Shown piece by piece: positions 1 to 64,000 of a stretch of 64,000 nt of DNA (position 1 is the first letter of the stretch; each line of letters begins with the position of its first letter). Source of the stretch: an uncultured Methanosarcinales archaeon (GTDB lineage: Archaea > Nanobdellota > Nanobdellia > Woesearchaeales > DATDXC01). Made by a program: the position numbers and the translations under genes. Under the pieces are notes generated by a model. The model was not told where the DNA came from and did not search any database. It saw only the letters and a program-made list of their open reading frames with translations. The stretch lies in assembly GCA_964510025.1 (NCBI GenBank), contig CAZDZV010000004.1:64611-128610 (forward strand), written 5' to 3'.

Positions 1-13
1 TGGCGTGAGAGGA

Positions 14-26
14 AAGGTTTAAATAA
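14..26 (+). promoter_or_regulatory. Archaeal BRE/TATA promoter (AAAGG-TTTAAATA), probably giving a leaderless transcript
   Basis: Purine-rich BRE followed by TTTAAATA about 22 nt upstream of ATG 48; the same motif recurs at about 832-845 and before many other genes. Confidence 0.6.
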
Positions 27-47
27 TCTTAATAGTAATCTGTTCTT

Positions 48-803
48 ATGAAGTTAAGTAGTTTTATGATAATGATTTTCCTGGGATTTGTAATATCTAT
101 CCCCTTCTATGTGTACACTTCTATTGCTTACATGCTTTTAGCAAAGAGAACAAAGACCAAGAAGGAATGGGTAGCTTGGGTGCCTTTTTTGAGAGCATAT
201 CTGATATCCAAGATTGCTGATATGCGGTGGTGGCCCATGTTTTTTTTCTTACCTGGTGTTGTCACTGTAATCAGCTTTCTTATGGAAGTAAGAACTGGTC
301 TGTTGTTCATCTTCTTTTTATTAAGTACGGTTTCAATATTCGTATTTTTGATATACTGGATCATCTGGCACTGGAAGATCTTTGTAAAAGTAGGAAGACC
401 TGGTTGGTGGTCCTTAGCAGTTGCACTGCCTTATATCGGTTATTTTGTTTATCTTGTCTTTCTTGGCATAGCTGCTTTTGGCAAGCCGAAGAAAATCAAC
501 AATAGCTTTAACTTAGGACTTATGAGTATATTGCTGTTGATTCCATTTTATCCAATAATACTTCTGGTTTGGACCATTCTTAGTTCAGTCATGACTATTA
601 TATTAAGTCTGGTTGGTTTGGGTTTTGACACTTCCTTATTGGTGCCCTTGATATCATATTCAGTATTTCTTTTAGGCTCCGTGTTGGGTTATAGTGCTGT
701 TAGGACAGCAGATGATAGGAAATTATCTAAAATAGGGAAAGTGATGGGCATAATTGGGCTAACAATGCACATCGGTATGTTTTTATTTCAATTATTTTTG
801 TAA
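48..803 (+). CDS. Multi-pass membrane protein (DUF5684-like, two internal repeats)
   Basis: Hydrophobic helices; repeats 'LAKRT...WVAWVPF' and 'IFVKVGRPGWWSL...PYIG'; visibly AT-rich. Confidence 0.7.
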   Translation: MKLSSFMIMIFLGFVISIPFYVYTSIAYMLLAKRTKTKKEWVAWVPFLRAYLISKIADMRWWPMFFFLPGVVTVISFLMEVRTGLLFIFFLLSTVSIFVFLIYWIIWHWKIFVKVGRPGWWSLAVALPYIGYFVYLVFLGIAAFGKPKKINNSFNLGLMSILLLIPFYPIILLVWTILSSVMTIILSLVGLGFDTSLLVPLISYSVFLLGSVLGYSAVRTADDRKLSKIGKVMGIIGLTMHIGMFLFQLFL

Positions 804-866
804 TCTTCTGCAGATGGGGTATGTGAGCTGCGAAAGGTTTAAATAAAATGGTTCTTAAATATTGTT

Positions 867-965
867 ATGGCATGGAAAGAGTGGTCGACGTGGTTTAAAG
901 GATTTATTATTGGGGGTATAATTGGGATGATTACTGGTTCCTTGCTGCTGCACTGGAAAAGCTGA
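867..965 (+). CDS. Short membrane peptide or truncated gene (32 aa, MAWKEWSTWFKGFIIGGIIGMITGSLLLHWKS); not in ORF track
   Basis: Translated by hand; own TATA box at about 838-845; one TM helix. Confidence 0.4.
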   Translation: MAWKEWSTWFKGFIIGGIIGMITGSLLLHWKS

Positions 966-1145
966 AGGCTGCTGACAATAAGCTTGTGCCTGATCTTAGC
1001 TGTGATCAGCACCTATGGAAAACATATTATGATTCACAATATATCGGCCAGAGAAGAAACCTGAAGCTGATGAAGCAGATGATGCCCTTAAAGTTCAGGA
1101 TGCCTGACTGCATAGAAAGTAAAATCGCCAAAAGATGCCAGGACC

Positions 1146-2435
1146 TCAGGAAGTATGTTTAGTAATCTGTACAGCAGTTATCTTGGCTGCCATCTCAGCT
1201 GCCGTGCCGCCAAGATTGCCAGGATGCAGGCATGAAGCCATACCTCCTGCACCCAGGCCTGTGAGCAGCATCCCCGGGTCAAATCCATACCTTAGATAAG
1301 CATCTATATAGCCTGCCCATGCGCCATTTCCACATCCCTGCATGCTGCCACCTGCCATAGCAGCCTGCTCAGTCATGTCAGGCACCTCAAGCCTGTAATC
1401 TGCTTCAGTGCTCAGCAGCAATGCTCCTGCGTGCCCCAATGTTGGGATCCACACATTGACAATCCCCCTTTCTGCTAGCGCCCTATAAAGCCGGGACGCT
1501 AATCCCGGATCTTCCTGATATTTTCTTCCTTCTCTCCTTGCCAGTTTCTTGAGTTGCCGGGTATATGGTTCTCCCTTCAAAACACACCCCTCTACCAGAT
1601 AAAGCTCTCCCTCATTTGGTTTGAAGTCATCTGCAGCCAGCAGGGTTCTTAGTCCATCGCCCTGAAGCTTGTCTTTTGGTTCTCCTCCTGTCCTGATGCC
1701 AAAAGTCTTGCAAAACTCTATCTCATGCGCAAAATATGTCCTGTTGCATGCCTCTTCATCTCCAGCAGGAGCCCCACCGATCAGAGCGTATTTCATTCCT
1801 GGGTGCCTTGAAACAAATACGGTGAAATCCCTGTATTTCCTCAGAAGCCTGCTATAGTCCAGCGGCTCTTTGTCATGTAAACATATCGAGCCTGCCCTGT
1901 TGCCATCAACCTGTATGTTTATCTGTAAAGGCTGGCAGCTTTCCCTGTCGGTACGGATTAGATTTATGCCTGAAGCTTCTATTCCAGCTGCATAGAGGCT
2001 TCCATACCGATCATTGCCTATTAAGGTGCTTAGCGCTGTATTATGGCCAAGAAGATTAAGCAGGAACATTGTCATCATCGGATCTCCGCCAAGCGTGAAG
2101 CTAGTGTCTATCCTATCCATATCGAGCCTGCCATCTGCAGAATAAATGTTCAGATTGATGCAGATGACCCCATGTGTCTGTGAGCCCACAACATCGATTG
2201 GTGTCTCTGCAGCATGGGGCTTGTGGGTTTCTGGAACGAAATCATCAGGTTCCACAGTGCTTAGCGTTGATATTATGGTTTCCACTAAATCAGTTTCTTT
2301 TGCGCTGCCATCTGCATAGCCCTCTTCGAGAGAATCGCATAACCCCTTTATGTTGCTTAGGTCAGTACCCTGAAAACCATGCCTTAAAAAGAATAATGAT
2401 GCATCCTGCACCTTTTGACTGTCCATAAGCAGCAA
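1146..2435 (-). CDS. Divergent PfkB/ribokinase-family protein
   Basis: N-terminal 'LGG...LLGHNTALSTLIGNDRYG', 'FKPNEGEL', 'TLGHAGALL', C-terminal 'GCGNGAWAG' anion-hole-like motif. Confidence 0.6.
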   Translation of the reverse strand: MLLMDSQKVQDASLFFLRHGFQGTDLSNIKGLCDSLEEGYADGSAKETDLVETIISTLSTVEPDDFVPETHKPHAAETPIDVVGSQTHGVICINLNIYSADGRLDMDRIDTSFTLGGDPMMTMFLLNLLGHNTALSTLIGNDRYGSLYAAGIEASGINLIRTDRESCQPLQINIQVDGNRAGSICLHDKEPLDYSRLLRKYRDFTVFVSRHPGMKYALIGGAPAGDEEACNRTYFAHEIEFCKTFGIRTGGEPKDKLQGDGLRTLLAADDFKPNEGELYLVEGCVLKGEPYTRQLKKLARREGRKYQEDPGLASRLYRALAERGIVNVWIPTLGHAGALLLSTEADYRLEVPDMTEQAAMAGGSMQGCGNGAWAGYIDAYLRYGFDPGMLLTGLGAGGMASCLHPGNLGGTAAEMAAKITAVQITKHTS

Positions 2436-2516
2436 GAACAGACTATTATTTATAAACCTATTTATCCTTAACTATCAGCTGTTTGTGCATAATATTTAAA
2501 TATATCCCGTTAATTA

Positions 2517-3129
2517 ATGCATAAAATGGCAAAGATGGGTTTTGGGGCAATCAGAGACAGCAAAAGAGAATCTGACAGAGAATTGAAGAACGTAAAAGAT
2601 GTCCAGACTATGCTTCGGGAAGAAATTATGGATTGTCAGCAGTGCGAACAAGCTTTGATCCAGGAATTCAGGGCAGTCAGAGACTTGGAGAGAAACCTTG
2701 CTGTAGTAGAAAAACAGATGGGTTTCATAAGGAGGCTTGCAGATGAAAAAGATAAGATTGCTACAAGGCTCTTCACTGAACAAGGGAAAAATAAGGACCA
2801 AGGTAGATATTGGAAAATGCAGAGAGTATTTTGAGATGATCAGGCATATAGACAGTGAGCTTGATCCCATGATAGCGCTAGTGGACAGAGAATTGAAGAG
2901 GTTCCATCTGAGCGAGACGCATGAGCTGTTCAGGAAAAAGGGCACTGCCAAGATAATGCGTGATATTAGCCTTAGGGCAAAAGAGATGACATCGGAATTG
3001 GTATTGATACAGAGAAGGACAAAATCATTTGGGAATGAGCTTCAGATGGTCCAGCAGAACTTAGATAAGCTGGAAGCAGAGAGGCAGGGCAGGGCTTTGC
3101 CAGATATCACAGGATTTGGGAAACGCTAA
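2517..3129 (+). pseudogene. Coiled-coil hypothetical protein split by a single +1 frameshift (ORFs 2517-2834 and 2737-3129)
   Basis: Removing one A from the A5 run at 2787-2791 joins ...FTEQGK to IRTKVDIGKC... into one ORF of about 200 aa. Confidence 0.55.
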
Positions 3130-3770
3130 CGTTTTTTCTTAACCCCTACCTTTTCACAATATCTTTCTATGTCGCATCTGCTGCAAAAAGGAGATATAGG
3201 CACACAGACATTCTTGCCATGATGCACAAAAACATCGTTTACCAAGAACCAGTGCTTCTTTGGCACCAGCTTCAGCAGCTTGATCTCTGTCTTTTCAGGA
3301 TTTTTTGTCTTTACAAGCCCGAGCCTGTTGGATATCCTATGCACGTGTGTATCTACTGGTATTGCAGGTATGCCATGAGCATAGACCAGCACGCAGCCTG
3401 CGACCTTTCTGCCTACACCCGGGCATTTCATCAGGCCCTCATAGGTTTTCGGTATCCTGCCTTTGAACTCACCAACCACTATTCTTGAGGTCTCTATTAT
3501 ATATTTGGCCTTCTGACGGTAGAATCCGATCTTCCTTATTATCTTCTCCACCTCTTTCCTGTCAGCCTCTGCCAGCTGCCTGGCTGTCTTGTATTTCCTG
3601 AAGAGATTTCTGGCGATAGAGTATGTCTGCTCATCCTTGCTCCTGGCAGAAAGTATGGTGGCTATCAGGATTTTCCAGGCCTTTAGGTTGGAAAGAGAGG
3701 CCAGCATAGTGTTCCCGTAGTCCTTTTTCAGTATGTTGATTATCCGTAGTAGTCTAGTCATCGAAAACAA
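3126..3770 (-). CDS. nth: Endonuclease III (HhH-GPD DNA glycosylase/lyase with 4Fe-4S cluster)
   Basis: LIATILSA, HhH 'LMKCPGVGRKVA', 'IPVDTHVHRISNRLG', FCL motif C-x6-C-x2-C-x5-C. Confidence 0.92.
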   Translation of the reverse strand: MFSMTRLLRIINILKKDYGNTMLASLSNLKAWKILIATILSARSKDEQTYSIARNLFRKYKTARQLAEADRKEVEKIIRKIGFYRQKAKYIIETSRIVVGEFKGRIPKTYEGLMKCPGVGRKVAGCVLVYAHGIPAIPVDTHVHRISNRLGLVKTKNPEKTEIKLLKLVPKKHWFLVNDVFVHHGKNVCVPISPFCSRCDIERYCEKVGVKKKR

Positions 3771-4884
3771 TGAACGCTGCTATAGCGGCCAAGCTCAAGG
3801 CTGCCCCATAGATAAAAGCATAGCTGCTGCTTAGATCCCACAGCTTGCCTGCTATCAGTCCTGCAGGCAAAGCTGCAAGGCTCACAGCCATATGAAATGT
3901 GCCCAGGGCTGTGCCCCTATAGCTCTTTGCAGCAAGGTCTGATACATATGCTCTCTCTGTGGCATTTACCAAGGCATAGTTCAACCCAAAAAGCAGGAAA
4001 AGAATGACGAACCATACCAGTGAACCTGCAAATAAGAAACCCATGCAGACCAGTCCGAACAGAGAATAGCCTGCGAGCAGCACCTTCTTCTTTCCTATCT
4101 TATCAGCTAGATTCCCTGCAGGTATTGCAAATGCTGTGTAGCTTATGTTATAGAGGACATACAATAATATGGGTATGCCTATTGCCAGTTTCTCTGAAAA
4201 ATAATCCTGGCTCCTCAATACAAAGAACATGTAGCTGAAATTTCCCAAAGCAAATATCGTTGCAATTATTATGAATACCCTTAGTCTTTTGGATAGCCTG
4301 GAAAATCCTATCCTGAGGTTCATGGCCTTCTTCTTGGTGCCTTTTTCCCTGACAAAGAATATGGGTATCAGCGATAGGAAAGCTATTATGCCTGCGATAA
4401 GGAATATTCTCCTGAAAGAAAGGCCAAGAAACCAGAAGAACAGGAATGCCAATATGCCCCCCAGGACGCTTCCGCCGCTGTCCAGCGCCCTATGTATTCC
4501 AAAAACCCTGCCTCTTCTCTTGCTTGAAGCAGCTAAGATAGCATCCCTTGAGGCAGACCTTAGGCCCTTGCCGAACCTTTCTGCAGATCTCAGGCCCAGG
4601 ACCTGGGGCCAGTTCTGAGAAAAGCTGAACAGCAGCTTTGATATCGAGCTTATCAGATAGCCAGTAAAAACAAATGGTTTTCTCCTGCCAAGCTTGTCTG
4701 ACCAGTAACCTGCCAGCATCTTGAAAAAGCTGGATATGCTTTCTCCCAGACCAGAGATAAGGCCCAGAGCAAGCCCCGCACCCCCGATTTCCTTGATAAA
4801 CAAAGGCAATATGGGAAGGATGAGCTTGCTGGATGTGTCATTTATGAAGCTTACAAGACCCAGCCACCATACGTTCTTTTTCAT
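3754..4884 (-). CDS. MFS transporter
   Basis: About 12 TM helices; motif A 'GYWSDKLGRRK' and 'GNLADKIGKKK'. Confidence 0.9.
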   Translation of the reverse strand: MKKNVWWLGLVSFINDTSSKLILPILPLFIKEIGGAGLALGLISGLGESISSFFKMLAGYWSDKLGRRKPFVFTGYLISSISKLLFSFSQNWPQVLGLRSAERFGKGLRSASRDAILAASSKRRGRVFGIHRALDSGGSVLGGILAFLFFWFLGLSFRRIFLIAGIIAFLSLIPIFFVREKGTKKKAMNLRIGFSRLSKRLRVFIIIATIFALGNFSYMFFVLRSQDYFSEKLAIGIPILLYVLYNISYTAFAIPAGNLADKIGKKKVLLAGYSLFGLVCMGFLFAGSLVWFVILFLLFGLNYALVNATERAYVSDLAAKSYRGTALGTFHMAVSLAALPAGLIAGKLWDLSSSYAFIYGAALSLAAIAAFIVFDD

Positions 4885-5606
4885 ATCTTTCCCTCGAGGT
4901 ACATCTTCCTGTCTGCCAGCCTTTCTATCGCATACCTCAGCATGGTCCTCGGCATCTTTTTATAGTTTTTCTTTAAGAACCTTTCCAGTAGTGGTCTGTC
5001 CTTTTTCCCTATCTCCCTCAGCATCCATCCTACTGCCTTGTGGATAAGATCATGCCTATCACCCAGCAATATTTTGGATATCCTAAGCGTATCATCAAAT
5101 TCATGGTTCCGGATAAATGCAGCTGTTGCTATTATTGCGATGCGTCTCTCCCAGAGGTTATCTGATTTGGCAAGCCTGTATAGGATATCCCTGTCTTTAT
5201 CCAGAAGATAGTCGCCAAGAATTTTTGGTGCAGACAGGTCCACCAGGTCCCAGTTGTTTATATTTTTTGTATTCTTAAGGTAAAATTCTGTGATATCGTC
5301 TGTATCTTTGTACATCTCTATTAGCATAAATAAGGCAGAGAGCCTGTATTCATGGACATTTGTATCCATGAGTCCCTGGATCTCTTGAAGATTGAGCTTG
5401 TATTTCTTGGCTATCTTCCGCTGCTCAGGCACTGTCACGCCGAGAAATATGTCTCCCTCCCCGTATTCTCCTTTTCCGGTCTTGAAGAATCTCTGCAGAT
5501 CCTTTGCCTTTTTCTTATCTGCTGCTTTGCCCAGCTCTTTCTTAAGATCAGAGACCTGCTGAGAATTCCTTGATCTTCGCTTCATCGATCTTTTCCCTGA
5601 GTTCAA
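4881..5606 (-). CDS. AlkD-family (HEAT-repeat) DNA alkylation repair protein; true start probably downstream of 5606
   Basis: 'FFKTGKGEYGEGDIFLGV', 'INNWDLVD', 'NLWERRIAII', 'DLIHKAVGWMLREIGK'. Confidence 0.88.
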   Translation of the reverse strand: MNSGKRSMKRRSRNSQQVSDLKKELGKAADKKKAKDLQRFFKTGKGEYGEGDIFLGVTVPEQRKIAKKYKLNLQEIQGLMDTNVHEYRLSALFMLIEMYKDTDDITEFYLKNTKNINNWDLVDLSAPKILGDYLLDKDRDILYRLAKSDNLWERRIAIIATAAFIRNHEFDDTLRISKILLGDRHDLIHKAVGWMLREIGKKDRPLLERFLKKNYKKMPRTMLRYAIERLADRKMYLEGKI

Positions 5607-5985
5607 GGGTCTTCACTGGCTTGCCGCTGAGCCCTTCCATCTCCCTGAATGCTTTTCCGTTGCTTCCGCTGCCTGCTGTGCTGAAAAAAGCCACATTTTT
5701 CAGCTTGTTTGTCTTGAGATAGCTCCTTATCGCAGGAGCCATGGTGCCGGCCCATATTGGGGTGCCGACAACGACAAGCCCATAGCCAGCTGGATTCTTT
5801 TTGTGCTCAATCCTTGTCTCTCTCTTCTTGAATGCGTCAAATCCTCCCCCCATAAACCCCCTGATGCCATCTCTTTTTTTCTTGTCCTTGATCTCGTCTA
5901 TATCTGCATTTATCTCGGCTGCAATCAACTCTCCGGCTTTTCTGGTGTTCCCTGACCTCGAATAGAAGACAACTAGTTTCTTCAT
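5548..5985 (-). CDS. Flavodoxin family protein
   Basis: 'VVFYSRSGNT', 'VGTPIWAG', 'VAFFSTAG'; start reassigned to ATG 5985. Confidence 0.85.
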   Translation of the reverse strand: MKKLVVFYSRSGNTRKAGELIAAEINADIDEIKDKKKRDGIRGFMGGGFDAFKKRETRIEHKKNPAGYGLVVVGTPIWAGTMAPAIRSYLKTNKLKNVAFFSTAGSGSNGKAFREMEGLSGKPVKTLELREKIDEAKIKEFSAGL

Positions 5986-6072
5986 TTTAGAAGAGTTAAG
6001 CATTCTGAGCTTATAAAGATTTCTCATAAAGTTTATATATGCTGGCAGAAAAGTGACAGATGAGGTGGTCTT

Positions 6073-6261
6073 ATGGCAAAGCAAAACCCATATGTTGCTA
6101 TAGCAGCTGTGCTGGCCGGCATCTATCTGGCTATTGTAGTGTTGTTCCTTGTGTTTGAGAGAGGACAGCTGGCTCTGATATCAGGAATATTGGTCCCGGT
6201 TGCCTGGGCATTCACTGTGATGGCTGTATTGCTTGGATTTTTTGCTTCCCATAAAAAATAG
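6073..6261 (+). CDS. Small two-TM membrane protein
   Basis: SD GAGGTGG upstream of ATG; two hydrophobic helices. Confidence 0.7.
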   Translation: MAKQNPYVAIAAVLAGIYLAIVVLFLVFERGQLALISGILVPVAWAFTVMAVLLGFFASHKK

Positions 6262-6538
6262 TAATTACTTAATAGCAATCAAAACGAAAGATTTCTTCGA
6301 AATCCTGCAGACAAAGCATTACAGAGGGTTGCAACAGAGAAATCCTGGTACCCAGTCATTGGTAGCCTATGTTGCCAACGAGATGAATGCTCTCGCAAAG
6401 AAGGATATGCCCCTGGATGTGCGATTGGCTTTGACCATCAATGCCGGCGAGCTTGAATATGCGATTGATGCTGTACCTGTTTTGGGTGGTTTTTATACTC
6501 CTGGCTGGAAGCCTTGCCCTACGGCCAATCTTCTATAA
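6233..6538 (+). CDS. Hypothetical protein (start uncertain)
   Basis: Open frame filling the gap between genes; no recognisable motif. Confidence 0.3.
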   Translation: MDFLLPIKNSNYLIAIKTKDFFEILQTKHYRGLQQRNPGTQSLVAYVANEMNALAKKDMPLDVRLALTINAGELEYAIDAVPVLGGFYTPGWKPCPTANLL

Positions 6539-6598
6539 TCACTTATAGGTAGTTAAAAAAACACAAAATTTATATACTAGTGCCTGTTACATCATCAC

Positions 6599-6967
6599 AT
6601 GAACGTAGGAAAAATAGCTGACTATTTACCCTCATATGACAGTGTGCGAGCTGGCTTGCATAAGATAGCTGATTGCACAAGAACCGCAGCTAGGGTAGGT
6701 TTGGCAGCGCTTGTACTGGCAGCACCTGGCTGTGGGATCGACAGGCAGCCTGATCCTTTTCTCGGCCGCAGGAACGATGCTGTAGTATACAGGCACCATT
6801 TTGATTTGGTCGAGACAGGTAAAGATTATTATGTATTTGAGATCAGAGACGGCATGCATAAAGGCGAGAAAGTAAGGATAAGTCGCCAGGAATTAATGCA
6901 TGAATATGGTACTGACTCACTGGAACAGGAACAAAGTCCGTCAGACAGGTTTGTCGACAGATGGTAA
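6599..6967 (+). CDS. Hypothetical lipoprotein-like protein
   Basis: TATA upstream; hydrophobic stretch ending 'LAAPGC'. Confidence 0.55.
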   Translation: MNVGKIADYLPSYDSVRAGLHKIADCTRTAARVGLAALVLAAPGCGIDRQPDPFLGRRNDAVVYRHHFDLVETGKDYYVFEIRDGMHKGEKVRISRQELMHEYGTDSLEQEQSPSDRFVDRW

Positions 6968-6976
6968 GGCCTGGAT

Positions 6977-9900
6977 TTACACCCACTCCAATACCTTCTC
7001 AAACAGTCCATCTATGTGTATGAAGCTCTCCACATATGCTTTTGAATATGCCATGATTTTTTCCACATCCATATAATCTTCAGGTGTTTCAGGCTCGTTC
7101 TCCACCTCAACCATATCTGAAGCTGAAATTCCCAACTTGTTGCATTCTGAGATGTTTACGGTATTTATTGTTATATGGGTATCCTGCTCATCATGCAGAT
7201 ATAGCTGAAAATTATTGTCATGCGAATACAAAATGCTTTCATCAGAGCCATATTCTTTTTGGCCTATAATCTCATAGCTGCACAGTTCCAGTTCTTCATC
7301 AAAAAACCGGTATACCGCAACTTCTGATTCATGCTGTGGACCTATGAAAAATTTGGTTGTATCTCCGGTTATCGGCGGATTTCCCAGTATCTGATATCCG
7401 ATCCCATCTAAGCTGTAATCCCGATTCGACCTTACTGTGTATACGCTTGATTCCGGACCGGTCGACTGTTTTCCTTCATCCTGCAGCTTGCAGCATGATT
7501 GCATGGATTTATGGTCCTCCAGTTGATTCATGCTATAAGAGACCTCTGTCTGGATCCTTGCGTTTCCTTCCTCGTTACTGATTATCCTGGCAGCACCTAG
7601 TTCTGGAGCGTCTTTCAGCCGGTAGAAATTGTCAACAAACATATCAGTTAGTGCTCTGTAGATCAAGTTGGCGGCCAGCTCCTCTTGCTGTATCTCGAGT
7701 GTGTGCTCTTTCGGTTCTGGTTGCCTGTCTTTCGGTACATAGTAGTCTACCACATCATAGCCGTCCAACGGATCAGGCTGATAATGGGCATATGGTATCC
7801 CAATGCCCACTGTTGGTTCTGTACGGGATACAAGCGTAAACTCGGTCATTGGGTGAACCTCAATTTCATCGACTATCTTGAGGTAGATGTTGCCCTCATG
7901 ATATGATAGGATCATAGCTATATTTTCTTCAAATCTCTTGGACCTATCCAGTATTTCACCTGTCCTGTCGCCATCTCGATAATACACTGTCTCTCCTGCC
8001 AGTTGTTGTATCTCTTGCTCACTGAAGAATAGGTCATCTGCATTGTATCCCTTCTTTTCAAACAGAGTGAGCAGTGCAGAAGGGAGGTGTTGTTTGACAG
8101 CTGAGGAAGTGGTGGTGAAAATGTCAAATTGCTTATCGGTGCCTGCAAGATCATAGAAGTAATGGTACCCCCAGATGTTTAGGTTTAGCTCAACCTGTTG
8201 CGGTGCTCCGCACATGTCAAAAGGATCAGTCTTATCCTCTACCTTGTATCTTGTATCCTTCAAACCAAGCGACAAAGTTATCTTGGAGTCAGGATCCTTA
8301 TCCATCAGCACAGTATCAGTAAACTTCAGGTACCTTTTTTTCCACCAGCCTAATGAATCTTCGTCCACTGTTATGTCATTGCTGATTGTAATCTTGGAAT
8401 TCAGGCTTTTCTTGTCTTCTATTTTAGAACATTCATCCTTGCCCATGAGAGTGTAGGGTATCTGCACATTTTCCAACCTTGCACAGCAAAACCTGGATAC
8501 CGATATGAAATCTCTTACTTTTTCATAGATATCGTTGCGATACACTGCCGGGAAAAGATAGACCTCGCTCTTTTCTATATGCTGGGTTTCAGCAGGCAAA
8601 TCCAGGAAGGCCTGTATCTCCTTGTTCCTCTTAAATTCTTCTGCTACCTGCATTGAGAGTTTTTCTATAAGACCGGCGTAAAACTCTCTGGAGATAGGAC
8701 CCTCAGAGATCACTATAGGTTCCTTGTTCTTGACAGGCAACAAGTCGATTATGTCAGTATCTTCATCATATTTATCCGGATACATGGCCCTGTAGTTCTC
8801 TGCGTTTGATTCTTGATTTTTCAGGTCAAATCCTCTGGCTTTCAAGGTATGGCCCCTCACTTGATGATTTATCTCCAACAGCACCCTATCATTCCAGTCG
8901 CTCGATAGAGATTCCGAAAGCGTAAACCTGAATATGATTATATGTTCAAGATATAGGTCATCTCTCTGGCCGAATCCGCCTTCATGACGGATAAGCGGCC
9001 GGATCTCCTCTTCTGGATCAAGGTAGAAGAAATCCGTGATCCTATAGCCTGCCTCCTGAAACAGATGGAAGGAATTAATGATCAAAGCGTCCACAAATTC
9101 CTCGCTCTCTGCAAGGACATCGAAAATATTGATGCCGCCGAACCGATCATAGTATTGTCCCCCTACAACTATTTTATATTCAAAGCTCTCCGGCAAGGAG
9201 CAATCATACTTTTCTTCATGTGGCGCATCCTCACCTAAAGGAAAGGGGCTGGCTACTTCATCATATGGGCTTTCTAGACTGACTTCAATCTCTATATCTT
9301 TTGGACTTGACAGGAGATGGTCGGCTGCTGCTTTTCCTTCCTTGTCTATTTTTCGGGTGACGTCGATTGACATGTGGAAGCCTGCATCCAACCGCTGCCT
9401 TTCGGGGCAGACCCCCTGGATCTCACTGACATCCGCCCGGTAGTTAAGCGTGTGGTCGTCGTTGTAGCTGCCTGAGCACTCCCAGTTTGCCATGACATGC
9501 ATAGCCTCATCATCCAGGAATGAATAGAAGAATGGGACATCGACAAATTGCGTAATATAGTCATTGCGGTACCAAAACTTATTGAAATCATGCTCTATTG
9601 TATTGAATACTGTAGCGTACGTGTCATCGGATTCCAGGTTTGCGCATGCATGCATATCTGGGTTGTAGACCCATGCTAGATCCCCGAAAAGGTCAACAGG
9701 GTAGTATATTGTATGCTTCAGTGTCGGATCCCAGTTCTGCCGCGGAACACCCAGACATCCCACAAGGGGCATCTCTTCTATTTCCTGGATATCTCTCTGC
9801 CAGGAATCTTGATATGGCTCGTCGCATCCTGTTGTTGTGGTTTCATAGTTACAAACACTGTCATGGCAATGGATATTTGACCTTACTGTCTGATAGCAGA

Positions 9901-10141
9901 TATCGCTCCTGTCTTTCATGCGGTAGTTCTTGATTTGGCTTAGATTGCCTTGCCAGCCCTCAGTTTCATGGTGCACAAAAGACCATATTGTTTCATCAGA
10001 TGAGTCTATGTAACGGTCTGCCCCATGATTGTTGTCTATAAGGTTTGTCCTGCAATGGCCGTGGTATCCGTCATCGTATTCAGCTAGCACTATAGCTGAT
10101 AACAAGAACATTAGCGCCAGGCATAATAGCTGTCTTTTCAT
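6977..10141 (-). CDS. Large secreted acidic protein (1054 aa) with an internal duplication
   Basis: Signal peptide; two repeats each ending in CC (RFCCARL / QSCCKL); no family recognised. Confidence 0.8.
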   Translation of the reverse strand: MKRQLLCLALMFLLSAIVLAEYDDGYHGHCRTNLIDNNHGADRYIDSSDETIWSFVHHETEGWQGNLSQIKNYRMKDRSDICYQTVRSNIHCHDSVCNYETTTTGCDEPYQDSWQRDIQEIEEMPLVGCLGVPRQNWDPTLKHTIYYPVDLFGDLAWVYNPDMHACANLESDDTYATVFNTIEHDFNKFWYRNDYITQFVDVPFFYSFLDDEAMHVMANWECSGSYNDDHTLNYRADVSEIQGVCPERQRLDAGFHMSIDVTRKIDKEGKAAADHLLSSPKDIEIEVSLESPYDEVASPFPLGEDAPHEEKYDCSLPESFEYKIVVGGQYYDRFGGINIFDVLAESEEFVDALIINSFHLFQEAGYRITDFFYLDPEEEIRPLIRHEGGFGQRDDLYLEHIIIFRFTLSESLSSDWNDRVLLEINHQVRGHTLKARGFDLKNQESNAENYRAMYPDKYDEDTDIIDLLPVKNKEPIVISEGPISREFYAGLIEKLSMQVAEEFKRNKEIQAFLDLPAETQHIEKSEVYLFPAVYRNDIYEKVRDFISVSRFCCARLENVQIPYTLMGKDECSKIEDKKSLNSKITISNDITVDEDSLGWWKKRYLKFTDTVLMDKDPDSKITLSLGLKDTRYKVEDKTDPFDMCGAPQQVELNLNIWGYHYFYDLAGTDKQFDIFTTTSSAVKQHLPSALLTLFEKKGYNADDLFFSEQEIQQLAGETVYYRDGDRTGEILDRSKRFEENIAMILSYHEGNIYLKIVDEIEVHPMTEFTLVSRTEPTVGIGIPYAHYQPDPLDGYDVVDYYVPKDRQPEPKEHTLEIQQEELAANLIYRALTDMFVDNFYRLKDAPELGAARIISNEEGNARIQTEVSYSMNQLEDHKSMQSCCKLQDEGKQSTGPESSVYTVRSNRDYSLDGIGYQILGNPPITGDTTKFFIGPQHESEVAVYRFFDEELELCSYEIIGQKEYGSDESILYSHDNNFQLYLHDEQDTHITINTVNISECNKLGISASDMVEVENEPETPEDYMDVEKIMAYSKAYVESFIHIDGLFEKVLEWV

Positions 10142-11268
10142 GCTACCTCAAATCCTATCTCATCGCTCCAGGCTTCATTTCCTGCCGTGTCATACACCCT
10201 AAAATAGGCGTCATAATAGCCTGCATCTAATGCCCCTAGCTCAAACCTGTATCCATCCTGGTCTGGTTCATAATCATAGTATTCCTCGCTCCATCCGCTG
10301 TTGCTGTTTTCCACATGCAGCACAAGCTCCCCATCAAAATCTTGTTCCTCAAAGCTGACCACTATCTCAATATCATCCTCGACCAGTCCTCCGTCCTCTG
10401 GATAGACAAACTCCAGATATTCAGGCTCCTGGGTGTCTATATGGACTGTCCTTTGTTCTGTGCTTGCCTGGAATTCGCATAGGTCATGGTCGTAGCCAGG
10501 GCCATCAGCGCAGTAGTTCATTATGGTTGCAGAAAACTGATAGGTTCCATCATCAAGACCGTAGACTGAATAGCTGTCCATGTAATCGCTGTAGTCGCAG
10601 TAGGCAGAATATTCCTCAGAATTTTCCACCATGTTTCCGTCCTCATCAGTCACATCATAGCATATGGTGCAGTACCCTACCCTGTCATCGCATATGCTCT
10701 CGACCTCCATATAGATCTCATCGTCATCCAGGTATTGCTCATCTTCTGGCTGAGTAATCTCTATCATAGATGATGAAGCTGGCGGTGCATTACAGGGCCG
10801 GCCATTGTTGTCAAAATCATGGCAATACCTGTCTGAGCACTCTTCGCATGTCAAAAGGTCTATATTATAGCTATTCTTCCTCAGGAAATCCCCTTCGAAA
10901 TAATAGACAGTCCGACTTATGATGCAGGGCGAGGGTATATGGGCAGTGTACCTCAGCTCTGTTGAAATGGTGCTATCCTTGTCTATTAGCACCCAAGATG
11001 ACTCATCGGGGTTGAAGACTGTGACCTCTGGTCTGGGATTTAGCGAGTAGTCCAGGATCGTCCCCCCAGGGAAAATCTCGGTTATGCCCAAAGTGTGCCT
11101 GTTTGATGCTATCTCAATCATTATTTCAGCAGTATTTCCTTCATAGGACACGATGCTGGTAGCTACAACCAAATCCTGTCCAAAGCTGACAGCTGACCCT
11201 GTTGTTTTGCAGGAGGTTAGCGATAAGAGTATGGCCAGCAAGGAAAGAATCAACAGTGAATGCCGCAT
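10138..11268 (-). CDS. Secreted/lipoprotein with Ig-like (Big) domains
   Basis: Lipobox-like 'LTSC', 'TTGSAV'; two 'I..PE D' Ig-like repeats ending 'VYDTAGN'; ATGA overlap with next gene. Confidence 0.75.
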   Translation of the reverse strand: MRHSLLILSLLAILLSLTSCKTTGSAVSFGQDLVVATSIVSYEGNTAEIMIEIASNRHTLGITEIFPGGTILDYSLNPRPEVTVFNPDESSWVLIDKDSTISTELRYTAHIPSPCIISRTVYYFEGDFLRKNSYNIDLLTCEECSDRYCHDFDNNGRPCNAPPASSSMIEITQPEDEQYLDDDEIYMEVESICDDRVGYCTICYDVTDEDGNMVENSEEYSAYCDYSDYMDSYSVYGLDDGTYQFSATIMNYCADGPGYDHDLCEFQASTEQRTVHIDTQEPEYLEFVYPEDGGLVEDDIEIVVSFEEQDFDGELVLHVENSNSGWSEEYYDYEPDQDGYRFELGALDAGYYDAYFRVYDTAGNEAWSDEIGFEVA

Positions 11269-11300
11269 ATACCTCTTTTCTTTTTACTACTATAAATATT

Positions 11301-11909
11301 TTACTTAAATACCTTCCCTGTCTCCATGCTCCAGAACAGAAGGTCCAGCTCGTCCATGGGTATGTTTACCTTCCTGGAATAGTTGAGAAACTTCTTTTCT
11401 ATCTCAAGATACCTTTTCCGGGTAACTGTCTTTGGGATCTCATCGATCACGTTAAGCTTGAGTAGGTTCTTCAGGATGTGCCTGTCAAGGATAGCCAGGT
11501 TCCTATAGCCTATGTTTCTCAGGAAATGGGAGGCCTCTTTGTAGCCAAGCCCCTTAACACTATTTACCAGGAATTCTCTTATTTTCCTGTTTTTTCCGGT
11601 ATTTTCTTTGCTGCCTATATCTACCTTTTCTCTAATCTCAGCAAACCTTTCTTTCATCTCTTTAAGATAGCCTGACTTATTCTTATAAAATCTTGTCTTA
11701 TCCTTCAGGATATCTCTTACGTCCAAATTCTTGTTCAGAAAATCCCTTTTCTTCAGTGCGCAGACGCATTCATCACATTTATACGCATTTGATTGGGGAG
11801 TGAGGAGACAGAAGCAGAGCTCATAGAAGATCTGATCGCCCTCAACTCTAGAAAATTCCTTAAGCCTCTGCTTTATAATGGTCTTGGTTGAGGCATATGC
11901 TTTCTTCAT
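11301..11909 (-). CDS. ogg: 8-oxoguanine N-glycosylase/DNA lyase (archaeal OGG2 type)
   Basis: 'ELCFCLLTPQS', 'VKGLGYKEASHFLRNIG', 'AILDRHIL', C-terminal 'LDLLFWSMETGKVFK'. Confidence 0.92.
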   Translation of the reverse strand: MKKAYASTKTIIKQRLKEFSRVEGDQIFYELCFCLLTPQSNAYKCDECVCALKKRDFLNKNLDVRDILKDKTRFYKNKSGYLKEMKERFAEIREKVDIGSKENTGKNRKIREFLVNSVKGLGYKEASHFLRNIGYRNLAILDRHILKNLLKLNVIDEIPKTVTRKRYLEIEKKFLNYSRKVNIPMDELDLLFWSMETGKVFK

Positions 11910-11947
11910 AAGAAAATAAGCAGGATATGCTTTTATAAATATATTGT

Positions 11948-12781
11948 TTAAATGATGAAACTGATGAAGTTCTTTGCAAAATAAGCTTCTACCAAAGCAG
12001 CCAGGAGCAGTATCCCGCCTGCCAGCAAGAATATTGCCAACCCGTCTGCCACCACGTGCTTGAACCTAGGAGACAGGAATCTCTCCCTAACAGAGGCTTT
12101 GGAGATTATCCCACCTGATATGGCCACCAGAAAATAAGCAGCAGCCTCAGCTATGATATGGGGCAGCACCGCCACCACTGTAAGGAATATATAGACAAGG
12201 GGGTTTGCATTAGCCAGAAAATAGCCGTTCCTTATGATAATCCCCATTATAACGCCCCAGGCAGATGCGTTCCATGCAAGGATAAAGACAGCTCCGCTGC
12301 CGTATATGAACGAAGTGACCAGGCAGAAGAGCAGAATCCTGAAATTATTGGTAAACAGGTCCCAGAAATTGTCTGTCCAGCTTGTAGCTTTTCCTACCTC
12401 CCCGACAAGGCTCATCTGGTGCTCAAAGACATGGCTGGTGGTGAGTGGCGGAAAGAAAATAGAAAAAAAAGTGTATGTCAGCATGATCCCCAGGAACAGG
12501 AAGAGATATATCTTGATTATATCTAGATGGGACTCAAATAGGTGCACAAGATTAAGATTTATCTTCTTTCTTGCATCCTCGTTCTCTTCAAGCTCTATAA
12601 GCCTGTTGAGGGACGGCAGGATTATCAGTGATGTCAGCGCAATCGAAGCCAGTCCCACGTCTCTTGGAAATATCAGGATTGCGAGGAACAGTGCAAATAA
12701 TGAATATGTGACCCCAAGCAGGAAAGTATACCTTGGCTTGCTTTTCAGCCACCTTATAGAGTAAATCTGCTCTAAGACCAT
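11948..12781 (-). CDS. SpoIIM/DUF95-family membrane protein
   Basis: 'LFTNNFRILL', 'FILAWNAS', 'LPHIIAE', 'LAALVEAY'. Confidence 0.8.
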   Translation of the reverse strand: MVLEQIYSIRWLKSKPRYTFLLGVTYSLFALFLAILIFPRDVGLASIALTSLIILPSLNRLIELEENEDARKKINLNLVHLFESHLDIIKIYLFLFLGIMLTYTFFSIFFPPLTTSHVFEHQMSLVGEVGKATSWTDNFWDLFTNNFRILLFCLVTSFIYGSGAVFILAWNASAWGVIMGIIIRNGYFLANANPLVYIFLTVVAVLPHIIAEAAAYFLVAISGGIISKASVRERFLSPRFKHVVADGLAIFLLAGGILLLAALVEAYFAKNFISFII

Positions 12782-13650
12782 TTTTGAAGCTCTTCTACCA
12801 CCTTTACGTCATTGAGCACAAACAAGTGTACCCCTGGTGCTCCATACTGCTTCAGTTTCTTTATCATCTCTGAACAGTATTTGATTCCAAAGTCCGGAGC
12901 TTCCTTAAATCCATCTTTTAGCTCCTTGTTGACCTTCAACTTAAAAAACCTTTCGATTGACTCTATCTGTTTTAGGTTCCTTATAGGCCGTATCCCCGGT
13001 ATCACAGGCACTGTTATGTTGTTCTTCCGCAGCTTTTCTGCATATTCCCGGTATTCTTCAAATGAGAAGATCATCTGGGTGATGATAAGCTCTGCGCCTG
13101 CCTCTATCTTTGCCCTTATGTGCTTGAGCTCATCTGCAAAATCATCTTCAGGGTGGCCGGCTGCGATTATGCAGAAATCTGTCTGCAGCCCTTTCCGAGA
13201 CTCTTTGTCTATCCCTTTTCTGGGAAGATATATCCCCTTGTTCATGTTATTTATCTGCTGCATGAGCAGGTATGCGTATCTGTAGTCCCCATCCCAGGCT
13301 TCTTTTTTCTGTCCTGCTGGCGGGTCGCCCCTCAGAGCAAGGATATTGTTGATGCCCATGTAATAAAGGTCCATAAGGTCGTTCTCTATCTCATATTTTG
13401 TCCTTTCCCTGCAGACAAAATGGGCTATTGTGTTTAATCCGAACTTAGCCTGTGCAAAATAAGATATAGGCAATGTGCCCCCCCTTAAGCTTCCGCCTGC
13501 ACCTTTGGTTATGCTTACAAAATCAACCTTATCCTTGAGAAAATCGAGCTGGCTGAAAATTTCGTCGCATGATGTCCCGTTTCTTGGGGGTACAAGCTCT
13601 ACAGACCAGGTAAAGCCCTTCTCTTTCAATATCTCGGTTACCTTTTTCAT
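12772..13650 (-). CDS. metF: Methylenetetrahydrofolate reductase
   Basis: 'SVELVPPR', 'SITKGAGGS', 'ILALRGDPP', 'KIEAGAELIITQMIF', 'GVHLFVLN'. Confidence 0.92.
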   Translation of the reverse strand: MKKVTEILKEKGFTWSVELVPPRNGTSCDEIFSQLDFLKDKVDFVSITKGAGGSLRGGTLPISYFAQAKFGLNTIAHFVCRERTKYEIENDLMDLYYMGINNILALRGDPPAGQKKEAWDGDYRYAYLLMQQINNMNKGIYLPRKGIDKESRKGLQTDFCIIAAGHPEDDFADELKHIRAKIEAGAELIITQMIFSFEEYREYAEKLRKNNITVPVIPGIRPIRNLKQIESIERFFKLKVNKELKDGFKEAPDFGIKYCSEMIKKLKQYGAPGVHLFVLNDVKVVEELQKWS

Positions 13651-15938
13651 CTTATGAGCTCATTGATCCTTTTTACAGCAACCAGAGCATCCTTTGCATA
13701 TGCAGCCTTGATTCCGGAGGCATAATCGCTCGTCACGACAGCTCCGCCGACTATGACAGGAACATTGACATTATTCTTTCTTAATTCCTTTATAACATTT
13801 TCCATTTCTATTACAGTCGTTGTCATGAGCGCAGACAAGGCAATGATATCCGGCCTGTGTTTTATGGCCTCTTCGATGATCCTTTTGGTCTTGACGTTGA
13901 CGCCCAGGTCTATTATGCTGTAGTTATGGCTCTCAAGCAAGGCTATAACTATGTTCTTGCCGATGTCATGGATATCATTTTCCACAGTGGCAAACATCAC
14001 TTTTCCCCGCTCCCTGCCCCCTTTTTTGCTGAGCTCTTTCTTGAGCCTGCTGAATGCCCTTTTCATTGCATCAGCTGACAGCAGCACCTGCGGAAGAAAA
14101 TATTCCTTTTTGTTGAATCTCCTGCCAACCTCGTTCAGCGCATCGATCAGTATATCGTTTATCCTGTATGCGTCTATGCTCTCGAGTGCTTTTTCCACTA
14201 GCTGCGCTATGCTGTCCCTGTCGCCGTAGAGAACGGCGTTGTACAGCTGTTTGTCCAGGGGAAGCCTGCTATAGTCCTTTTTCTTTGGTTTCCAGCTTAT
14301 GTCTATGGAGGTGTCTGCCTGGAATACCTTATCAAGGGGGTTGAGTATGGCTAGGTCCAGCCCTGCTTTAGCGGCCTTTGTAAAGAATTTAGAGTTTATC
14401 TCTGACCTGTTTGGCAGCCCATGGGAGATGTTGCTCACCCCTAGGATTGTCCTGTAGCCAAGGCTCTTAAGCTCCTTTACAGCATCCAGTATTATCTTTT
14501 CGTTCTCAGGGTTTGTAGCAATGGTCAGCACCAGGGAATCAACTATTATGTCCTTCTTGGCGATACCTGCCTTTTCAGCACGCCTTATGATCCTCTTTGC
14601 TATGCTTATCCTTTTCTCCTTTGTCTTTGGTATGCCCTCATCATCCAAAGCAAGGGCGATTATTGCTGCACCGTATTTCCTTGCCAATGGGATCATTTCT
14701 TGCAGGCTTTTCTCTGACCCGTTTACAGAATTGATGAGCGGCTTTCCGTCTGATTTTTTTAGCGCAGCTTCCAGGGCTTCAGGATCGGAGGTGTCGATAA
14801 CAAGCGGCGCATCAACTACGTTCTGTGCTGCCCCTATCGCCTTGGGAAGGCTCTTTGTTTCGTCCCCTCCCGCTATACCCACATTTATGTCTAGCAGGGA
14901 AGCCCCTTCCTCCACCTGCTGAAGTGCCTGGTTCCTTATATAGTCTGTCCTTCCATTTTTAATCTCATCGATAAACTGCTTCCTGTTTGTCGGGTTTATC
15001 CTTTCTCCGACGACAAGTGTTGGCCTGATCTCAACTGTCTTTGTCCTGGAGCATAGTTTTGTCTTTTCTTCGGCGTCTCTTTTGGCCGGTTCCAGGCCTT
15101 TTATCCTGCTAGATATGGCCCGTATGAAATCAGGATTTGTTCCGCAGCATCCTCCGACGATATTTGCTCCAAGATTGATGAATTTCTCTGCATATGCTGC
15201 AAACCTGTCGATTGGATATTCCCAGACTGTTTTCTTGCCTATTATCTTAGGTAATCCGGCATTCGGCTGCAGGCATATCGGCTTATTTGTGTTTTTTGCG
15301 ATTATCTGGGCAGTTCCATACATGCCTTCCGGCCCGTCAGAGCAGTTTACTCCGATAATATCTGCACCTGATGCTTCTGCCACAGCCACGTATGTTTCAA
15401 CATCTGTCCCTGTCGTAGTCCTTCCGTCCTGTATAGTCATCGAGCTTATGATCGGCCTGTCAAATACCTCCTTGACAGCTACCAGCGCTGCTTTCAGTAT
15501 CCTCAGGTCTGATATCGTCTCAATTATGATCATGTCTGCCTTGGCTAGCCCCTTGGCTTGTTCTTTGAACACCTCATAAGCCTCATCAAAACATAACTTG
15601 CCCAAGGGCTCGATAAACTCCCCTAATGGCCCTATATCCCCTACAACAAGACATTCTGGGCAGGCGATCCTGACATTTTCAACAGCTGCCCTGTTTATCT
15701 CTTTAACCTTATCCTGCAGCCCGTATGCTTTGAGCTTCAGCCTGTTTGCCCCAAAAGTATTTGTCAGTATAAGCTCAGAGCCTGCGTCAGCGTATTCCTT
15801 GTGTATCTTCCTTATAAGCTCAGGCTTTGTCAGGTTAAGCTCATCAGGGCAGCCTTTCAGGCCATATTTCTGGAGCATTGTTCCCATGGCCCCATCTAGC
15901 AGAAACACCTTACTCTTCAGCCTATTGATGAATCCCAT
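13647..15938 (-). CDS. metH: Cobalamin-dependent methionine synthase (Hcy-, folate- and B12-binding domains; no AdoMet reactivation domain)
   Basis: 'LDGAMGT', 'GVNCS', 'GGCCGT', 'GERINPT', B12 motif 'DIHDIGKNIV...LSALMTTT...VGGA'. Confidence 0.95.
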   Translation of the reverse strand: MGFINRLKSKVFLLDGAMGTMLQKYGLKGCPDELNLTKPELIRKIHKEYADAGSELILTNTFGANRLKLKAYGLQDKVKEINRAAVENVRIACPECLVVGDIGPLGEFIEPLGKLCFDEAYEVFKEQAKGLAKADMIIIETISDLRILKAALVAVKEVFDRPIISSMTIQDGRTTTGTDVETYVAVAEASGADIIGVNCSDGPEGMYGTAQIIAKNTNKPICLQPNAGLPKIIGKKTVWEYPIDRFAAYAEKFINLGANIVGGCCGTNPDFIRAISSRIKGLEPAKRDAEEKTKLCSRTKTVEIRPTLVVGERINPTNRKQFIDEIKNGRTDYIRNQALQQVEEGASLLDINVGIAGGDETKSLPKAIGAAQNVVDAPLVIDTSDPEALEAALKKSDGKPLINSVNGSEKSLQEMIPLARKYGAAIIALALDDEGIPKTKEKRISIAKRIIRRAEKAGIAKKDIIVDSLVLTIATNPENEKIILDAVKELKSLGYRTILGVSNISHGLPNRSEINSKFFTKAAKAGLDLAILNPLDKVFQADTSIDISWKPKKKDYSRLPLDKQLYNAVLYGDRDSIAQLVEKALESIDAYRINDILIDALNEVGRRFNKKEYFLPQVLLSADAMKRAFSRLKKELSKKGGRERGKVMFATVENDIHDIGKNIVIALLESHNYSIIDLGVNVKTKRIIEEAIKHRPDIIALSALMTTTVIEMENVIKELRKNNVNVPVIVGGAVVTSDYASGIKAAYAKDALVAVKRINELIR

Positions 15939-16000
15939 AGGAGCAGAGCTAAGGTTTAGTATTTAAAAACCTTTTTGTGAGAGATAGTATCATAAGAATA

Positions 16001-16180
16001 TCAGCTTGATTCATGGATCTTCTCATCGACTATCTTCTTGAGAGCTTTTGCCTCCTGCTCTATCTTCTGGAGATAGCTGATATCTGCAAAATGCTCCATG
16101 GCGCAGCCTTCACAATAATAGTCACTTGAGCCCTTTATGCAGAAGACAGCATCTGCACCGCAAATGATACATTTCTTCAT
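16001..16180 (-). CDS. Small Zn-finger protein (59 aa, MKKCIICG...YYCEGCAMEHF...); not in ORF track
   Basis: Translated by hand; two CxxC motifs followed by a helical tail. Confidence 0.75.
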   Translation of the reverse strand: MKKCIICGADAVFCIKGSSDYYCEGCAMEHFADISYLQKIEQEAKALKKIVDEKIHESS

Positions 16181-16185
16181 GAAAA

Positions 16186-16311
16186 TTAGGCAGCCATGAG
16201 CTTCCTCTTCTTGAGGCGCATAAAAAGCATTCCGTTTCTGGCTTCAACCTGCTTATGAATATAAGAATTCCCGATTATCCTTACTATGTCTATCACTTTT
16301 TTTGTAATAAT
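16186..16311 (-). CDS. Putative small basic protein with ATT start (41 aa)
   Basis: SD-like GGGGGTGG immediately upstream of ATT ATT; open frame to TAA at 16186; TATA further upstream. Confidence 0.4.
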   Translation of the reverse strand: MITKKVIDIVRIIGNSYIHKQVEARNGMLFMRLKKRKLMAA

Positions 16312-16403
16312 ACCACCCCCCAAAAACAATACTATTCATCTGAGAAGCCCTTTAAATATTTTTGGGTTTCAGGACGCTATAAAAACTGGATTAGTATACA
16401 GAT

Positions 16404-16772
16404 TTATACACTGGATCTTGACTTCATATCCTTTAGAAACTGCCTGAAGGCAGCATGGACTATTGCTGATATATGGGCAAAGATAAAGATCACGATGGCT
16501 GCCTGGGTATAGTACAATATCCTGCTGTTGAACAAGAAGTCTGAAAACGCCCTCATAAAGCCGTACTCCCTGGCTATGAAGAACATCACCGCAAAAGCTG
16601 CAGCCGCCATGTAGTATGCGTGCATATTGTTCTCCTTAAGGTCTATCCTCGACCTGCAGGCTATTATTAGGATAAGGCTAACATTGATGAGAAATGTCGG
16701 CACAGAGACTATGGGATAGCCAAGATATGCAATGGTCATCACCAGTATCAACAGCACGATAAATCCTATCAT
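16404..16772 (-). CDS. Four-TM membrane protein
   Basis: Hydrophobic pattern. Confidence 0.7.
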   Translation of the reverse strand: MIGFIVLLILVMTIAYLGYPIVSVPTFLINVSLILIIACRSRIDLKENNMHAYYMAAAAFAVMFFIAREYGFMRAFSDFLFNSRILYYTQAAIVIFIFAHISAIVHAAFRQFLKDMKSRSSV

Positions 16773-16807
16773 AAGCGAGATTATGGATGCTGGATATAAA
16801 AAGATTT

Positions 16808-17332
16808 CTAGCCTTTGGTATATTTTCCCATCAGCTCAGCTTCATCTATCTTGTGTGAATCCACCTGTTCATAGAATTCCTCTTTTGTCTCAGCTGCAAG
16901 ATTTTCAACGTCCAGAGCATACAGCCTGAAGAAATACCTATGCACTCCTGAAGGAGGGCATGGCCCGCCGTAGCCCTCTTTTCCAAAATCATTTACGACC
17001 TGTACGCCAGGCACGCTGTTCTCTTCTATTTCCGTTGTGTCGGTAGTGATGTCCTTGACCAGCCAATGCACCCAGGTGCCTGATGGCGCATCAGGGTCAT
17101 CAACAATGAGAGCAAGGCTTTTTGCCGCCCCTGGGACCCCCTCTATCCTAAGCTGGGGATTGACATCATCACCCTGGCATGTGTATTTTGCTGGGATCAT
17201 CGTACCTTCATCAAAAGCATCAGAACTTATCTTCATCTCTACCACCTCCGGTTGTTGCACTGCTGGCTGCCCTGTTTCATTTGCAGTACATGCTAGCAGA
17301 AATATGCATAATGCCGCTGCATAAAGTTTCAT
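16808..17332 (-). CDS. YbhB/YbcL (PEBP/RKIP-like) lipoprotein
   Basis: Lipobox 'LLAC'; 'DDPDAPSGTWVHW', 'GYGGPCPPSGVHRYFFRLYALD'. Confidence 0.92.
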   Translation of the reverse strand: MKLYAAALCIFLLACTANETGQPAVQQPEVVEMKISSDAFDEGTMIPAKYTCQGDDVNPQLRIEGVPGAAKSLALIVDDPDAPSGTWVHWLVKDITTDTTEIEENSVPGVQVVNDFGKEGYGGPCPPSGVHRYFFRLYALDVENLAAETKEEFYEQVDSHKIDEAELMGKYTKG

Positions 17333-17389
17333 ATAGCTGACATAATGGGGCCAGATTAATAAACTTTTTTAGTAATTAAGAAGTCATGA

Positions 17390-17473
17390 TGCGGAGAGGA
17401 GGATTCGAACCCCCGTAGGCACTAAGCCAATAGGTCCTAAGCCTATCCCGTTTGGCCACTCCGGCATCTCCGC
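17390..17473 (-). tRNA. tRNA-Leu (anticodon TAG), CCA not encoded
   Basis: GCGGAGA/TCTCCGC acceptor stem; anticodon arm ATAGG-CTTAGGA-CCTAT; long variable arm; GGTTCGAATCC T-loop. Confidence 0.97.
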
Positions 17474-17575
17474 ATAATTTCTGAGAAATTCCTCTTATTT
17501 AAAAACATTACTGTAATTTCAGCTGTATTGCAAATTTCACAAAATTTATAAATAACTGTTGTTTTGCTGGAACAG

Positions 17576-18253
17576 ATGAAATCAGCTGTGATATTGTGCG
17601 CGTTGGCTCTGCTAATGCTTAGCGCCTGCATCCCACCTGGGCCTCAGGATGAATGCAGCTCTTTGACAAGCATAACTGCTATAGACAACTGCTATTTCGA
17701 GAAAGCTATAGCAGCAGCAGATATTGAATTCTGCAAGAGCATCCAGCTTGCACCCTTGAAAGAATCATGCATCTCTGAGATAGGGATATCATTAGGTGAC
17801 ATTAACCTGTGTGAGGACCTGGATGAGGCTCCAAAAGGCAACTGCTATGCAAGCATAGCCATTGGCAACCAGGATGAGACAATCTGCAGGGAGATCGAGT
17901 CTGACTATTGGTATGATATCTGCCTTTATGAGGTTGGGATACTAAAACAGGATGAAGAAATCTGCTTTGAAATGCATAATATGGAAGATGCCGAGCCTTG
18001 CTTCAACCTGCTGGCACAGCAAAAGGATGACGAATGGATCTGCAGTCTCATCCTTGAGCCTGTAGAAGAGTTCAAATGCTACAGCAAGATGGCTTTGCAG
18101 AAGGACAATGTAAGCATCTGCTATCTGGTAAGGGAGACTGTACAGAGGGAAGGAAACTGCATAAAGAGATTTGCAGAAAAGACAGATAACGCAGATATAT
18201 GCAATATGATTACAACCCCTAGGATCAGGGACGACTGCTTAAGGAAGTTCTGA
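17576..18253 (+). CDS. Cys-rich helical-repeat lipoprotein
   Basis: Lipobox 'LSAC'; about 8 repeats of C-x-x-I-x(5-8)-C-Y-x3-A-x4-D. Confidence 0.8.
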   Translation: MKSAVILCALALLMLSACIPPGPQDECSSLTSITAIDNCYFEKAIAAADIEFCKSIQLAPLKESCISEIGISLGDINLCEDLDEAPKGNCYASIAIGNQDETICREIESDYWYDICLYEVGILKQDEEICFEMHNMEDAEPCFNLLAQQKDDEWICSLILEPVEEFKCYSKMALQKDNVSICYLVRETVQREGNCIKRFAEKTDNADICNMITTPRIRDDCLRKF

Positions 18254-18412
18254 TTACTGCCAGTTATAGCTGCGAAGCCTGGCAGATTTGCCATAGCCGC
18301 AAGAGCTGCATTTGTTCCTTCTTAAGCTGTAGGTGCGCTTGCCGCATCTGCGGCAGTGTATCATATTCTTCTTTCCAGACTTCTTTCCCTTAGAAGGAGT
18401 TCCCTTTACCAT
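18254..18412 (-). CDS. rpl37e: 50S ribosomal protein L37e; not in ORF track
   Basis: MVKGTPSKGKK...HCRRCGKRTY...KCSSCGYGKSARLRSYNWQ; conserved position downstream of Sm. Confidence 0.96.
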   Translation of the reverse strand: MVKGTPSKGKKSGKKNMIHCRRCGKRTYSLRRNKCSSCGYGKSARLRSYNWQ

Positions 18413-18416
18413 AAGA

Positions 18417-18644
18417 TCACTCTGGCGATATTACTGTGATTGTATCTCCGCGTATAAAGATGACGCCCAGTTTCCTCTTCACTTCCCCGTTCATCCGTTC
18501 TTCAGCTTCCTCAAGAACTACATTTATGTGTATGTCAAATGCTTTTAAGATCCCTATATACTGCTTGTTGTTTTTTAACTCAACAATAACTCTTTTGTCT
18601 CTTGCCCTGTTTAGGGCATCCAAAGGTCTTGATGCTTCAACCAT
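18417..18644 (-). CDS. Archaeal Sm/Lsm protein (SmAP1)
   Basis: 'RPLDAL...GILKAFDIHINVVLEEAEE...IFIRGDTITVISP'; SD GGAGGGG before ATG 18644. Confidence 0.95.
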   Translation of the reverse strand: MVEASRPLDALNRARDKRVIVELKNNKQYIGILKAFDIHINVVLEEAEERMNGEVKRKLGVIFIRGDTITVISPE

Positions 18645-18749
18645 ATAATCCCCCTCCAAAAAATGGAATAGAAACAAGAATCACATGTTAGTATTTAAAT
18701 GTTGCGAAAAAACGAAGAGTTTTTAAATTAGCATAAATTTCTCAGTGCT

Positions 18750-19130
18750 ATGGCAATATCACAGGCAAGATCAAACAGGAAAGAGACAGGTTCGAGGTAT
18801 AAGGCTCACAAGAAAGAGAGCCAGTATGAGCTGGGAAGAACCCCGTCTTACACAAGGCTCGAGAAACGAAGGATAAAATCTGTAAGGACAATGGGAAAGA
18901 ACAAGAAGATGAAGCTTCTCAGCACAGATCTTGCGAATGTCTATGATCCTAAGGCCAAAAAGTATGAAAAGATTAAGATTAAGACCATAGTGGAAACGCC
19001 TGCTAACTCCCAGTTTACGAGAAGAAACATAATGACCAAAGGCTGCGTCATCGAAACAGAGAAGGGCAAAGCAAAGGTGACTTCAAGGCCAGGCCAGGAC
19101 GGCACAGTTAATGCTGTTTTCGTGCAATAG
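18750..19130 (+). CDS. rps8e: 30S ribosomal protein S8e
   Basis: 'RKETGSRY', 'RRNIMTKG', 'VTSRPGQDGTVNAV'. Confidence 0.97.
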   Translation: MAISQARSNRKETGSRYKAHKKESQYELGRTPSYTRLEKRRIKSVRTMGKNKKMKLLSTDLANVYDPKAKKYEKIKIKTIVETPANSQFTRRNIMTKGCVIETEKGKAKVTSRPGQDGTVNAVFVQ

Positions 19131-19161
19131 CTTTTTATATTTCTTGTTCTGAATCCTTTCC

Positions 19162-19860
19162 ATGAAGTCAGTATATAAGCTACTCTACAAAAGGTATGGT
19201 CCCCAAGGCTGGTGGCCGTTGACAGTAAACCATGTGCCAATCCACTATGCAGGAGATCCAAAAACAGAGAGGCACAGATTTGAGATTATCATTGGAGCGA
19301 TACTGACCCAGAATACGAACTGGAGAAATGTTGAAAAGGCTTTGCATAACCTCAGCAAGGCAGGTCTCCTGGACATCAGGAGGATGTGCAGGGCCAGGGT
19401 AGATAAGATCGCCAGGTTGATCAGGCCGGCTGGATACTACAACCAAAAAGCAGAAAGGCTCAAGCTCATTGCCCGCTACATACTAAAGAACTACGGCTCG
19501 ACAGTTTGCTTTTTTGACAAGAAGATATCTGAATTAAGGGAAGAGCTTCTGGGCATCAGAGGGATAGGCCCTGAGACAGCTGACTCTATCATGCTCTATT
19601 CTGCAGAAAAGCCCATCTTTGTGATAGATGCGTATACAAAGAGGATCTTCACCAGGCTTGGCCATAAAGAAAAAACATATGATAGCTGGCAGTATATGTT
19701 TATGGGCAGCCTTAAGCCAGATGTGCAGCTTTTCAAGGAATTCCATGCGCTTATTGTCCAGCTGGCGAAATCCAGCTGCAAAAACAAGCCAGAATGCCGG
19801 AGCTGTCCGCTGTCAAGCATCTGTTCATCTAAAAAAACCAAAAAGGTTTCGGAAAAATAG
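19162..19860 (+). CDS. Endonuclease III-related HhH-GPD glycosylase
   Basis: 'YGPQGWWP', 'GAILTQNTNW', 'GIGPETADSI', 'FVIDAYTKR', C-terminal 4-Cys cluster. Confidence 0.9.
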   Translation: MKSVYKLLYKRYGPQGWWPLTVNHVPIHYAGDPKTERHRFEIIIGAILTQNTNWRNVEKALHNLSKAGLLDIRRMCRARVDKIARLIRPAGYYNQKAERLKLIARYILKNYGSTVCFFDKKISELREELLGIRGIGPETADSIMLYSAEKPIFVIDAYTKRIFTRLGHKEKTYDSWQYMFMGSLKPDVQLFKEFHALIVQLAKSSCKNKPECRSCPLSSICSSKKTKKVSEK

Positions 19861-22800
19861 GCCTATATCAAAGACCTCCTGCTCTTGGCAGGCTCCTGCA
19901 GAGCATCCGTTGTCGCAATAGACGTTCTCTGATTCCACTTTTTCGCCGGCACAAAAATACTCAGTAAGAGTATCTCCATAGCTGTGATGGCAGTAGTCCT
20001 TGTATTCACCGTTCTCGCCCGAGGTAGTACCGGCATTATACGGGTCATTTCCGCCATCATCCTCGCTGCATGCTGGAGGAGCTGCTCTGGCAAGGTATTC
20101 CTGAGCATATGCCTTGGAAGGCGGAAGGAAGCCCCCTTCAGCCTTGGCAAGATATGAACTTCCTTCCGATGTTATGTAATAATGACCTTCTTCTGGTGGC
20201 AGATAAGCTGTGATTGTGCCGTGCTCTGTCTCAATTGTCACATCCTGCACACCCGCATCCACCATGTTCTGTGCATATATCCTCATAGTGCCTTGGATTG
20301 TGTTCTCTGGCCGGTTGTCATCTGGATAGCGGTGATATTCATTGTTTTCATCTATCCTGGCCAACTCCTTGATGAGATTTCCGGATTGGTCGACGATCTC
20401 TGCATGTACTGGCCCCTGGAAATTATTGACAGCCATCCCAAAGACTTCTCTCAAAGGCTCGAAGGGCGGCTCATAGCCTTCTGCTACTCCAAAGGCCTCG
20501 CATCTCTCGAGGTTTGCCTGGCCAAAAAAAGCTTCTTCGTTGTATTCAAACCAGTAATCGTCCGGGTAGCGCCATTGGGTGCTGCATTTCTCCAGCTCAA
20601 AATCCCAGTCTTCACAGCAGACAAGCGCTGGGCGTTCGATGCCCTGATACAGGCTGTGGTCATAGAGCGAAAAAAAGAAATGCATCCTGCTAAAATCCAG
20701 GTTCTGCTCCGTAGCTGATATAAAAGCAAAATGTATGTTCCCTGAATCTATATCAAAATAGTCTTTTGTCCTTACATCTGTGCTGTTTTTAAAGAGTGCC
20801 TGCTGATAGACATAAGATGTATAATATTGTTCTGCTTCGTTTCTTATATTGGCGTCTGCCCTTATACCTGGTACCTTCACAGAAGTAGGCCCGTCGATAT
20901 ACTGTAACTCGGAACCGTAGCTGAAATATCTGCCAGCATAGTGGCCCTCTGGGTCTTTGATGGAGAATAACGTGTATTTTCCATGGACTGCCGTCATGTC
21001 CATCGTCCTCATGTTGTCTTCGGGATTGAAATCTTCCGCTGTCTCGGCTACCGCTGTCAGAATGTGCTCTCCTTCTGAAAGGTTCAGGGCAATTTCCATA
21101 TTCCTGTAATCATAGGTATCAAGGAAGCCTATGCTGTCAGAATATATTATAACCCCGTCCAAAATAAGCTCAAAGACAGTGTCATATGCTGCTCTGCCGC
21201 CACTGTTTTGGAGGCCGATCTCGATGGAGTTGTTTTCGTCCAGAAAGACCATCTGTTCACCGCTTAGCCACACATTCAGGTCTGGCTGGTCCGGAAGCAC
21301 ATCAATGTAGCTGAAATCCAGGTTGTTTCTGCTGTCTACATCATCTGAATTATTTACAAGGAACTGGAAAGCTATGCTGCCCAGCTCTCCTGCATAATAG
21401 CTAAAATTGAGCATTTTCTCCTCGCCAGGATTGATCAAGGGCAGCAAAGCCTGCTCATCGGTTTCAGCGAAAGGCTGAGCGATGCGCATAGCAACGGTGC
21501 TGTTGTAGGCTGGCTGCGATCCTATATTCCTGACCCTTACCCCCATGTCATAGGTATTGTTGACTATATATCTGGAGGTATACTTGTAGGCAAACACATC
21601 AAGATCAGGGCCATCCTCTATTACCCTGACTGTCCTGTCATGGTCATAGTTGTTTCTGTAATCCCTGTCCCCATCCATATACGCAGCGATGCCAAAAACA
21701 TGCTCTCCTGGCTCTAAAGGCACTATTGTAAAGTCTGCCTGCCTTTCCTCCCACAATTCCAGATCTCCATGGAAAATGGCCTGCTTGGTTGTTGCTCCCG
21801 CCAGAATCATGGCTGTATCGTAGAATATGTTATCTACCACTATGGCGGTCCCGTCACGCAGCTCGACTATCTGCTTATCAAATAGCAGAAAGTTTTCCAG
21901 CATCCCGTCATATCCCACTGTCAGGTTCAGTTGCATGTTGCCATAATCTGTATAAGCCAAAAAACTATAGTTTTTGCCGGAAAGGACAATATCTCTGGCT
22001 CTTCCTGAATTGAGTGAAAGCCTGTTTTTGATGATGTCATAAAAAACAACATCTATGTCCTCTGCCCTGGTTGTGCCTTGGTTGGAGACATAGAAAGTAA
22101 GGTTTGTAGGCTGTCCAGCTATCAGACTATCAACATGGTTTAGGTATAAAGCTATATCAGCGCCGGCATAGGATGGCTGGAAATGCCATGTTACCCTGTT
22201 GTTGGATGGGTCTCCTTCGTTAGACACGTTGGCGACCAGTTCCAGGCTGTAGAATTTTTCTTCTGTTGGGGTGAATGTCAGATTTATCATGGTGCTCTCA
22301 TATTGGGGCAGAACCTCGATTTTTTTTGCGTCCACAAATGTCCGGTTATGCCGTATCTCCCATAGCGATACAGTTACATTAAGTGCATCCAAAAATCCTC
22401 TGTTATGGATATGCCCTTCTATTGTAAGTTCCTGGTTGACAATAGGTGTTCCGGATATCTGCATATTGACAGACAGGTCCGGGCCATACATGATCGCTTT
22501 GATCCATCCCTTGTCAAAGTTGCTTTCCATGTTCTTTTCAGATAAGGTCTCAGCCTTTACGTAGATGACATAATGATCCATGGCTGTAGGCTTAAAGCTA
22601 TAGTTAAAGATGATATAGCTGCTGCCCTCGATATCTTCTACCTCAATGAATTGCTCCTTGGCAGGCGAAATGAAGATATAGAAATAGTCGTCCAGTATAT
22701 GCTCACTGGCAATATATACTCCATTTCCCAGTTTCCTGATCTCATGCTCGTACAGCATCAGCTCTTCAGTAACCTGATCGTAGCTGACCTGTAAAAGCAG

Positions 22801-25800
22801 CTTCCGGTCCGCTGTCTTGGCTCCCTTTATGGTGTACTCTCCCTGGGTAGTGTGAAAGATATTGGTCCTGTTGTATTTAAAGGCCGCCCATGAGAAGTTT
22901 TCCAGCAGATACACCGTCACATTATTATTCGTCGCTGTCCTATGTCCCCAATTCCTGATATTGACAGGGATGTGGTTTATCTCGTTGACCACAGCGTTAG
23001 GCGGACAATAGATGGATGCATAAAGGTCTGAGACATTAGTCTTTATCTCAAAAGTGTTCCAAACCTGGTTGTTGCCCTCGTTTGTTTCCTGTATTCTATT
23101 GTCCGGGTCTACAAGGACAGATATTTCATTTACCTCTTCTGGGGGATACCAGCTGACAGCAATATCAGCAGAGGAACCTGAACTAAGCAGATCGATTTTC
23201 TCTTCTCCTATAGTCTCTATCCCACCCTGTGCATATCTCATGAACCTTACAGTGATATTATAAGCCTCTAGAGGGCCTGAGTTGGTCACTCTAGCACCGA
23301 CCATCACCGGTTCGTTGACTTCTCTGACCAGGGGGCTGCAGTTTAGCCCGTCAACCTTAAGGTCAGGCAAAGCCCTATTGACATCAAAGGTGTAGCTATC
23401 GTTCATCCAGCCGCTTGCCGTTCCAACTGCATTGCCTTCGTCGTCGTTCAGTGAAGCATGCGCCCTGTAGCTTCCATTGTCAGGTATGCTCAGACCACCC
23501 CATGATTCCTGAAGAGCCAGGCTGCTGTCCCCTGTCAATATTACTCTGGATTCATGGACAGTATGGTAAGGCTGCCAGCTCCCGTTCCGGCGTTGTATCT
23601 GCACTACCAGGTCGCCTTCAATAGGCTCTGTGCCTGTGTTGCGGATGACAGATGGCTTCAGCTTTATCACTTCTATGGGCTTTGATGCAATATTATTAAT
23701 TTCTAATGTCTCTTTTACCTCGTCGTATGCATCAGCCTCAATCTGGATGCTTCCACTTTTGTCTGCGATCCATTCTGCTTCTAGATTATATTCAGCCTTT
23801 GGGCCCATATTTTCTATTTGCACTTCACCTATGTATGTCCTTTCTTTCCAGTAAGGACCATCTGTATGATGGATTGTAATGTTGAATCTGCCGCTATCCT
23901 CGTCGCCGTTATTATTTATCCTCGCTCTTATCGTAACACTTTGCCCGGAATACGGCTTGCCTGGCTCGAATTCTATCGTATAATATCCGACTTCAAGGTC
24001 AGGGCCCTCTGTATTCTGAAATTCCGTATAATTATACGGGCCTGTTTCATAAGCATAGGCCTGCAGATCATGATAATACCAGGATCCATCTCTTATCCCC
24101 ATTCTTGCAATATCGTAAGGACCGTTCTTCCTTGTCGTGTATATATCGTATCCATCAAACAAGAGTGTTATGTTATACAAGCCTGGTTTAAAAAAATCCT
24201 TGAAATCTGCGTTTCCGATAAATGATTCCCTATGCAGCTCTCCCTCTACTGTAAAATAGCCTTCACTATTGCATCTGACGCCTAGATCCAGCGCGAGATA
24301 GTCATATAGGCCGTCGCCGTCTTCGTCTATGCCATAGTCCCTGATATCCCCTGTGAAATATATGGGCGCTCCAGCCACTGTCATATGCCTGTAGTTGTTT
24401 GCTGTCAGCTCTTCTCCCTCTACAGTTGACAGCTGTATTTCCAGAAGCGAGCCTTCCTCATCGAAATAGAACTCAAAGAATATATCCTCAAATGCTTTGC
24501 TGGCCAGGAATGGTATGTAGGCAGCTGATCTGAGTTCGCCGTTAATGCTAAAATTCACCCAGATATCGCTTTCATTGTTAAGCCCGTTGTTCATGATTGT
24601 CACATTCACAGTGACAGTGCTGTTAAGCTTGATTGTGCCGTCCAAGGCTAGGCCTCTTACAGCTATGTCATGCTCGGGCCTCTCAGGCTCAAACACCATT
24701 GCAGATGGGTCTCCAAGAAGCATATACATCTTTACATTTCCCATCGCAAAAAAGTTATCTTCTCCGTGCTGGTTTATCAGCCCTATGTTTCCCCTGGCAA
24801 ATATCTCGGCAAACCCATAGATATTGTCTTCGAAAATAGCCCTGAACAGATACTTGTCAAAATCATGGTTATATGTGGTGGCAGATGGCCTTGAAGCTCC
24901 AAGGTGAGCTACAGCCCCGTTTTTCATCCATCTTTCTCCGATACAATCGGTGCTGTGGTCAATCTTGGAGTTCCAGCAGGCGATGCTGAAAACAACAGGC
25001 AGCTTGTCTCCATTTCTTAATGAATCTACGTCTGAATTGTCAATATAGGGATTGCCCCATACCTCAACCCCGCCATGGCCTCTGTAATTTACTATGGAAA
25101 CACCATTGTTGATAGCATCTATCACATCCTGTTTTGTGCCACCTTCAAAAGGATACACCTTTATGGCAGTGTAATCAAACCCAGGCATTATACCATTGCA
25201 TATCTCTTCTTTGCACTGCTGGTATTTGCCAGGAGCTGACTGCGGATGGGCAACCATCAGCGCATTCTTTCTCCACATCCCTTCAGGAGGGTTCTGCTCA
25301 TACTGCATCGTCTTGTTCAGCATAAGAGCCAGTTCATCAGGATCGCTGGCCGGGAATCTCCCCACAAAGATCTCAGGGAAGGTATCATTGCCGTCGAGCA
25401 GGGAATAGTAATAGTCAGATGCTATATCAGCTGAAAACGTTCCTGGATAGTAATGCACCGGGATCTTATCAGCGTCTCCCACCAGCAGCAGGTATGTTGG
25501 AGAAAGCTCCCAGGAATTATATGCGTATTCCAGGAAAGCCTTTATACCGGAATCTCCGCTTCCAAATTCAGAATAGATGGCTGTAGCATTTATTACTTGA
25601 ACCTCCAGGCCGTTGTCAATTTTGTAATCGCCAAATCTCTTAGCTTCATTCCATAGCGTCTCATCTGTGATGATTACATAATCTGCCCTGTTGGCGCTAT
25701 TCCTCAATCCATCCTGATCTGCTGCGGCAAACACACTGTTGGCTACCCTATAGTCTGTCAGGCTTCCGGGCCTGTCTTCATAATTATCCAGCAGCCTGTA

Positions 25801-28800
25801 CATGTTCCCAAAAAGCATCTTGTTTTCCTTCTCCGGATTGAAACCAGCCTGTGCTATCTCGTTTCTTTCATAGCTGATCCTCAGTTTCAGATTGCTTGCC
25901 ATCAGCTGCCTTTTCATGGGATTATACTGTATAGGGTAAATTTCCAGCAAAGCAACGCTATAGTCTCTCATGATGCCTGTTTCTGTCTTTACATTGGATT
26001 CAGGATAAACTGCATCCATGCTGTAGAAATCGCTGTCTATTGTGAATGGAGGGCTGCCTGCAGAATCAGACTCTGGTCTCTGGAAAGGATAGATGGTGTA
26101 GCCGTCATATGTCCTTGAATCAGTTTTCTCTACATCTACCTTAATCTCTGAATAAGGCGGTATGGCTATGAGCTTCCTTATCACTGGCATCTGCGGCTTT
26201 CCTATTTCAGATGTATAGCTTTCATATGGCAGCAGCTGATATTGGCCCTTGGGAGCTGGTATTCCATCTACGCGTACCTCCATGCCATCCTCGACTATTT
26301 CAACCTCAAGCTCGGCATATGAAGGAGGCTGCTGTTCAGCAACCCTCGTTATCTCCCCTGGTCCGGTCAGCTGGATATCTTCATTGGTGTAGTAGTCCTG
26401 CTTTGTGGTGGATATCATAAGGTAGCCGTCCAAAGGCAGGCACCCTGTGACTATAGGCGCATTGAAATCGCCCTTTACCTTGGCGCAGTTTCTTGAGAGG
26501 CTGTATTGGCTGGCATTGGCTACAACTTTTGAGGTCTTCACAATATCCTCGTCTTCTTTGGCTGCCACCACCACATATGATTGATCATCGACATCAAACA
26601 CCTGTATATGTCCTGTCCCTGGTTCGATAGCGTTGCATTCCAGGAATATAGAGCTGAAATTGTTCACGCAGGGGTCTCCCAGCGAGATGATATTGCTGGT
26701 TCTGATGCTGGTTAGCTGGCTTGCCAGCACTACATCCACCTGCAGTTCCGGATTCTTCTGCCTGAATCCATCTGCGATATAAACCGCTCCGATGATTGCT
26801 GAAGGTGCTGCCTGGTCTCCCACTATTATGGCTGCCGTATCAGAACTTACATATTTCTCCAAGGTTGCGGCGATTTCAGACTCGCTGTATATTTTTATAA
26901 CATCTATCTGCTTTGCCAGATTGTTGTTGTCATAGCTTGACTCCTCGTCTGTGCACTGTGCAGTGATATTCACCTTATGATTGCCCAACCCCTGGTATTT
27001 GTGCTCAAAGGAGAGGATATGTTCCTGTTCTGCGCCCAAGACAATAGGTTGGGTTCCCTCAAAACCGGTGCTGTCGCCGTAATCTATAGAATAGCTGATA
27101 CCGTTGCATTGAGCATCCCCGATATTTGTCATCTCGGCTTTTATCGTTACTGACTTATTTAGCTGAGCCACTAATGGGTCAAACACAATGCTATATAGGT
27201 CAAGATCAGGCTTGCCAGCACCTAACACCTCCAATTCAACCGGAATCACTGTTTTTCCGGCTTCAGGATCATTGCTGTAGATGTTTATATCTGCATAGTT
27301 GAATCCTGCTAGCCCTGTTGTGTTTATGCTTACATCGATGTAATGCCCTGCTCCAGGATGTATCACGCCTGACCTTGGGTCTAGCTTCAGCCATCTGTCC
27401 TCTGATATGTAGTAGTCTGCGATGCCGTTAAACCCTGATCCGGCCAGTGAGATTTCTTCAATCCCCATAATATATAGCTCAGTCTCCATGTAGATGCCCT
27501 CTCTCGAGCTGTTCATGTAGTATTCATCTGACCATGCGCAGTCCCTTGCATCACCCATATATGACTCACCATTGGACATGTACGTCAGACCATACTCCAT
27601 GCCGATGCCCTTGACAGCGCATCCTGTCCAGGGATCCATATCTGTATCTAGATACAAAAAGAAGAATTCTTCTGAAAAGTCAGCAAGCTCCGCCAGGATA
27701 TACAGCTTCTCCTCGTCATTGGCGATCCTTATGGACCTGATATTTCCTTCAAGGTCGTTCAGAATAGGATCGATGCCTTCCCAGTCTTCTATATCTCCAT
27801 CCACGGTTATCTCCCTGAAATTGCCATATTGCTTGTTTCTCACAGCTGACAAAAGCCCTGCAGTCTGTGTCTTTGCCACGCTTGACGTTCCGTCTGTCTC
27901 GGACAGGCTATAGTCCCAGCTCTGAAGCTGGACAACATTAGAGACAATAGGCATCTTCGAATATGTTACTGTGGTTGCATACTCAAGATCAGCCCCGCCC
28001 TTATTGGAGATAGTGAATGACTCCTTGCCAATTGCCCCTGGTTCATGGACAGCCTTGATAGAACCTGGTGCTAGGGAGATTTCAGGTTGTGCCCTCACAA
28101 CCAGGAACTCCCATGCTGCGCTTATCATTTTCCCAAAGTCGAATTCTGCCAGGGCCCTATAACGCCCGACATCGCTTACCGAGATATTTTCAGGATTCCA
28201 TTCATGATCAAGCTTGAGTAGTTCGCCGCCTGCAAGGCTGACATTCTTTTCTGCTACAACCTCCTCTGTTATCCAGCCGTCATCAAGATATCTTTGAAGC
28301 TCCATCGTGAGCTTTCCTTCTACGTCAACAAAGCCGGTGTTTACGATCTTGGACTGGGGCCTGAAGCTTGCTTCGCACATATAGCAGCCGCTCCGCATGT
28401 TGTCGTAATTATATGTAGGCCAGTCCTCATTCTCAATGGATCCGTCCAGTTTCCACATATAGACATCTATTCTCGGGGATGTCTTTCCCTGCTTAGCATA
28501 ATCCTTAAGCTCCCCAGGTATGGGTGTATCGCTGGTCGTCACAAGCACGACCCCTTTTTCTGTATTGCCCAGGGTGGGGTTTTCTCTTGACCAGAACTGC
28601 ATAGGCTTTCTATCAACAGGCTGCAGCCTTTCCATAAACCTATAGATAGCTGCGTTGTCCTCGTTTTGTACTGCAACGTGCAGATCATCACCAGAGTGGA
28701 ATGTTAAAGGCTGATAGTTTGGATCAGAGGCTACAGTCTGCAGAAGATTAAGGTCTTTGTCATAGACAGAGATGCTTCGGTATATATCTGTTGTTATTAT

Positions 28801-31800
28801 TTCCGATAGTCCGTCTCCATCTGTATCCTGGACAACCAGGCCTCCGATGCTTCTGTCAACTGACCTTTGTGCAAGCCTTTTCCCGTCGCTGCCAAATATG
28901 TAGACAGTATTATGGAACTGACCATCATAATATGTGGCAAAGAAGATTATCTCCGGCAGGCCATCTGTGTCTATATCATTGACTACGTGATGTGTCATCC
29001 CATCCTCGCTTTCAACATACTGGGGCCATCCCTCAAGCATGGTCCCATCAACATCAAATACATATATCCCAATATACTTTTCATACCCCATATCGACGCC
29101 TTGCTTGAAGATTATCTCCTTATCGCTATCCTCATCCATATTTGCAAAGGAGACATGGCTTAATTCTGTAGATCCTCCTCCTCCGCTTGGGTCAACAGCC
29201 TGGGGCCATCCCGGCATTTCGTTTCCGTTGCTGTCCAGCAAGGTTACAGGGCAGCCGTCTCTGCCTATGTCCATGGTCGCCATCTCGTAGCTTCCATCAT
29301 TGTTGATATCATAGACTGCTATGTCAAAATCAAAGTCCAGATAATCGTAATACTTGGGCCATCCTTGCTTTATTCTGTTATCTGGTTCAACAACAAAGAT
29401 AGGGCCATGCCAGCCACCTCTGTATCCCCTGAAGATTATCTCATCTTCTCCATCTGCATCAATGTCTGCTATGCTGATCTTGCCAACATGACTTACTGGC
29501 AGGGTTAAAGGCGCATGCTTGTTCACGCCATCTGTATCCATCATATAGAGGACAGCTTGATCCCCGTTAGCCTGCTTGTCAGTGGCGTAGACTATCTCGG
29601 ATATTCCGTCCCTGTCAAGGTCTGCGATGACAGGAAGGGTGCTTATCTCGTCCCAGTGGGTCCTGAAACGCCTCGGCCAGCCCGGCTCCAAGCTAGGATC
29701 CAGCAGGATATTAAGCGATTGGCTTTCCAGAAGAGTGTCATTGTTGAAATAGTCTATTCTCATCTCACAGAAAGATTCTATATCAGTGATGTTTGTGTAG
29801 AGCAAAGCGATCACTCCTTCAGCATTGCCTGTCAATGCGCCTGAGAGTGTCCAGTTAGACTGGCAGCTAAGCCACGGCCCGGATAGCCTGAAATTCTTGT
29901 CAAGCCTGGCCACTTCCCCTTTGATCTCAATGATGTCCCCATTCCTGTAGACGATTGGATCACTGGCAAAGTTGCTGTGGTCATATGGATCATATATAAC
30001 AAAGCTCTTTACCTCTATAGGGATCTCATCATATACTATTCTTCCAGATGAGCCTGTTGCGCTAAGCCTTATTATGTAGGTTCCCCCTGCAAGCGCAGCT
30101 GTGTCCAGGCTGTAGTTCCGGCCTAGGATACCATTGCTTGTGATATAATGCCAGCCTGCTTCTCCTTCTTCCCTGTAGCTTATCTCATAACCTTGCATGC
30201 TTTCATGGTCATTCTCTATTATGGTGGGTATGATCTCGTACGAGCTTACAGTTGTTTTATCCAGCTCGAGCTGCACGTAGAGCGGGGGATTTTCCAGATA
30301 TGCTAATGACAGGTTAAGCCTGCCTGCTCCCTGTTCATGCTGCTGATAGCCGATATCCTGAGCCATGTACTTCAGCAATGCCTTTATCTCAATAGGATTT
30401 AACTCAGGCCTTGCCTGTTTCAGCAAAGCTACTGCTCCTGCTACATGGGGAGCAGCCATGCTTGTTCCTGAGATTGAAGTATGCTCTTTGTCCAGGCACT
30501 GATGCTCATCCCATGCATCATCCCATTGCGCAGCACATATCTCTACACCAGGCGCTGCGATATCAGGCTTGCTTATCAGCTTATCATTCGGAATCGCCCA
30601 TCTTACCGGCCCTCTTGAACTAAAGTCAGCCAGGCTGTCGTATTTGTCCGAAGCAGCTACTGTTATCGCATTTCGTGAAGTTCCTGGACTGCCGATTGTC
30701 TGAGGGAAGGGGCCGATATTTCCCGCTGATACAGCTGCCACAATGCCAAAATCCACAATTGTATCAACTGCCTTGCTTAGTATATCATCAGGGTGCCTGC
30801 TGTCTCCTCTTCCCCCAAAACTCATGCTTAGTATATCCACATGATCCTCAAAGCTCCCGTCCCCATTGGGATCCATCGCATACTCTATAGCAGCCAGAAT
30901 ATCATCTGTATACCCTCCTCTTTCAGAAAGAGCTTTCAAAGCATAGAGTTTTGCGTCTGGCGCCACCCCTTTTAATATGCCGCTTCCAGCAGCAATGCCT
31001 GCGCAATGCGTCCCATGTCCGTGATCATCCATCGGATTAGGATCGTTGTTGACAAAGTCATAACCGCCCAGCATCTTGTCACACTCAAGCTCGTTTATAT
31101 CCACATATTTAACGCATGCGCCTGCTGCGCACTGTTCAGGGCATACATATTCCTCCTCCTTTAATGAGCCGTCGGAATCGCATGTCCTCTCTATAAGTGT
31201 ATTGCCCACGCAATAGTCCCAAGCAGAATGGTCCGGAAAATGGACAATGCCCTTATGGCAGTAGTTTATGCCGCCGTCATCATCCCTGCATGTGCTTATG
31301 TTAAGGTCTGTGGGCTCAAAGCATGTCTCGCTTGGCTCTGGCAGCGGGATGCTGCAGTTCCCAAGGTCAGGATGGGTATAGTCTATGCCTGTATCAATGA
31401 TACCTATGGATATGCCCTCGCCGGTAAGGCATTCTTCTCCTGACTGATGGCAGTTATTTCCATGTTTATCCAGGCTCCAGAAATACTGCGCGCCGATCAT
31501 CGGCACAGATTGGCTCAAAGTGATGTTAAACCACTCATTTGGATAGACTGCATTGACTCCATCAACATCAGTAAGCTTCGCTGCTTCTTCATCCGGGATA
31601 TCCAGGTATAGGCCGTTGAATGATATTGTATACTCATCCACAAACACATCATCTGACAAGATTCCTGATGGGGAGATCCTTGAGATTATCTCCTGCTTCA
31701 CCTGTGAATGCTGTGCTTCAAGCTTTCTTTTCTGCTCTGCAACTGCACCATCCATCTCAGCTTGCTTTGCATTCGCCATTGATGTAGAGATCTTTCTCAG

Positions 31801-34800
31801 ATCTTCGATGATTTTTCTTTGCTCATTTATCTTTGCCAGCAGAGGCTTCTCACTCAGCTCTATGACATATCCGCCTTGCTCTGCAGCCCCGCTATGGTAC
31901 TCAGAATATACATAGGCTTTTCCGTCTATAATCTTTCTGATTTTGTCCTGCTTTGTCTGGACAAGCTTATTTCCTGCCTGTTCAGGCGGATCTGTCAGCT
32001 GGATGTGCTCTCCGACATTATATATGTCTCTTAACGTTGCCAATGATATCGAGGCGCTTGGCTCAGCCTTCCCCACTGTTATGTTGGCTGTGGAGGTATC
32101 ATGTATTTTGCCGCTGCAGTAGGTGGTAAGGCTTACCGTGTACTCTCCCTCAACCTCATATCGTTTCTCAGATGCTATGTTGTCTTCTTCCCCGGGCTGG
32201 AGGGACCTTTCATAGCTTTCCAGCCCTGTCATATCCCCATAGCTGAGATCATATGTGTATTCATAGCATTCTGCTGCGCCTATGTTCTTCACAACTGCTG
32301 TGATGTTGACTGCCTCATTGGTAAGCGCTCTTTTCTTGGAGACATTAAGCTGCACAATCCTTACAGTCGGTGAGGATATACAGCTGAAACTGCATTCCTC
32401 ATTTTCACACGGCTCTATGCCTGTACAAGCATTTGATGTGAAATTGATCCCGGTCGCATTATCACAGAGATAGTCCATCTGTTCGTTTTCGCAGATAAAA
32501 TTGCCAAAGACCTCATGCATAGTGCCGGATAATATCAGTCCGTTGATAGCATTTCCTATGATTGTATTGTCAATGACTTGGTTGCTTGAGCCTGACACAT
32601 GGATGCCGTTTTCATTGGACTCTGCATTGTTACCTGCCACAACACCCATATCCATATTGGAGCTTATGCCTAGCGAGTTATACATCAGCGTATTTCCTGC
32701 TATCTGCGCTGACCGGCCCCATGCCTTTATCCCATAATTGCAGTCAAATACCTGATTATGCTCCAGCGCATAGTTGTAGCCATGCACACTGATCCCTTCT
32801 TCATAACCATATATCTCAGTGTTCCTGATTGTAAAGCCATCCAGAGCAAAGCTGGTGCGGACTCCTGATCCTGAACCGTTCCCCTGTATCACATAGCCGT
32901 TTCCGTCGAATATTATGTTGTCTGCCACTATTGCTATACAGTCTCCGCTGCTGAAGATGTCTGCATCAAGCACATAGGTAGTGTTTGTCTGGTTTAATGC
33001 CCTGCACCCTGTGACCGAAATATAGCTCTCTGGCCTTGGCAGGCACGCTCCATCCGAGCATCCGTAAGGGCATTTATAAAACTCAAATTCAGCTATGTCA
33101 TCTTCACACCATCTCTCATGCAGATATGGACCTTCAGCGCTTGGTGCAGTCAGGCAGTGCACACAGCACCATTCTTCGAACTCGACAATATCCTCGCTGG
33201 CCTGTATCTCTCCTGTAAAATCCCTGAATTTCTTAGCAAATGTTGAGCCGCGCACAGAATAATTCCTCCCGTCAGTATCCTGGCAATCCGTCTGAATTGA
33301 CGCCCCTTGTTCCATGATGTAAACATCAGCTGTTGTCTCGGAATATGGATGTTCAACTATCAGCTCATCGTTCAGATAGATAACTTTGGTGCCTCTTTCA
33401 GTATAGCCCGCCAAGCCTTGAAAGTAAGGGTACAGCGTAAAGGCTTCTGAATATGAGGTGGGCTCTGTTAGCGTAATCCCATCGTTGAATATCACAGTTG
33501 AATTGACAGCATCTGGATCCTCTAATGTTATCATCCCGATCCCACCCATATCATCGATTGCTACCTTTAGACCTTGTTTTGTATATAGGGACTCTGATCC
33601 ATGGTCCAGGATTGTTATGGTCTTGTCTCCTGTGTTGGCAGCGAAGGAATATCTATGCCCGCCCAGATAGAAGTCAGTTGTGGCGCCTGTTGTGTTCTCG
33701 ATCCTGAAAGATGCCCCCCCGATTGGTTGCAGAGATACCTGGGTCATCCCGGTTCTTTCTGAAACATCCTTGACCTCCACCAGGTGGCTTGACTTATTTC
33801 TGGTGGCTATAAAGTAATCATGCTCCCTCACTGGCGTATTTCCTTTCACTATCCTGCTATTCTCGTCAGCGCCCAGATTTATAGTGCCGTTGCTTTCGTA
33901 GAAGGCGCTGAAGGATATCTCGCCTTCTGCCAGAGGCAGTCTCAGATCATAACGGTCATCTTGCTTCATAAGCTGGACCCATTCTGCCTCATCTATATTC
34001 AGGTTCCGGAAATAATAGTCGATCTTCCCCAGCAGCAGCTTGCTTTTGTTTGTTCCTTCAAGATATTCAGAAAGCTTGCCCCCCATAGCCACATAGTAGT
34101 CTTTCTCGGCTGTCCAGCTTATGCCTATGGCTGATATTGCCAGCCGCTCATCCTGATAGTAAGCTACGATATCTGCATGAACAGAAGGTATCCTCTCCTC
34201 ATTTACCTCCAGGTACCCGGAATTTATCTCATTGTAGTCGTAGTCTATTATCCTGACCTTTTGTGAATCCAGCAATATGATCGCCCTATCATCTGTTATA
34301 TCCCCCAAACCCACATAAATCCCGTCTGCTAGCCTGTATATCCCATTTTTTTCCAGATAGATAGGTTCCCCATTGACCAAAAAGCTCGCATTGTCGCCCA
34401 CATGCAGCATCTCGATCTCATAGATTCTGCCGTCCAGCTTATAGCTTTGGACGCTGCCCTCAGCTATGTCTGCCCTGATTTTTCCGGAGATAAGTGTAAT
34501 GCTGTCCCAGGAGGAATCCATCACATCAAAATTCTTTCCGAGCATAGATATTTTCTTAAGGTCTTCCATCCTCCCTGCCTGGTCCAGATCTGTTACAAGC
34601 GGCTCTAAAAATGAGAGATTATATGAGTATACTGCTTCATTTTCCTCAAATCTAAGATACCATGTTGCCTCTTCGTTCTGCTCATCCAGATGATAGACAA
34701 TTCTAGCTTCAGGATTTTCGATGCTCTGCGTGTATGGGAATTCACCATGCTTGTTGGATACCAACTTATCATCCAGGATGCTTAATGTGCCGACAGATGC

Positions 34801-35373
34801 TAATACCGAACTCAGTGGCTTGTTCAGCTGCAGATTGTTATCATCTGAACCTATCCTGACAAATCCCACATATTCTCCTTGTATGCACTCACCCGCAGTG
34901 CATCCAAACTGGCAGGGCGTGCATCCTTTTGCGCCGCCTGAAGCCATGCATCGGCCGTTTAAGCAGGAATAGTATGTGCTTGTGAAGCATGCATCTGAGC
35001 CGTTGCAGTACATCTCTTCCTCTGATGCGCAATCTCCGTTCACTGTGCATTCATGCCCGATGCAAAAAGAAGCGTTCGCTGCCCATTCATTGTTCCAGCA
35101 GCAGTATCCTGAAGCATATGAGCTGTTTCCGCATATGCATTCCTCACCGATCTGAGCATCGGACTCGCATATGGGGATGGGCTCTTCATCGGACCAGTTG
35201 TGGATTGTCTCCAGCAGGTCCGGACGTCCGATCTCGCCGTTGGAATACTTTTGGATTTTTTCAAACAGGCTATTAAGCCTGGGGAACCTCAGAGCTGTCG
35301 CTACAGATCCAATTGTCAGCAAGACAAATATCACCAAGAAGAATATTCTGTATATATTTTTTCTGTCATTCAT
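19825..35373 (-). CDS. Giant (5182 aa) secreted surface protein: S-layer-like region, right-handed beta-helix, CARDB repeats, I9 propeptide + S8 subtilase, FG-GAP/VCBS propeller, C25 propeptide + C25 cysteine protease
   Basis: Signal peptide; S8 motifs IIDTG, HGHGTHCAG, SGTSMAAPHVAG; C25 motifs LLLVGD, VGRFP, VNYRGHG, FSIAC; many 'PDL...N.G...E..NN' CARDB repeats. Confidence 0.93.
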   Translation of the reverse strand: MNDRKNIYRIFFLVIFVLLTIGSVATALRFPRLNSLFEKIQKYSNGEIGRPDLLETIHNWSDEEPIPICESDAQIGEECICGNSSYASGYCCWNNEWAANASFCIGHECTVNGDCASEEEMYCNGSDACFTSTYYSCLNGRCMASGGAKGCTPCQFGCTAGECIQGEYVGFVRIGSDDNNLQLNKPLSSVLASVGTLSILDDKLVSNKHGEFPYTQSIENPEARIVYHLDEQNEEATWYLRFEENEAVYSYNLSFLEPLVTDLDQAGRMEDLKKISMLGKNFDVMDSSWDSITLISGKIRADIAEGSVQSYKLDGRIYEIEMLHVGDNASFLVNGEPIYLEKNGIYRLADGIYVGLGDITDDRAIILLDSQKVRIIDYDYNEINSGYLEVNEERIPSVHADIVAYYQDERLAISAIGISWTAEKDYYVAMGGKLSEYLEGTNKSKLLLGKIDYYFRNLNIDEAEWVQLMKQDDRYDLRLPLAEGEISFSAFYESNGTINLGADENSRIVKGNTPVREHDYFIATRNKSSHLVEVKDVSERTGMTQVSLQPIGGASFRIENTTGATTDFYLGGHRYSFAANTGDKTITILDHGSESLYTKQGLKVAIDDMGGIGMITLEDPDAVNSTVIFNDGITLTEPTSYSEAFTLYPYFQGLAGYTERGTKVIYLNDELIVEHPYSETTADVYIMEQGASIQTDCQDTDGRNYSVRGSTFAKKFRDFTGEIQASEDIVEFEEWCCVHCLTAPSAEGPYLHERWCEDDIAEFEFYKCPYGCSDGACLPRPESYISVTGCRALNQTNTTYVLDADIFSSGDCIAIVADNIIFDGNGYVIQGNGSGSGVRTSFALDGFTIRNTEIYGYEEGISVHGYNYALEHNQVFDCNYGIKAWGRSAQIAGNTLMYNSLGISSNMDMGVVAGNNAESNENGIHVSGSSNQVIDNTIIGNAINGLILSGTMHEVFGNFICENEQMDYLCDNATGINFTSNACTGIEPCENEECSFSCISSPTVRIVQLNVSKKRALTNEAVNITAVVKNIGAAECYEYTYDLSYGDMTGLESYERSLQPGEEDNIASEKRYEVEGEYTVSLTTYCSGKIHDTSTANITVGKAEPSASISLATLRDIYNVGEHIQLTDPPEQAGNKLVQTKQDKIRKIIDGKAYVYSEYHSGAAEQGGYVIELSEKPLLAKINEQRKIIEDLRKISTSMANAKQAEMDGAVAEQKRKLEAQHSQVKQEIISRISPSGILSDDVFVDEYTISFNGLYLDIPDEEAAKLTDVDGVNAVYPNEWFNITLSQSVPMIGAQYFWSLDKHGNNCHQSGEECLTGEGISIGIIDTGIDYTHPDLGNCSIPLPEPSETCFEPTDLNISTCRDDDGGINYCHKGIVHFPDHSAWDYCVGNTLIERTCDSDGSLKEEEYVCPEQCAAGACVKYVDINELECDKMLGGYDFVNNDPNPMDDHGHGTHCAGIAAGSGILKGVAPDAKLYALKALSERGGYTDDILAAIEYAMDPNGDGSFEDHVDILSMSFGGRGDSRHPDDILSKAVDTIVDFGIVAAVSAGNIGPFPQTIGSPGTSRNAITVAASDKYDSLADFSSRGPVRWAIPNDKLISKPDIAAPGVEICAAQWDDAWDEHQCLDKEHTSISGTSMAAPHVAGAVALLKQARPELNPIEIKALLKYMAQDIGYQQHEQGAGRLNLSLAYLENPPLYVQLELDKTTVSSYEIIPTIIENDHESMQGYEISYREEGEAGWHYITSNGILGRNYSLDTAALAGGTYIIRLSATGSSGRIVYDEIPIEVKSFVIYDPYDHSNFASDPIVYRNGDIIEIKGEVARLDKNFRLSGPWLSCQSNWTLSGALTGNAEGVIALLYTNITDIESFCEMRIDYFNNDTLLESQSLNILLDPSLEPGWPRRFRTHWDEISTLPVIADLDRDGISEIVYATDKQANGDQAVLYMMDTDGVNKHAPLTLPVSHVGKISIADIDADGEDEIIFRGYRGGWHGPIFVVEPDNRIKQGWPKYYDYLDFDFDIAVYDINNDGSYEMATMDIGRDGCPVTLLDSNGNEMPGWPQAVDPSGGGGSTELSHVSFANMDEDSDKEIIFKQGVDMGYEKYIGIYVFDVDGTMLEGWPQYVESEDGMTHHVVNDIDTDGLPEIIFFATYYDGQFHNTVYIFGSDGKRLAQRSVDRSIGGLVVQDTDGDGLSEIITTDIYRSISVYDKDLNLLQTVASDPNYQPLTFHSGDDLHVAVQNEDNAAIYRFMERLQPVDRKPMQFWSRENPTLGNTEKGVVLVTTSDTPIPGELKDYAKQGKTSPRIDVYMWKLDGSIENEDWPTYNYDNMRSGCYMCEASFRPQSKIVNTGFVDVEGKLTMELQRYLDDGWITEEVVAEKNVSLAGGELLKLDHEWNPENISVSDVGRYRALAEFDFGKMISAAWEFLVVRAQPEISLAPGSIKAVHEPGAIGKESFTISNKGGADLEYATTVTYSKMPIVSNVVQLQSWDYSLSETDGTSSVAKTQTAGLLSAVRNKQYGNFREITVDGDIEDWEGIDPILNDLEGNIRSIRIANDEEKLYILAELADFSEEFFFLYLDTDMDPWTGCAVKGIGMEYGLTYMSNGESYMGDARDCAWSDEYYMNSSREGIYMETELYIMGIEEISLAGSGFNGIADYYISEDRWLKLDPRSGVIHPGAGHYIDVSINTTGLAGFNYADINIYSNDPEAGKTVIPVELEVLGAGKPDLDLYSIVFDPLVAQLNKSVTIKAEMTNIGDAQCNGISYSIDYGDSTGFEGTQPIVLGAEQEHILSFEHKYQGLGNHKVNITAQCTDEESSYDNNNLAKQIDVIKIYSESEIAATLEKYVSSDTAAIIVGDQAAPSAIIGAVYIADGFRQKNPELQVDVVLASQLTSIRTSNIISLGDPCVNNFSSIFLECNAIEPGTGHIQVFDVDDQSYVVVAAKEDEDIVKTSKVVANASQYSLSRNCAKVKGDFNAPIVTGCLPLDGYLMISTTKQDYYTNEDIQLTGPGEITRVAEQQPPSYAELEVEIVEDGMEVRVDGIPAPKGQYQLLPYESYTSEIGKPQMPVIRKLIAIPPYSEIKVDVEKTDSRTYDGYTIYPFQRPESDSAGSPPFTIDSDFYSMDAVYPESNVKTETGIMRDYSVALLEIYPIQYNPMKRQLMASNLKLRISYERNEIAQAGFNPEKENKMLFGNMYRLLDNYEDRPGSLTDYRVANSVFAAADQDGLRNSANRADYVIITDETLWNEAKRFGDYKIDNGLEVQVINATAIYSEFGSGDSGIKAFLEYAYNSWELSPTYLLLVGDADKIPVHYYPGTFSADIASDYYYSLLDGNDTFPEIFVGRFPASDPDELALMLNKTMQYEQNPPEGMWRKNALMVAHPQSAPGKYQQCKEEICNGIMPGFDYTAIKVYPFEGGTKQDVIDAINNGVSIVNYRGHGGVEVWGNPYIDNSDVDSLRNGDKLPVVFSIACWNSKIDHSTDCIGERWMKNGAVAHLGASRPSATTYNHDFDKYLFRAIFEDNIYGFAEIFARGNIGLINQHGEDNFFAMGNVKMYMLLGDPSAMVFEPERPEHDIAVRGLALDGTIKLNSTVTVNVTIMNNGLNNESDIWVNFSINGELRSAAYIPFLASKAFEDIFFEFYFDEEGSLLEIQLSTVEGEELTANNYRHMTVAGAPIYFTGDIRDYGIDEDGDGLYDYLALDLGVRCNSEGYFTVEGELHRESFIGNADFKDFFKPGLYNITLLFDGYDIYTTRKNGPYDIARMGIRDGSWYYHDLQAYAYETGPYNYTEFQNTEGPDLEVGYYTIEFEPGKPYSGQSVTIRARINNNGDEDSGRFNITIHHTDGPYWKERTYIGEVQIENMGPKAEYNLEAEWIADKSGSIQIEADAYDEVKETLEINNIASKPIEVIKLKPSVIRNTGTEPIEGDLVVQIQRRNGSWQPYHTVHESRVILTGDSSLALQESWGGLSIPDNGSYRAHASLNDDEGNAVGTASGWMNDSYTFDVNRALPDLKVDGLNCSPLVREVNEPVMVGARVTNSGPLEAYNITVRFMRYAQGGIETIGEEKIDLLSSGSSADIAVSWYPPEEVNEISVLVDPDNRIQETNEGNNQVWNTFEIKTNVSDLYASIYCPPNAVVNEINHIPVNIRNWGHRTATNNNVTVYLLENFSWAAFKYNRTNIFHTTQGEYTIKGAKTADRKLLLQVSYDQVTEELMLYEHEIRKLGNGVYIASEHILDDYFYIFISPAKEQFIEVEDIEGSSYIIFNYSFKPTAMDHYVIYVKAETLSEKNMESNFDKGWIKAIMYGPDLSVNMQISGTPIVNQELTIEGHIHNRGFLDALNVTVSLWEIRHNRTFVDAKKIEVLPQYESTMINLTFTPTEEKFYSLELVANVSNEGDPSNNRVTWHFQPSYAGADIALYLNHVDSLIAGQPTNLTFYVSNQGTTRAEDIDVVFYDIIKNRLSLNSGRARDIVLSGKNYSFLAYTDYGNMQLNLTVGYDGMLENFLLFDKQIVELRDGTAIVVDNIFYDTAMILAGATTKQAIFHGDLELWEERQADFTIVPLEPGEHVFGIAAYMDGDRDYRNNYDHDRTVRVIEDGPDLDVFAYKYTSRYIVNNTYDMGVRVRNIGSQPAYNSTVAMRIAQPFAETDEQALLPLINPGEEKMLNFSYYAGELGSIAFQFLVNNSDDVDSRNNLDFSYIDVLPDQPDLNVWLSGEQMVFLDENNSIEIGLQNSGGRAAYDTVFELILDGVIIYSDSIGFLDTYDYRNMEIALNLSEGEHILTAVAETAEDFNPEDNMRTMDMTAVHGKYTLFSIKDPEGHYAGRYFSYGSELQYIDGPTSVKVPGIRADANIRNEAEQYYTSYVYQQALFKNSTDVRTKDYFDIDSGNIHFAFISATEQNLDFSRMHFFFSLYDHSLYQGIERPALVCCEDWDFELEKCSTQWRYPDDYWFEYNEEAFFGQANLERCEAFGVAEGYEPPFEPLREVFGMAVNNFQGPVHAEIVDQSGNLIKELARIDENNEYHRYPDDNRPENTIQGTMRIYAQNMVDAGVQDVTIETEHGTITAYLPPEEGHYYITSEGSSYLAKAEGGFLPPSKAYAQEYLARAAPPACSEDDGGNDPYNAGTTSGENGEYKDYCHHSYGDTLTEYFCAGEKVESENVYCDNGCSAGACQEQEVFDIGLFFRNLFGFFR

Positions 35374-35377
35374 TTTA

Positions 35378-35527
35378 TCACCTTAGCATCTCCTTTAGGT
35401 TTTTCTTAATGTCCAGTTTGATGATCCTGCTCAGCTCATCCGCTACCTTGACATTCTTTATCTTGCAGAATGCGACAAACCTTCTCCACACTTCCTCGTC
35501 CATGTCTTTTATGAGCTTGTTGGCCAT
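35378..35527 (-). CDS. Small ribbon-helix-helix-like protein (49 aa, MANKLIKDMDEEVWRRFVAFCKIKNVKVADELSRII...); not in ORF track
   Basis: Translated by hand; beta-alpha-alpha pattern; its stop lies within the AGGTGAT SD of the giant gene. Confidence 0.7.
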   Translation of the reverse strand: MANKLIKDMDEEVWRRFVAFCKIKNVKVADELSRIIKLDIKKNLKEMLR

Positions 35528-35660
35528 TGGTTTAACTTTATTATCTATATAATCTATATTAACTAACTTAACAAGTTTAACTATTTAAAGCTTTTGTTTT
35601 GCTATATAGAAGTAAACACAAATTTTTATATAGTCCACGCCGCACCGCTCTCCTGTAGCG

Positions 35661-36734
35661 ATGATATCCCATAAAAAATACATGGAAGAAGCCATAAAGC
35701 TTGCAGAAAGGGGAAAGGGCAATGTAAGCCCAAATCCGCTTGTAGGCTCCATAATAGTGAAACGGGGTTCTGTAGTAGGCAAGGGCTATCATAAGAGGTG
35801 CGGGTGCGACCATGCTGAGATAATGGCCCTCAAAGAAGCTGCTCATAAGGCAAGGGGATCTACATTATATGTCACCCTGGAGCCCTGCTCGCATTGGGGC
35901 AAAACTCCTCCCTGCACCCAGAATATAGTTGATGCAGGTGTAAGGGAAGTGGTGATAGGCATGAAGGATCCCAATCCTAAGGTAAACGGTTATCTTGAGC
36001 TTAAGCAAAGGGGGATAAAGACGAAGATAGGCATCCTAGAGGATGAGTGCAAAAAGCTCAATGAGCCGTATGTTAAGTGGATCAAGAAAAAAAGGCCTTT
36101 TGTCGTCGTTAAGGCTGCAATGAGCCTTGACGGCAAGATAGCTACCAAGACAGGGGATTCAAAATATATAACAGGCAAGGAAGCCAGGAGGTTTGTGCAT
36201 CAGCTAAGGTCAGAGCTGGACGCTGTTATGGTGGGCTCAAAAACAGTCCTTAAGGATAATCCCCAGCTTACCGTTAGGCTTTCTAAAGGAAGAAATCCTG
36301 TGAAGGTAATCCTGGACAGCAGCTTCAAGACCCCGGTCAATGCTAAGGTTGTAAAAAACGAGCCGGAAAAGCTGATTATCGCCACGTCAAAAAAGGCAAG
36401 CAAATCCAAGATAAAAAAGTTCAGGCAAAAAGGCGTAAAGGTTGTGATAACAAACACAAAAAAAGGGAAGATAGACCTCGAGATACTGATGAAAGAGCTC
36501 GCCAGCCTGGAAATCTGCTCCATAATGATAGAGGGCGGTGCCGAGCTGAATTCTGAAGCTATCAAGTCAGGCATAGTGGACAAGGTGCTTTTCTTCATCT
36601 CTCCCGGTCTTATAGGGGCCGGCCTTGAGGCGATCGGGGATCTTGGGATTACAAAAGTTGACAAGAAGATAAGGCTGAAGCGTCTGGACTATAAGAAGAT
36701 AGGCAAGGACATACTTATAGAAGGATACCTATAA
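35661..36734 (+). CDS. ribD: Bifunctional riboflavin deaminase/reductase
   Basis: 'SPNPLVG', 'HAE', 'TLEPCSHWGKTPPC', 'AMSLDGKIAT', 'IEGGA'. Confidence 0.96.
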   Translation: MISHKKYMEEAIKLAERGKGNVSPNPLVGSIIVKRGSVVGKGYHKRCGCDHAEIMALKEAAHKARGSTLYVTLEPCSHWGKTPPCTQNIVDAGVREVVIGMKDPNPKVNGYLELKQRGIKTKIGILEDECKKLNEPYVKWIKKKRPFVVVKAAMSLDGKIATKTGDSKYITGKEARRFVHQLRSELDAVMVGSKTVLKDNPQLTVRLSKGRNPVKVILDSSFKTPVNAKVVKNEPEKLIIATSKKASKSKIKKFRQKGVKVVITNTKKGKIDLEILMKELASLEICSIMIEGGAELNSEAIKSGIVDKVLFFISPGLIGAGLEAIGDLGITKVDKKIRLKRLDYKKIGKDILIEGYL

Positions 36735-36772
36735 TCCATATATTTTTAAATAATCTCTTTTTCTTCTGTTTT

Positions 36773-37384
36773 ATGTTCGGAAAAATAGAAGATGCCCTAA
36801 GAAGGCTTCAGAGAGGGGATTTCATAGTCCTTGTTGATGATGAAAACAGGGAAAATGAAGGTGATCTGGTCATAGCTGCAGAAAAAGCGACCCCTTCAAA
36901 GCTAAACTACATGATAAAGTGGGCCAGAGGGATCATGTGCATACCTATGGAAGGAACACAGCTTGATCGTCTTGGTATACCCCTCATGGTTCCTGACAGC
37001 ACAGATAGGTTCAATACTCGCTTTACTGTGTCTGTCGATGCCAGAAACAATACCACCACTGGGGTGTCTGTTTATGACAGGATGGAAACAATAAGGATAC
37101 TCATAGGCAGGGATTCAAAACCAGAACAGCTTGCGATGCCAGGGCATATGTTTCCATTGAGAGCTTCAGAAAATGGCGTTCTGGAGCGGCCAGGCCATAC
37201 AGAAGCAGCTGTTGACCTATGCAGGCTGGCAGGCCTTTTTCCTGCGGCCATCATCGTAGAGATAATGAAAAACAATGGCGAGATGGCTAAGCTGGATGAG
37301 CTAAGATCGTTTTCTGATAAGCATAAGCTGTCTCTTTATGCCATAAAAGACCTGGTTTCCTACAGAAAAAAGAATAATGTCTAA
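36773..37384 (+). CDS. ribB: 3,4-dihydroxy-2-butanone-4-phosphate synthase
   Basis: 'DDENRENEGD', 'FTVSVDA', 'TTGVS', 'PGHMFPL', 'RPGHTEA'. Confidence 0.96.
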   Translation: MFGKIEDALRRLQRGDFIVLVDDENRENEGDLVIAAEKATPSKLNYMIKWARGIMCIPMEGTQLDRLGIPLMVPDSTDRFNTRFTVSVDARNNTTTGVSVYDRMETIRILIGRDSKPEQLAMPGHMFPLRASENGVLERPGHTEAAVDLCRLAGLFPAAIIVEIMKNNGEMAKLDELRSFSDKHKLSLYAIKDLVSYRKKNNV

Positions 37385-37457
37385 TATTAGACATAAATGT
37401 CTATTTTGTCTTTTTCTGGTCAATAACTTTATAAAGATTTCTTGTTTAATCCAGATC

Positions 37458-38624
37458 ATGACAAAACTCTGGCAGCAAAAAAAACTCAATAAGATTGTAG
37501 AAAAATTCACAGTGGGGAATGACTATCTGCTGGATGCAAAGCTCCTGAAATACGACTGCATTGCATCTATAGCCCACGCTAGGATGCTATGCAAGATAGG
37601 GATTGTAACAACAAAAGAATTTTCCAGACTAAAAAAGGCGCTTGATGATATAATAAAGCTTGATGAGAATGGCAAGTTCAAGATCAGCCCTTCTGATGAG
37701 GACAGCCACACAGCGATAGAGAACTACCTTACTAAAAAGCTCGGCAAGCTGGGCAAGAAGATCCATACTGCCCGAAGCAGGAATGATCAGGTTGTGGCTG
37801 CCATGAAGCTTTATGAAAAAGACGAGCTGTTCAGGATATTCAAGCTGGTTAACCAGCTTGTCTCAACACTCCAGAAGTTTTCCAAAGATATTGAGATTCC
37901 TGGCTACACCCATATGCGCAAAGCGATGCCTTCTTCTATCAGGCTCTGGGCCAGCAGCTTTATAGAAAGCCTGGAAGATGATTTTAAGCTTCTCGACAAC
38001 GCCCTGGATATAATTGACAAGAATCCTCTGGGAACTGCAGCTGGATATGGTGCCCCTCTCAAGGTGGATAAGGATGAGACTAAAAAGATCCTCAAGTTCA
38101 GGGATAACTACAAGAATCCCCTATATGTGCAGAACTCCCGCGGCAAGCACGAAGCCATTATACTCAATGTCCTGACGAACATAATGCTGACACTGAACAA
38201 GATGGCTTCTGACATCATATTGTTCTCTATGCCTGAGTTTGGGTTCTTCGCCCTTAAGGATGAGATAACTACAGGCAGCTCTATAATGCCTCAGAAAAAA
38301 AATCCAGATGCTCTTGAGCTGGTAAGGGCGAAATATTCAACAGTCCTGGGCTATGAGTTCCAGCTTAAGAATCTTGTGTCAAACCTCATCTCAGGATATA
38401 ACAGGGACCTGCAGCTGACCAAGGAGCCCTTGATCAGGGGCGTTGAGACGACCAAGGCGTGCCTGGAGATGATGGCTATAGTAATCAGGAACATGAAGAT
38501 AGACAGTAAGAGATGCGAAGAAGCTATGACTGAAGAGCTTTTCGCCACACAGAAGGTGTATGAACTTGTCTCCAAGGGCGTTTCCTTCAGAGAAGCCTAT
38601 AAGAAAGTCAAGGGGCAGCTATAG
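37458..38624 (+). CDS. argH: Argininosuccinate lyase
   Basis: 'KIHTARSRNDQ', 'PGYTHM', 'TGSSIMPQKKNPD', 'SGYNRDLQ'; start reassigned to ATG 37458 (MTKLW). Confidence 0.93.
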   Translation: MTKLWQQKKLNKIVEKFTVGNDYLLDAKLLKYDCIASIAHARMLCKIGIVTTKEFSRLKKALDDIIKLDENGKFKISPSDEDSHTAIENYLTKKLGKLGKKIHTARSRNDQVVAAMKLYEKDELFRIFKLVNQLVSTLQKFSKDIEIPGYTHMRKAMPSSIRLWASSFIESLEDDFKLLDNALDIIDKNPLGTAAGYGAPLKVDKDETKKILKFRDNYKNPLYVQNSRGKHEAIILNVLTNIMLTLNKMASDIILFSMPEFGFFALKDEITTGSSIMPQKKNPDALELVRAKYSTVLGYEFQLKNLVSNLISGYNRDLQLTKEPLIRGVETTKACLEMMAIVIRNMKIDSKRCEEAMTEELFATQKVYELVSKGVSFREAYKKVKGQL

Positions 38625-39380
38625 TCTGCCTATCAGGGAGCTCAGCCCGCTTGTGAAGAAATTGGATTTAACCCATACTGCTGTAGCCATGTCTGAGTTT
38701 GCATTCTCATCTGTCAGCATAAAAAGCAGATTGTCATCTGCAATGAAGAACCTGGCATCAAGCTCTTTCTGATTGTGCTTCTTGACATTGTATTTTCTTG
38801 CGGTCTTTTCGTTTATAGGTGCAAAAATAGTCATCTTTATGTTTCGGCTGTTTAGTGATTTAAGGACCGTTTTAATCACACCAAGATCCTTTGGGAAGCT
38901 TTTCTGTGATGTAGATATCACAACATTGGATTTTGCCTTGTTCAGCATATCTTTTATTGTGTGGTTAATTGCGCTTTTTCCTACAATTGACTTGGATACA
39001 TCGGTAGGATCAACATGTTCTATCCCTGTCTCATACAGCATCTCAAGCTCCCTGAAAACATCTGTCTCCTTTAGGCTGTTGAAGATGTTGATTGTCTTCT
39101 GGGAATCGTCTGTAAGGCTTTTTTTGACCCTTGACACTATCTCTTCTGGCTTTACCGCGATATATCTAATAGGCTTCCCTATCTTCATGATTATGAAGCC
39201 CTTCTTTTCAAGGCTCTCAAGCACATCATAGCATCTGCTTCTAGGCACCCCAGAAATATCTGCAAGCTCTCCTGCTGTCGCAATCCCCCTGCTTAAGAGT
39301 GCAGTCCAGATTTTCACTTCATATATGTTGAGCTTGAAATCGTTCTTTATTCTGGTCAAAAATTCCCTCTGCACTATCAT
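38619..39380 (-). CDS. TrmB-family transcriptional regulator
   Basis: 'LNIYEVKIWTALL...SGVPRSRCYDVLESLEKKGFI...KPIRY'. Confidence 0.92.
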   Translation of the reverse strand: MIVQREFLTRIKNDFKLNIYEVKIWTALLSRGIATAGELADISGVPRSRCYDVLESLEKKGFIIMKIGKPIRYIAVKPEEIVSRVKKSLTDDSQKTINIFNSLKETDVFRELEMLYETGIEHVDPTDVSKSIVGKSAINHTIKDMLNKAKSNVVISTSQKSFPKDLGVIKTVLKSLNSRNIKMTIFAPINEKTARKYNVKKHNQKELDARFFIADDNLLFMLTDENANSDMATAVWVKSNFFTSGLSSLIGRL

Positions 39381-39444
39381 GTTCAGAAAGAATGAATTAC
39401 TCCTATTTAAAGCTTTCTATTTTACACTACTCTAAAGTAGTATA

Positions 39445-40785
39445 TTATCTTAGCATCGTTACCGCTACTATTATGAATGAAAGTATAACCACGAAGGCTA
39501 TGGCACCGATGACAGTGGCTGTTCCGTATTCATCCCAGAAACCTGGATCAGAATATTGCTCATCAATAGGCACATAGATGGGTATCAGCTCTTCTTCTTC
39601 ATCTTCTTCATCTTCTGCCTCTTCTTCCTGCTCAGACACACAAGCTGCGATGTTCAGGTTTACAGATGCGCTTTCTTCTCCGTCCCCATAGTCTGCTGTT
39701 GCCAAGATAGGGTATAATCCTTCAGATGCATCCACTATGAGGTTAAACTTCCTCCTATATTTGCTGTCATCATCAAAAGGATCCTCATCCAGTTCAAAAT
39801 TGTCCCTGATATCGATGCCCAGGTCCGGATTGGATATGGTCAGCTCAACATCTTCATTTTCAGTGCCAAGGTTTATCAACGTAACATCCAAGGTGGACCC
39901 TCCCCTGCAGGCAACTGTCTCAGGATACAGTTCTATCTTTTCAAACATTATATCATGCCTGTCCTTCTCCACCTCAAGCTCATATTCTATGATCTTTTCA
40001 TACTCAACACCCTTCTCATCCTCTGCAGTTATTATCAGCTTTGCGCTGTAGTCATCCTCCTCAACCTCAAGCGGAATGTCAAAAGTTATCACCAGCTCTT
40101 CCTTGTCATCAGCGTCTATGCCTGACTCGTCTGACTCTTCCTCAATATCATCTCCATCGTCTATGCCTTCGATTATTATCTCAGCTGAGACATCCTCTAT
40201 CTCTATATCGACATCATCTGGATATAGGTTCTCCACCTCTACCTTGATCTCGATCTCAGATTCAGGCTCAACATCCTTTATCTTTCCGCCATCCTCGTCT
40301 GCGCTGCTTTTATCTCCATCAACGTATATCTTAACCTCTTCCACCCTTAGCATATCAGGTAATGTCCCGAATTCCCCGTATCTGAAGCCTATTACATCAT
40401 CATCTTCAGCGCAATAATGCCCTGAGAATGACTCAAGGTCTTTATTCCAGCAGTTGCCGCCGCTGAATCCCACAGGCATATACGCCCACTCCCCGTCGTT
40501 GATGATATAGAATCCCCAGTAATTTGATCCCCAGGCACACGATGTTCCTATTACATTGTCTCCTTTTCCCTCAATCTTGCATAACGCCCTGCCAAAAGCA
40601 CCTTCATCGCTCCATGTGAAATCAAGATCTGACTGCTCCAGAAGCTCAAATCCGCTTGTCCCTTCCGCAACATTTAAGCAGTCACCTTCTGCCTTATCGT
40701 CCTCCATCTGAACGACTATGCATACTTCAGCAGCGCTAACCGCCGCTATACACAATAAACCAATCAAAAAGACTATACTTTTCAT
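39445..40785 (-). CDS. Membrane-anchored surface protein: DUF4430/transcobalamin-C-like N-domain, S-layer-type Ig-like stalk, C-terminal TM; putative B12-binding protein
   Basis: Signal peptide; 'GTSGFELL...FGRALCKIEG...YWGFYI...WAYMPVG...DDDVIGFRY' pattern; acidic Ig-like repeats; C-terminal TM; ATGA coupling to the S-component. Confidence 0.75.
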   Translation of the reverse strand: MKSIVFLIGLLCIAAVSAAEVCIVVQMEDDKAEGDCLNVAEGTSGFELLEQSDLDFTWSDEGAFGRALCKIEGKGDNVIGTSCAWGSNYWGFYIINDGEWAYMPVGFSGGNCWNKDLESFSGHYCAEDDDVIGFRYGEFGTLPDMLRVEEVKIYVDGDKSSADEDGGKIKDVEPESEIEIKVEVENLYPDDVDIEIEDVSAEIIIEGIDDGDDIEEESDESGIDADDKEELVITFDIPLEVEEDDYSAKLIITAEDEKGVEYEKIIEYELEVEKDRHDIMFEKIELYPETVACRGGSTLDVTLINLGTENEDVELTISNPDLGIDIRDNFELDEDPFDDDSKYRRKFNLIVDASEGLYPILATADYGDGEESASVNLNIAACVSEQEEEAEDEEDEEEELIPIYVPIDEQYSDPGFWDEYGTATVIGAIAFVVILSFIIVAVTMLR

Positions 40786-41417
40786 TTAGACCCCCCTATC
40801 AGTTTAAATCTATCAAGCAATTCCTTGCACACCTCTCGTTGGTTGAATTCACCCTTTTCCTCAATAAATACTTTTGTTTTTGGAATGAGTAGTGAAAAAA
40901 CAAGGTTGCTGCCCAGATGCACCGCCCCAAAAGGAAGCGCTGTCAAAAACAGGGTGAAGAATCCAAAAGGAAACATGAAAACTGAGCCGATATTCACAAC
41001 AACCTCAAAGATAAAGGTTGCAAGTGCCGAGATAAGCAGCAAATGCCATATTCTTGCTTTCTTCCCCAGAAAACCTCCAAGCCAGCCAGCTATCCCAAAG
41101 CCTATTGCCTGGAATAGGCTCCATACTCCTTGTCCCCCAAAAACAAGAAAATTAGAGGCATAAAGGGCTCCGGCGCCTGTGATAAATCCCTTTCTTTTCC
41201 CAAAAAGCCATCCCGCAAGGATCGCAAAGAAGGTTATTGGCTCTGCGCTCGGTACAGCCTGCATCGGCACCCTTAGTGCAGCAGCTCCCAGCGTGAATCC
41301 GACCAGCACAAGCCATTCTCTAAGCTTAAGTACCTGCAGCTGCTTCTGCAGCGACAGCTGCGCCAGCCTCTGCTTTGAATCTGACTTTTTCTTCTTTAGG
41401 ACTAATTTCTGGTTCAT
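40782..41417 (-). CDS. ECF transporter S-component, CbrT-like (cobalamin)
   Basis: 'ALRVPMQAVPSAEPITFFAILAGWLFG..GF..GA.ALYASNF..GGQGVWSLFQAIGFG'; SD GAGGA before ATG 41417; riboswitch upstream. Confidence 0.85.
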   Translation of the reverse strand: MNQKLVLKKKKSDSKQRLAQLSLQKQLQVLKLREWLVLVGFTLGAAALRVPMQAVPSAEPITFFAILAGWLFGKRKGFITGAGALYASNFLVFGGQGVWSLFQAIGFGIAGWLGGFLGKKARIWHLLLISALATFIFEVVVNIGSVFMFPFGFFTLFLTALPFGAVHLGSNLVFSLLIPKTKVFIEEKGEFNQREVCKELLDRFKLIGGSK

Positions 41418-41426
41418 AATATCCTC

Positions 41427-41537
41427 AGAGAAATCCGAAACCATCGGACTGCTCCACGATCCTTTGTTTCTGATAAGTGTTCCGGCTTTACGGTTGCGGG
41501 TCAGCGTTGGATTTCCACCATGCTTTCCTTTATCAGA
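41427..41537 (-). promoter_or_regulatory. Compact cobalamin riboswitch (aptamer 41469-41537) plus downstream P13-like hairpin (41427-41455)
   Basis: Minus strand TCTGATAA-AGGAAAGCA-TGGTGGAAATCCA-AC-GCTGACCCGC-AACCGTAAAGCCGG-AACAC-TTATCAGA; 8-bp closing helix; T-loop hairpin; CCC loop; ACCGTAA/AGCCGG B12-box. Confidence 0.85.
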
Positions 41538-41554
41538 TATAATCACTAAACATA

Positions 41555-41959
41555 TCAATTATAAAAACTTTTCGCTTGCTTCCATGGCAGCATTACGCAT
41601 TCGTCAGAGTCCATCATGCTATAGTCTGCTTTTCCGTTGAAGACAAATGTTTTTACCTCATTTCCCTTAAGGATCTCCCTTGCTTTCTTCAGGGTAGCTC
41701 CTGTCCGTGAAACATCATCAACAACAAGAATCTTCATGTTGCTTATACCTCGGAACTTCATAGCCAGCTTTGGCCCTCTGTGTTTTATCTTGTTTTTCTC
41801 ATCCCTGTATTCAAGCCATAGGATATCCATGGGTATCTTTAGGATAGATTGGATCATGCCCCCAAGTATTACCCCACCAGAGCCTATCGCCACTATCATA
41901 TCAAATTCCCCGAACCTTATCTCTTTTAGCCTGGAAAAAAGCTCCTCAAAACTTATCAT
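41555..41959 (-). CDS. Type I phosphoribosyltransferase (purine PRTase-like, short)
   Basis: 'IVAIGSGG' and PRPP loop 'ILVVDDVSRTGATL', C-terminal 'LPW'; start reassigned to ATG 41959. Confidence 0.85.
   Translation of the reverse strand: MISFEELFSRLKEIRFGEFDMIVAIGSGGVILGGMIQSILKIPMDILWLEYRDEKNKIKHRGPKLAMKFRGISNMKILVVDDVSRTGATLKKAREILKGNEVKTFVFNGKADYSMMDSDECVMLPWKQAKSFYN
41558..41574 (-). promoter_or_regulatory. BRE/TATA promoter for the riboswitch-led operon
   Basis: Minus strand CGAAAAG-TTTTTATAAT about 20-25 nt upstream of the aptamer 5' end; overlaps the 3' end of the PRTase gene. Confidence 0.65.
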
Positions 41960-42435
41960 CGTATAGTTCCTGTCTTCTTGTATGTAAGCCAGGCAAGCCA
42001 TCCCCATAGTATATCTGAGAAGAATAGGGCTATTATGACGCCATGCACCACCTTTACAGGCATTCCTGCCAGATATATGTCTGAATAGTAAAGCCATGGC
42101 ATCTGTATGAGATAAGCAGCCAAGATGCAAAGCATAGCATGCCATCTCATCCTGAAGAACAGTCCGGCACAAAACCCAAGTATAATATTTCCAACAATGA
42201 TATAGGGGTTTCCCATGGAGATGGCCGTAAATAAGGAGCCAACGCCTCCTGAAACCAGGCCGCCTAGAGGACCGTACATGAAAGCTGCCAAGAATACCAG
42301 GTATTGGAATATATGGATCTTAAATCCCCATACAGTGGGAAGATTGATCATCCCGAAAAAATTAGGCAGTATAGCTAAAAAAGCAAGCATACTGATGGAT
42401 CTAAAGGAATATCTGAACCTGATAAGATTTTCCAT
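41956..42435 (-). CDS. ECF transporter S-component, substrate unknown
   Basis: 'KIHIFQYLVFLAAFMYGPLGGLVSGGVGS' S-component pattern; about 5-6 TM; start reassigned to ATG 42435. Confidence 0.8.
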   Translation of the reverse strand: MENLIRFRYSFRSISMLAFLAILPNFFGMINLPTVWGFKIHIFQYLVFLAAFMYGPLGGLVSGGVGSLFTAISMGNPYIIVGNIILGFCAGLFFRMRWHAMLCILAAYLIQMPWLYYSDIYLAGMPVKVVHGVIIALFFSDILWGWLAWLTYKKTGTIR

Positions 42436-42513
42436 GAAAATACAAAACTGGTTCTGATATAAATACCTTACTGTTTCAAAAGCTTTAAATATAGAGATTC
42501 TCAGGACTGTCTT

Positions 42514-43380
42514 ATGTTGATTGTAGGCTGCTCTCATGGAACCCATCTTGCAAAAAAAGTAGCAAGGAAGCTGCATAAGAGCTATCATGAGCTGGAATTT
42601 ACAAGGTTCCCCGATTCTGAGATAAAACTAAGGTTTAGATGCCCTGTGAAGAACCGCTATGTCTTCCTGGTGCAGTCCTTCTACGGAAACGTGAATGACT
42701 GCATAGTCGAGGTCCTTTTTGCGGCAGAGACTGCCCGCGACCTGGGTGCAAAGGAGGTGATCCTGGCAGCCCCTTATTTTCCCTATCTGCGCCAGGATAA
42801 GCGATTCAATCATGGGGAATGCATCTCCCTAAGGACAATCGCCAAGAATATCGATGAAGACTTCGACAAAATAATGATAATCGATCCCCATCTGCATAGG
42901 GAAAAGACCCTGGAGCATATCTTCCGCATAAAATCAAAGAGACTGACTGCAAACCCACTGATCGAAGATTATATCAAAAAGAAGATAAAGGATCCCCTTA
43001 TTATCGGCCCGGACTGGGAAAGCTATAAGTGGGCCCAGAAGGTTGCCGAAAATATCGGATGCGATTTTGCGATAATGGAGAAAGAAAGGCATTCTGCAAG
43101 AAAAGTAGAGGTAACTCTGAACAAGAGGATAAGCATAAAGAATAAAAATCTTGTTTTTATAGATGATATGATCTCTACAGGCCATACCCTTTTGGAAGCT
43201 ATAAAAGCTATGAAAAGGTTAGGGGCAAAAAAGGTAACATGCTTTGCTGTGCATGGCATTCTGGTTGAGAACGCCCTTCAGAAGCTAAAAAAAGCAGGGG
43301 CAGAAGTCATCACCACGAACACCATCCCAAATAAGGCTGCAAAGATTGATGTATCTGGGTTATTGGCATCGGCTATCTGA
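42514..43380 (+). CDS. prs: Ribose-phosphate pyrophosphokinase
   Basis: 'FPDSE', 'PYFPYLRQDKRF', 'IIGPD', 'FIDDMISTGHT', 'HGI'. Confidence 0.95.
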   Translation: MLIVGCSHGTHLAKKVARKLHKSYHELEFTRFPDSEIKLRFRCPVKNRYVFLVQSFYGNVNDCIVEVLFAAETARDLGAKEVILAAPYFPYLRQDKRFNHGECISLRTIAKNIDEDFDKIMIIDPHLHREKTLEHIFRIKSKRLTANPLIEDYIKKKIKDPLIIGPDWESYKWAQKVAENIGCDFAIMEKERHSARKVEVTLNKRISIKNKNLVFIDDMISTGHTLLEAIKAMKRLGAKKVTCFAVHGILVENALQKLKKAGAEVITTNTIPNKAAKIDVSGLLASAI

Positions 43381-44179
43381 AGAAAAAAGAGCTATCCTGT
43401 GAACCGTTGTCTAAAAATTCTCTAAGCTGGCTGCTGTGCCGGTCATCTTTTAGTGCATTTATCTGTCCTTCTATTGCCCCACGAAGCCTGGTGGCTGTCT
43501 GACTCATATCACGCCTTACAGAGGCATGATAGAACCTTATAAGGTTTTCTATCCTGGATTCCGGGCTGCTCTCAAGACCTTTGTTGGCATAGCTGACCAT
43601 CGCATCTACAGCTTCATCATATGTTTTCCGGCCGGCCGACATAGCATAATCCAAAACATTGTCAAAGGTCTTTATGTCAGCCAGGTCAAGCCTCTTGGCA
43701 AAAGTTGCCAGCAATTCTTCTGAACAAAAACCTTTTTGCCTGGCGCTATCTACAGCATGTGACAGTTCCATTCCTATATCATCTGCCTGTTCCCTGCCTG
43801 TACAGATAGCAGCTCTCCTGTAAAGTGCGCATACCTCGTCATCTGGACAATTGTGACCATGAAATGCCTCTGCTAACGCTACATACATCATGCCCCTGGC
43901 CTGCCTCCTGCTCAGCTTTTGTCTTGGTGAAACACCATGCTCCAGGTCACCTGGAAAGCAGTCTCCCCAGTTTGCCCTCACAACCTCTATGCTGTCTAAG
44001 GTAAGATCCCTCATGACCAAGGAATACACATGCGCCCTTCTCAGACCAGGTGCACGTTGGGCAGCGAACCCTATTGCTTCGCAAACAGATTCTGGGGATA
44101 GCACTTCGCTTCTTCCAGTCAGTTCATTGTAAAGGGCTGTATAAGCATTTTCACGCATTTTACGAAAAGAGAAAATCAT
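43373..44179 (-). CDS. Hypothetical helical protein
   Basis: Long ORF, no motif recognised. Confidence 0.6.
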   Translation of the reverse strand: MIFSFRKMRENAYTALYNELTGRSEVLSPESVCEAIGFAAQRAPGLRRAHVYSLVMRDLTLDSIEVVRANWGDCFPGDLEHGVSPRQKLSRRQARGMMYVALAEAFHGHNCPDDEVCALYRRAAICTGREQADDIGMELSHAVDSARQKGFCSEELLATFAKRLDLADIKTFDNVLDYAMSAGRKTYDEAVDAMVSYANKGLESSPESRIENLIRFYHASVRRDMSQTATRLRGAIEGQINALKDDRHSSQLREFLDNGSQDSSFFFR

Positions 44180-44224
44180 CTCATATTTAAGCCTTTCTAT
44201 TTTATTACTATCAATAAGTAGTTA

Positions 44225-45673
44225 CTAATAGCTCTTACCAAAATATGTCCAGAATCTGGGTTTATTGTCGCATAGGATGCATCTATCAGGCAGTCTATCC
44301 TGCTTGAAAGGTATGCACCTGGAGCCAGCCCCGCCTGTCCTGTCCCTTATCAGGTCCTCGCAGGCCTCATCCCCGCAAAATGGGACTAACGCAACCTTTC
44401 TTTTCTTGATGATTTCCACGAATTCTCTCCAGTCTTCTGTTTTCTCTATGCTTGAATCTAGGTATCTTTTTGCTTTTTCAAACAATGCTTTCTGGATATC
44501 TTCTAGGACTGCCTTTGCTTTTTTCTGCAGACCATCTATCTTTACCGGCTGTTTTTTTCCATTATCCCTCCTTACCAGGATAACCTGATTCTTTTCTATA
44601 TCCTTCGGTCCTATCTCAATCCGCAAAGGTATCCCTTTTAGTTCCCATTCATTGAACTTCCATCCAGGATTGTATTCATCTCTGGCATCCACTACAGCAG
44701 ACTTCAGCATCTTTCTGATATCATCTGCTTTCTTGACTATTTTGTCTTTGTTTTCAGCCTTAAATATGGGCACTATGACAATTTGCACCTCAGCAATAGC
44801 CGGCGGCAGCACTAATCCCTTGTCATCGCTGTGTGTCATCACCAGTCCGCCGATCATCCTTGTTGAGATGCCCCAAGAATTATGGTATGGATAATGCTCC
44901 TTCTTATCCCTTCCTATATAGCTGATGCCGAAGCTTTTCACGAACCCCTGCCCCAGGTCATGGGTGGTGCCCATCTGAAGGAATTTACCGTCAGGCATAA
45001 ATGCCTCTATGGTATATGTATTCTCTGCACCTGCAAACTTCTCCTTGCTTGTTTTTCTTCCTGTAAGTACCGGAACAGCGAGCATATCCTCGCATATCCT
45101 TCTGTATTCATGAAGATAATCCAGGACCTCTTTTTCATTCTCTTCTTTTTTCTCGTACAGGCAGTGGCCTTCCTGCCATAGGAACTCCCTTGATCGCAAA
45201 AACAGCTTGGTAGCTTTGGTTTCCCACCTTACAACAGAGCACCATTGGTTAATCTTCAGGGGCAGGTCCCTGTAGCTCCTGATCCATCTTTTGAATGAGT
45301 CGCACATGATGGTCTCAGACGTGGGTCTGATGGCCAGCTTTTCCTCTAATTTCCTGTGGCCCGCATGCGTTACCCATGCCACTTCTGGATTGAAGCCCAC
45401 AGCATGCTCTTTCTCCTTTTCGAAAAATCTTTCAGGTATAAATAGGGGAAAATAGCAGTTTCTTACGTTATATTTTTTCAGGACATCGTTAAAACGGTCC
45501 TGTATCATCTGCCATATAGCAAATCCGTTGGGCCTTATTACCATGCATCCCTTCACAGCAGAAAACTCAGCCAGCTCTGCTTTCAGGACAACCTGCTCGA
45601 ACCATTCAGGCATATCCTCGGATTTCCTGACACCTATACCCAATGTATCCTTTTTTTCTCCCATGCCCATCAT
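44225..45673 (-). CDS. proS: Proline--tRNA ligase (archaeal/eukaryotic type)
   Basis: 'IRPTSET', 'LPLKINQW', 'FLRSREFLWQEGH', 'SWGISTR', C-terminal 'FGKSY'. Confidence 0.97.
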   Translation of the reverse strand: MMGMGEKKDTLGIGVRKSEDMPEWFEQVVLKAELAEFSAVKGCMVIRPNGFAIWQMIQDRFNDVLKKYNVRNCYFPLFIPERFFEKEKEHAVGFNPEVAWVTHAGHRKLEEKLAIRPTSETIMCDSFKRWIRSYRDLPLKINQWCSVVRWETKATKLFLRSREFLWQEGHCLYEKKEENEKEVLDYLHEYRRICEDMLAVPVLTGRKTSKEKFAGAENTYTIEAFMPDGKFLQMGTTHDLGQGFVKSFGISYIGRDKKEHYPYHNSWGISTRMIGGLVMTHSDDKGLVLPPAIAEVQIVIVPIFKAENKDKIVKKADDIRKMLKSAVVDARDEYNPGWKFNEWELKGIPLRIEIGPKDIEKNQVILVRRDNGKKQPVKIDGLQKKAKAVLEDIQKALFEKAKRYLDSSIEKTEDWREFVEIIKKRKVALVPFCGDEACEDLIRDRTGGAGSRCIPFKQDRLPDRCILCDNKPRFWTYFGKSY

Positions 45674-45696
45674 CTATCGCCAATGTTTAATAAGCT

Positions 45697-46728
45697 TTAC
45701 TCTAAGACAATGTTCTCGCTCTTGACAACAACCGTGCCTTTCTTCCCGGCTAGCCGTATTACCTGCTCTGAAGAGTAGTCTGTTATACCTTTTGCTATGC
45801 TGTTGATGTCTACTATTGAATTTTTCTCAAAATGCCCTTCTGCGGTTCTTATGCCTATAGACAGCAGGCTGCGCTTGTTTTTGACAGCCTTCTCTGCACC
45901 CTTATCGATCAGTATCCGGCCTTCTGACTTTGAAAACTTTATCCATCTTTCCTTGTTTTTGAGCCTGCCGGAGGCAATGAACAACGTTCCCTCTTCTCCT
46001 GCCAAAGCCTTCTTAAGTATGCTTTTTTTTCTGCCGTTGCATACCACCACATTACATCCTGATTCCATCGCCATCTTGGCTGCTCTTATCTTGGATACCA
46101 TGCCGCCTATTGCGAAAACACTCCCGGATTTCCCTGCCATCATCTCGATTTCCCTTGTGATCTTGGTGACATTCTTCACAAGCTTTGCATCTTTGCTTGT
46201 TTTGGGATTTTTGTCGTACAATCCGTCTATGTCGCTGAGCATTATGAGCATGTCTGCATTTACCTTTCCTGCGACCAGTGCCGACAGTTTATCATTATCT
46301 CCAAAGGTTGCACCTATCTCGTCGACACTTATTGGGTCGTTCTCATTTATGATCGGCACGACATGGAGCTCAAGAAGCTTGTTTATTGCTTTCCTGAGGT
46401 TAAGATACCTGTTCCTGTTTGAAAAATCTTCATACGTCAGCAGTATTTGGGCCACCTTTATGCTATAGCGGGAAAAGGCATCATGGTAGGCCCTCATCAC
46501 TGTGCTCTGCCCTACAGAGGCCAGTGCCTGCCTGACCTCTATCTGCCTTGATTTCTTCAAGCCAAGCTCTGTGCAGCCCGCGCCTATAGCGCCTGATGTG
46601 ACGATGATCAGCTCATGCCCCCTTAACGAGGATATCTGCCTGGCAATATCCCTGATAAATTCATCACGCAATCCGCATAATCCTTCTTTTGTAAGAAGGT
46701 TTGTGCCTATCTTTATCACGATCCTCAT
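45697..46728 (-). CDS. proB: Glutamate 5-kinase with PUA domain
   Basis: 'IVIKIGT', 'VTSGAIGAG', 'PIINEND', 'FGDNDKLSA', 'GGMVSK'. Confidence 0.96.
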   Translation of the reverse strand: MRIVIKIGTNLLTKEGLCGLRDEFIRDIARQISSLRGHELIIVTSGAIGAGCTELGLKKSRQIEVRQALASVGQSTVMRAYHDAFSRYSIKVAQILLTYEDFSNRNRYLNLRKAINKLLELHVVPIINENDPISVDEIGATFGDNDKLSALVAGKVNADMLIMLSDIDGLYDKNPKTSKDAKLVKNVTKITREIEMMAGKSGSVFAIGGMVSKIRAAKMAMESGCNVVVCNGRKKSILKKALAGEEGTLFIASGRLKNKERWIKFSKSEGRILIDKGAEKAVKNKRSLLSIGIRTAEGHFEKNSIVDINSIAKGITDYSSEQVIRLAGKKGTVVVKSENIVLE

Positions 46729-47996
46729 TTTATCCTCTTATGCATAAACTTCCTCTTGCCCGCGTATTCAGATACGATATGGCCGTCTCCTACCAGCACA
46801 TATTTGTATATGACAAGGCCTTCCAGACCGACCGGGCCTCTTGCGTGGACCTTGTTGGTGGATATGCCTACCTCTGCGCCTAGACCATACCTGAAACCGT
46901 CGCTGAAACGTGTTGATGCGTTCCACAGTACAGACGACGAGTCAACTGCCTGAAGAAAAGCCTTTGCAGTCTTCTTATCTTCTGTGACGATTGCATCGGT
47001 GTGGCCTGAGCCGTGCCTGTTGATATGCTCGATTGCCTCCTGTACGCCGCTCACCACCTTTACCGAGACTATGAGGTCTGTATACTCAGTTTTCCAGTCC
47101 TTCTCGGTTGCTTTTTTAGCATCTATAAACTTCCTTGTAGCAGCATCCCCTCTTATTTCGACACCTGCTTCCCGGTACATCTTAGCGATCTTTGGCAGGA
47201 AGGCGGATGCAGCAGATTTATGGACCAGCAGTGTTTCCATGGCGTTGCATACAGCCGGATATTGGCATTTGGCATCGTAGCTGATCCTGGCTGCCTTGGC
47301 TATATCTGCTCCCTTGTCAACATACACATGGCATATCCCTTCTGAATGGCCCAGCACTGCGATCTTCGTATTGTTCTGGATATATTTGACAAACTTGTTG
47401 GAGCCTCTGGGTATTATAAGGTCTATAAATTCATCCATCCTCAGTATCATCCTTACATCCTGTCTGGTCTCCAGAAGCTGGATCGCATTCTCTGGAATTC
47501 CGTTGTCTTTTATTGATCTTCTGATAATCTTAACAAGCGCCTTGTTTGTATTTATCGCCTCTTTGCCGCCCTTAAGCAGCACAGCGTTTCCGGATTTGAT
47601 AGCTAAGGCAGAGATCTGTACAACAACCTCGGGCCTAGATTCAAATATACAGGCAATTACCCCTATCGGGACAGAAATCTTCTCCAGGGTAAGCCCCTTA
47701 TCAAGTATTGTCTTGGCTAATGTCCTACCAACAGGATCTTCCAGCTTTGCCACTGATCTCACCATCTTTGCCATGTCCCTTATCTTAGCTTCATCCACCT
47801 TAAGCCTTTTGAGCAGTGGGTCTGGGATACTGCCTCTGCTTTTCTCAATATCTTTTCTGTTGGCGTCTAATATCTCTTTCTTATGCGCTATAAGGTCCTG
47901 GGCAAGCTCAAAAAGGGTAAAATTTTTTGTATCCTTTGCAGCTATAGCTAATCTGAGCGACGCTTCTTTTGCATTTTCGCATTTGTCTACAATCAT
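46725..47996 (-). CDS. proA: Gamma-glutamyl phosphate reductase
   Basis: 'VPIGVIACIFESRP', 'CNAMETLL', 'HGSGHTD', 'NASTRFSDG...GAEVGIST..HARGPVGL'. Confidence 0.97.
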   Translation of the reverse strand: MIVDKCENAKEASLRLAIAAKDTKNFTLFELAQDLIAHKKEILDANRKDIEKSRGSIPDPLLKRLKVDEAKIRDMAKMVRSVAKLEDPVGRTLAKTILDKGLTLEKISVPIGVIACIFESRPEVVVQISALAIKSGNAVLLKGGKEAINTNKALVKIIRRSIKDNGIPENAIQLLETRQDVRMILRMDEFIDLIIPRGSNKFVKYIQNNTKIAVLGHSEGICHVYVDKGADIAKAARISYDAKCQYPAVCNAMETLLVHKSAASAFLPKIAKMYREAGVEIRGDAATRKFIDAKKATEKDWKTEYTDLIVSVKVVSGVQEAIEHINRHGSGHTDAIVTEDKKTAKAFLQAVDSSSVLWNASTRFSDGFRYGLGAEVGISTNKVHARGPVGLEGLVIYKYVLVGDGHIVSEYAGKRKFMHKRIK

Positions 47997-48778
47997 CTTC
48001 CCAGCTCCTTGCTTCTTTCGGTTGCTCTTTTGATCGCCTTGATGAGGATTTCCTTAACATCTGAGCCCTCGATAATCTCTCTGCCGGCCACGGTTGTGCC
48101 GTTAGGGCTGCTCACCATCGTAACCAGCTCTTCAGGCTCCATTCCTGTCTTCTGCAGCAGCGCAGCTGTGCCCTTGAAAGTCTGGATTGCCAGCTCGGAT
48201 GCCACATCCTTGCTCAATCCTGATTGCATGCCGCCTTCTACCATTGCCTCGATAAGCCTGGCTACAAAGGCAGGCCCAGAGCCGCTAAGCCCGGTCACCG
48301 CATCTAACAGCTCTTCATCCAGCAGGAAAGCTCTTCCCGCTGAATTCAGTAGGTCTTCAACAATCCTTATATCCTTTTTTCCGACTTTTTTCCCTACTGC
48401 GAAACCAGCTGCCATCTCCCCGACCAGACAGGGTGTGTTGGGCATCACCCTAACCACCTTGGCCTTGAGCTTTGATTCAAGCTTCTGGATCCTGATGCCT
48501 GCAGCTATGGATATGATCAGCTGGTCCTTCACAGTTATCTCTTCCAGAACTGAGTCTATATGCTGGGGCTTCACAGCGATGATTATAATATCTGATTTTG
48601 CCACCACTTCCTTGTTATCTGCAGCAATCTGAACACCCAGCTCTTTCTTGAAGACCTTGAGCCTTCTGTCGTTGATATCTGATGCGATTACAGAGCTAGC
48701 CAGCTTCGCCTGAATAACAGCCTTGGCCAAAGCATAGGCCATATTTCCAGCTCCGATAAACCCTATCTTATACATCAT
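47993..48778 (-). CDS. proC: Pyrroline-5-carboxylate reductase
   Basis: 'GFIGAGNMA', 'AVKPQ', 'RVMPNTP', 'TGLSGSGPA', 'VSSPNGTT'. Confidence 0.97.
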   Translation of the reverse strand: MMYKIGFIGAGNMAYALAKAVIQAKLASSVIASDINDRRLKVFKKELGVQIAADNKEVVAKSDIIIIAVKPQHIDSVLEEITVKDQLIISIAAGIRIQKLESKLKAKVVRVMPNTPCLVGEMAAGFAVGKKVGKKDIRIVEDLLNSAGRAFLLDEELLDAVTGLSGSGPAFVARLIEAMVEGGMQSGLSKDVASELAIQTFKGTAALLQKTGMEPEELVTMVSSPNGTTVAGREIIEGSDVKEILIKAIKRATERSKELGR

Positions 48779-48943
48779 AAAGCACCTTCTGTCCTGTATA
48801 TATAAATTTTTTTATAAAAAGAGTTTAAACTAGAGAAATCAGCCCGGAAAACAATCAGCTCGCTGCATGATCAATAGGAAATTGGCTTTTATTTTTAAAG
48901 CTTATTACAAATATTTATAAATAGGCTGGGATAAGTTTACACT

Positions 48944-50344
48944 ATGGCGCTGGTCGAGAGCTTCTCAGGGATAAGAGGGCTATACCCCATGGACATAGAT
49001 GGGGATATAGTAAGGAGATATGTGTACGTTTTTCATCAGTTTCTGGAGGAAAACCTGAAGCGTGAACCACTGGTAGTTGTGGGCTGTGACACCAGGGAAT
49101 CATCATCCACGCTCAAGGAAGCTGCATTTGATTCTTTGTTCAACATTATAGATGTAGGCATCATCACGATTCCTGCGCTTCAGTTCGCTGTCCGGCATCT
49201 GAAGGCTGACGGAGGGATTATGATAACTGCCTCCCACAATGAGCCAGAATACAACGGCCTAAAATTTCTTGATAGGGATGGTGCTGTCCTGAGAGAAGAT
49301 GGCGCAGAGCAGATTATAACCAGATACCATAATATAGCCAAGCTAGGAGAAGAGGATTTCTTGAATAATTGGCTTTACAAAAAAAAGGGGCCCAGGATAA
49401 AGAAGATAAGCAACATTGACATAAGACAGGCATACTTCAGGTTTATTACTGGGATAGTCGGCAAGCAGAATTTGGATACTATTGGGGAATCTGGCCTGAA
49501 GATAGTCCTGGATCCTGTCGGTGGGCCGGCTGCGATGGCTGAGGAGCTGCTGAAGAGCCTGGGTGTAGAGGTTATAGGAGTAAATACACAGCCGGGTGAG
49601 TTTAAGAGGGTGATAGACCCTAATGACGGCTCCTTGTCCTATCTTAAGGAAACTATCCTGGAAGAAAAGGCGGATTTTGCAGCTGGATTTGACCTTGATG
49701 GTGACAGGATGGCGATCATCCTAGAAGACGGTACCAACGTCTCTGGAAATTACATACTTGCCCTTCTGGTTGATGACGTTCTGTCTGAAAAGCCAAAGAA
49801 CATGATAGTAGTCACGAACGATGCCACCTCTAATGTTGTTAAGTCGGTCGCTGAGAAGCGGGGTGCAAAGGTAAAGGAGGTTGAGGTAGGTGAGATAAAT
49901 GTGGTTGACGAGATTTACAAGCTGAAGAGCCCCATTGGGGGAGAGGGCAGCTGTGCTGGAGCAATCTACCCCCCATCAAGATGCAGGGACGGCATCCTGA
50001 GCCTTCTGTTCATACTGAAGATAGTCGCTAAGACAGGCAAGAAGATAAAAAAGCTGGTCGAAGAGCTGCCGCTATATTTCACCATACAAAGAAAGATAAG
50101 CATTGATCCCAAGAAGCATGACCTGATAAAGAGAAAGATAAAGAAGCATTACTCCAGGCATAAGATACAGGAGACAGGAGACATAGCAGGCGGCCTTAAG
50201 GTCATGATCGATGATGGATTTGTATGGTTTAGGGCCTCCAAAACAGAAGCTGGGATTCTTCGGATAATAGCTGATTCTAAAAGCCAGGAAAAATCCAAGA
50301 AACTGATGCATGATGCTCTTGATTTTGTTAGGCAGCTAATCTAG
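48944..50344 (+). CDS. Alpha-D-phosphohexomutase (PMM/PGM/GlmM family)
   Basis: 'SGIRG', 'TASHNE', 'DLDGDR', 'GGEGS'. Confidence 0.92.
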   Translation: MALVESFSGIRGLYPMDIDGDIVRRYVYVFHQFLEENLKREPLVVVGCDTRESSSTLKEAAFDSLFNIIDVGIITIPALQFAVRHLKADGGIMITASHNEPEYNGLKFLDRDGAVLREDGAEQIITRYHNIAKLGEEDFLNNWLYKKKGPRIKKISNIDIRQAYFRFITGIVGKQNLDTIGESGLKIVLDPVGGPAAMAEELLKSLGVEVIGVNTQPGEFKRVIDPNDGSLSYLKETILEEKADFAAGFDLDGDRMAIILEDGTNVSGNYILALLVDDVLSEKPKNMIVVTNDATSNVVKSVAEKRGAKVKEVEVGEINVVDEIYKLKSPIGGEGSCAGAIYPPSRCRDGILSLLFILKIVAKTGKKIKKLVEELPLYFTIQRKISIDPKKHDLIKRKIKKHYSRHKIQETGDIAGGLKVMIDDGFVWFRASKTEAGILRIIADSKSQEKSKKLMHDALDFVRQLI

Positions 50345-51023
50345 GCTGTTGATATCTCTGTTTGTGCACATCTGTAAGCAGGTCATACATAACCTGCTTT
50401 CTGCCCACACCCTGCTCCCCATGGCCCTGCACCCCGATGTGCCTGGGGTTTTGTCTTGACCTGAATACTTCATATATAGGTGTCTTCTTTCCGTTTTCCA
50501 GGGTCTGTTCGCTGGTAGCGATGGCCTCAAGCCTAGATTCAGATTCAGATGTAACCGGTATTCCCCACCTGTGGTCCTTATGGATATGCACCTGCCTGCC
50601 CTTGTATTCTATCTCCTGTTTCCCCTTCTGGTATTCCTTAAGCCTGTGAACCTGGGCGCCGTATCTTGTGGCAAGTACCTGGGCGCTGTAGCACGAGCCG
50701 ATTACATGGGCATCCTGGTGAGCATTGTCTGCAAGATAATTGGTTGCCTCATCATTGATGTTGCTCTTATTCATGCTGCCAGAGGGATGGATTATGTGAT
50801 ATTCCTTAACCCATTCTCCGCCCTTGCCCGCTTTCTCATCTTGTTCTTTTCTTTTGAGTATCTCCTTGTCTGTAACTACTGTTATCTCATAAGAGACACC
50901 TGGCAGGTCTGGTTCATTTTCCCTGACATGTGCCTCGTGTTCCTCATACATCTGCTTAAGCTTGGCAGTGTACTTGCTTCCATGATCGACAATCAGGACC
51001 TTTGTTTTTTCAGCCTCACCCAT
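50328..51023 (-). CDS. Stand-alone class I glutamine amidotransferase-like protein
   Basis: 'LIVDHGSKYT', 'IGSCYSAQ' (Cys), 'GVQGHGE' (His-Glu). Confidence 0.75.
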   Translation of the reverse strand: MGEAEKTKVLIVDHGSKYTAKLKQMYEEHEAHVRENEPDLPGVSYEITVVTDKEILKRKEQDEKAGKGGEWVKEYHIIHPSGSMNKSNINDEATNYLADNAHQDAHVIGSCYSAQVLATRYGAQVHRLKEYQKGKQEIEYKGRQVHIHKDHRWGIPVTSESESRLEAIATSEQTLENGKKTPIYEVFRSRQNPRHIGVQGHGEQGVGRKQVMYDLLTDVHKQRYQQPRLAA

Positions 51024-51059
51024 ATTAACTACTCTTAAGTTGATTTTATTTAAAGATTT

Positions 51060-51794
51060 CTACTGGACAATGTTTGTGAAGAAGCTGAATAGAAGTCTGG
51101 CAGAATTTAGCCTTCCCTTAAAATCATATTGGGGGTGTAATCCGGCATCTGCTTCTGGATGCATCTGCATAAGATAGCTGGCAACATTAGAATCCATGTG
51201 CCTGGCCACTATGGTCTTTCTGTTTGAGTCCAGGAGCAGAGAGATATAATGTGCTTGCCTGCCTTTGTCTAGCTTATCGAGGTCAATGTCATAAGCATGG
51301 TGTTCCCTTGCCCTTAGCAGCCTCATATACGGATAATCAGGATAAACATGAAGGTCCCCTGATTTTACAGGCTTGATGCCGCAGTAGCAGAAAAGCACAT
51401 CTTCTCCAGCTGCTTCTGTGGCTGCATAGTCATTGTATTCCCCTTTTCTTTCCTCTGCTGCCCTTTCAAGCGCATCATCTCCATAAATATGGACTGCCCG
51501 TATCTGCGCCCCATGCGTGATGCACAGCAGTGGTATCCCTTCTTCTTCGCAGATATCTGTAATTTCGTTTTCCCTCGCAAGCCTTGATTGTGCCTCTTCT
51601 CCTCTGATCCTGCAAAATCCAGAAGCAGAGACAACAGCTGCAAATTCCCTGGGATCAACATCTGACAATTCAGTGTAATCCCTGACAATCGGCGTGTAAG
51701 GCCATTGGTTGACATATCTCCTTATGTCAGGCAGAAAAAAGCTCGGCCCGCCGTCCACTGGGTGGTCGATTATAAGCACTGGTCTTTGCATCAT
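51060..51794 (-). CDS. Divergent class I glutamine amidotransferase-like protein
   Basis: 'VLIID', 'GIPLLCITHGAQ', 'QMHPE'. Confidence 0.65.
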   Translation of the reverse strand: MMQRPVLIIDHPVDGGPSFFLPDIRRYVNQWPYTPIVRDYTELSDVDPREFAAVVSASGFCRIRGEEAQSRLARENEITDICEEEGIPLLCITHGAQIRAVHIYGDDALERAAEERKGEYNDYAATEAAGEDVLFCYCGIKPVKSGDLHVYPDYPYMRLLRAREHHAYDIDLDKLDKGRQAHYISLLLDSNRKTIVARHMDSNVASYLMQMHPEADAGLHPQYDFKGRLNSARLLFSFFTNIVQ

Positions 51795-51891
51795 AGACTA
51801 GGTTATGTTGTCACTATTTTAAATCTTGCCCAAATAACAAAACATTTATAAATAGAATAGGACATTGCTAATAATACATAGGGGTGGTTGC

Positions 51892-52035
51892 ATGACGCCC
51901 AGTTACGGCAAATGTAACCTTTGCAAAAAAGGAAATTTTGGTTTCATTGAGAAAAAAGTTGTCGCTAATACTGAATATGATATAATCAGGTGCAGCGAAT
52001 GCGGACATGAGGTCGCAAAAAGAGTGGAACAATAA
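51892..52035 (+). CDS. Small Zn-ribbon protein (47 aa); not in ORF track
   Basis: SD GGGGTGG; CNLC...CSECGH. Confidence 0.8.
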   Translation: MTPSYGKCNLCKKGNFGFIEKKVVANTEYDIIRCSECGHEVAKRVEQ

Positions 52036-52166
52036 TGGCAGGACAGAAATCGATGCAGGATGTAGCCGCAGAGGGAGCTCAAAAATGCCCGGAGTGCGGC
52101 AGCACGGATCTTGTCAAGAAGGATGACGAGATATACTGCAAAAAATGCGGATTTGTACTGGATTAG
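52035..52166 (+). CDS. Small TFIIB-type Zn-ribbon protein (43 aa); not in ORF track
   Basis: TAATG overlap; 'KCPECGSTDL...EIYCKKCGFVLD'. Confidence 0.8.
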   Translation: MAGQKSMQDVAAEGAQKCPECGSTDLVKKDDEIYCKKCGFVLD

Positions 52167-52203
52167 ATAGGCACCTTATATTTTTCTTAGGGGATGTTAT
52201 ATT

Positions 52204-52908
52204 ATGCTGACTGAAAAGCTCAGAAGGATTATCGAAGAACTGGTCTTTCTAAAGGACATTATTAGTTATATTGACCCTGAAGAGCAGGCAAAACCTGGCG
52301 GATTAGAAAAAAAAGTAACAGGAGCAAAAACAAGAGAGGCAGCCGCTAATGAATTCTTAGAGCAGACGCTTCTGCAACTAAGGCAGAGCTCTGCGAAAGA
52401 CAGTGTTGAAGTGAAAAGAAAATCAGAAAACAGGAGCAAGGAAAGATACGAGATCGCCATAAAATACCAGGAGAATGAGAATGAGAGAATCCTGGAACTG
52501 GATATTGAGGATGAGGATGACCGGTACCGGTTCCAGATAAGAAGGCAAAAGCCTGTTCCAGATAAGGCAAAATACCATATCGCCATGCTCTACAGACAGA
52601 CAGCAGAGGAGGAACAGCTTAAACTCAGCTATGATCTGCGTGACTATCCTGCAGAAAGAGAGCATGCCATGCAGGACTTCACAAACCAGCTGGACAAGAC
52701 CCTCCATATTTTCCCTGAATCCCTGATGGGAGGGGTCCTTGGGTTTACATATCTGGGGGAAAATTTTATGGGAAGAAGAGCAGACCTTACAGGGGACAAA
52801 GCCAGGATGGTAGATGTCCATGAAGCGATCCACACAGACAATGAATATGAGACAAGGGTGCTGACAGACTGGATGCTCTCCAGACAGGCGCCAAGATATA
52901 AAAGATAG
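52204..52908 (+). CDS. Hypothetical protein with C-terminal HExxH (minimal zincin-like)
   Basis: 'GGVLGFTY...VDVHEAIHTDNEYETR'. Confidence 0.65.
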   Translation: MLTEKLRRIIEELVFLKDIISYIDPEEQAKPGGLEKKVTGAKTREAAANEFLEQTLLQLRQSSAKDSVEVKRKSENRSKERYEIAIKYQENENERILELDIEDEDDRYRFQIRRQKPVPDKAKYHIAMLYRQTAEEEQLKLSYDLRDYPAEREHAMQDFTNQLDKTLHIFPESLMGGVLGFTYLGENFMGRRADLTGDKARMVDVHEAIHTDNEYETRVLTDWMLSRQAPRYKR

Positions 52909-52940
52909 CCTTTTAAACAACTTGGCATTACTTTTTCTAT

Positions 52941-54215
52941 ATGGTTAAGATATATTTCCAGACCCACGGATGCAGTACAAACCAGAGCGAATCAGAGATA
53001 ATGAAAGGGCTGCTCAGGGAAGCTCATTTTAAGATCGTGTCAGATGCACGGGATGCAGACCTTATCATCATAAATGTCTGCACCGTAAAAGGCGAAGAAA
53101 AACCTCTGAGGGAGATAAGAAAGCTCAAAGAAAGCTTTCCAGAAAAAAAGATGATAGTGGCTGGATGTATTACAAAAGTGATACTTGGCGAGACCAGGAA
53201 GATAAAGGATGACATCAGCTTCATAAATACCCACAACATCCTATCTGTTGTTGAGGTTGTGGAGGAGAATATCAACGACAATGTGGTGGAGGCGCTTGGA
53301 AAAGATGAGTACAAAAAGATAAACCTGCCGAAGCTACGCAAGAATCCGGTTGTAGGGATTGTCCCTATCTTAAACGGCTGTGCTGGCTACTGCAGCTATT
53401 GTTCGGTAAAATATGTTAAAGGCAGGCTTTTCAGCTATCCGCTGGAAGATATCAGGAAAGAAGCGCTGAAATGCCTCAATGACGGTTGCAGGGAGCTGTG
53501 GATAACATCCCAGGACAATGCAGCATACATGATAGATAGGGAGGCTAAGACCAAGCTTCCGGAGCTTGTAGCTGACCTTGCCAGCATAGAAACTGATTTT
53601 TCGATAAGGATAGGCATGATGAATCCAGGCCACCTCCTGGATGTCCTGGAAGATATGATAAAGGTTTACAAGAACAGCAAGATATTCAAATTCCTGCATG
53701 TCCCGATCCAGTCAGGAAATGATGATATCCTCAGGCTCATGAAAAGGAACTACACGTCATCTGATTTCAAAAAAATAATCAGCAAGTTCACCAATAGCAT
53801 TCCTGATATCACTATAAGCACAGATTTGATAGTCGGATTTCCCACAGAGACAGACCAGCAGTTCAGGGATTCGCTGGATCTCATTAAGGCCATAAGGCCG
53901 GATGTCCTTAACATATCAAGATTCCAGCCAAGGCCCGGCACACCTGCTGCAAAGATGGATGGACAGCTGGATGGAGGCATCATCAAAGAAAGGTCAAGGC
54001 TTCTGACAGACATCTTCACCAATATCTCAAGGATGAACAATGAAAGATGGATCGACTGGGAGGGTGATGTGCTGATAGACGAAAAAGGAAAAGACGACTC
54101 ATGGATAGGGAGGAATTTCGCATACAAGCCTGTTGTTGTGAAGGGAAATATCAGACTAGGAGACATTGTCAGGGTAAAAATCAAAAAAGTCGCCCCATAT
54201 GACCTAAGGGCATAA
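52941..54215 (+). CDS. tRNA methylthiotransferase, MiaB-like radical SAM (archaeal MtaB/CDKAL1 type)
   Basis: 'THGCSTN', 'NVCTVK', CxxxCxxC 'GCAGYCSYC', 'IVGFPTET', C-terminal TRAM. Confidence 0.93.
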   Translation: MVKIYFQTHGCSTNQSESEIMKGLLREAHFKIVSDARDADLIIINVCTVKGEEKPLREIRKLKESFPEKKMIVAGCITKVILGETRKIKDDISFINTHNILSVVEVVEENINDNVVEALGKDEYKKINLPKLRKNPVVGIVPILNGCAGYCSYCSVKYVKGRLFSYPLEDIRKEALKCLNDGCRELWITSQDNAAYMIDREAKTKLPELVADLASIETDFSIRIGMMNPGHLLDVLEDMIKVYKNSKIFKFLHVPIQSGNDDILRLMKRNYTSSDFKKIISKFTNSIPDITISTDLIVGFPTETDQQFRDSLDLIKAIRPDVLNISRFQPRPGTPAAKMDGQLDGGIIKERSRLLTDIFTNISRMNNERWIDWEGDVLIDEKGKDDSWIGRNFAYKPVVVKGNIRLGDIVRVKIKKVAPYDLRA

Positions 54216-54249
54216 TGTTTAAATAGTATACTGATCAGGGACTATATCA

Positions 54250-57200
54250 ATGCGACATAAGAACATTGCGATAATTATATTGGCATTCATACTATTCCCC
54301 TGTATATCTTCTGCTTTTTCTGAAATGCGTTTATGGCGACAATCCTGCAAGACTAATGTCGTTATGGATGATTTCTGGACAGAGGAAAATGCTGAAGAAT
54401 GCGTTGACAGCTGTGCAGAAGAAGATGGGATTACTGTTTATGGGATTTGGTATAATGAACAACAGAGGTGCTATCCAAGCGGAATCTGGGATTGTAAGCA
54501 GCATCTGATGGTTGAGGATCCTCCTGATGAGGAGCAAGCGTGCAAAGAATCCTGTTTTGAATACACCGATGAATATTCCTGGGGCAAAAAGCACTGGCCG
54601 GGATACTGGTGGAACGAGCAATGTTTTGATGAGGACAGCCCCTGTATTGAGGATACATGTGAATTCTGCAACAATCCCGACAACGAAGGCGAGGAATGCA
54701 ATGCTGAAGCTATGATCTGCTGCCTAGATACACTCAAGGTAAATGATCCAGATTTTTATAGGTTCAAAGCTACAAGACCTGATGGATGTGATGGGATGTT
54801 TCAGTATAAGGTTGATAGGAATTTTTGTATAGCTGCAAACGAAAAAGTCTGCTGTCAGGAGATGAGACTATCGTACCTGAGATATTCTATCGTAGCCAAA
54901 CCAAACTGCGCCGGAAAAAACTCATATGGGCATGATAGGACGATTGTTGACAGGGAAATGTGTCAGCATCTACATGAATACAATGATACAATATGGAACC
55001 GACCAGATGAGGTGGAATGGGAAAAATGCGGGATATGCGTAAAGAAAGAGGATACTCCATACGAGGGAGAATGCATACCCAACTCAATGCCTTTTGCTTC
55101 AGATTCAAAATGCCTGCCTGCAGATACCAGAGCTTGGGAAAGAATCATTGATGAGGATGGTACTTTAGGTAGATATGACTATGGACCATCATCATACTTT
55201 TATGACGAGAAATATAAGCAATTTTTTCTTAGACAAGGCAAAAATTCTAAACTTATTCCCATTCTAAAAGAGGAAGAAAAGTATACTGATGATAGATATT
55301 ACCAGCATTATGATCAGGGACTTGGTTTCATCGAGGGGTGCCCAACAGATATCCACAAACCGCCTGAAGATAACCCCCGGGAAGAAACATCCCAGTCCGA
55401 ACTGAAATATGAATTCACTGTCCTAGAAGAGAAAATAGTCACTTCGGATGAACAGCTAATACCAAGAGATGTCAATAAGGTATACGATGGAGACGATTCA
55501 GGTTTTTTGCTTGACTTTGATTACAGCATCGAGGAAGAGCTGCCGGTTCTCTTGAAAGGCAAGGTATCTATATCTGATACCGGAAAACTCAATGATTACA
55601 TATGTGCAGATGAAGATCAAATTGACATCAAGAAGCATCTAATTGATAGGGATCTGCTTCTATGCCCGGATACTGCTGTGATGTACGGTGATGTGACTAC
55701 AGAAGTTGATGTTGATGGCATCGCAGGTATGGTTGGCAGTAAAGCTCTTTTCAGGCTATTTGAGGGGAAACCGAATGTTATAGTTGATTTTCAGTTCAGG
55801 ACAATGCCCAAATTCTATTCAGATGACATTGAAGACAGTGTTTTGCGAATCAACGCCGTAGTGCAAGGAAATGCCTATAAGTTCGGGGATAGTGAGCTCA
55901 CGGCATTGGATAGGGCGAGAACCCGCACATATGAAGAGATAAAGGATATCCTAGGAGTTTTCCAGAACTGGGATGGATATATGGAGAGGATAGAAGCCAA
56001 AGGATTTGGGGGCAAGGATATAGTTGTCTTTGATTCTTTACCGTTGTCTAACGAAGGATTTCTTGAGATTGTATTTGATCGTGCTGAGGAAAGATATCCC
56101 TATGAAAGAGAGCAAAGCATTGTCACCTATGAGGAAGGGGGCCTATCCTGGAAAGAAATGCCTAAAGGTGTCTGGTCGCATCCGATATGGCGACAGGATC
56201 TTGGAGCCTGGATAACCGACAAGATTGTCTTAGATATCTATAGGGACGGAGTGATAGAGGCCCAAGAAATTATCTTCCTGGAACAACCATTTTTTGCCGG
56301 ATTTCTAAAAAAGATAAGGAGTAAGGATAATGGTGAGATAATCAAGAGAGGTATACGGAAAGAGATACTATGGAAATCAAGCATTCATCATGAATACATC
56401 ACTAATATCGATCCGGTACATGATGCTGTGAAAAAGGCTTCAGAAGAAACAGGCCGATCAGCATTCTTAATAAGGTTGTTTATGGATGCCGGAAATATTG
56501 TCGATACTCTTATAGAGGCACTGGATGAAAAGAACCAACAGGAGATCAAAGGCGAAACAGATATTGCTGAATATGGATACAGGAAGCAAGAGGGCAGCGA
56601 ACTTGATGATATGGGGGCCAGAAATGATCTGTGTATCAAACAAGATGGGGGAGAAGAGTACCTCCATCGATGCGTTCGTTCTTCCGCTATCCTAGATCTC
56701 GGCCCAGTCGGCCCCGATGATGACCCATATATTGTCCCTGATTTAGAGGATCCCATGGCTCTTTGGTCAGTGACAGTTGATCATGATTCCAAGGTCATCC
56801 ATAAAGAAAAAGTCAAATACGATGTTATAGTAGGGGTAAAATCTCAAAAGGTAGATAAGGAAAGAACACCCATCAATCAGAAGGCAATGGAATTTGGGCC
56901 CTGCTATTCTTTCCCTGAATGGCAAGGGAGAGATACGGTCAGCAGTATTTCATCAGTATATCTGGTGAGAGAATCAACCGGTTTTGAACTGGAAGGCTTA
57001 GCATACAATTTAGATTACCAGTCAGAGCCTTTGAAGAATATATCTAAGGAATTTGACTTGCTGAAGATATCAGCAGAATATGGTATATACCTCCCAGAGG
57101 TATATGTACTAAATTTGACCGATATTGACACGATATGCGATATTGATATTCTATCTGCAGAGAACTTTTCTATCCCGGCTGCTCAAAACACGACCTATAT

Positions 57201-57960
57201 CACAGATGATGCAAATATGAAAGTGATGGTGGAAAGCTACAGCTTCAGTATAGATACAGAAGCTGCAATAGAGTTGATAAATATCAGCAACTGTAGCATT
57301 GATTTTGATTTGGAACTGAATTTTACAATTGGGAACTTAAGCGAAAATCTAGTCTTTACAGACATAAATCTTTCTGCGTTGACTCATATAAATAATATCG
57401 CCAGGGATATGTCTGTGACTGAGCTATGGCAGAGAGGGTTTTTGGATTTACGCGATACAGCAAGAAATATTTCCGCATTAATCAGCAGTGAGGCTAACGA
57501 AAGGGAAATGGCTGTTACAGTTTCAAGGTATTCAGGATCAGTCTTTAGGGAAGACCCAGCTGAAATTATTTTAGAGATTAGCTCCAATGAGGATATCTAT
57601 GTTCTCTTAATTGAAGAAGATATACCTTCAGAATGGTCAGGACCTGACCTGGATAACATAACTGTTAGCGATGCCGTGAGGATAGCTGTTCGAAATACAC
57701 CATCCCAGAAAACGAATTATACAATAATAGCCAGCGGCACAAATCAGACAATCAATGGAAGATTTGCAGCAATCGCTATTGGGGGAGATTATTATTTAGG
57801 CAGCGTATCAGATGTAGATCCGCCAGTGCTTCTTGATCCAAAGGGCACTTATTATATGAAGACAGCCCTGGATAGCATGTCAAACTGGATGAGACTAGGT
57901 GATACATTCCTTGAGAAAAAGGATGTCATATCTGGGTTTTTTGATTGGATAGAAAGCTAA
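54250..57960 (+). CDS. Large secreted protein (1236 aa) with Cys-rich N-terminus
   Basis: Signal peptide; many Cys in the first ~300 aa; NxS/T-rich C-terminal part. Confidence 0.8.
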   Translation: MRHKNIAIIILAFILFPCISSAFSEMRLWRQSCKTNVVMDDFWTEENAEECVDSCAEEDGITVYGIWYNEQQRCYPSGIWDCKQHLMVEDPPDEEQACKESCFEYTDEYSWGKKHWPGYWWNEQCFDEDSPCIEDTCEFCNNPDNEGEECNAEAMICCLDTLKVNDPDFYRFKATRPDGCDGMFQYKVDRNFCIAANEKVCCQEMRLSYLRYSIVAKPNCAGKNSYGHDRTIVDREMCQHLHEYNDTIWNRPDEVEWEKCGICVKKEDTPYEGECIPNSMPFASDSKCLPADTRAWERIIDEDGTLGRYDYGPSSYFYDEKYKQFFLRQGKNSKLIPILKEEEKYTDDRYYQHYDQGLGFIEGCPTDIHKPPEDNPREETSQSELKYEFTVLEEKIVTSDEQLIPRDVNKVYDGDDSGFLLDFDYSIEEELPVLLKGKVSISDTGKLNDYICADEDQIDIKKHLIDRDLLLCPDTAVMYGDVTTEVDVDGIAGMVGSKALFRLFEGKPNVIVDFQFRTMPKFYSDDIEDSVLRINAVVQGNAYKFGDSELTALDRARTRTYEEIKDILGVFQNWDGYMERIEAKGFGGKDIVVFDSLPLSNEGFLEIVFDRAEERYPYEREQSIVTYEEGGLSWKEMPKGVWSHPIWRQDLGAWITDKIVLDIYRDGVIEAQEIIFLEQPFFAGFLKKIRSKDNGEIIKRGIRKEILWKSSIHHEYITNIDPVHDAVKKASEETGRSAFLIRLFMDAGNIVDTLIEALDEKNQQEIKGETDIAEYGYRKQEGSELDDMGARNDLCIKQDGGEEYLHRCVRSSAILDLGPVGPDDDPYIVPDLEDPMALWSVTVDHDSKVIHKEKVKYDVIVGVKSQKVDKERTPINQKAMEFGPCYSFPEWQGRDTVSSISSVYLVRESTGFELEGLAYNLDYQSEPLKNISKEFDLLKISAEYGIYLPEVYVLNLTDIDTICDIDILSAENFSIPAAQNTTYITDDANMKVMVESYSFSIDTEAAIELINISNCSIDFDLELNFTIGNLSENLVFTDINLSALTHINNIARDMSVTELWQRGFLDLRDTARNISALISSEANEREMAVTVSRYSGSVFREDPAEIILEISSNEDIYVLLIEEDIPSEWSGPDLDNITVSDAVRIAVRNTPSQKTNYTIIASGTNQTINGRFAAIAIGGDYYLGSVSDVDPPVLLDPKGTYYMKTALDSMSNWMRLGDTFLEKKDVISGFFDWIES

Positions 57961-58199
57961 TCATACCAGCCCGTACCGATTCTGTCGAACCTAAATCCAT
58001 CTAGTTCCAGCTCTTGATCTCTCTGAGGATCAGCAGATTCACATATATTCTTCTGCTCACGATGCAAAGGTTCATCTCTTTTTGCAGGGGTGCACCCTAA
58101 AACTAAAAGAGCAAGCCCACCCATAGCACCTATCTTAACTGCAGCGGAAACAGCCCTATAAAAATCTCCTAAACGATAATGGCAGCTAGGTTTATACAT
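57957..58199 (-). CDS. Small lipoprotein-like hypothetical protein
   Basis: 'GLALLVLGC' hydrophobic stretch; TATA upstream. Confidence 0.5.
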   Translation of the reverse strand: MYKPSCHYRLGDFYRAVSAAVKIGAMGGLALLVLGCTPAKRDEPLHREQKNICESADPQRDQELELDGFRFDRIGTGWYD

Positions 58200-58312
58200 T
58201 TTATCATAGTATACTAGCTATACTATTTAAATCTTTCGAAAAAATTACCATCAATTAGTGACAAATTTATTGTACACGCCGTACAATGCGTTCTCTCCCC
58301 ATGTTTTTAGGG

Positions 58313-59341
58313 CTACTCAGCGCAGTTCTTCTCAATATCTATCTGCAGGCTCTCGTTTGTTTTCCTGATAGAAGCCTCTGCATCTTTCATGCCCATAGCT
58401 GCCCGGATCGCATCGATATTTTCACAGACAACATCTGATTCCTGATGTATTGCCTGCATATAAAGAAGCTTCCTGCCTGTAACGCCGACAGCCTCTTTCC
58501 AGACCACTATCTCAGGCATATCGCTCCTGTTCCGGCCCAGGTCCTTGGCAAATTCCATGATCTCAGCTGTAGACCTAACCATGGAAGCGTTTGCCACTAC
58601 CCTTATTCTTGTGGTATTGTCAAAAAGCTTCAGCACCTCATTGACATCGGGCTTCTCCTTGCAGTCTATGGTGACGCTATGCACATGCATAAGCGTGCTT
58701 GATACAGACAAGGCGCTTGTAAAAATATTGAGCTCAGGCATGACTGTCTGCACATCTGGCCCGTGATGGCTGGGAAGCTCAAGAACAGGCACAACAGAAT
58801 TTATAGGTCCATGCCTTATGTCCCATGGGTCAGCTCCCCTCCTTATCATGGTGGCGTGTACTGCGTCTATGCCGTATTTTTGCTTCACTGCATTTAGGGT
58901 CCTGCAGAGTCCTGTGGTATTGCAGCTGACCACCCTGATATAGTCCTTGCCTACAGCCTGGTCATAGTTGCATTGGGCTGTAAAGCTAATATCAGCAACC
59001 TTGTCTTTTTCACCGCCCTGGAATATTGCTTTGACCTTATTTGGAACATAATATTTCTCCTTGTTTTCAGCTCCGCCTTTTTTTGGGGAACAGTCTATCA
59101 CAACATCCACATCCTTCAGCATATCTTCAAAATCACCCTTCATCTTAAGTCCGTTGAGATCCTGGGCTTCTGGCCATTTGTACATGGGAATCTTCTTTAT
59201 AGCTGCAGATATCATCCGGTAGTTGAAGCTTCTGGCAGTTACACCTGTAAGCTCCATGTCGTCCTGCAATAAAACAGCGTCTGCTACCCTCTTTCCGATA
59301 GTCCCGTATCCAACAATCCCCACCCTGATTCTGTCTGCCAT
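58313..59341 (-). CDS. gap: Glyceraldehyde-3-phosphate dehydrogenase, archaeal type II
   Basis: 'GYGTIGKRVADAV', 'FQGGEK', 'RVVSCNTTGL', 'PSHHGPDV', 'QAIHQES'. Confidence 0.96.
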   Translation of the reverse strand: MADRIRVGIVGYGTIGKRVADAVLLQDDMELTGVTARSFNYRMISAAIKKIPMYKWPEAQDLNGLKMKGDFEDMLKDVDVVIDCSPKKGGAENKEKYYVPNKVKAIFQGGEKDKVADISFTAQCNYDQAVGKDYIRVVSCNTTGLCRTLNAVKQKYGIDAVHATMIRRGADPWDIRHGPINSVVPVLELPSHHGPDVQTVMPELNIFTSALSVSSTLMHVHSVTIDCKEKPDVNEVLKLFDNTTRIRVVANASMVRSTAEIMEFAKDLGRNRSDMPEIVVWKEAVGVTGRKLLYMQAIHQESDVVCENIDAIRAAMGMKDAEASIRKTNESLQIDIEKNCAE

Positions 59342-59345
59342 TTTC

Positions 59346-60467
59346 TCACCTTTTTAGTTTTTGTCGCACTATTGAAGCTGTGCCCTCAGACCTGAATGCC
59401 TTGATATGTTCAGAAGCTGCTTTATAGCTTAGCTCCTCTATCTCTTTTTCGCATTCCTCTGACATCGAATATATTCTCTCAAAAAATTCTTTAGGGGCAT
59501 ATTTGCCGTTCTTTCCAAAGATCTCTTCTGGCTTCTTGCCCTCTATGGGCTTATTTTTCTGGACCCATTCATACATGTCATTGTACAGGTCACCATGATA
59601 CTTCTTCAAGCTGTCAAATACAATATTCTGGAACAAGGTAGCGACATTCCCTTTCAGTATATCTCCGTGAGGGAACTTATCCCTTATAATCTCAAGCGGT
59701 GTTCCTGTGATGCCATGCTGCGCTATCCGGACGTTGCATGCTGCAGCCCTTAAGGCCTTTGCAACCTCTTTTGTCTGGTCTATGTTTATGGTGGTCTGTG
59801 CAATGGGGTTTCCAGCATCATCAAAGATATTTCCATGCGTTGAGCCGTTGGCTATCGCTATCAGGTTTGGATAGATTCCCGCTTGGTTCAGCCTTGTTAT
59901 GAACACTACTGCCTCTTCCGGCTTTGTGAGCACCATACCTGCGCTGCCTTTTCTTCCTATCTCGCCGACCTCAACCTCGAGACCGAAATCTTTTCCCCCC
60001 ATTTTTTCTTTTATGAACTTTCCCAGTTCAATTGTAGCTTCGATATTAGGCTTAAGCTCTTCTTCTATTGATTTGCCCTGGAAGTTGAACTGATGTGAGG
60101 CATCTATCGCAAAGCTTGTGTATCCCGCCTCTATCTGGGCTGATATAAGGTCCTTGAGGAAAGCGATGTCTTCAGGCACTTTCTTTACGCCGAGATGGTC
60201 CGCATGCAAAACCCATATATCATGCTTTATCTTTTTGTTTTCCCTTTGAAGGTTGGCCGAATATGTCTTTGGAGTCAGGCCGGTGTACCCAACCTGATGG
60301 TTGCACTCTGTCTTTGCCAGCTCAAATATCAGGGCTGAATCAAGATCCTTTGCTGCCTTGAAAACGCCGGCTGCTACACCCTTTGTTATCCTTGCATTGC
60401 ATGCTAGTATTATGCACCCTTTATCCTTTAGTGCATCATAGACGATGTTTCCTGCTAATGGTTTCAT
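59346..60467 (-). CDS. fba: Class II fructose-bisphosphate aldolase
   Basis: 'HADH', 'AIDAS', 'EVEVGEIG', 'NGSTHG', 'AQHGITG', 'KGNVAT'. Confidence 0.9.
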   Translation of the reverse strand: MKPLAGNIVYDALKDKGCIILACNARITKGVAAGVFKAAKDLDSALIFELAKTECNHQVGYTGLTPKTYSANLQRENKKIKHDIWVLHADHLGVKKVPEDIAFLKDLISAQIEAGYTSFAIDASHQFNFQGKSIEEELKPNIEATIELGKFIKEKMGGKDFGLEVEVGEIGRKGSAGMVLTKPEEAVVFITRLNQAGIYPNLIAIANGSTHGNIFDDAGNPIAQTTINIDQTKEVAKALRAAACNVRIAQHGITGTPLEIIRDKFPHGDILKGNVATLFQNIVFDSLKKYHGDLYNDMYEWVQKNKPIEGKKPEEIFGKNGKYAPKEFFERIYSMSEECEKEIEELSYKAASEHIKAFRSEGTASIVRQKLKR

Positions 60468-61519
60468 TTTTCAAAAAATAGCCTTGCTTCCTCATATCTG
60501 TGCTTCGGTACGGTTTTTAGCCTGCCTACTGCACTTTTCAGATTGACAGCCACTATATCAGTTCCCTTTAAAGCAGCCATCTTGCCAAATTCCTTTTTGT
60601 CTATCATATCAGCAGCCTTAATTCCTAGTCTTGTGCCCAGCACCCTGTCAAATACGGTCGGCGAGCCTGCCCTCTGCAGGTGTCCTAGCACGACATGCCT
60701 GCATTCCACTCCAGTCCTATCCTCTATCTCCTTCGCCAGTCGCTGTGCAATGCCCCCTAGCCTCACATGACCAAAAGCATCCTTTTCTTCTGTCTGAAGC
60801 TGCATCTGTCCTGTTTTTGGCAGCGCCCCTTCAGAAACCGCGATGATAGAATAGTGCTTTCCTTTTTTTCTTCTGTTCAATATTATCCTGCACACCTCAT
60901 CAATGTCGAACTGCTCCTCAGGCAGGAGTATGATAGATGCGCCGCCTGCTATGCCTGCTTCCAGCGCCATCCAGCCGGCATGCCTGCCCATTATCTCAAC
61001 CACAATTGTCCTGTGGTGAGATTTAGCTGTTGTGTGAAGGTTCTCCAGCGCCTCTGTTGCTCTAGTGATGGCAGTATTGAAGCCGAAGGTGTAATCAGTC
61101 TCATTCAGATCATTGTCGATGGTCTTTGGGACACCGACAGCCTTGACACCCTCAGCAGCCAGCTTTTCAGCCACGCCCAGCGTGTCTTCTCCGCCAATAG
61201 CTATAAGGTAGTCACACCTTAGTTTCTTCAGGTTATCTTTGACCTTTTTCGGACCATTCTTGACATTATACGGGTTTGTTCTGGATGTGTGGAGGATGGT
61301 TCCGCCAAGCATATGTATATCGCTTATCTGATCAAGATCCAGGGCACCGCAGTGCTCACAGTCCAACAGCCCTTTCCAGCCGTTAAGAATGCCCAGCACA
61401 TCATATCCAAGTTTCTTTGCTTTGACCACTATGCCCCTTATAACAGCATTAAGTCCAGGCGCATCTCCTCCCCCCGTCAAAACCGCTATCTGCTTTTTCT
61501 TTTGGCCGGTAATTGTCAT
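60464..61519 (-). CDS. pfkA: PfkA-family 6-phosphofructokinase, probably PPi-dependent
   Basis: 'GGDAPGLN', 'GGTILHTSR', 'GGEDT', 'PKTIDND', 'MGRHAG', 'LGHLQR'. Confidence 0.93.
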   Translation of the reverse strand: MTITGQKKKQIAVLTGGGDAPGLNAVIRGIVVKAKKLGYDVLGILNGWKGLLDCEHCGALDLDQISDIHMLGGTILHTSRTNPYNVKNGPKKVKDNLKKLRCDYLIAIGGEDTLGVAEKLAAEGVKAVGVPKTIDNDLNETDYTFGFNTAITRATEALENLHTTAKSHHRTIVVEIMGRHAGWMALEAGIAGGASIILLPEEQFDIDEVCRIILNRRKKGKHYSIIAVSEGALPKTGQMQLQTEEKDAFGHVRLGGIAQRLAKEIEDRTGVECRHVVLGHLQRAGSPTVFDRVLGTRLGIKAADMIDKKEFGKMAALKGTDIVAVNLKSAVGRLKTVPKHRYEEARLFFEK

Positions 61520-61649
61520 TTGTTTTCCCCCGGGACAGCTTAGAAAATAAGTGATATATAAATTTTTCCATTATCATACCTTATCATACAAAAAACAAAA
61601 CGCTTAAATATAAGACTTATAAACAAATCCTATATCCGAAAGATTTACG

Positions 61650-62507
61650 ATGAAAGAAAGGATCACCATCACACTGGGCAAGGATATCATAAACCAGCTA
61701 GACAGGAGGATAGACGGCAGAGAGATAAAAAACAGAAGCCAGGAGATAGAGAAGATCCTTGAGGATGCCTTGGGCATAAGCATACCGTCAAAAGCTCTTA
61801 TATTGGCCGGTGGAAAAGGAACCAGGTTAAGGCCCCTTACATATACAACCCCAAAAGCGCTGGTGGAGGTCAGAGGAAAGACGCTGACCGAATGGATGTT
61901 TGACCTTCTGAAAAAATACCGTATTCGCGATATAATACTATCTGTGGGCTATCTGGCTGACAAGATAAGGGACTATTTCACAGATGGAAGCAGGTTCGGC
62001 ATGAATATCGACTACGTCCAGGAAAACCCGAACAAGCCTCTTGGAACAGCCGGCCCTATCAAGCTGGCAGAGGACAAGCTGAAGGACAGTTTTATAGTGT
62101 CAAACGGTGATGAGCTAAAATCAATAAATATCTCCAGGATGTTCAGGCTGCACAAGAGAAAGAAGGCACTGGCAACCATCGCCCTGACTTCAGTGAACGA
62201 TCCTTCGCTGTATGGGGTAGCCAGGCTGGACGGCAGCAGGATAGTTGAGTTTGTCGAGAAGCCAAAAAAGGACTCTCCTTCAAACCTTATCAACTCTGGA
62301 TTCTACATCCTCGAGCCAGAGGTCATAGAGATGATCCCGGAAAACAGGAAGTGCATGCTTGAGACAGATATATTCCCGAAGCTGGCAGAGGACGGCAACC
62401 TTAGGGGCTTTCCATTCTCCGGCCAGTGGTTCGACACAGGTAATTTTGAAAGGCTTGAAGATGCCAGAAAAAACTGGAAGGGTATCCATGTCAAGGAGGA
62501 AAACTAG
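61650..62507 (+). CDS. RHH/CopG domain fused to NDP-sugar nucleotidyltransferase (mannose-1-P guanylyltransferase-like)
   Basis: N-terminal 'MKERITITL...NRSQEIEKIL'; 'LAGGKGTRLRPLT..PK', 'LGTAG', 'FVEKP', 'WFDTG'. Confidence 0.9.
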   Translation: MKERITITLGKDIINQLDRRIDGREIKNRSQEIEKILEDALGISIPSKALILAGGKGTRLRPLTYTTPKALVEVRGKTLTEWMFDLLKKYRIRDIILSVGYLADKIRDYFTDGSRFGMNIDYVQENPNKPLGTAGPIKLAEDKLKDSFIVSNGDELKSINISRMFRLHKRKKALATIALTSVNDPSLYGVARLDGSRIVEFVEKPKKDSPSNLINSGFYILEPEVIEMIPENRKCMLETDIFPKLAEDGNLRGFPFSGQWFDTGNFERLEDARKNWKGIHVKEEN

Positions 62508-62510
62508 GTA

Positions 62511-63842
62511 ATGTCGATCTTCAAAGCATACGATGTACGGGGGATTTACCCGGATGAGATAGATGAGCATCTGGCCTACAAGATAGGGAGGGCTTTCGTG
62601 GTCTTCATGAAGGCCAAACAGGTGGTGGTCTCCCAGGACATGAGGGTAAGCTCTGACTCATTGAAGAAGGAGCTATTGGCAGGCATAACAGACCAGGGCG
62701 CAGATGTGATAGAGGTTCAGGGATTCAGCTCTACGCCAAAGCATTATTTTGCTTCATGGTGGCTTAAGGCTCCTGCATCAATAATGGTGACTGCATCCCA
62801 TAATCCAGGCAAATACAACGGATTCAAGTTCACAAGGAAGGATGCGATCGCTATATCGGGAGAGGATGGGATCAAGGATATGGAAAAGCTGGTAGCTGAG
62901 AATAGCTTTCGCAAGCCCACGAGAAAAGGCAGAATAATAAGGAAAGATATCACTGAAGAGTATAAGAAACATCTGATGAAATTTGTTGATGCGAAAAAAA
63001 TAAGGCCGCTAAAGGTTGTGATTGATGCTGGCAATGGCATGGGGGGCAGAGAGCTTGAGCTGATCCTGGATAAGCTCCCGCTGCATGTCATCAAGATGTA
63101 CTTTGAGCCTGATGGATCATTCCCCAACCATGAAGCCAACCCGCTTCTGGATGAAAACTGCAAGGCAATAATAAAGAGGATAAGGAAAGAAAAAGCTGAT
63201 CTGGGGATAGCGCCTGATGGTGATGTTGACAGGGTGTTCTTTTTTGACGAGAAAGGGAGGAGGATACCCGGCGACCTTGTCACGGCGCTGATAGCTGAAA
63301 AGCTGCTCGAAAGAGGCAGGGGGGAAAAGGTCCTTTATGACTTAAGAAGCTCATGGGCCACAAAGGAAAAGATAGAAGAGCACGGAGGCAAGGCTTTGAT
63401 GTGCAGGGTCGGCCATGCCTTTATCAAGGAAAGGATGAGAAAGACAAATGCGCTTTTCGCCGGCGAGCTTTCAGGCCATTTTTATTTCAGGGAAAATTTC
63501 TTCACTGACTCAGGCATAATAGCTGCCCTAAAATTTCTACAGATTGTATCCAGGAAAAACAAGAAAGTCAGCGACATCATAGAGCCGATGAAAAAGTATT
63601 ATGTCTCAGGTGAGATTAATTCCACTGTGAAGAACAAGGATAAGATCATGAAAAAACTCGGACAGCTCTATGCAGACGGCAAGGTAACCTGGATAGACGG
63701 CATACGGGTGGATTACGATGATTGGTGGTTCAATGTACGCCCGTCCAACACAGAGCCGTTGCTGAGGCTAAACCTGGAAGCCAAGACAAAGGAGCTTATG
63801 GAAGAAAAAAGAGATGAGATTCTGGGTATAATCAGAAGCTGA
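62511..63842 (+). CDS. Phosphomannomutase/phosphoglucomutase
   Basis: 'IFKAYDVRG', 'TASHNP', 'DGDVDR', 'GELSGH', 'RPSNTEP'. Confidence 0.95.
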   Translation: MSIFKAYDVRGIYPDEIDEHLAYKIGRAFVVFMKAKQVVVSQDMRVSSDSLKKELLAGITDQGADVIEVQGFSSTPKHYFASWWLKAPASIMVTASHNPGKYNGFKFTRKDAIAISGEDGIKDMEKLVAENSFRKPTRKGRIIRKDITEEYKKHLMKFVDAKKIRPLKVVIDAGNGMGGRELELILDKLPLHVIKMYFEPDGSFPNHEANPLLDENCKAIIKRIRKEKADLGIAPDGDVDRVFFFDEKGRRIPGDLVTALIAEKLLERGRGEKVLYDLRSSWATKEKIEEHGGKALMCRVGHAFIKERMRKTNALFAGELSGHFYFRENFFTDSGIIAALKFLQIVSRKNKKVSDIIEPMKKYYVSGEINSTVKNKDKIMKKLGQLYADGKVTWIDGIRVDYDDWWFNVRPSNTEPLLRLNLEAKTKELMEEKRDEILGIIRS

Positions 63843-63961
63843 CCATTAGAAAATAGTAAAATCTAAAAATCCAAACTTTTAAATATGATTGAGAATTTCT
63901 ACGCTCAGTGAGAGGGAAAGGAGAAGTTTAGTTCTCACAACAAAGCAATATATGCTTTAAA

Positions 63962-64000
63962 ATGCGAAAATTAAAGCCTGTTTTACCGAGCTTGCGTGAA
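63962..64000 (+). CDS. 5' fragment of RNase P protein component 2 (Pop5/Rpp14), truncated by window end
   Basis: MRKLKPVLPSLRE resembles the archaeal Pop5 N-terminus; only 13 codons visible. Confidence 0.5.
   Translation, partial: MRKLKPVLPSLRE

What the first reader, a model, noticed from the sequence alone, without database searches (positions are those of the whole stretch)
41418..41574. Compact cobalamin riboswitch in an archaeal (DPANN-like) genome
Seen: on the minus strand a BRE/TATA (about 41558-41574) is followed by a 69-nt element closed by a perfect 8-bp helix (TCTGATAA/TTATCAGA). Inside, in the canonical order, are AGGAA, a T-loop hairpin TGG-TGGAAAT-CCA, GC-TGACCC-GC, AACCGTAA and AGCCGG-AACAC. 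Established: this matches the bacterial B12-element core (GGGAA...GGTGnAAnTCC...CnGnCCCnGC-ACTGTAA...AGCCAG). The usual CTG/CAG pairing appears here as a compensatory CCG/CGG, and the large peripheral extension is absent. Seen: downstream is a hairpin GGAG-C-AGTCCGA-[TGGTT]-TCGGATT-T-CTCT (41427-41455) abutting the SD GAGGA of the next gene. Inference: its loop GGUU could kiss the L5 GACC, as in L5-L13 regulation, giving translational control. Archaeal riboswitches are rarely documented (mainly fluoride and TPP candidates), so a minimal B12 switch wired to an archaeal promoter would be notable.
Basis: partly seen in the sequence, partly recalled or inferred. Interest (0 to 1): 0.92.

Follow-up and report, generated by a model that had tools for sequence, protein, structure and literature searches.

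The report
Vitamin B12 riboswitch in Woesearchaeota
A vitamin-B12-sensing RNA switch of a type described from bacteria sits behind an archaeal promoter in front of B12-uptake genes in a tiny uncultured archaeon and its relatives, with a read-out half that does not work like the textbook bacterial one.

Summary
Real. The element is a class-II cobalamin riboswitch: Rfam RF01689, 36.9 bits against a cut-off of 36.5. It recurs in 13 of 151 same-order genomes and its helices covary. It starts at the predicted start site of a TATA promoter and leads a CbrT-like ECF S component and a transcobalamin-fold surface protein; the host encodes B12-dependent MetH. The kissing partner of L5 is CGUGG (41458-41454) in a small P13, shown by a compensatory swap; the GGUU loop fits L5 in 1 of 40 homologues. 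Their hairpin is a conserved competitor stem that buries L13. It never covers the Shine-Dalgarno-like motif or AUG, so the output step is unresolved: OFF about 0.6, ON about 0.3. P1-P3 is paired through, without the J1/3 loop, so the cobalamin form sensed is open. Ten literature searches found no archaeal cobalamin riboswitch. This scan noted the same family earlier in two other genomes.

The parts
41560..41576 (-). BRE-like run and TATA box (TTTATA 41565-41560); predicted start site about 41537-41533
   Evidence: TTTAWA starts 32-28 nt before ATG in 193 of 878 host ORFs, peak -30/-31; the box ends 23-36 nt before GGAAA in 41 of 43 archaeal copies against 6 of 46 other copies. Start site inferred, not mapped
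41469..41537 (-). Cbl-II aptamer, closed by a continuous P1-P3 helix (41537-41528 with 41477-41469, one bulged A, no J1/3 loop)
   Evidence: Rfam RF01689; helix 72.5% paired with both-side changes at 7 of 8 pairs
41508..41520 (-). P4 with T-loop L4 (UGGAAAU)
   Evidence: 4 of 4 pairs change on both sides, 95.3% paired
41494..41504 (-). P5 with loop L5 ACCCG (41501-41497)
   Evidence: G-C to C-G swap in 6 of 48 rows; L5 consensus UCCCG quoted in PMC10653944
41478..41493 (-). P6 (CCG/CGG) with loop L6 UAAAGC, then J6/3 AACA
   Evidence: Rfam alignment; invariant in 48 rows, but these columns were fixed by my search pattern, so invariance is no test
41446..41462 (-). P13 (GGAU 41462-41459 / GUCC 41449-41446) with L13 CGUGGAGCA; CG-U-GG kisses L5 with one bulge
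   Evidence: outside the search pattern; 91% paired; L5 xCCCG goes with CG.GG in 41 of 42, xGCCG with CG.GC in 5 of 5 and CG.GG in 0 of 5, xCGCG with CGCGA in 2 of 2
41427..41455 (-). Competitor (anti-kissing) hairpin: GGAG..AGUCCGA / UCGGAUU.CUCU; excludes P13; its 3' strand carries the pyrimidine run UUUCUCU
   Evidence: -12.9 against -2.4 kcal/mol for P13; found in 40 of 49 copies by a loose automatic rule; stem kept around inserted hairpins in L016, L080, L090, L091, L134
41422..41426 (-). Weak SD-like GAGGA, outside the hairpin
   Evidence: GAGG at -9; host peak -12 to -10
40782..41417 (-). CbrT-like ECF S component, 211 aa
   Evidence: DUF6580 E 7.4e-10; profile matches S components, among them 6FNP at E 0.0035 with shared P-x-x-x-P-x-T and G-x-G-x-W-T motifs (that 6FNP is CbrT is recalled); ECF-S fold; no EcfT found in the 97.7% complete genome
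39445..40785 (-). Surface protein, 446 aa, overlapping the first gene by 4 nt; N-terminal transcobalamin-beta/DUF4430-like domain, S-layer-like remainder
   Evidence: model pLDDT 91.5; all 16 listed Foldseek rows with E under 0.1 are transcobalamin, intrinsic factor, haptocorrin or 3U7Z, best E 5.4e-4; DUF4430 in 3 of 25 homologues, not in this one; NF033506 below its cut-off
13647..15938 (-). B12-dependent methionine synthase (MetH-type, 763 aa), followed by MetF 12772-13650: the host's visible use for cobalamin
   Evidence: Pfam S-methyl_trans, Pterin_bind, B12-binding, B12-binding_2; MTHFR

Best explanation
A class-II cobalamin riboswitch forms the whole 5' leader of a two-gene B12 capture and import unit. 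Shown by comparison: the four-way aptamer, the L5-L13 kissing loop, and a competitor hairpin that shares L13 and the 3' strand of P13. Inferred: without cobalamin the stronger competitor hairpin forms, stops 7-12 nt short of AUG, and leaves the SD-like motif and start codon free, so the genes are expressed. With cobalamin bound during transcription, the kissing loop locks P13, the competitor cannot form, and its pyrimidine-rich 3' strand is released; expression goes down. In this copy the released strand can fold over the start region (GAUUUCU 41435-41429 with AGAAAUU 41410-41404, enclosing GAGGA and AUG), which would block initiation; in relatives the blocking step is not one conserved helix. 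Odds: genuine cobalamin riboswitch 0.9; this kissing loop 0.9; OFF rather than ON 0.6.
For: Rfam hit; 13 of 151 genomes by RF01689, 24 of 401 by pattern with 0 for the reversed control; 84.9% of cells paired against 75.0% shuffled and 29-45% slid, 17 of 27 pairs with both-side changes; kissing-loop swap; targets are B12 genes: 21 of 49 copies directly before the cbrT-like gene, 2 before cobA, 1 before an RNR small chain; transcobalamin fold of gene 2; MetH and 7 B12-binding domains in the host. For OFF: the pyrimidine run ends 7-30 nt before AUG in 37 of 37 and never closer; all 9 SD-like motifs lie outside the stem; copies without the competitor strand have a purine-rich L13/P13 or the AUG itself next to the start, as in env8 (L067, L098, L100, L136); in this copy the -8..+12 window costs 5.7 kcal/mol to open in the P13 state against 2.6 in the free state. 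The same strand exchange drives the repressing P. megaterium metE switch (PMC10653944).
Against: No binding or expression data. Across 37 copies the -8..+12 window shows no trend (18 harder in the P13 state, 14 harder in the free state), and real spacers do no better than shuffled ones. With the wider -20..+13 window the free state is the less accessible in 31 of 36, which points to ON. The topology also equals that of the activating A. halodurans cobT switch. The competitor is about 10 kcal/mol more stable than P13 here, so ligand may win only kinetically. The Rfam score is barely over the cut-off. A start site inside P1 would shorten the closing helix to 4-6 bp. Kin share sequence: the compensatory swaps are few independent events, and no tree was built.
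Confidence: 0.52

Rival explanations
1. Same aptamer and kissing loop, but an ON switch. The competitor hairpin, ending about 10 nt before AUG, hinders ribosome loading; cobalamin removes it, so the scavenging genes are induced only when B12 is met (for instance on a B12-making host).
For: Free state less accessible over -20..+13 in 31 of 36 copies, median 9.1 against 6.0 kcal/mol; spacer clustered at 7-12 nt in 24 of 37; the whole-leader minimum-energy fold here extends the stem onto AUG; same topology as the activating cobT switch (PMC10653944).
Against: The stem never covers the SD-like motif or AUG, as an OFF hairpin usually would; the centroid fold leaves AUG free; targets include an RNR small chain, normally repressed by B12 (regulation recalled); positive feedback on an importer is unusual (established knowledge).
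Confidence: 0.28
2. OFF switch read at the level of the transcript: the released single-stranded UUUCUCU is a signal for archaeal termination or cleavage by FttA/aCPSF1, and the competitor hairpin is an anti-terminator that masks it.
For: aCPSF1 is encoded; a 5-9 nt pyrimidine run is present in 37 of 37 competitor-type leaders (it was part of how they were picked) while flanks are A-rich; TTTCT follows stop codons in 15-19% of likely transcript ends against 3.6% inside operons; no bacterial-type terminator in the region; the run is kept in a different pairing register in L004 and L010.
Against: M. maripaludis aCPSF1 needs two U4 tracts and did not bind U3 tracts (PMC8716108); a U4 is present in only 5 of 37 leaders; pairing with GGAG explains the run without more; the convergent-gene figure is confounded by antisense coding sequence; the tight spacing to AUG points to translation.
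Confidence: 0.12
3. One reading: the GGUU loop of the 41455-41427 hairpin kisses L5 GACC and stabilises a stem that blocks GAGGA.
For: 4 bp are possible in this one sequence; the hairpin abuts GAGGA.
Against: 1 of 40 homologous loops fit; L5 covaries with CG.GG / CG.GC instead; GAGGA is outside the stem.
Confidence: 0.03
4. A decayed or non-functional relic, or a bacterial fragment binned into an archaeon.
For: Score just over cut-off; most cbrT-like loci lack it (10 of 26; 9 of 26 within 1.5 kb); the same pattern is common on bacterial contigs.
Against: TATA box at a fixed distance in 41 of 43; TrmB and an S-layer-like gene next door; homologous loci are named Woesearchaeota or Nanoarchaeota in 16 of 27 records and archaeal in all 27; 4 of 4 other genomes of the family carry it; covariation.
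Confidence: 0.05

Closest known systems
env8 / class-IIa cobalamin riboswitches (Rfam RF01689 AdoCbl-II, first described as 'AdoCbl-variant', taxa 'Marine', PMC2864571)
   Same: Compact P3-P6 junction, T-loop L4, simple L6 loop, bulged L5-L13 kissing loop.
   Different: No J1/3 loop: P1 and P3 stack with one bulge. In env8 the L5-L13 contact itself is the switch on translation; here most copies add a competitor hairpin and the start codon is 24 nt or more past P13. Archaeal host and TATA promoter.
Class-IIb cobalamin riboswitches
   Same: Short paired or mismatched J1/3 (definition read in PMC7367189).
   Different: IIb typically has a short hairpin on P6; here a plain loop (only L010 of 49 has the extension). 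The element mixes IIa and IIb traits.
P. megaterium metE (repressing) and A. halodurans cobT (activating) corrinoid riboswitches (PMC10653944)
   Same: The 3' side of P13 is shared with a competing, more stable stem; the kissing loop decides between them.
   Different: Both end in an intrinsic terminator; none is found here. Here the competitor also takes in L13.
Known archaeal riboswitches: fluoride (tested in T. kodakarensis), TPP, FMN, Mg-I, guanidine-II (PMC5473149, PMC8241225)
   Same: Cis-acting ligand sensor in an archaeal leader.
   Different: Cobalamin is not in these lists; DPANN hosts are not named; a kissing-loop read-out.
CbrT with CbrS/BtuH-type B12 uptake modules (names and functions recalled)
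   Same: ECF S component plus a DUF4430/transcobalamin-beta binding domain under a B12 switch.
   Different: No EcfT found in the genome; the binding domain is fused to an S-layer-like protein, and in one relative to the S component itself.

Membership tests
Class-II cobalamin riboswitch (RF01689) | Covariance-model score at or above the gathering threshold | tested here: met
   36.9 against 36.5 bits; relatives up to 57
Class-II cobalamin riboswitch (RF01689) | Four-way junction P3-P6 with T-loop L4, no P2 arm, no long P6 extension | tested here: met
   P6 invariant and fixed by the pattern, so untested by covariation; the T-loop is absent or shortened in L025, L031, L051
Class-II cobalamin riboswitch (RF01689) | L5-L13 kissing loop | tested here: met
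   41 of 42, 5 of 5, 2 of 2 by L5 type; 42 C-G and 4 G-C at the swapped pair
Class-II cobalamin riboswitch (RF01689) | 5' of cobalamin-related genes, same strand | tested here: met
Class-II cobalamin riboswitch (RF01689) | Binds a cobalamin and changes expression | not testable with these tools
   needs probing, ITC and a reporter
Cbl-IIa (methyl/hydroxo-selective) | Bulged J1/3 loop that contacts J6/3 | tested here: not met
   P1-P3 gives 9 pairs with one bulge here; no conserved J1/3 loop in the alignment
Cbl-IIa (methyl/hydroxo-selective) | P6 capped by a simple loop | tested here: met
   48 of 49 copies; the first pattern favoured this form
Cbl-IIb (adenosyl-selective) | Short paired or mismatched J1/3 | tested here: met
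Cbl-IIb (adenosyl-selective) | Short hairpin extension of P6 | tested here: not met
   absent here; seen only in L010
Class-I cobalamin riboswitch (RF00174) | Score over 31.5 bits; P2 arm and long P6 extension | tested here: not met
   26.6 bits; neither element present
env8-type translational OFF switch | Ribosome-binding site in L13 next to the start codon | tested here: not met
   main ATG is 41 nt from the start of L13; an in-frame ATG at 41444 has GGAG at -11 but is buried in the competitor hairpin and not conserved
aCPSF1-dependent terminator | Two U4 tracts | tested here: not met
   none here; one U4 in 5 of 37; criterion from M. maripaludis, may differ in DPANN

The most novel reading that the evidence does not exclude
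A lineage-wide archaeal cobalamin riboswitch whose read-out has no bacterial counterpart: the kissing loop competes with a hairpin that covers neither SD nor AUG and is followed by no terminator, so it either turns B12 scavenging ON when B12 appears, or turns it OFF by exposing a pyrimidine strand to the archaeal termination or decay machinery. The aptamer is also a IIa/IIb hybrid without J1/3.
Probability: 0.4. Interest if true: 0.85.

Novelty: new variant of a known kind. Interest (0 to 1): 0.63.

Why it matters
The surveys read list only fluoride, TPP, FMN, Mg-I and guanidine-II riboswitches in Archaea, and one experimentally tested case. A cobalamin switch that recurs across Woesearchaeota, wired to a TATA promoter, adds a major class to the domain and shows metabolite sensing in genome-reduced DPANN cells. 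It marks their B12-scavenging genes, including unknown families. At 69 nt without J1/3 it is a natural minimal aptamer for testing what sets methyl/adenosyl selectivity, and about 120 nt suffice to ask how an archaeal leader with a weak or no SD is switched.

Tried and rejected
GGUU-GACC kiss: rejected. Upstream in-frame ATG at 41444 or a conserved leader peptide: an ATG 13-15 nt after the start of L13 occurs in a minority of copies and in varying frames, rejected as the general mechanism. Conserved SD-masking helix in either state: none. Bacterial-type terminator or a sigma-70 promoter at the element: none. Class II ribonucleotide reductase and CobA in the host: not found (genome 97.7% complete). 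16S 3' end: not found by motif, so the anti-SD was not read. Sequence search of gene 2's domain against PDB: 0 hits; fold search of gene 1 gave no row under E 0.001 and did not list 6FNP among the rows shown. A model built from my own alignment found no new copies in 26 further cbrT-like loci and 4 of 151 in a phylum sample, all of the same order; the output does not show how many genomes of other orders were in it. Atlas search for the long acidic proteins: no usable hit. The helix count had an index error and was redone. No tree of the RNAs was built, so no donor or order of events is claimed.

Full report
OBSERVATION. Rfam at gathering threshold gives two hits in the window, a tRNA and RF01689 AdoCbl-II at 41467-41539 with 36.9 bits against 36.5; the next-best match in 40800-42200 has E 5.2 or worse. 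It is the only copy in the genome. RF00174 reaches 26.6, under its cut-off. The leader is not more stable than shuffles (z -1.07), so folding energy alone is no evidence.

HOST AND PROMOTER. Relatives of the downstream protein came from 27 records, all archaeal; 16 are titled Woesearchaeota, Nanoarchaeota or Nanoarchaeia, 9 'uncultured Methanosarcinales archaeon' and 2 'archaeon'. In the host TTTAWA starts 32-28 nt before ATG in 193 of 878 ORFs with an unambiguous start, peaking at -30/-31. Applied to TTTATA at 41565 this puts the start site at about 41537-41533, at the 5' edge of P1 (inference). The box overlaps the end of the upstream PRTase gene, but it ends 23-36 nt before GGAAA in 41 of 43 archaeal copies, against 6 of 46 other copies and 3 of 6 unclassified ones.

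SPREAD. RF01689 matches 13 of 151 same-order genomes, 9 over the cut-off. A pattern finds 24 of 401, with 0 for the reversed control and 4 of 4 other genomes of the family (the 24 include G210 and G374, flagged unpublished, whose sequences were dropped from all later analysis). The pattern found 82 stretches in metagenomes. Of 142 matches, 95 distinct rows remained. I sorted them into 27 rows from same-order genomes or archaeal records, 16 metagenome rows whose downstream protein groups with those, 6 metagenome rows placed by eye, and 46 others; the first 49 are the 'archaeal set'. The cbrT-like gene is in 50 of 401 genomes (3 unpublished among them), and the switch lay within the fetched flanks of 10 of 26 and 9 of 26 such loci, so many copies of the gene go without it. 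B12-binding domains are in 119 of 151 genomes (3 unpublished among them). A phylum sample gave 4 of 151, all in the same order.

STRUCTURE. On a MAFFT alignment of 48 of the 49 rows (L010 left out for its P6 insertion), 84.9% of cells pair, against 75.0% in shuffles and 29-45% in slid controls; 17 of 27 pairs change on both sides. P4 changes on both sides at 4 of 4 pairs, P1-P3 at 7 of 8, P5 at 1 of 3. P6 and parts of P5 were fixed by my pattern and prove nothing. P13 and L13 lay outside the pattern. L5 of type xCCCG has CG.GG within 40 nt downstream in 41 of 42 rows and CG.GC in 1; xGCCG has CG.GC in 5 of 5 and CG.GG in none; xCGCG has CGCGA in 2 of 2. In this window that is L5 41501-41497 with L13 41458-41454, one U bulged, in P13 GGAU/GUCC. 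A bulged kiss is described for env8 (PMC10653944, passages). These are few independent events among kin and no tree was built.

THE COMPETITOR. It is -12.9 against -2.4 kcal/mol for P13; a like stem is found in 40 of 49 rows by a loose rule that also passes some marginal folds (L002, L005, L007, L143, L146), median -8.4. Five rows keep the stem around an inserted hairpin. Rows without it (L067, L098, L100, L136) have the start codon within or just after P13, the env8 arrangement.

TARGETS. Gene 1 is an ECF S component sharing loop motifs with 6FNP, which I recall as CbrT; the statistical match is weak and folate S components score as well. Gene 2 begins with a domain that folds like the cobalamin-binding beta domain of transcobalamin. 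In the archaeal set 21 of 49 copies stand directly before the cbrT-like gene, 2 before cobA, 1 before an RNR small chain with ATP cone, 1 before DUF4346, and the rest before unannotated ORFs, several of which precede cbrT. The host has MetH and MetF in this window and 7 B12-binding domains in all; the other six sit in frames of 479-496 aa and are probably B12-dependent radical SAM enzymes (inference, untested). No class II reductase, CobA or EcfT was found. The host's needs suggest methylcobalamin, while the paired J1/3 is a class-IIb trait tied to adenosylcobalamin and the plain L6 a IIa trait (PMC7367189, passages; J1/3 as selectivity determinant in PMC6158498, first part and passages). The form sensed is open.

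OUTPUT. The pyrimidine run that closes the competitor ends 7-30 nt before AUG in 37 of 37 leaders with an assigned start, 24 of them at 7-12; an SD-like 4-mer is present in 9 and lies outside the stem in all 9. This sharp lower bound argues that the hairpin state must stay translatable, hence OFF with B12. Against it, the -20..+13 window is harder to open in the free state in 31 of 36, and over -8..+12 there is no trend, 18 against 14 of 37, nor any excess over shuffled spacers. In this copy the P13 state costs 5.7 and the free state 2.6 kcal/mol, and the released strand is complementary over 7 bp to codons 3-5 (seen directly in the sequence). Termination by aCPSF1 is possible since the gene is present and pyrimidine runs are enriched after stops, but the M. 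maripaludis enzyme needs two U4 tracts (PMC8716108, passages) and only 5 of 37 leaders have one. Both signs are documented for this strand-exchange topology in bacteria. I put OFF at 0.6 and ON at 0.3.

LITERATURE. Ten searches of the held library showed no archaeal cobalamin riboswitch; 'riboswitch' with 'Woesearchaeota' gave 0 papers; I saw 30 of 125 titles and 15 of 54. PMC5473149 (section 11 whole, passages) lists TPP, fluoride, FMN, Mg-I and guanidine-II in Archaea. PMC8241225 (passages) names fluoride as the only tested one. PMC8281238 (passage) contrasts bacterial cobalamin switches with a list for archaea that lacks them, citing a 2019 review I could not read. PMC2864571 (passages) gives RF01689 as 'Marine'. 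Against novelty: PMC9600662 (passages) says the class is widely distributed 'in bacteria and archaea', citing Nahvi 2002 and 2004, which I did not read. PMC3849165, 10.1101/538918, 10.64898/2026.10.21.760802, PMC9943018 and PMC10450193 (passages) added nothing on this, but the genome-wide scans among them, Rfam's own hit lists and supplements I did not open could hold these loci unremarked. Subscription journals are mostly missing from the library.

EARLIER NOTES. This scan reported the same family in two other genomes; these are unchecked notes, and the points used here were tested again.

VERDICT. A real class-II cobalamin riboswitch in a Woesearchaeota-type archaeon, a new variant by host, by loss of J1/3 and by read-out. 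Interest 0.63.

Noticed in passing
L045, L046, L049 and 30 more metagenome loci: 33 bacterial copies of a near-identical aptamer (L5 mostly UGCCG) lead one uncharacterised family of about 240 aa with a CPHG..G.CPIC motif; the nearest Atlas clusters are Melainabacteria hypothetical proteins. A candidate unknown B12-regulated family.
   Followed up: partly
L025:406-3333, L119:2611-5049, L083, L091, L097, L108, L120, L141, L013: Long acidic, low-complexity ORFs without Pfam match follow the switch in relatives and in at least three genomes lie just before cbrT; the L025 protein ends in a small domain that looks beta-grasp-like by eye. No Atlas hit, no match to the gene 2 profile.
   Followed up: partly
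L017:3108-3178 and 3885-3959: Two copies of the switch 780 nt apart, each behind its own TATA box; P13 is weak or lost but L13 and the competitor stem are kept.
   Followed up: partly
L037:3944-5995: The S component and the transcobalamin-fold surface protein are fused in one 684 aa ORF; its leader has a short upstream ORF and a strong hairpin over GAGGUG, suggesting translational coupling.
   Followed up: partly
window 41956-42588 and 41555-42043, minus strand: A second ECF S component and a phosphoribosyltransferase lie directly upstream, divergent from a PRPP synthetase, in a genome without EcfT: possibly a nucleobase or vitamin salvage unit with a solitary S component.
   Followed up: no
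window 19825-35373, minus strand: A 5182 aa secreted protein with, by eye, subtilase-like and other surface domains.
   Followed up: no
window 13647-15938: MetH of 763 aa ends at the B12-binding domain, with no reactivation domain detected.
   Followed up: no
window 44225-48778 and 35661-38624: Proline and riboflavin biosynthesis genes and an argininosuccinate lyase-like gene: more biosynthesis than usually credited to DPANN (proline genes named by eye).
   Followed up: no
whole genome G000: About a fifth of scored ORFs have a TATA box 30 nt before ATG, implying many leaderless mRNAs, beside a clear GAGGTGA signal in others.
   Followed up: partly
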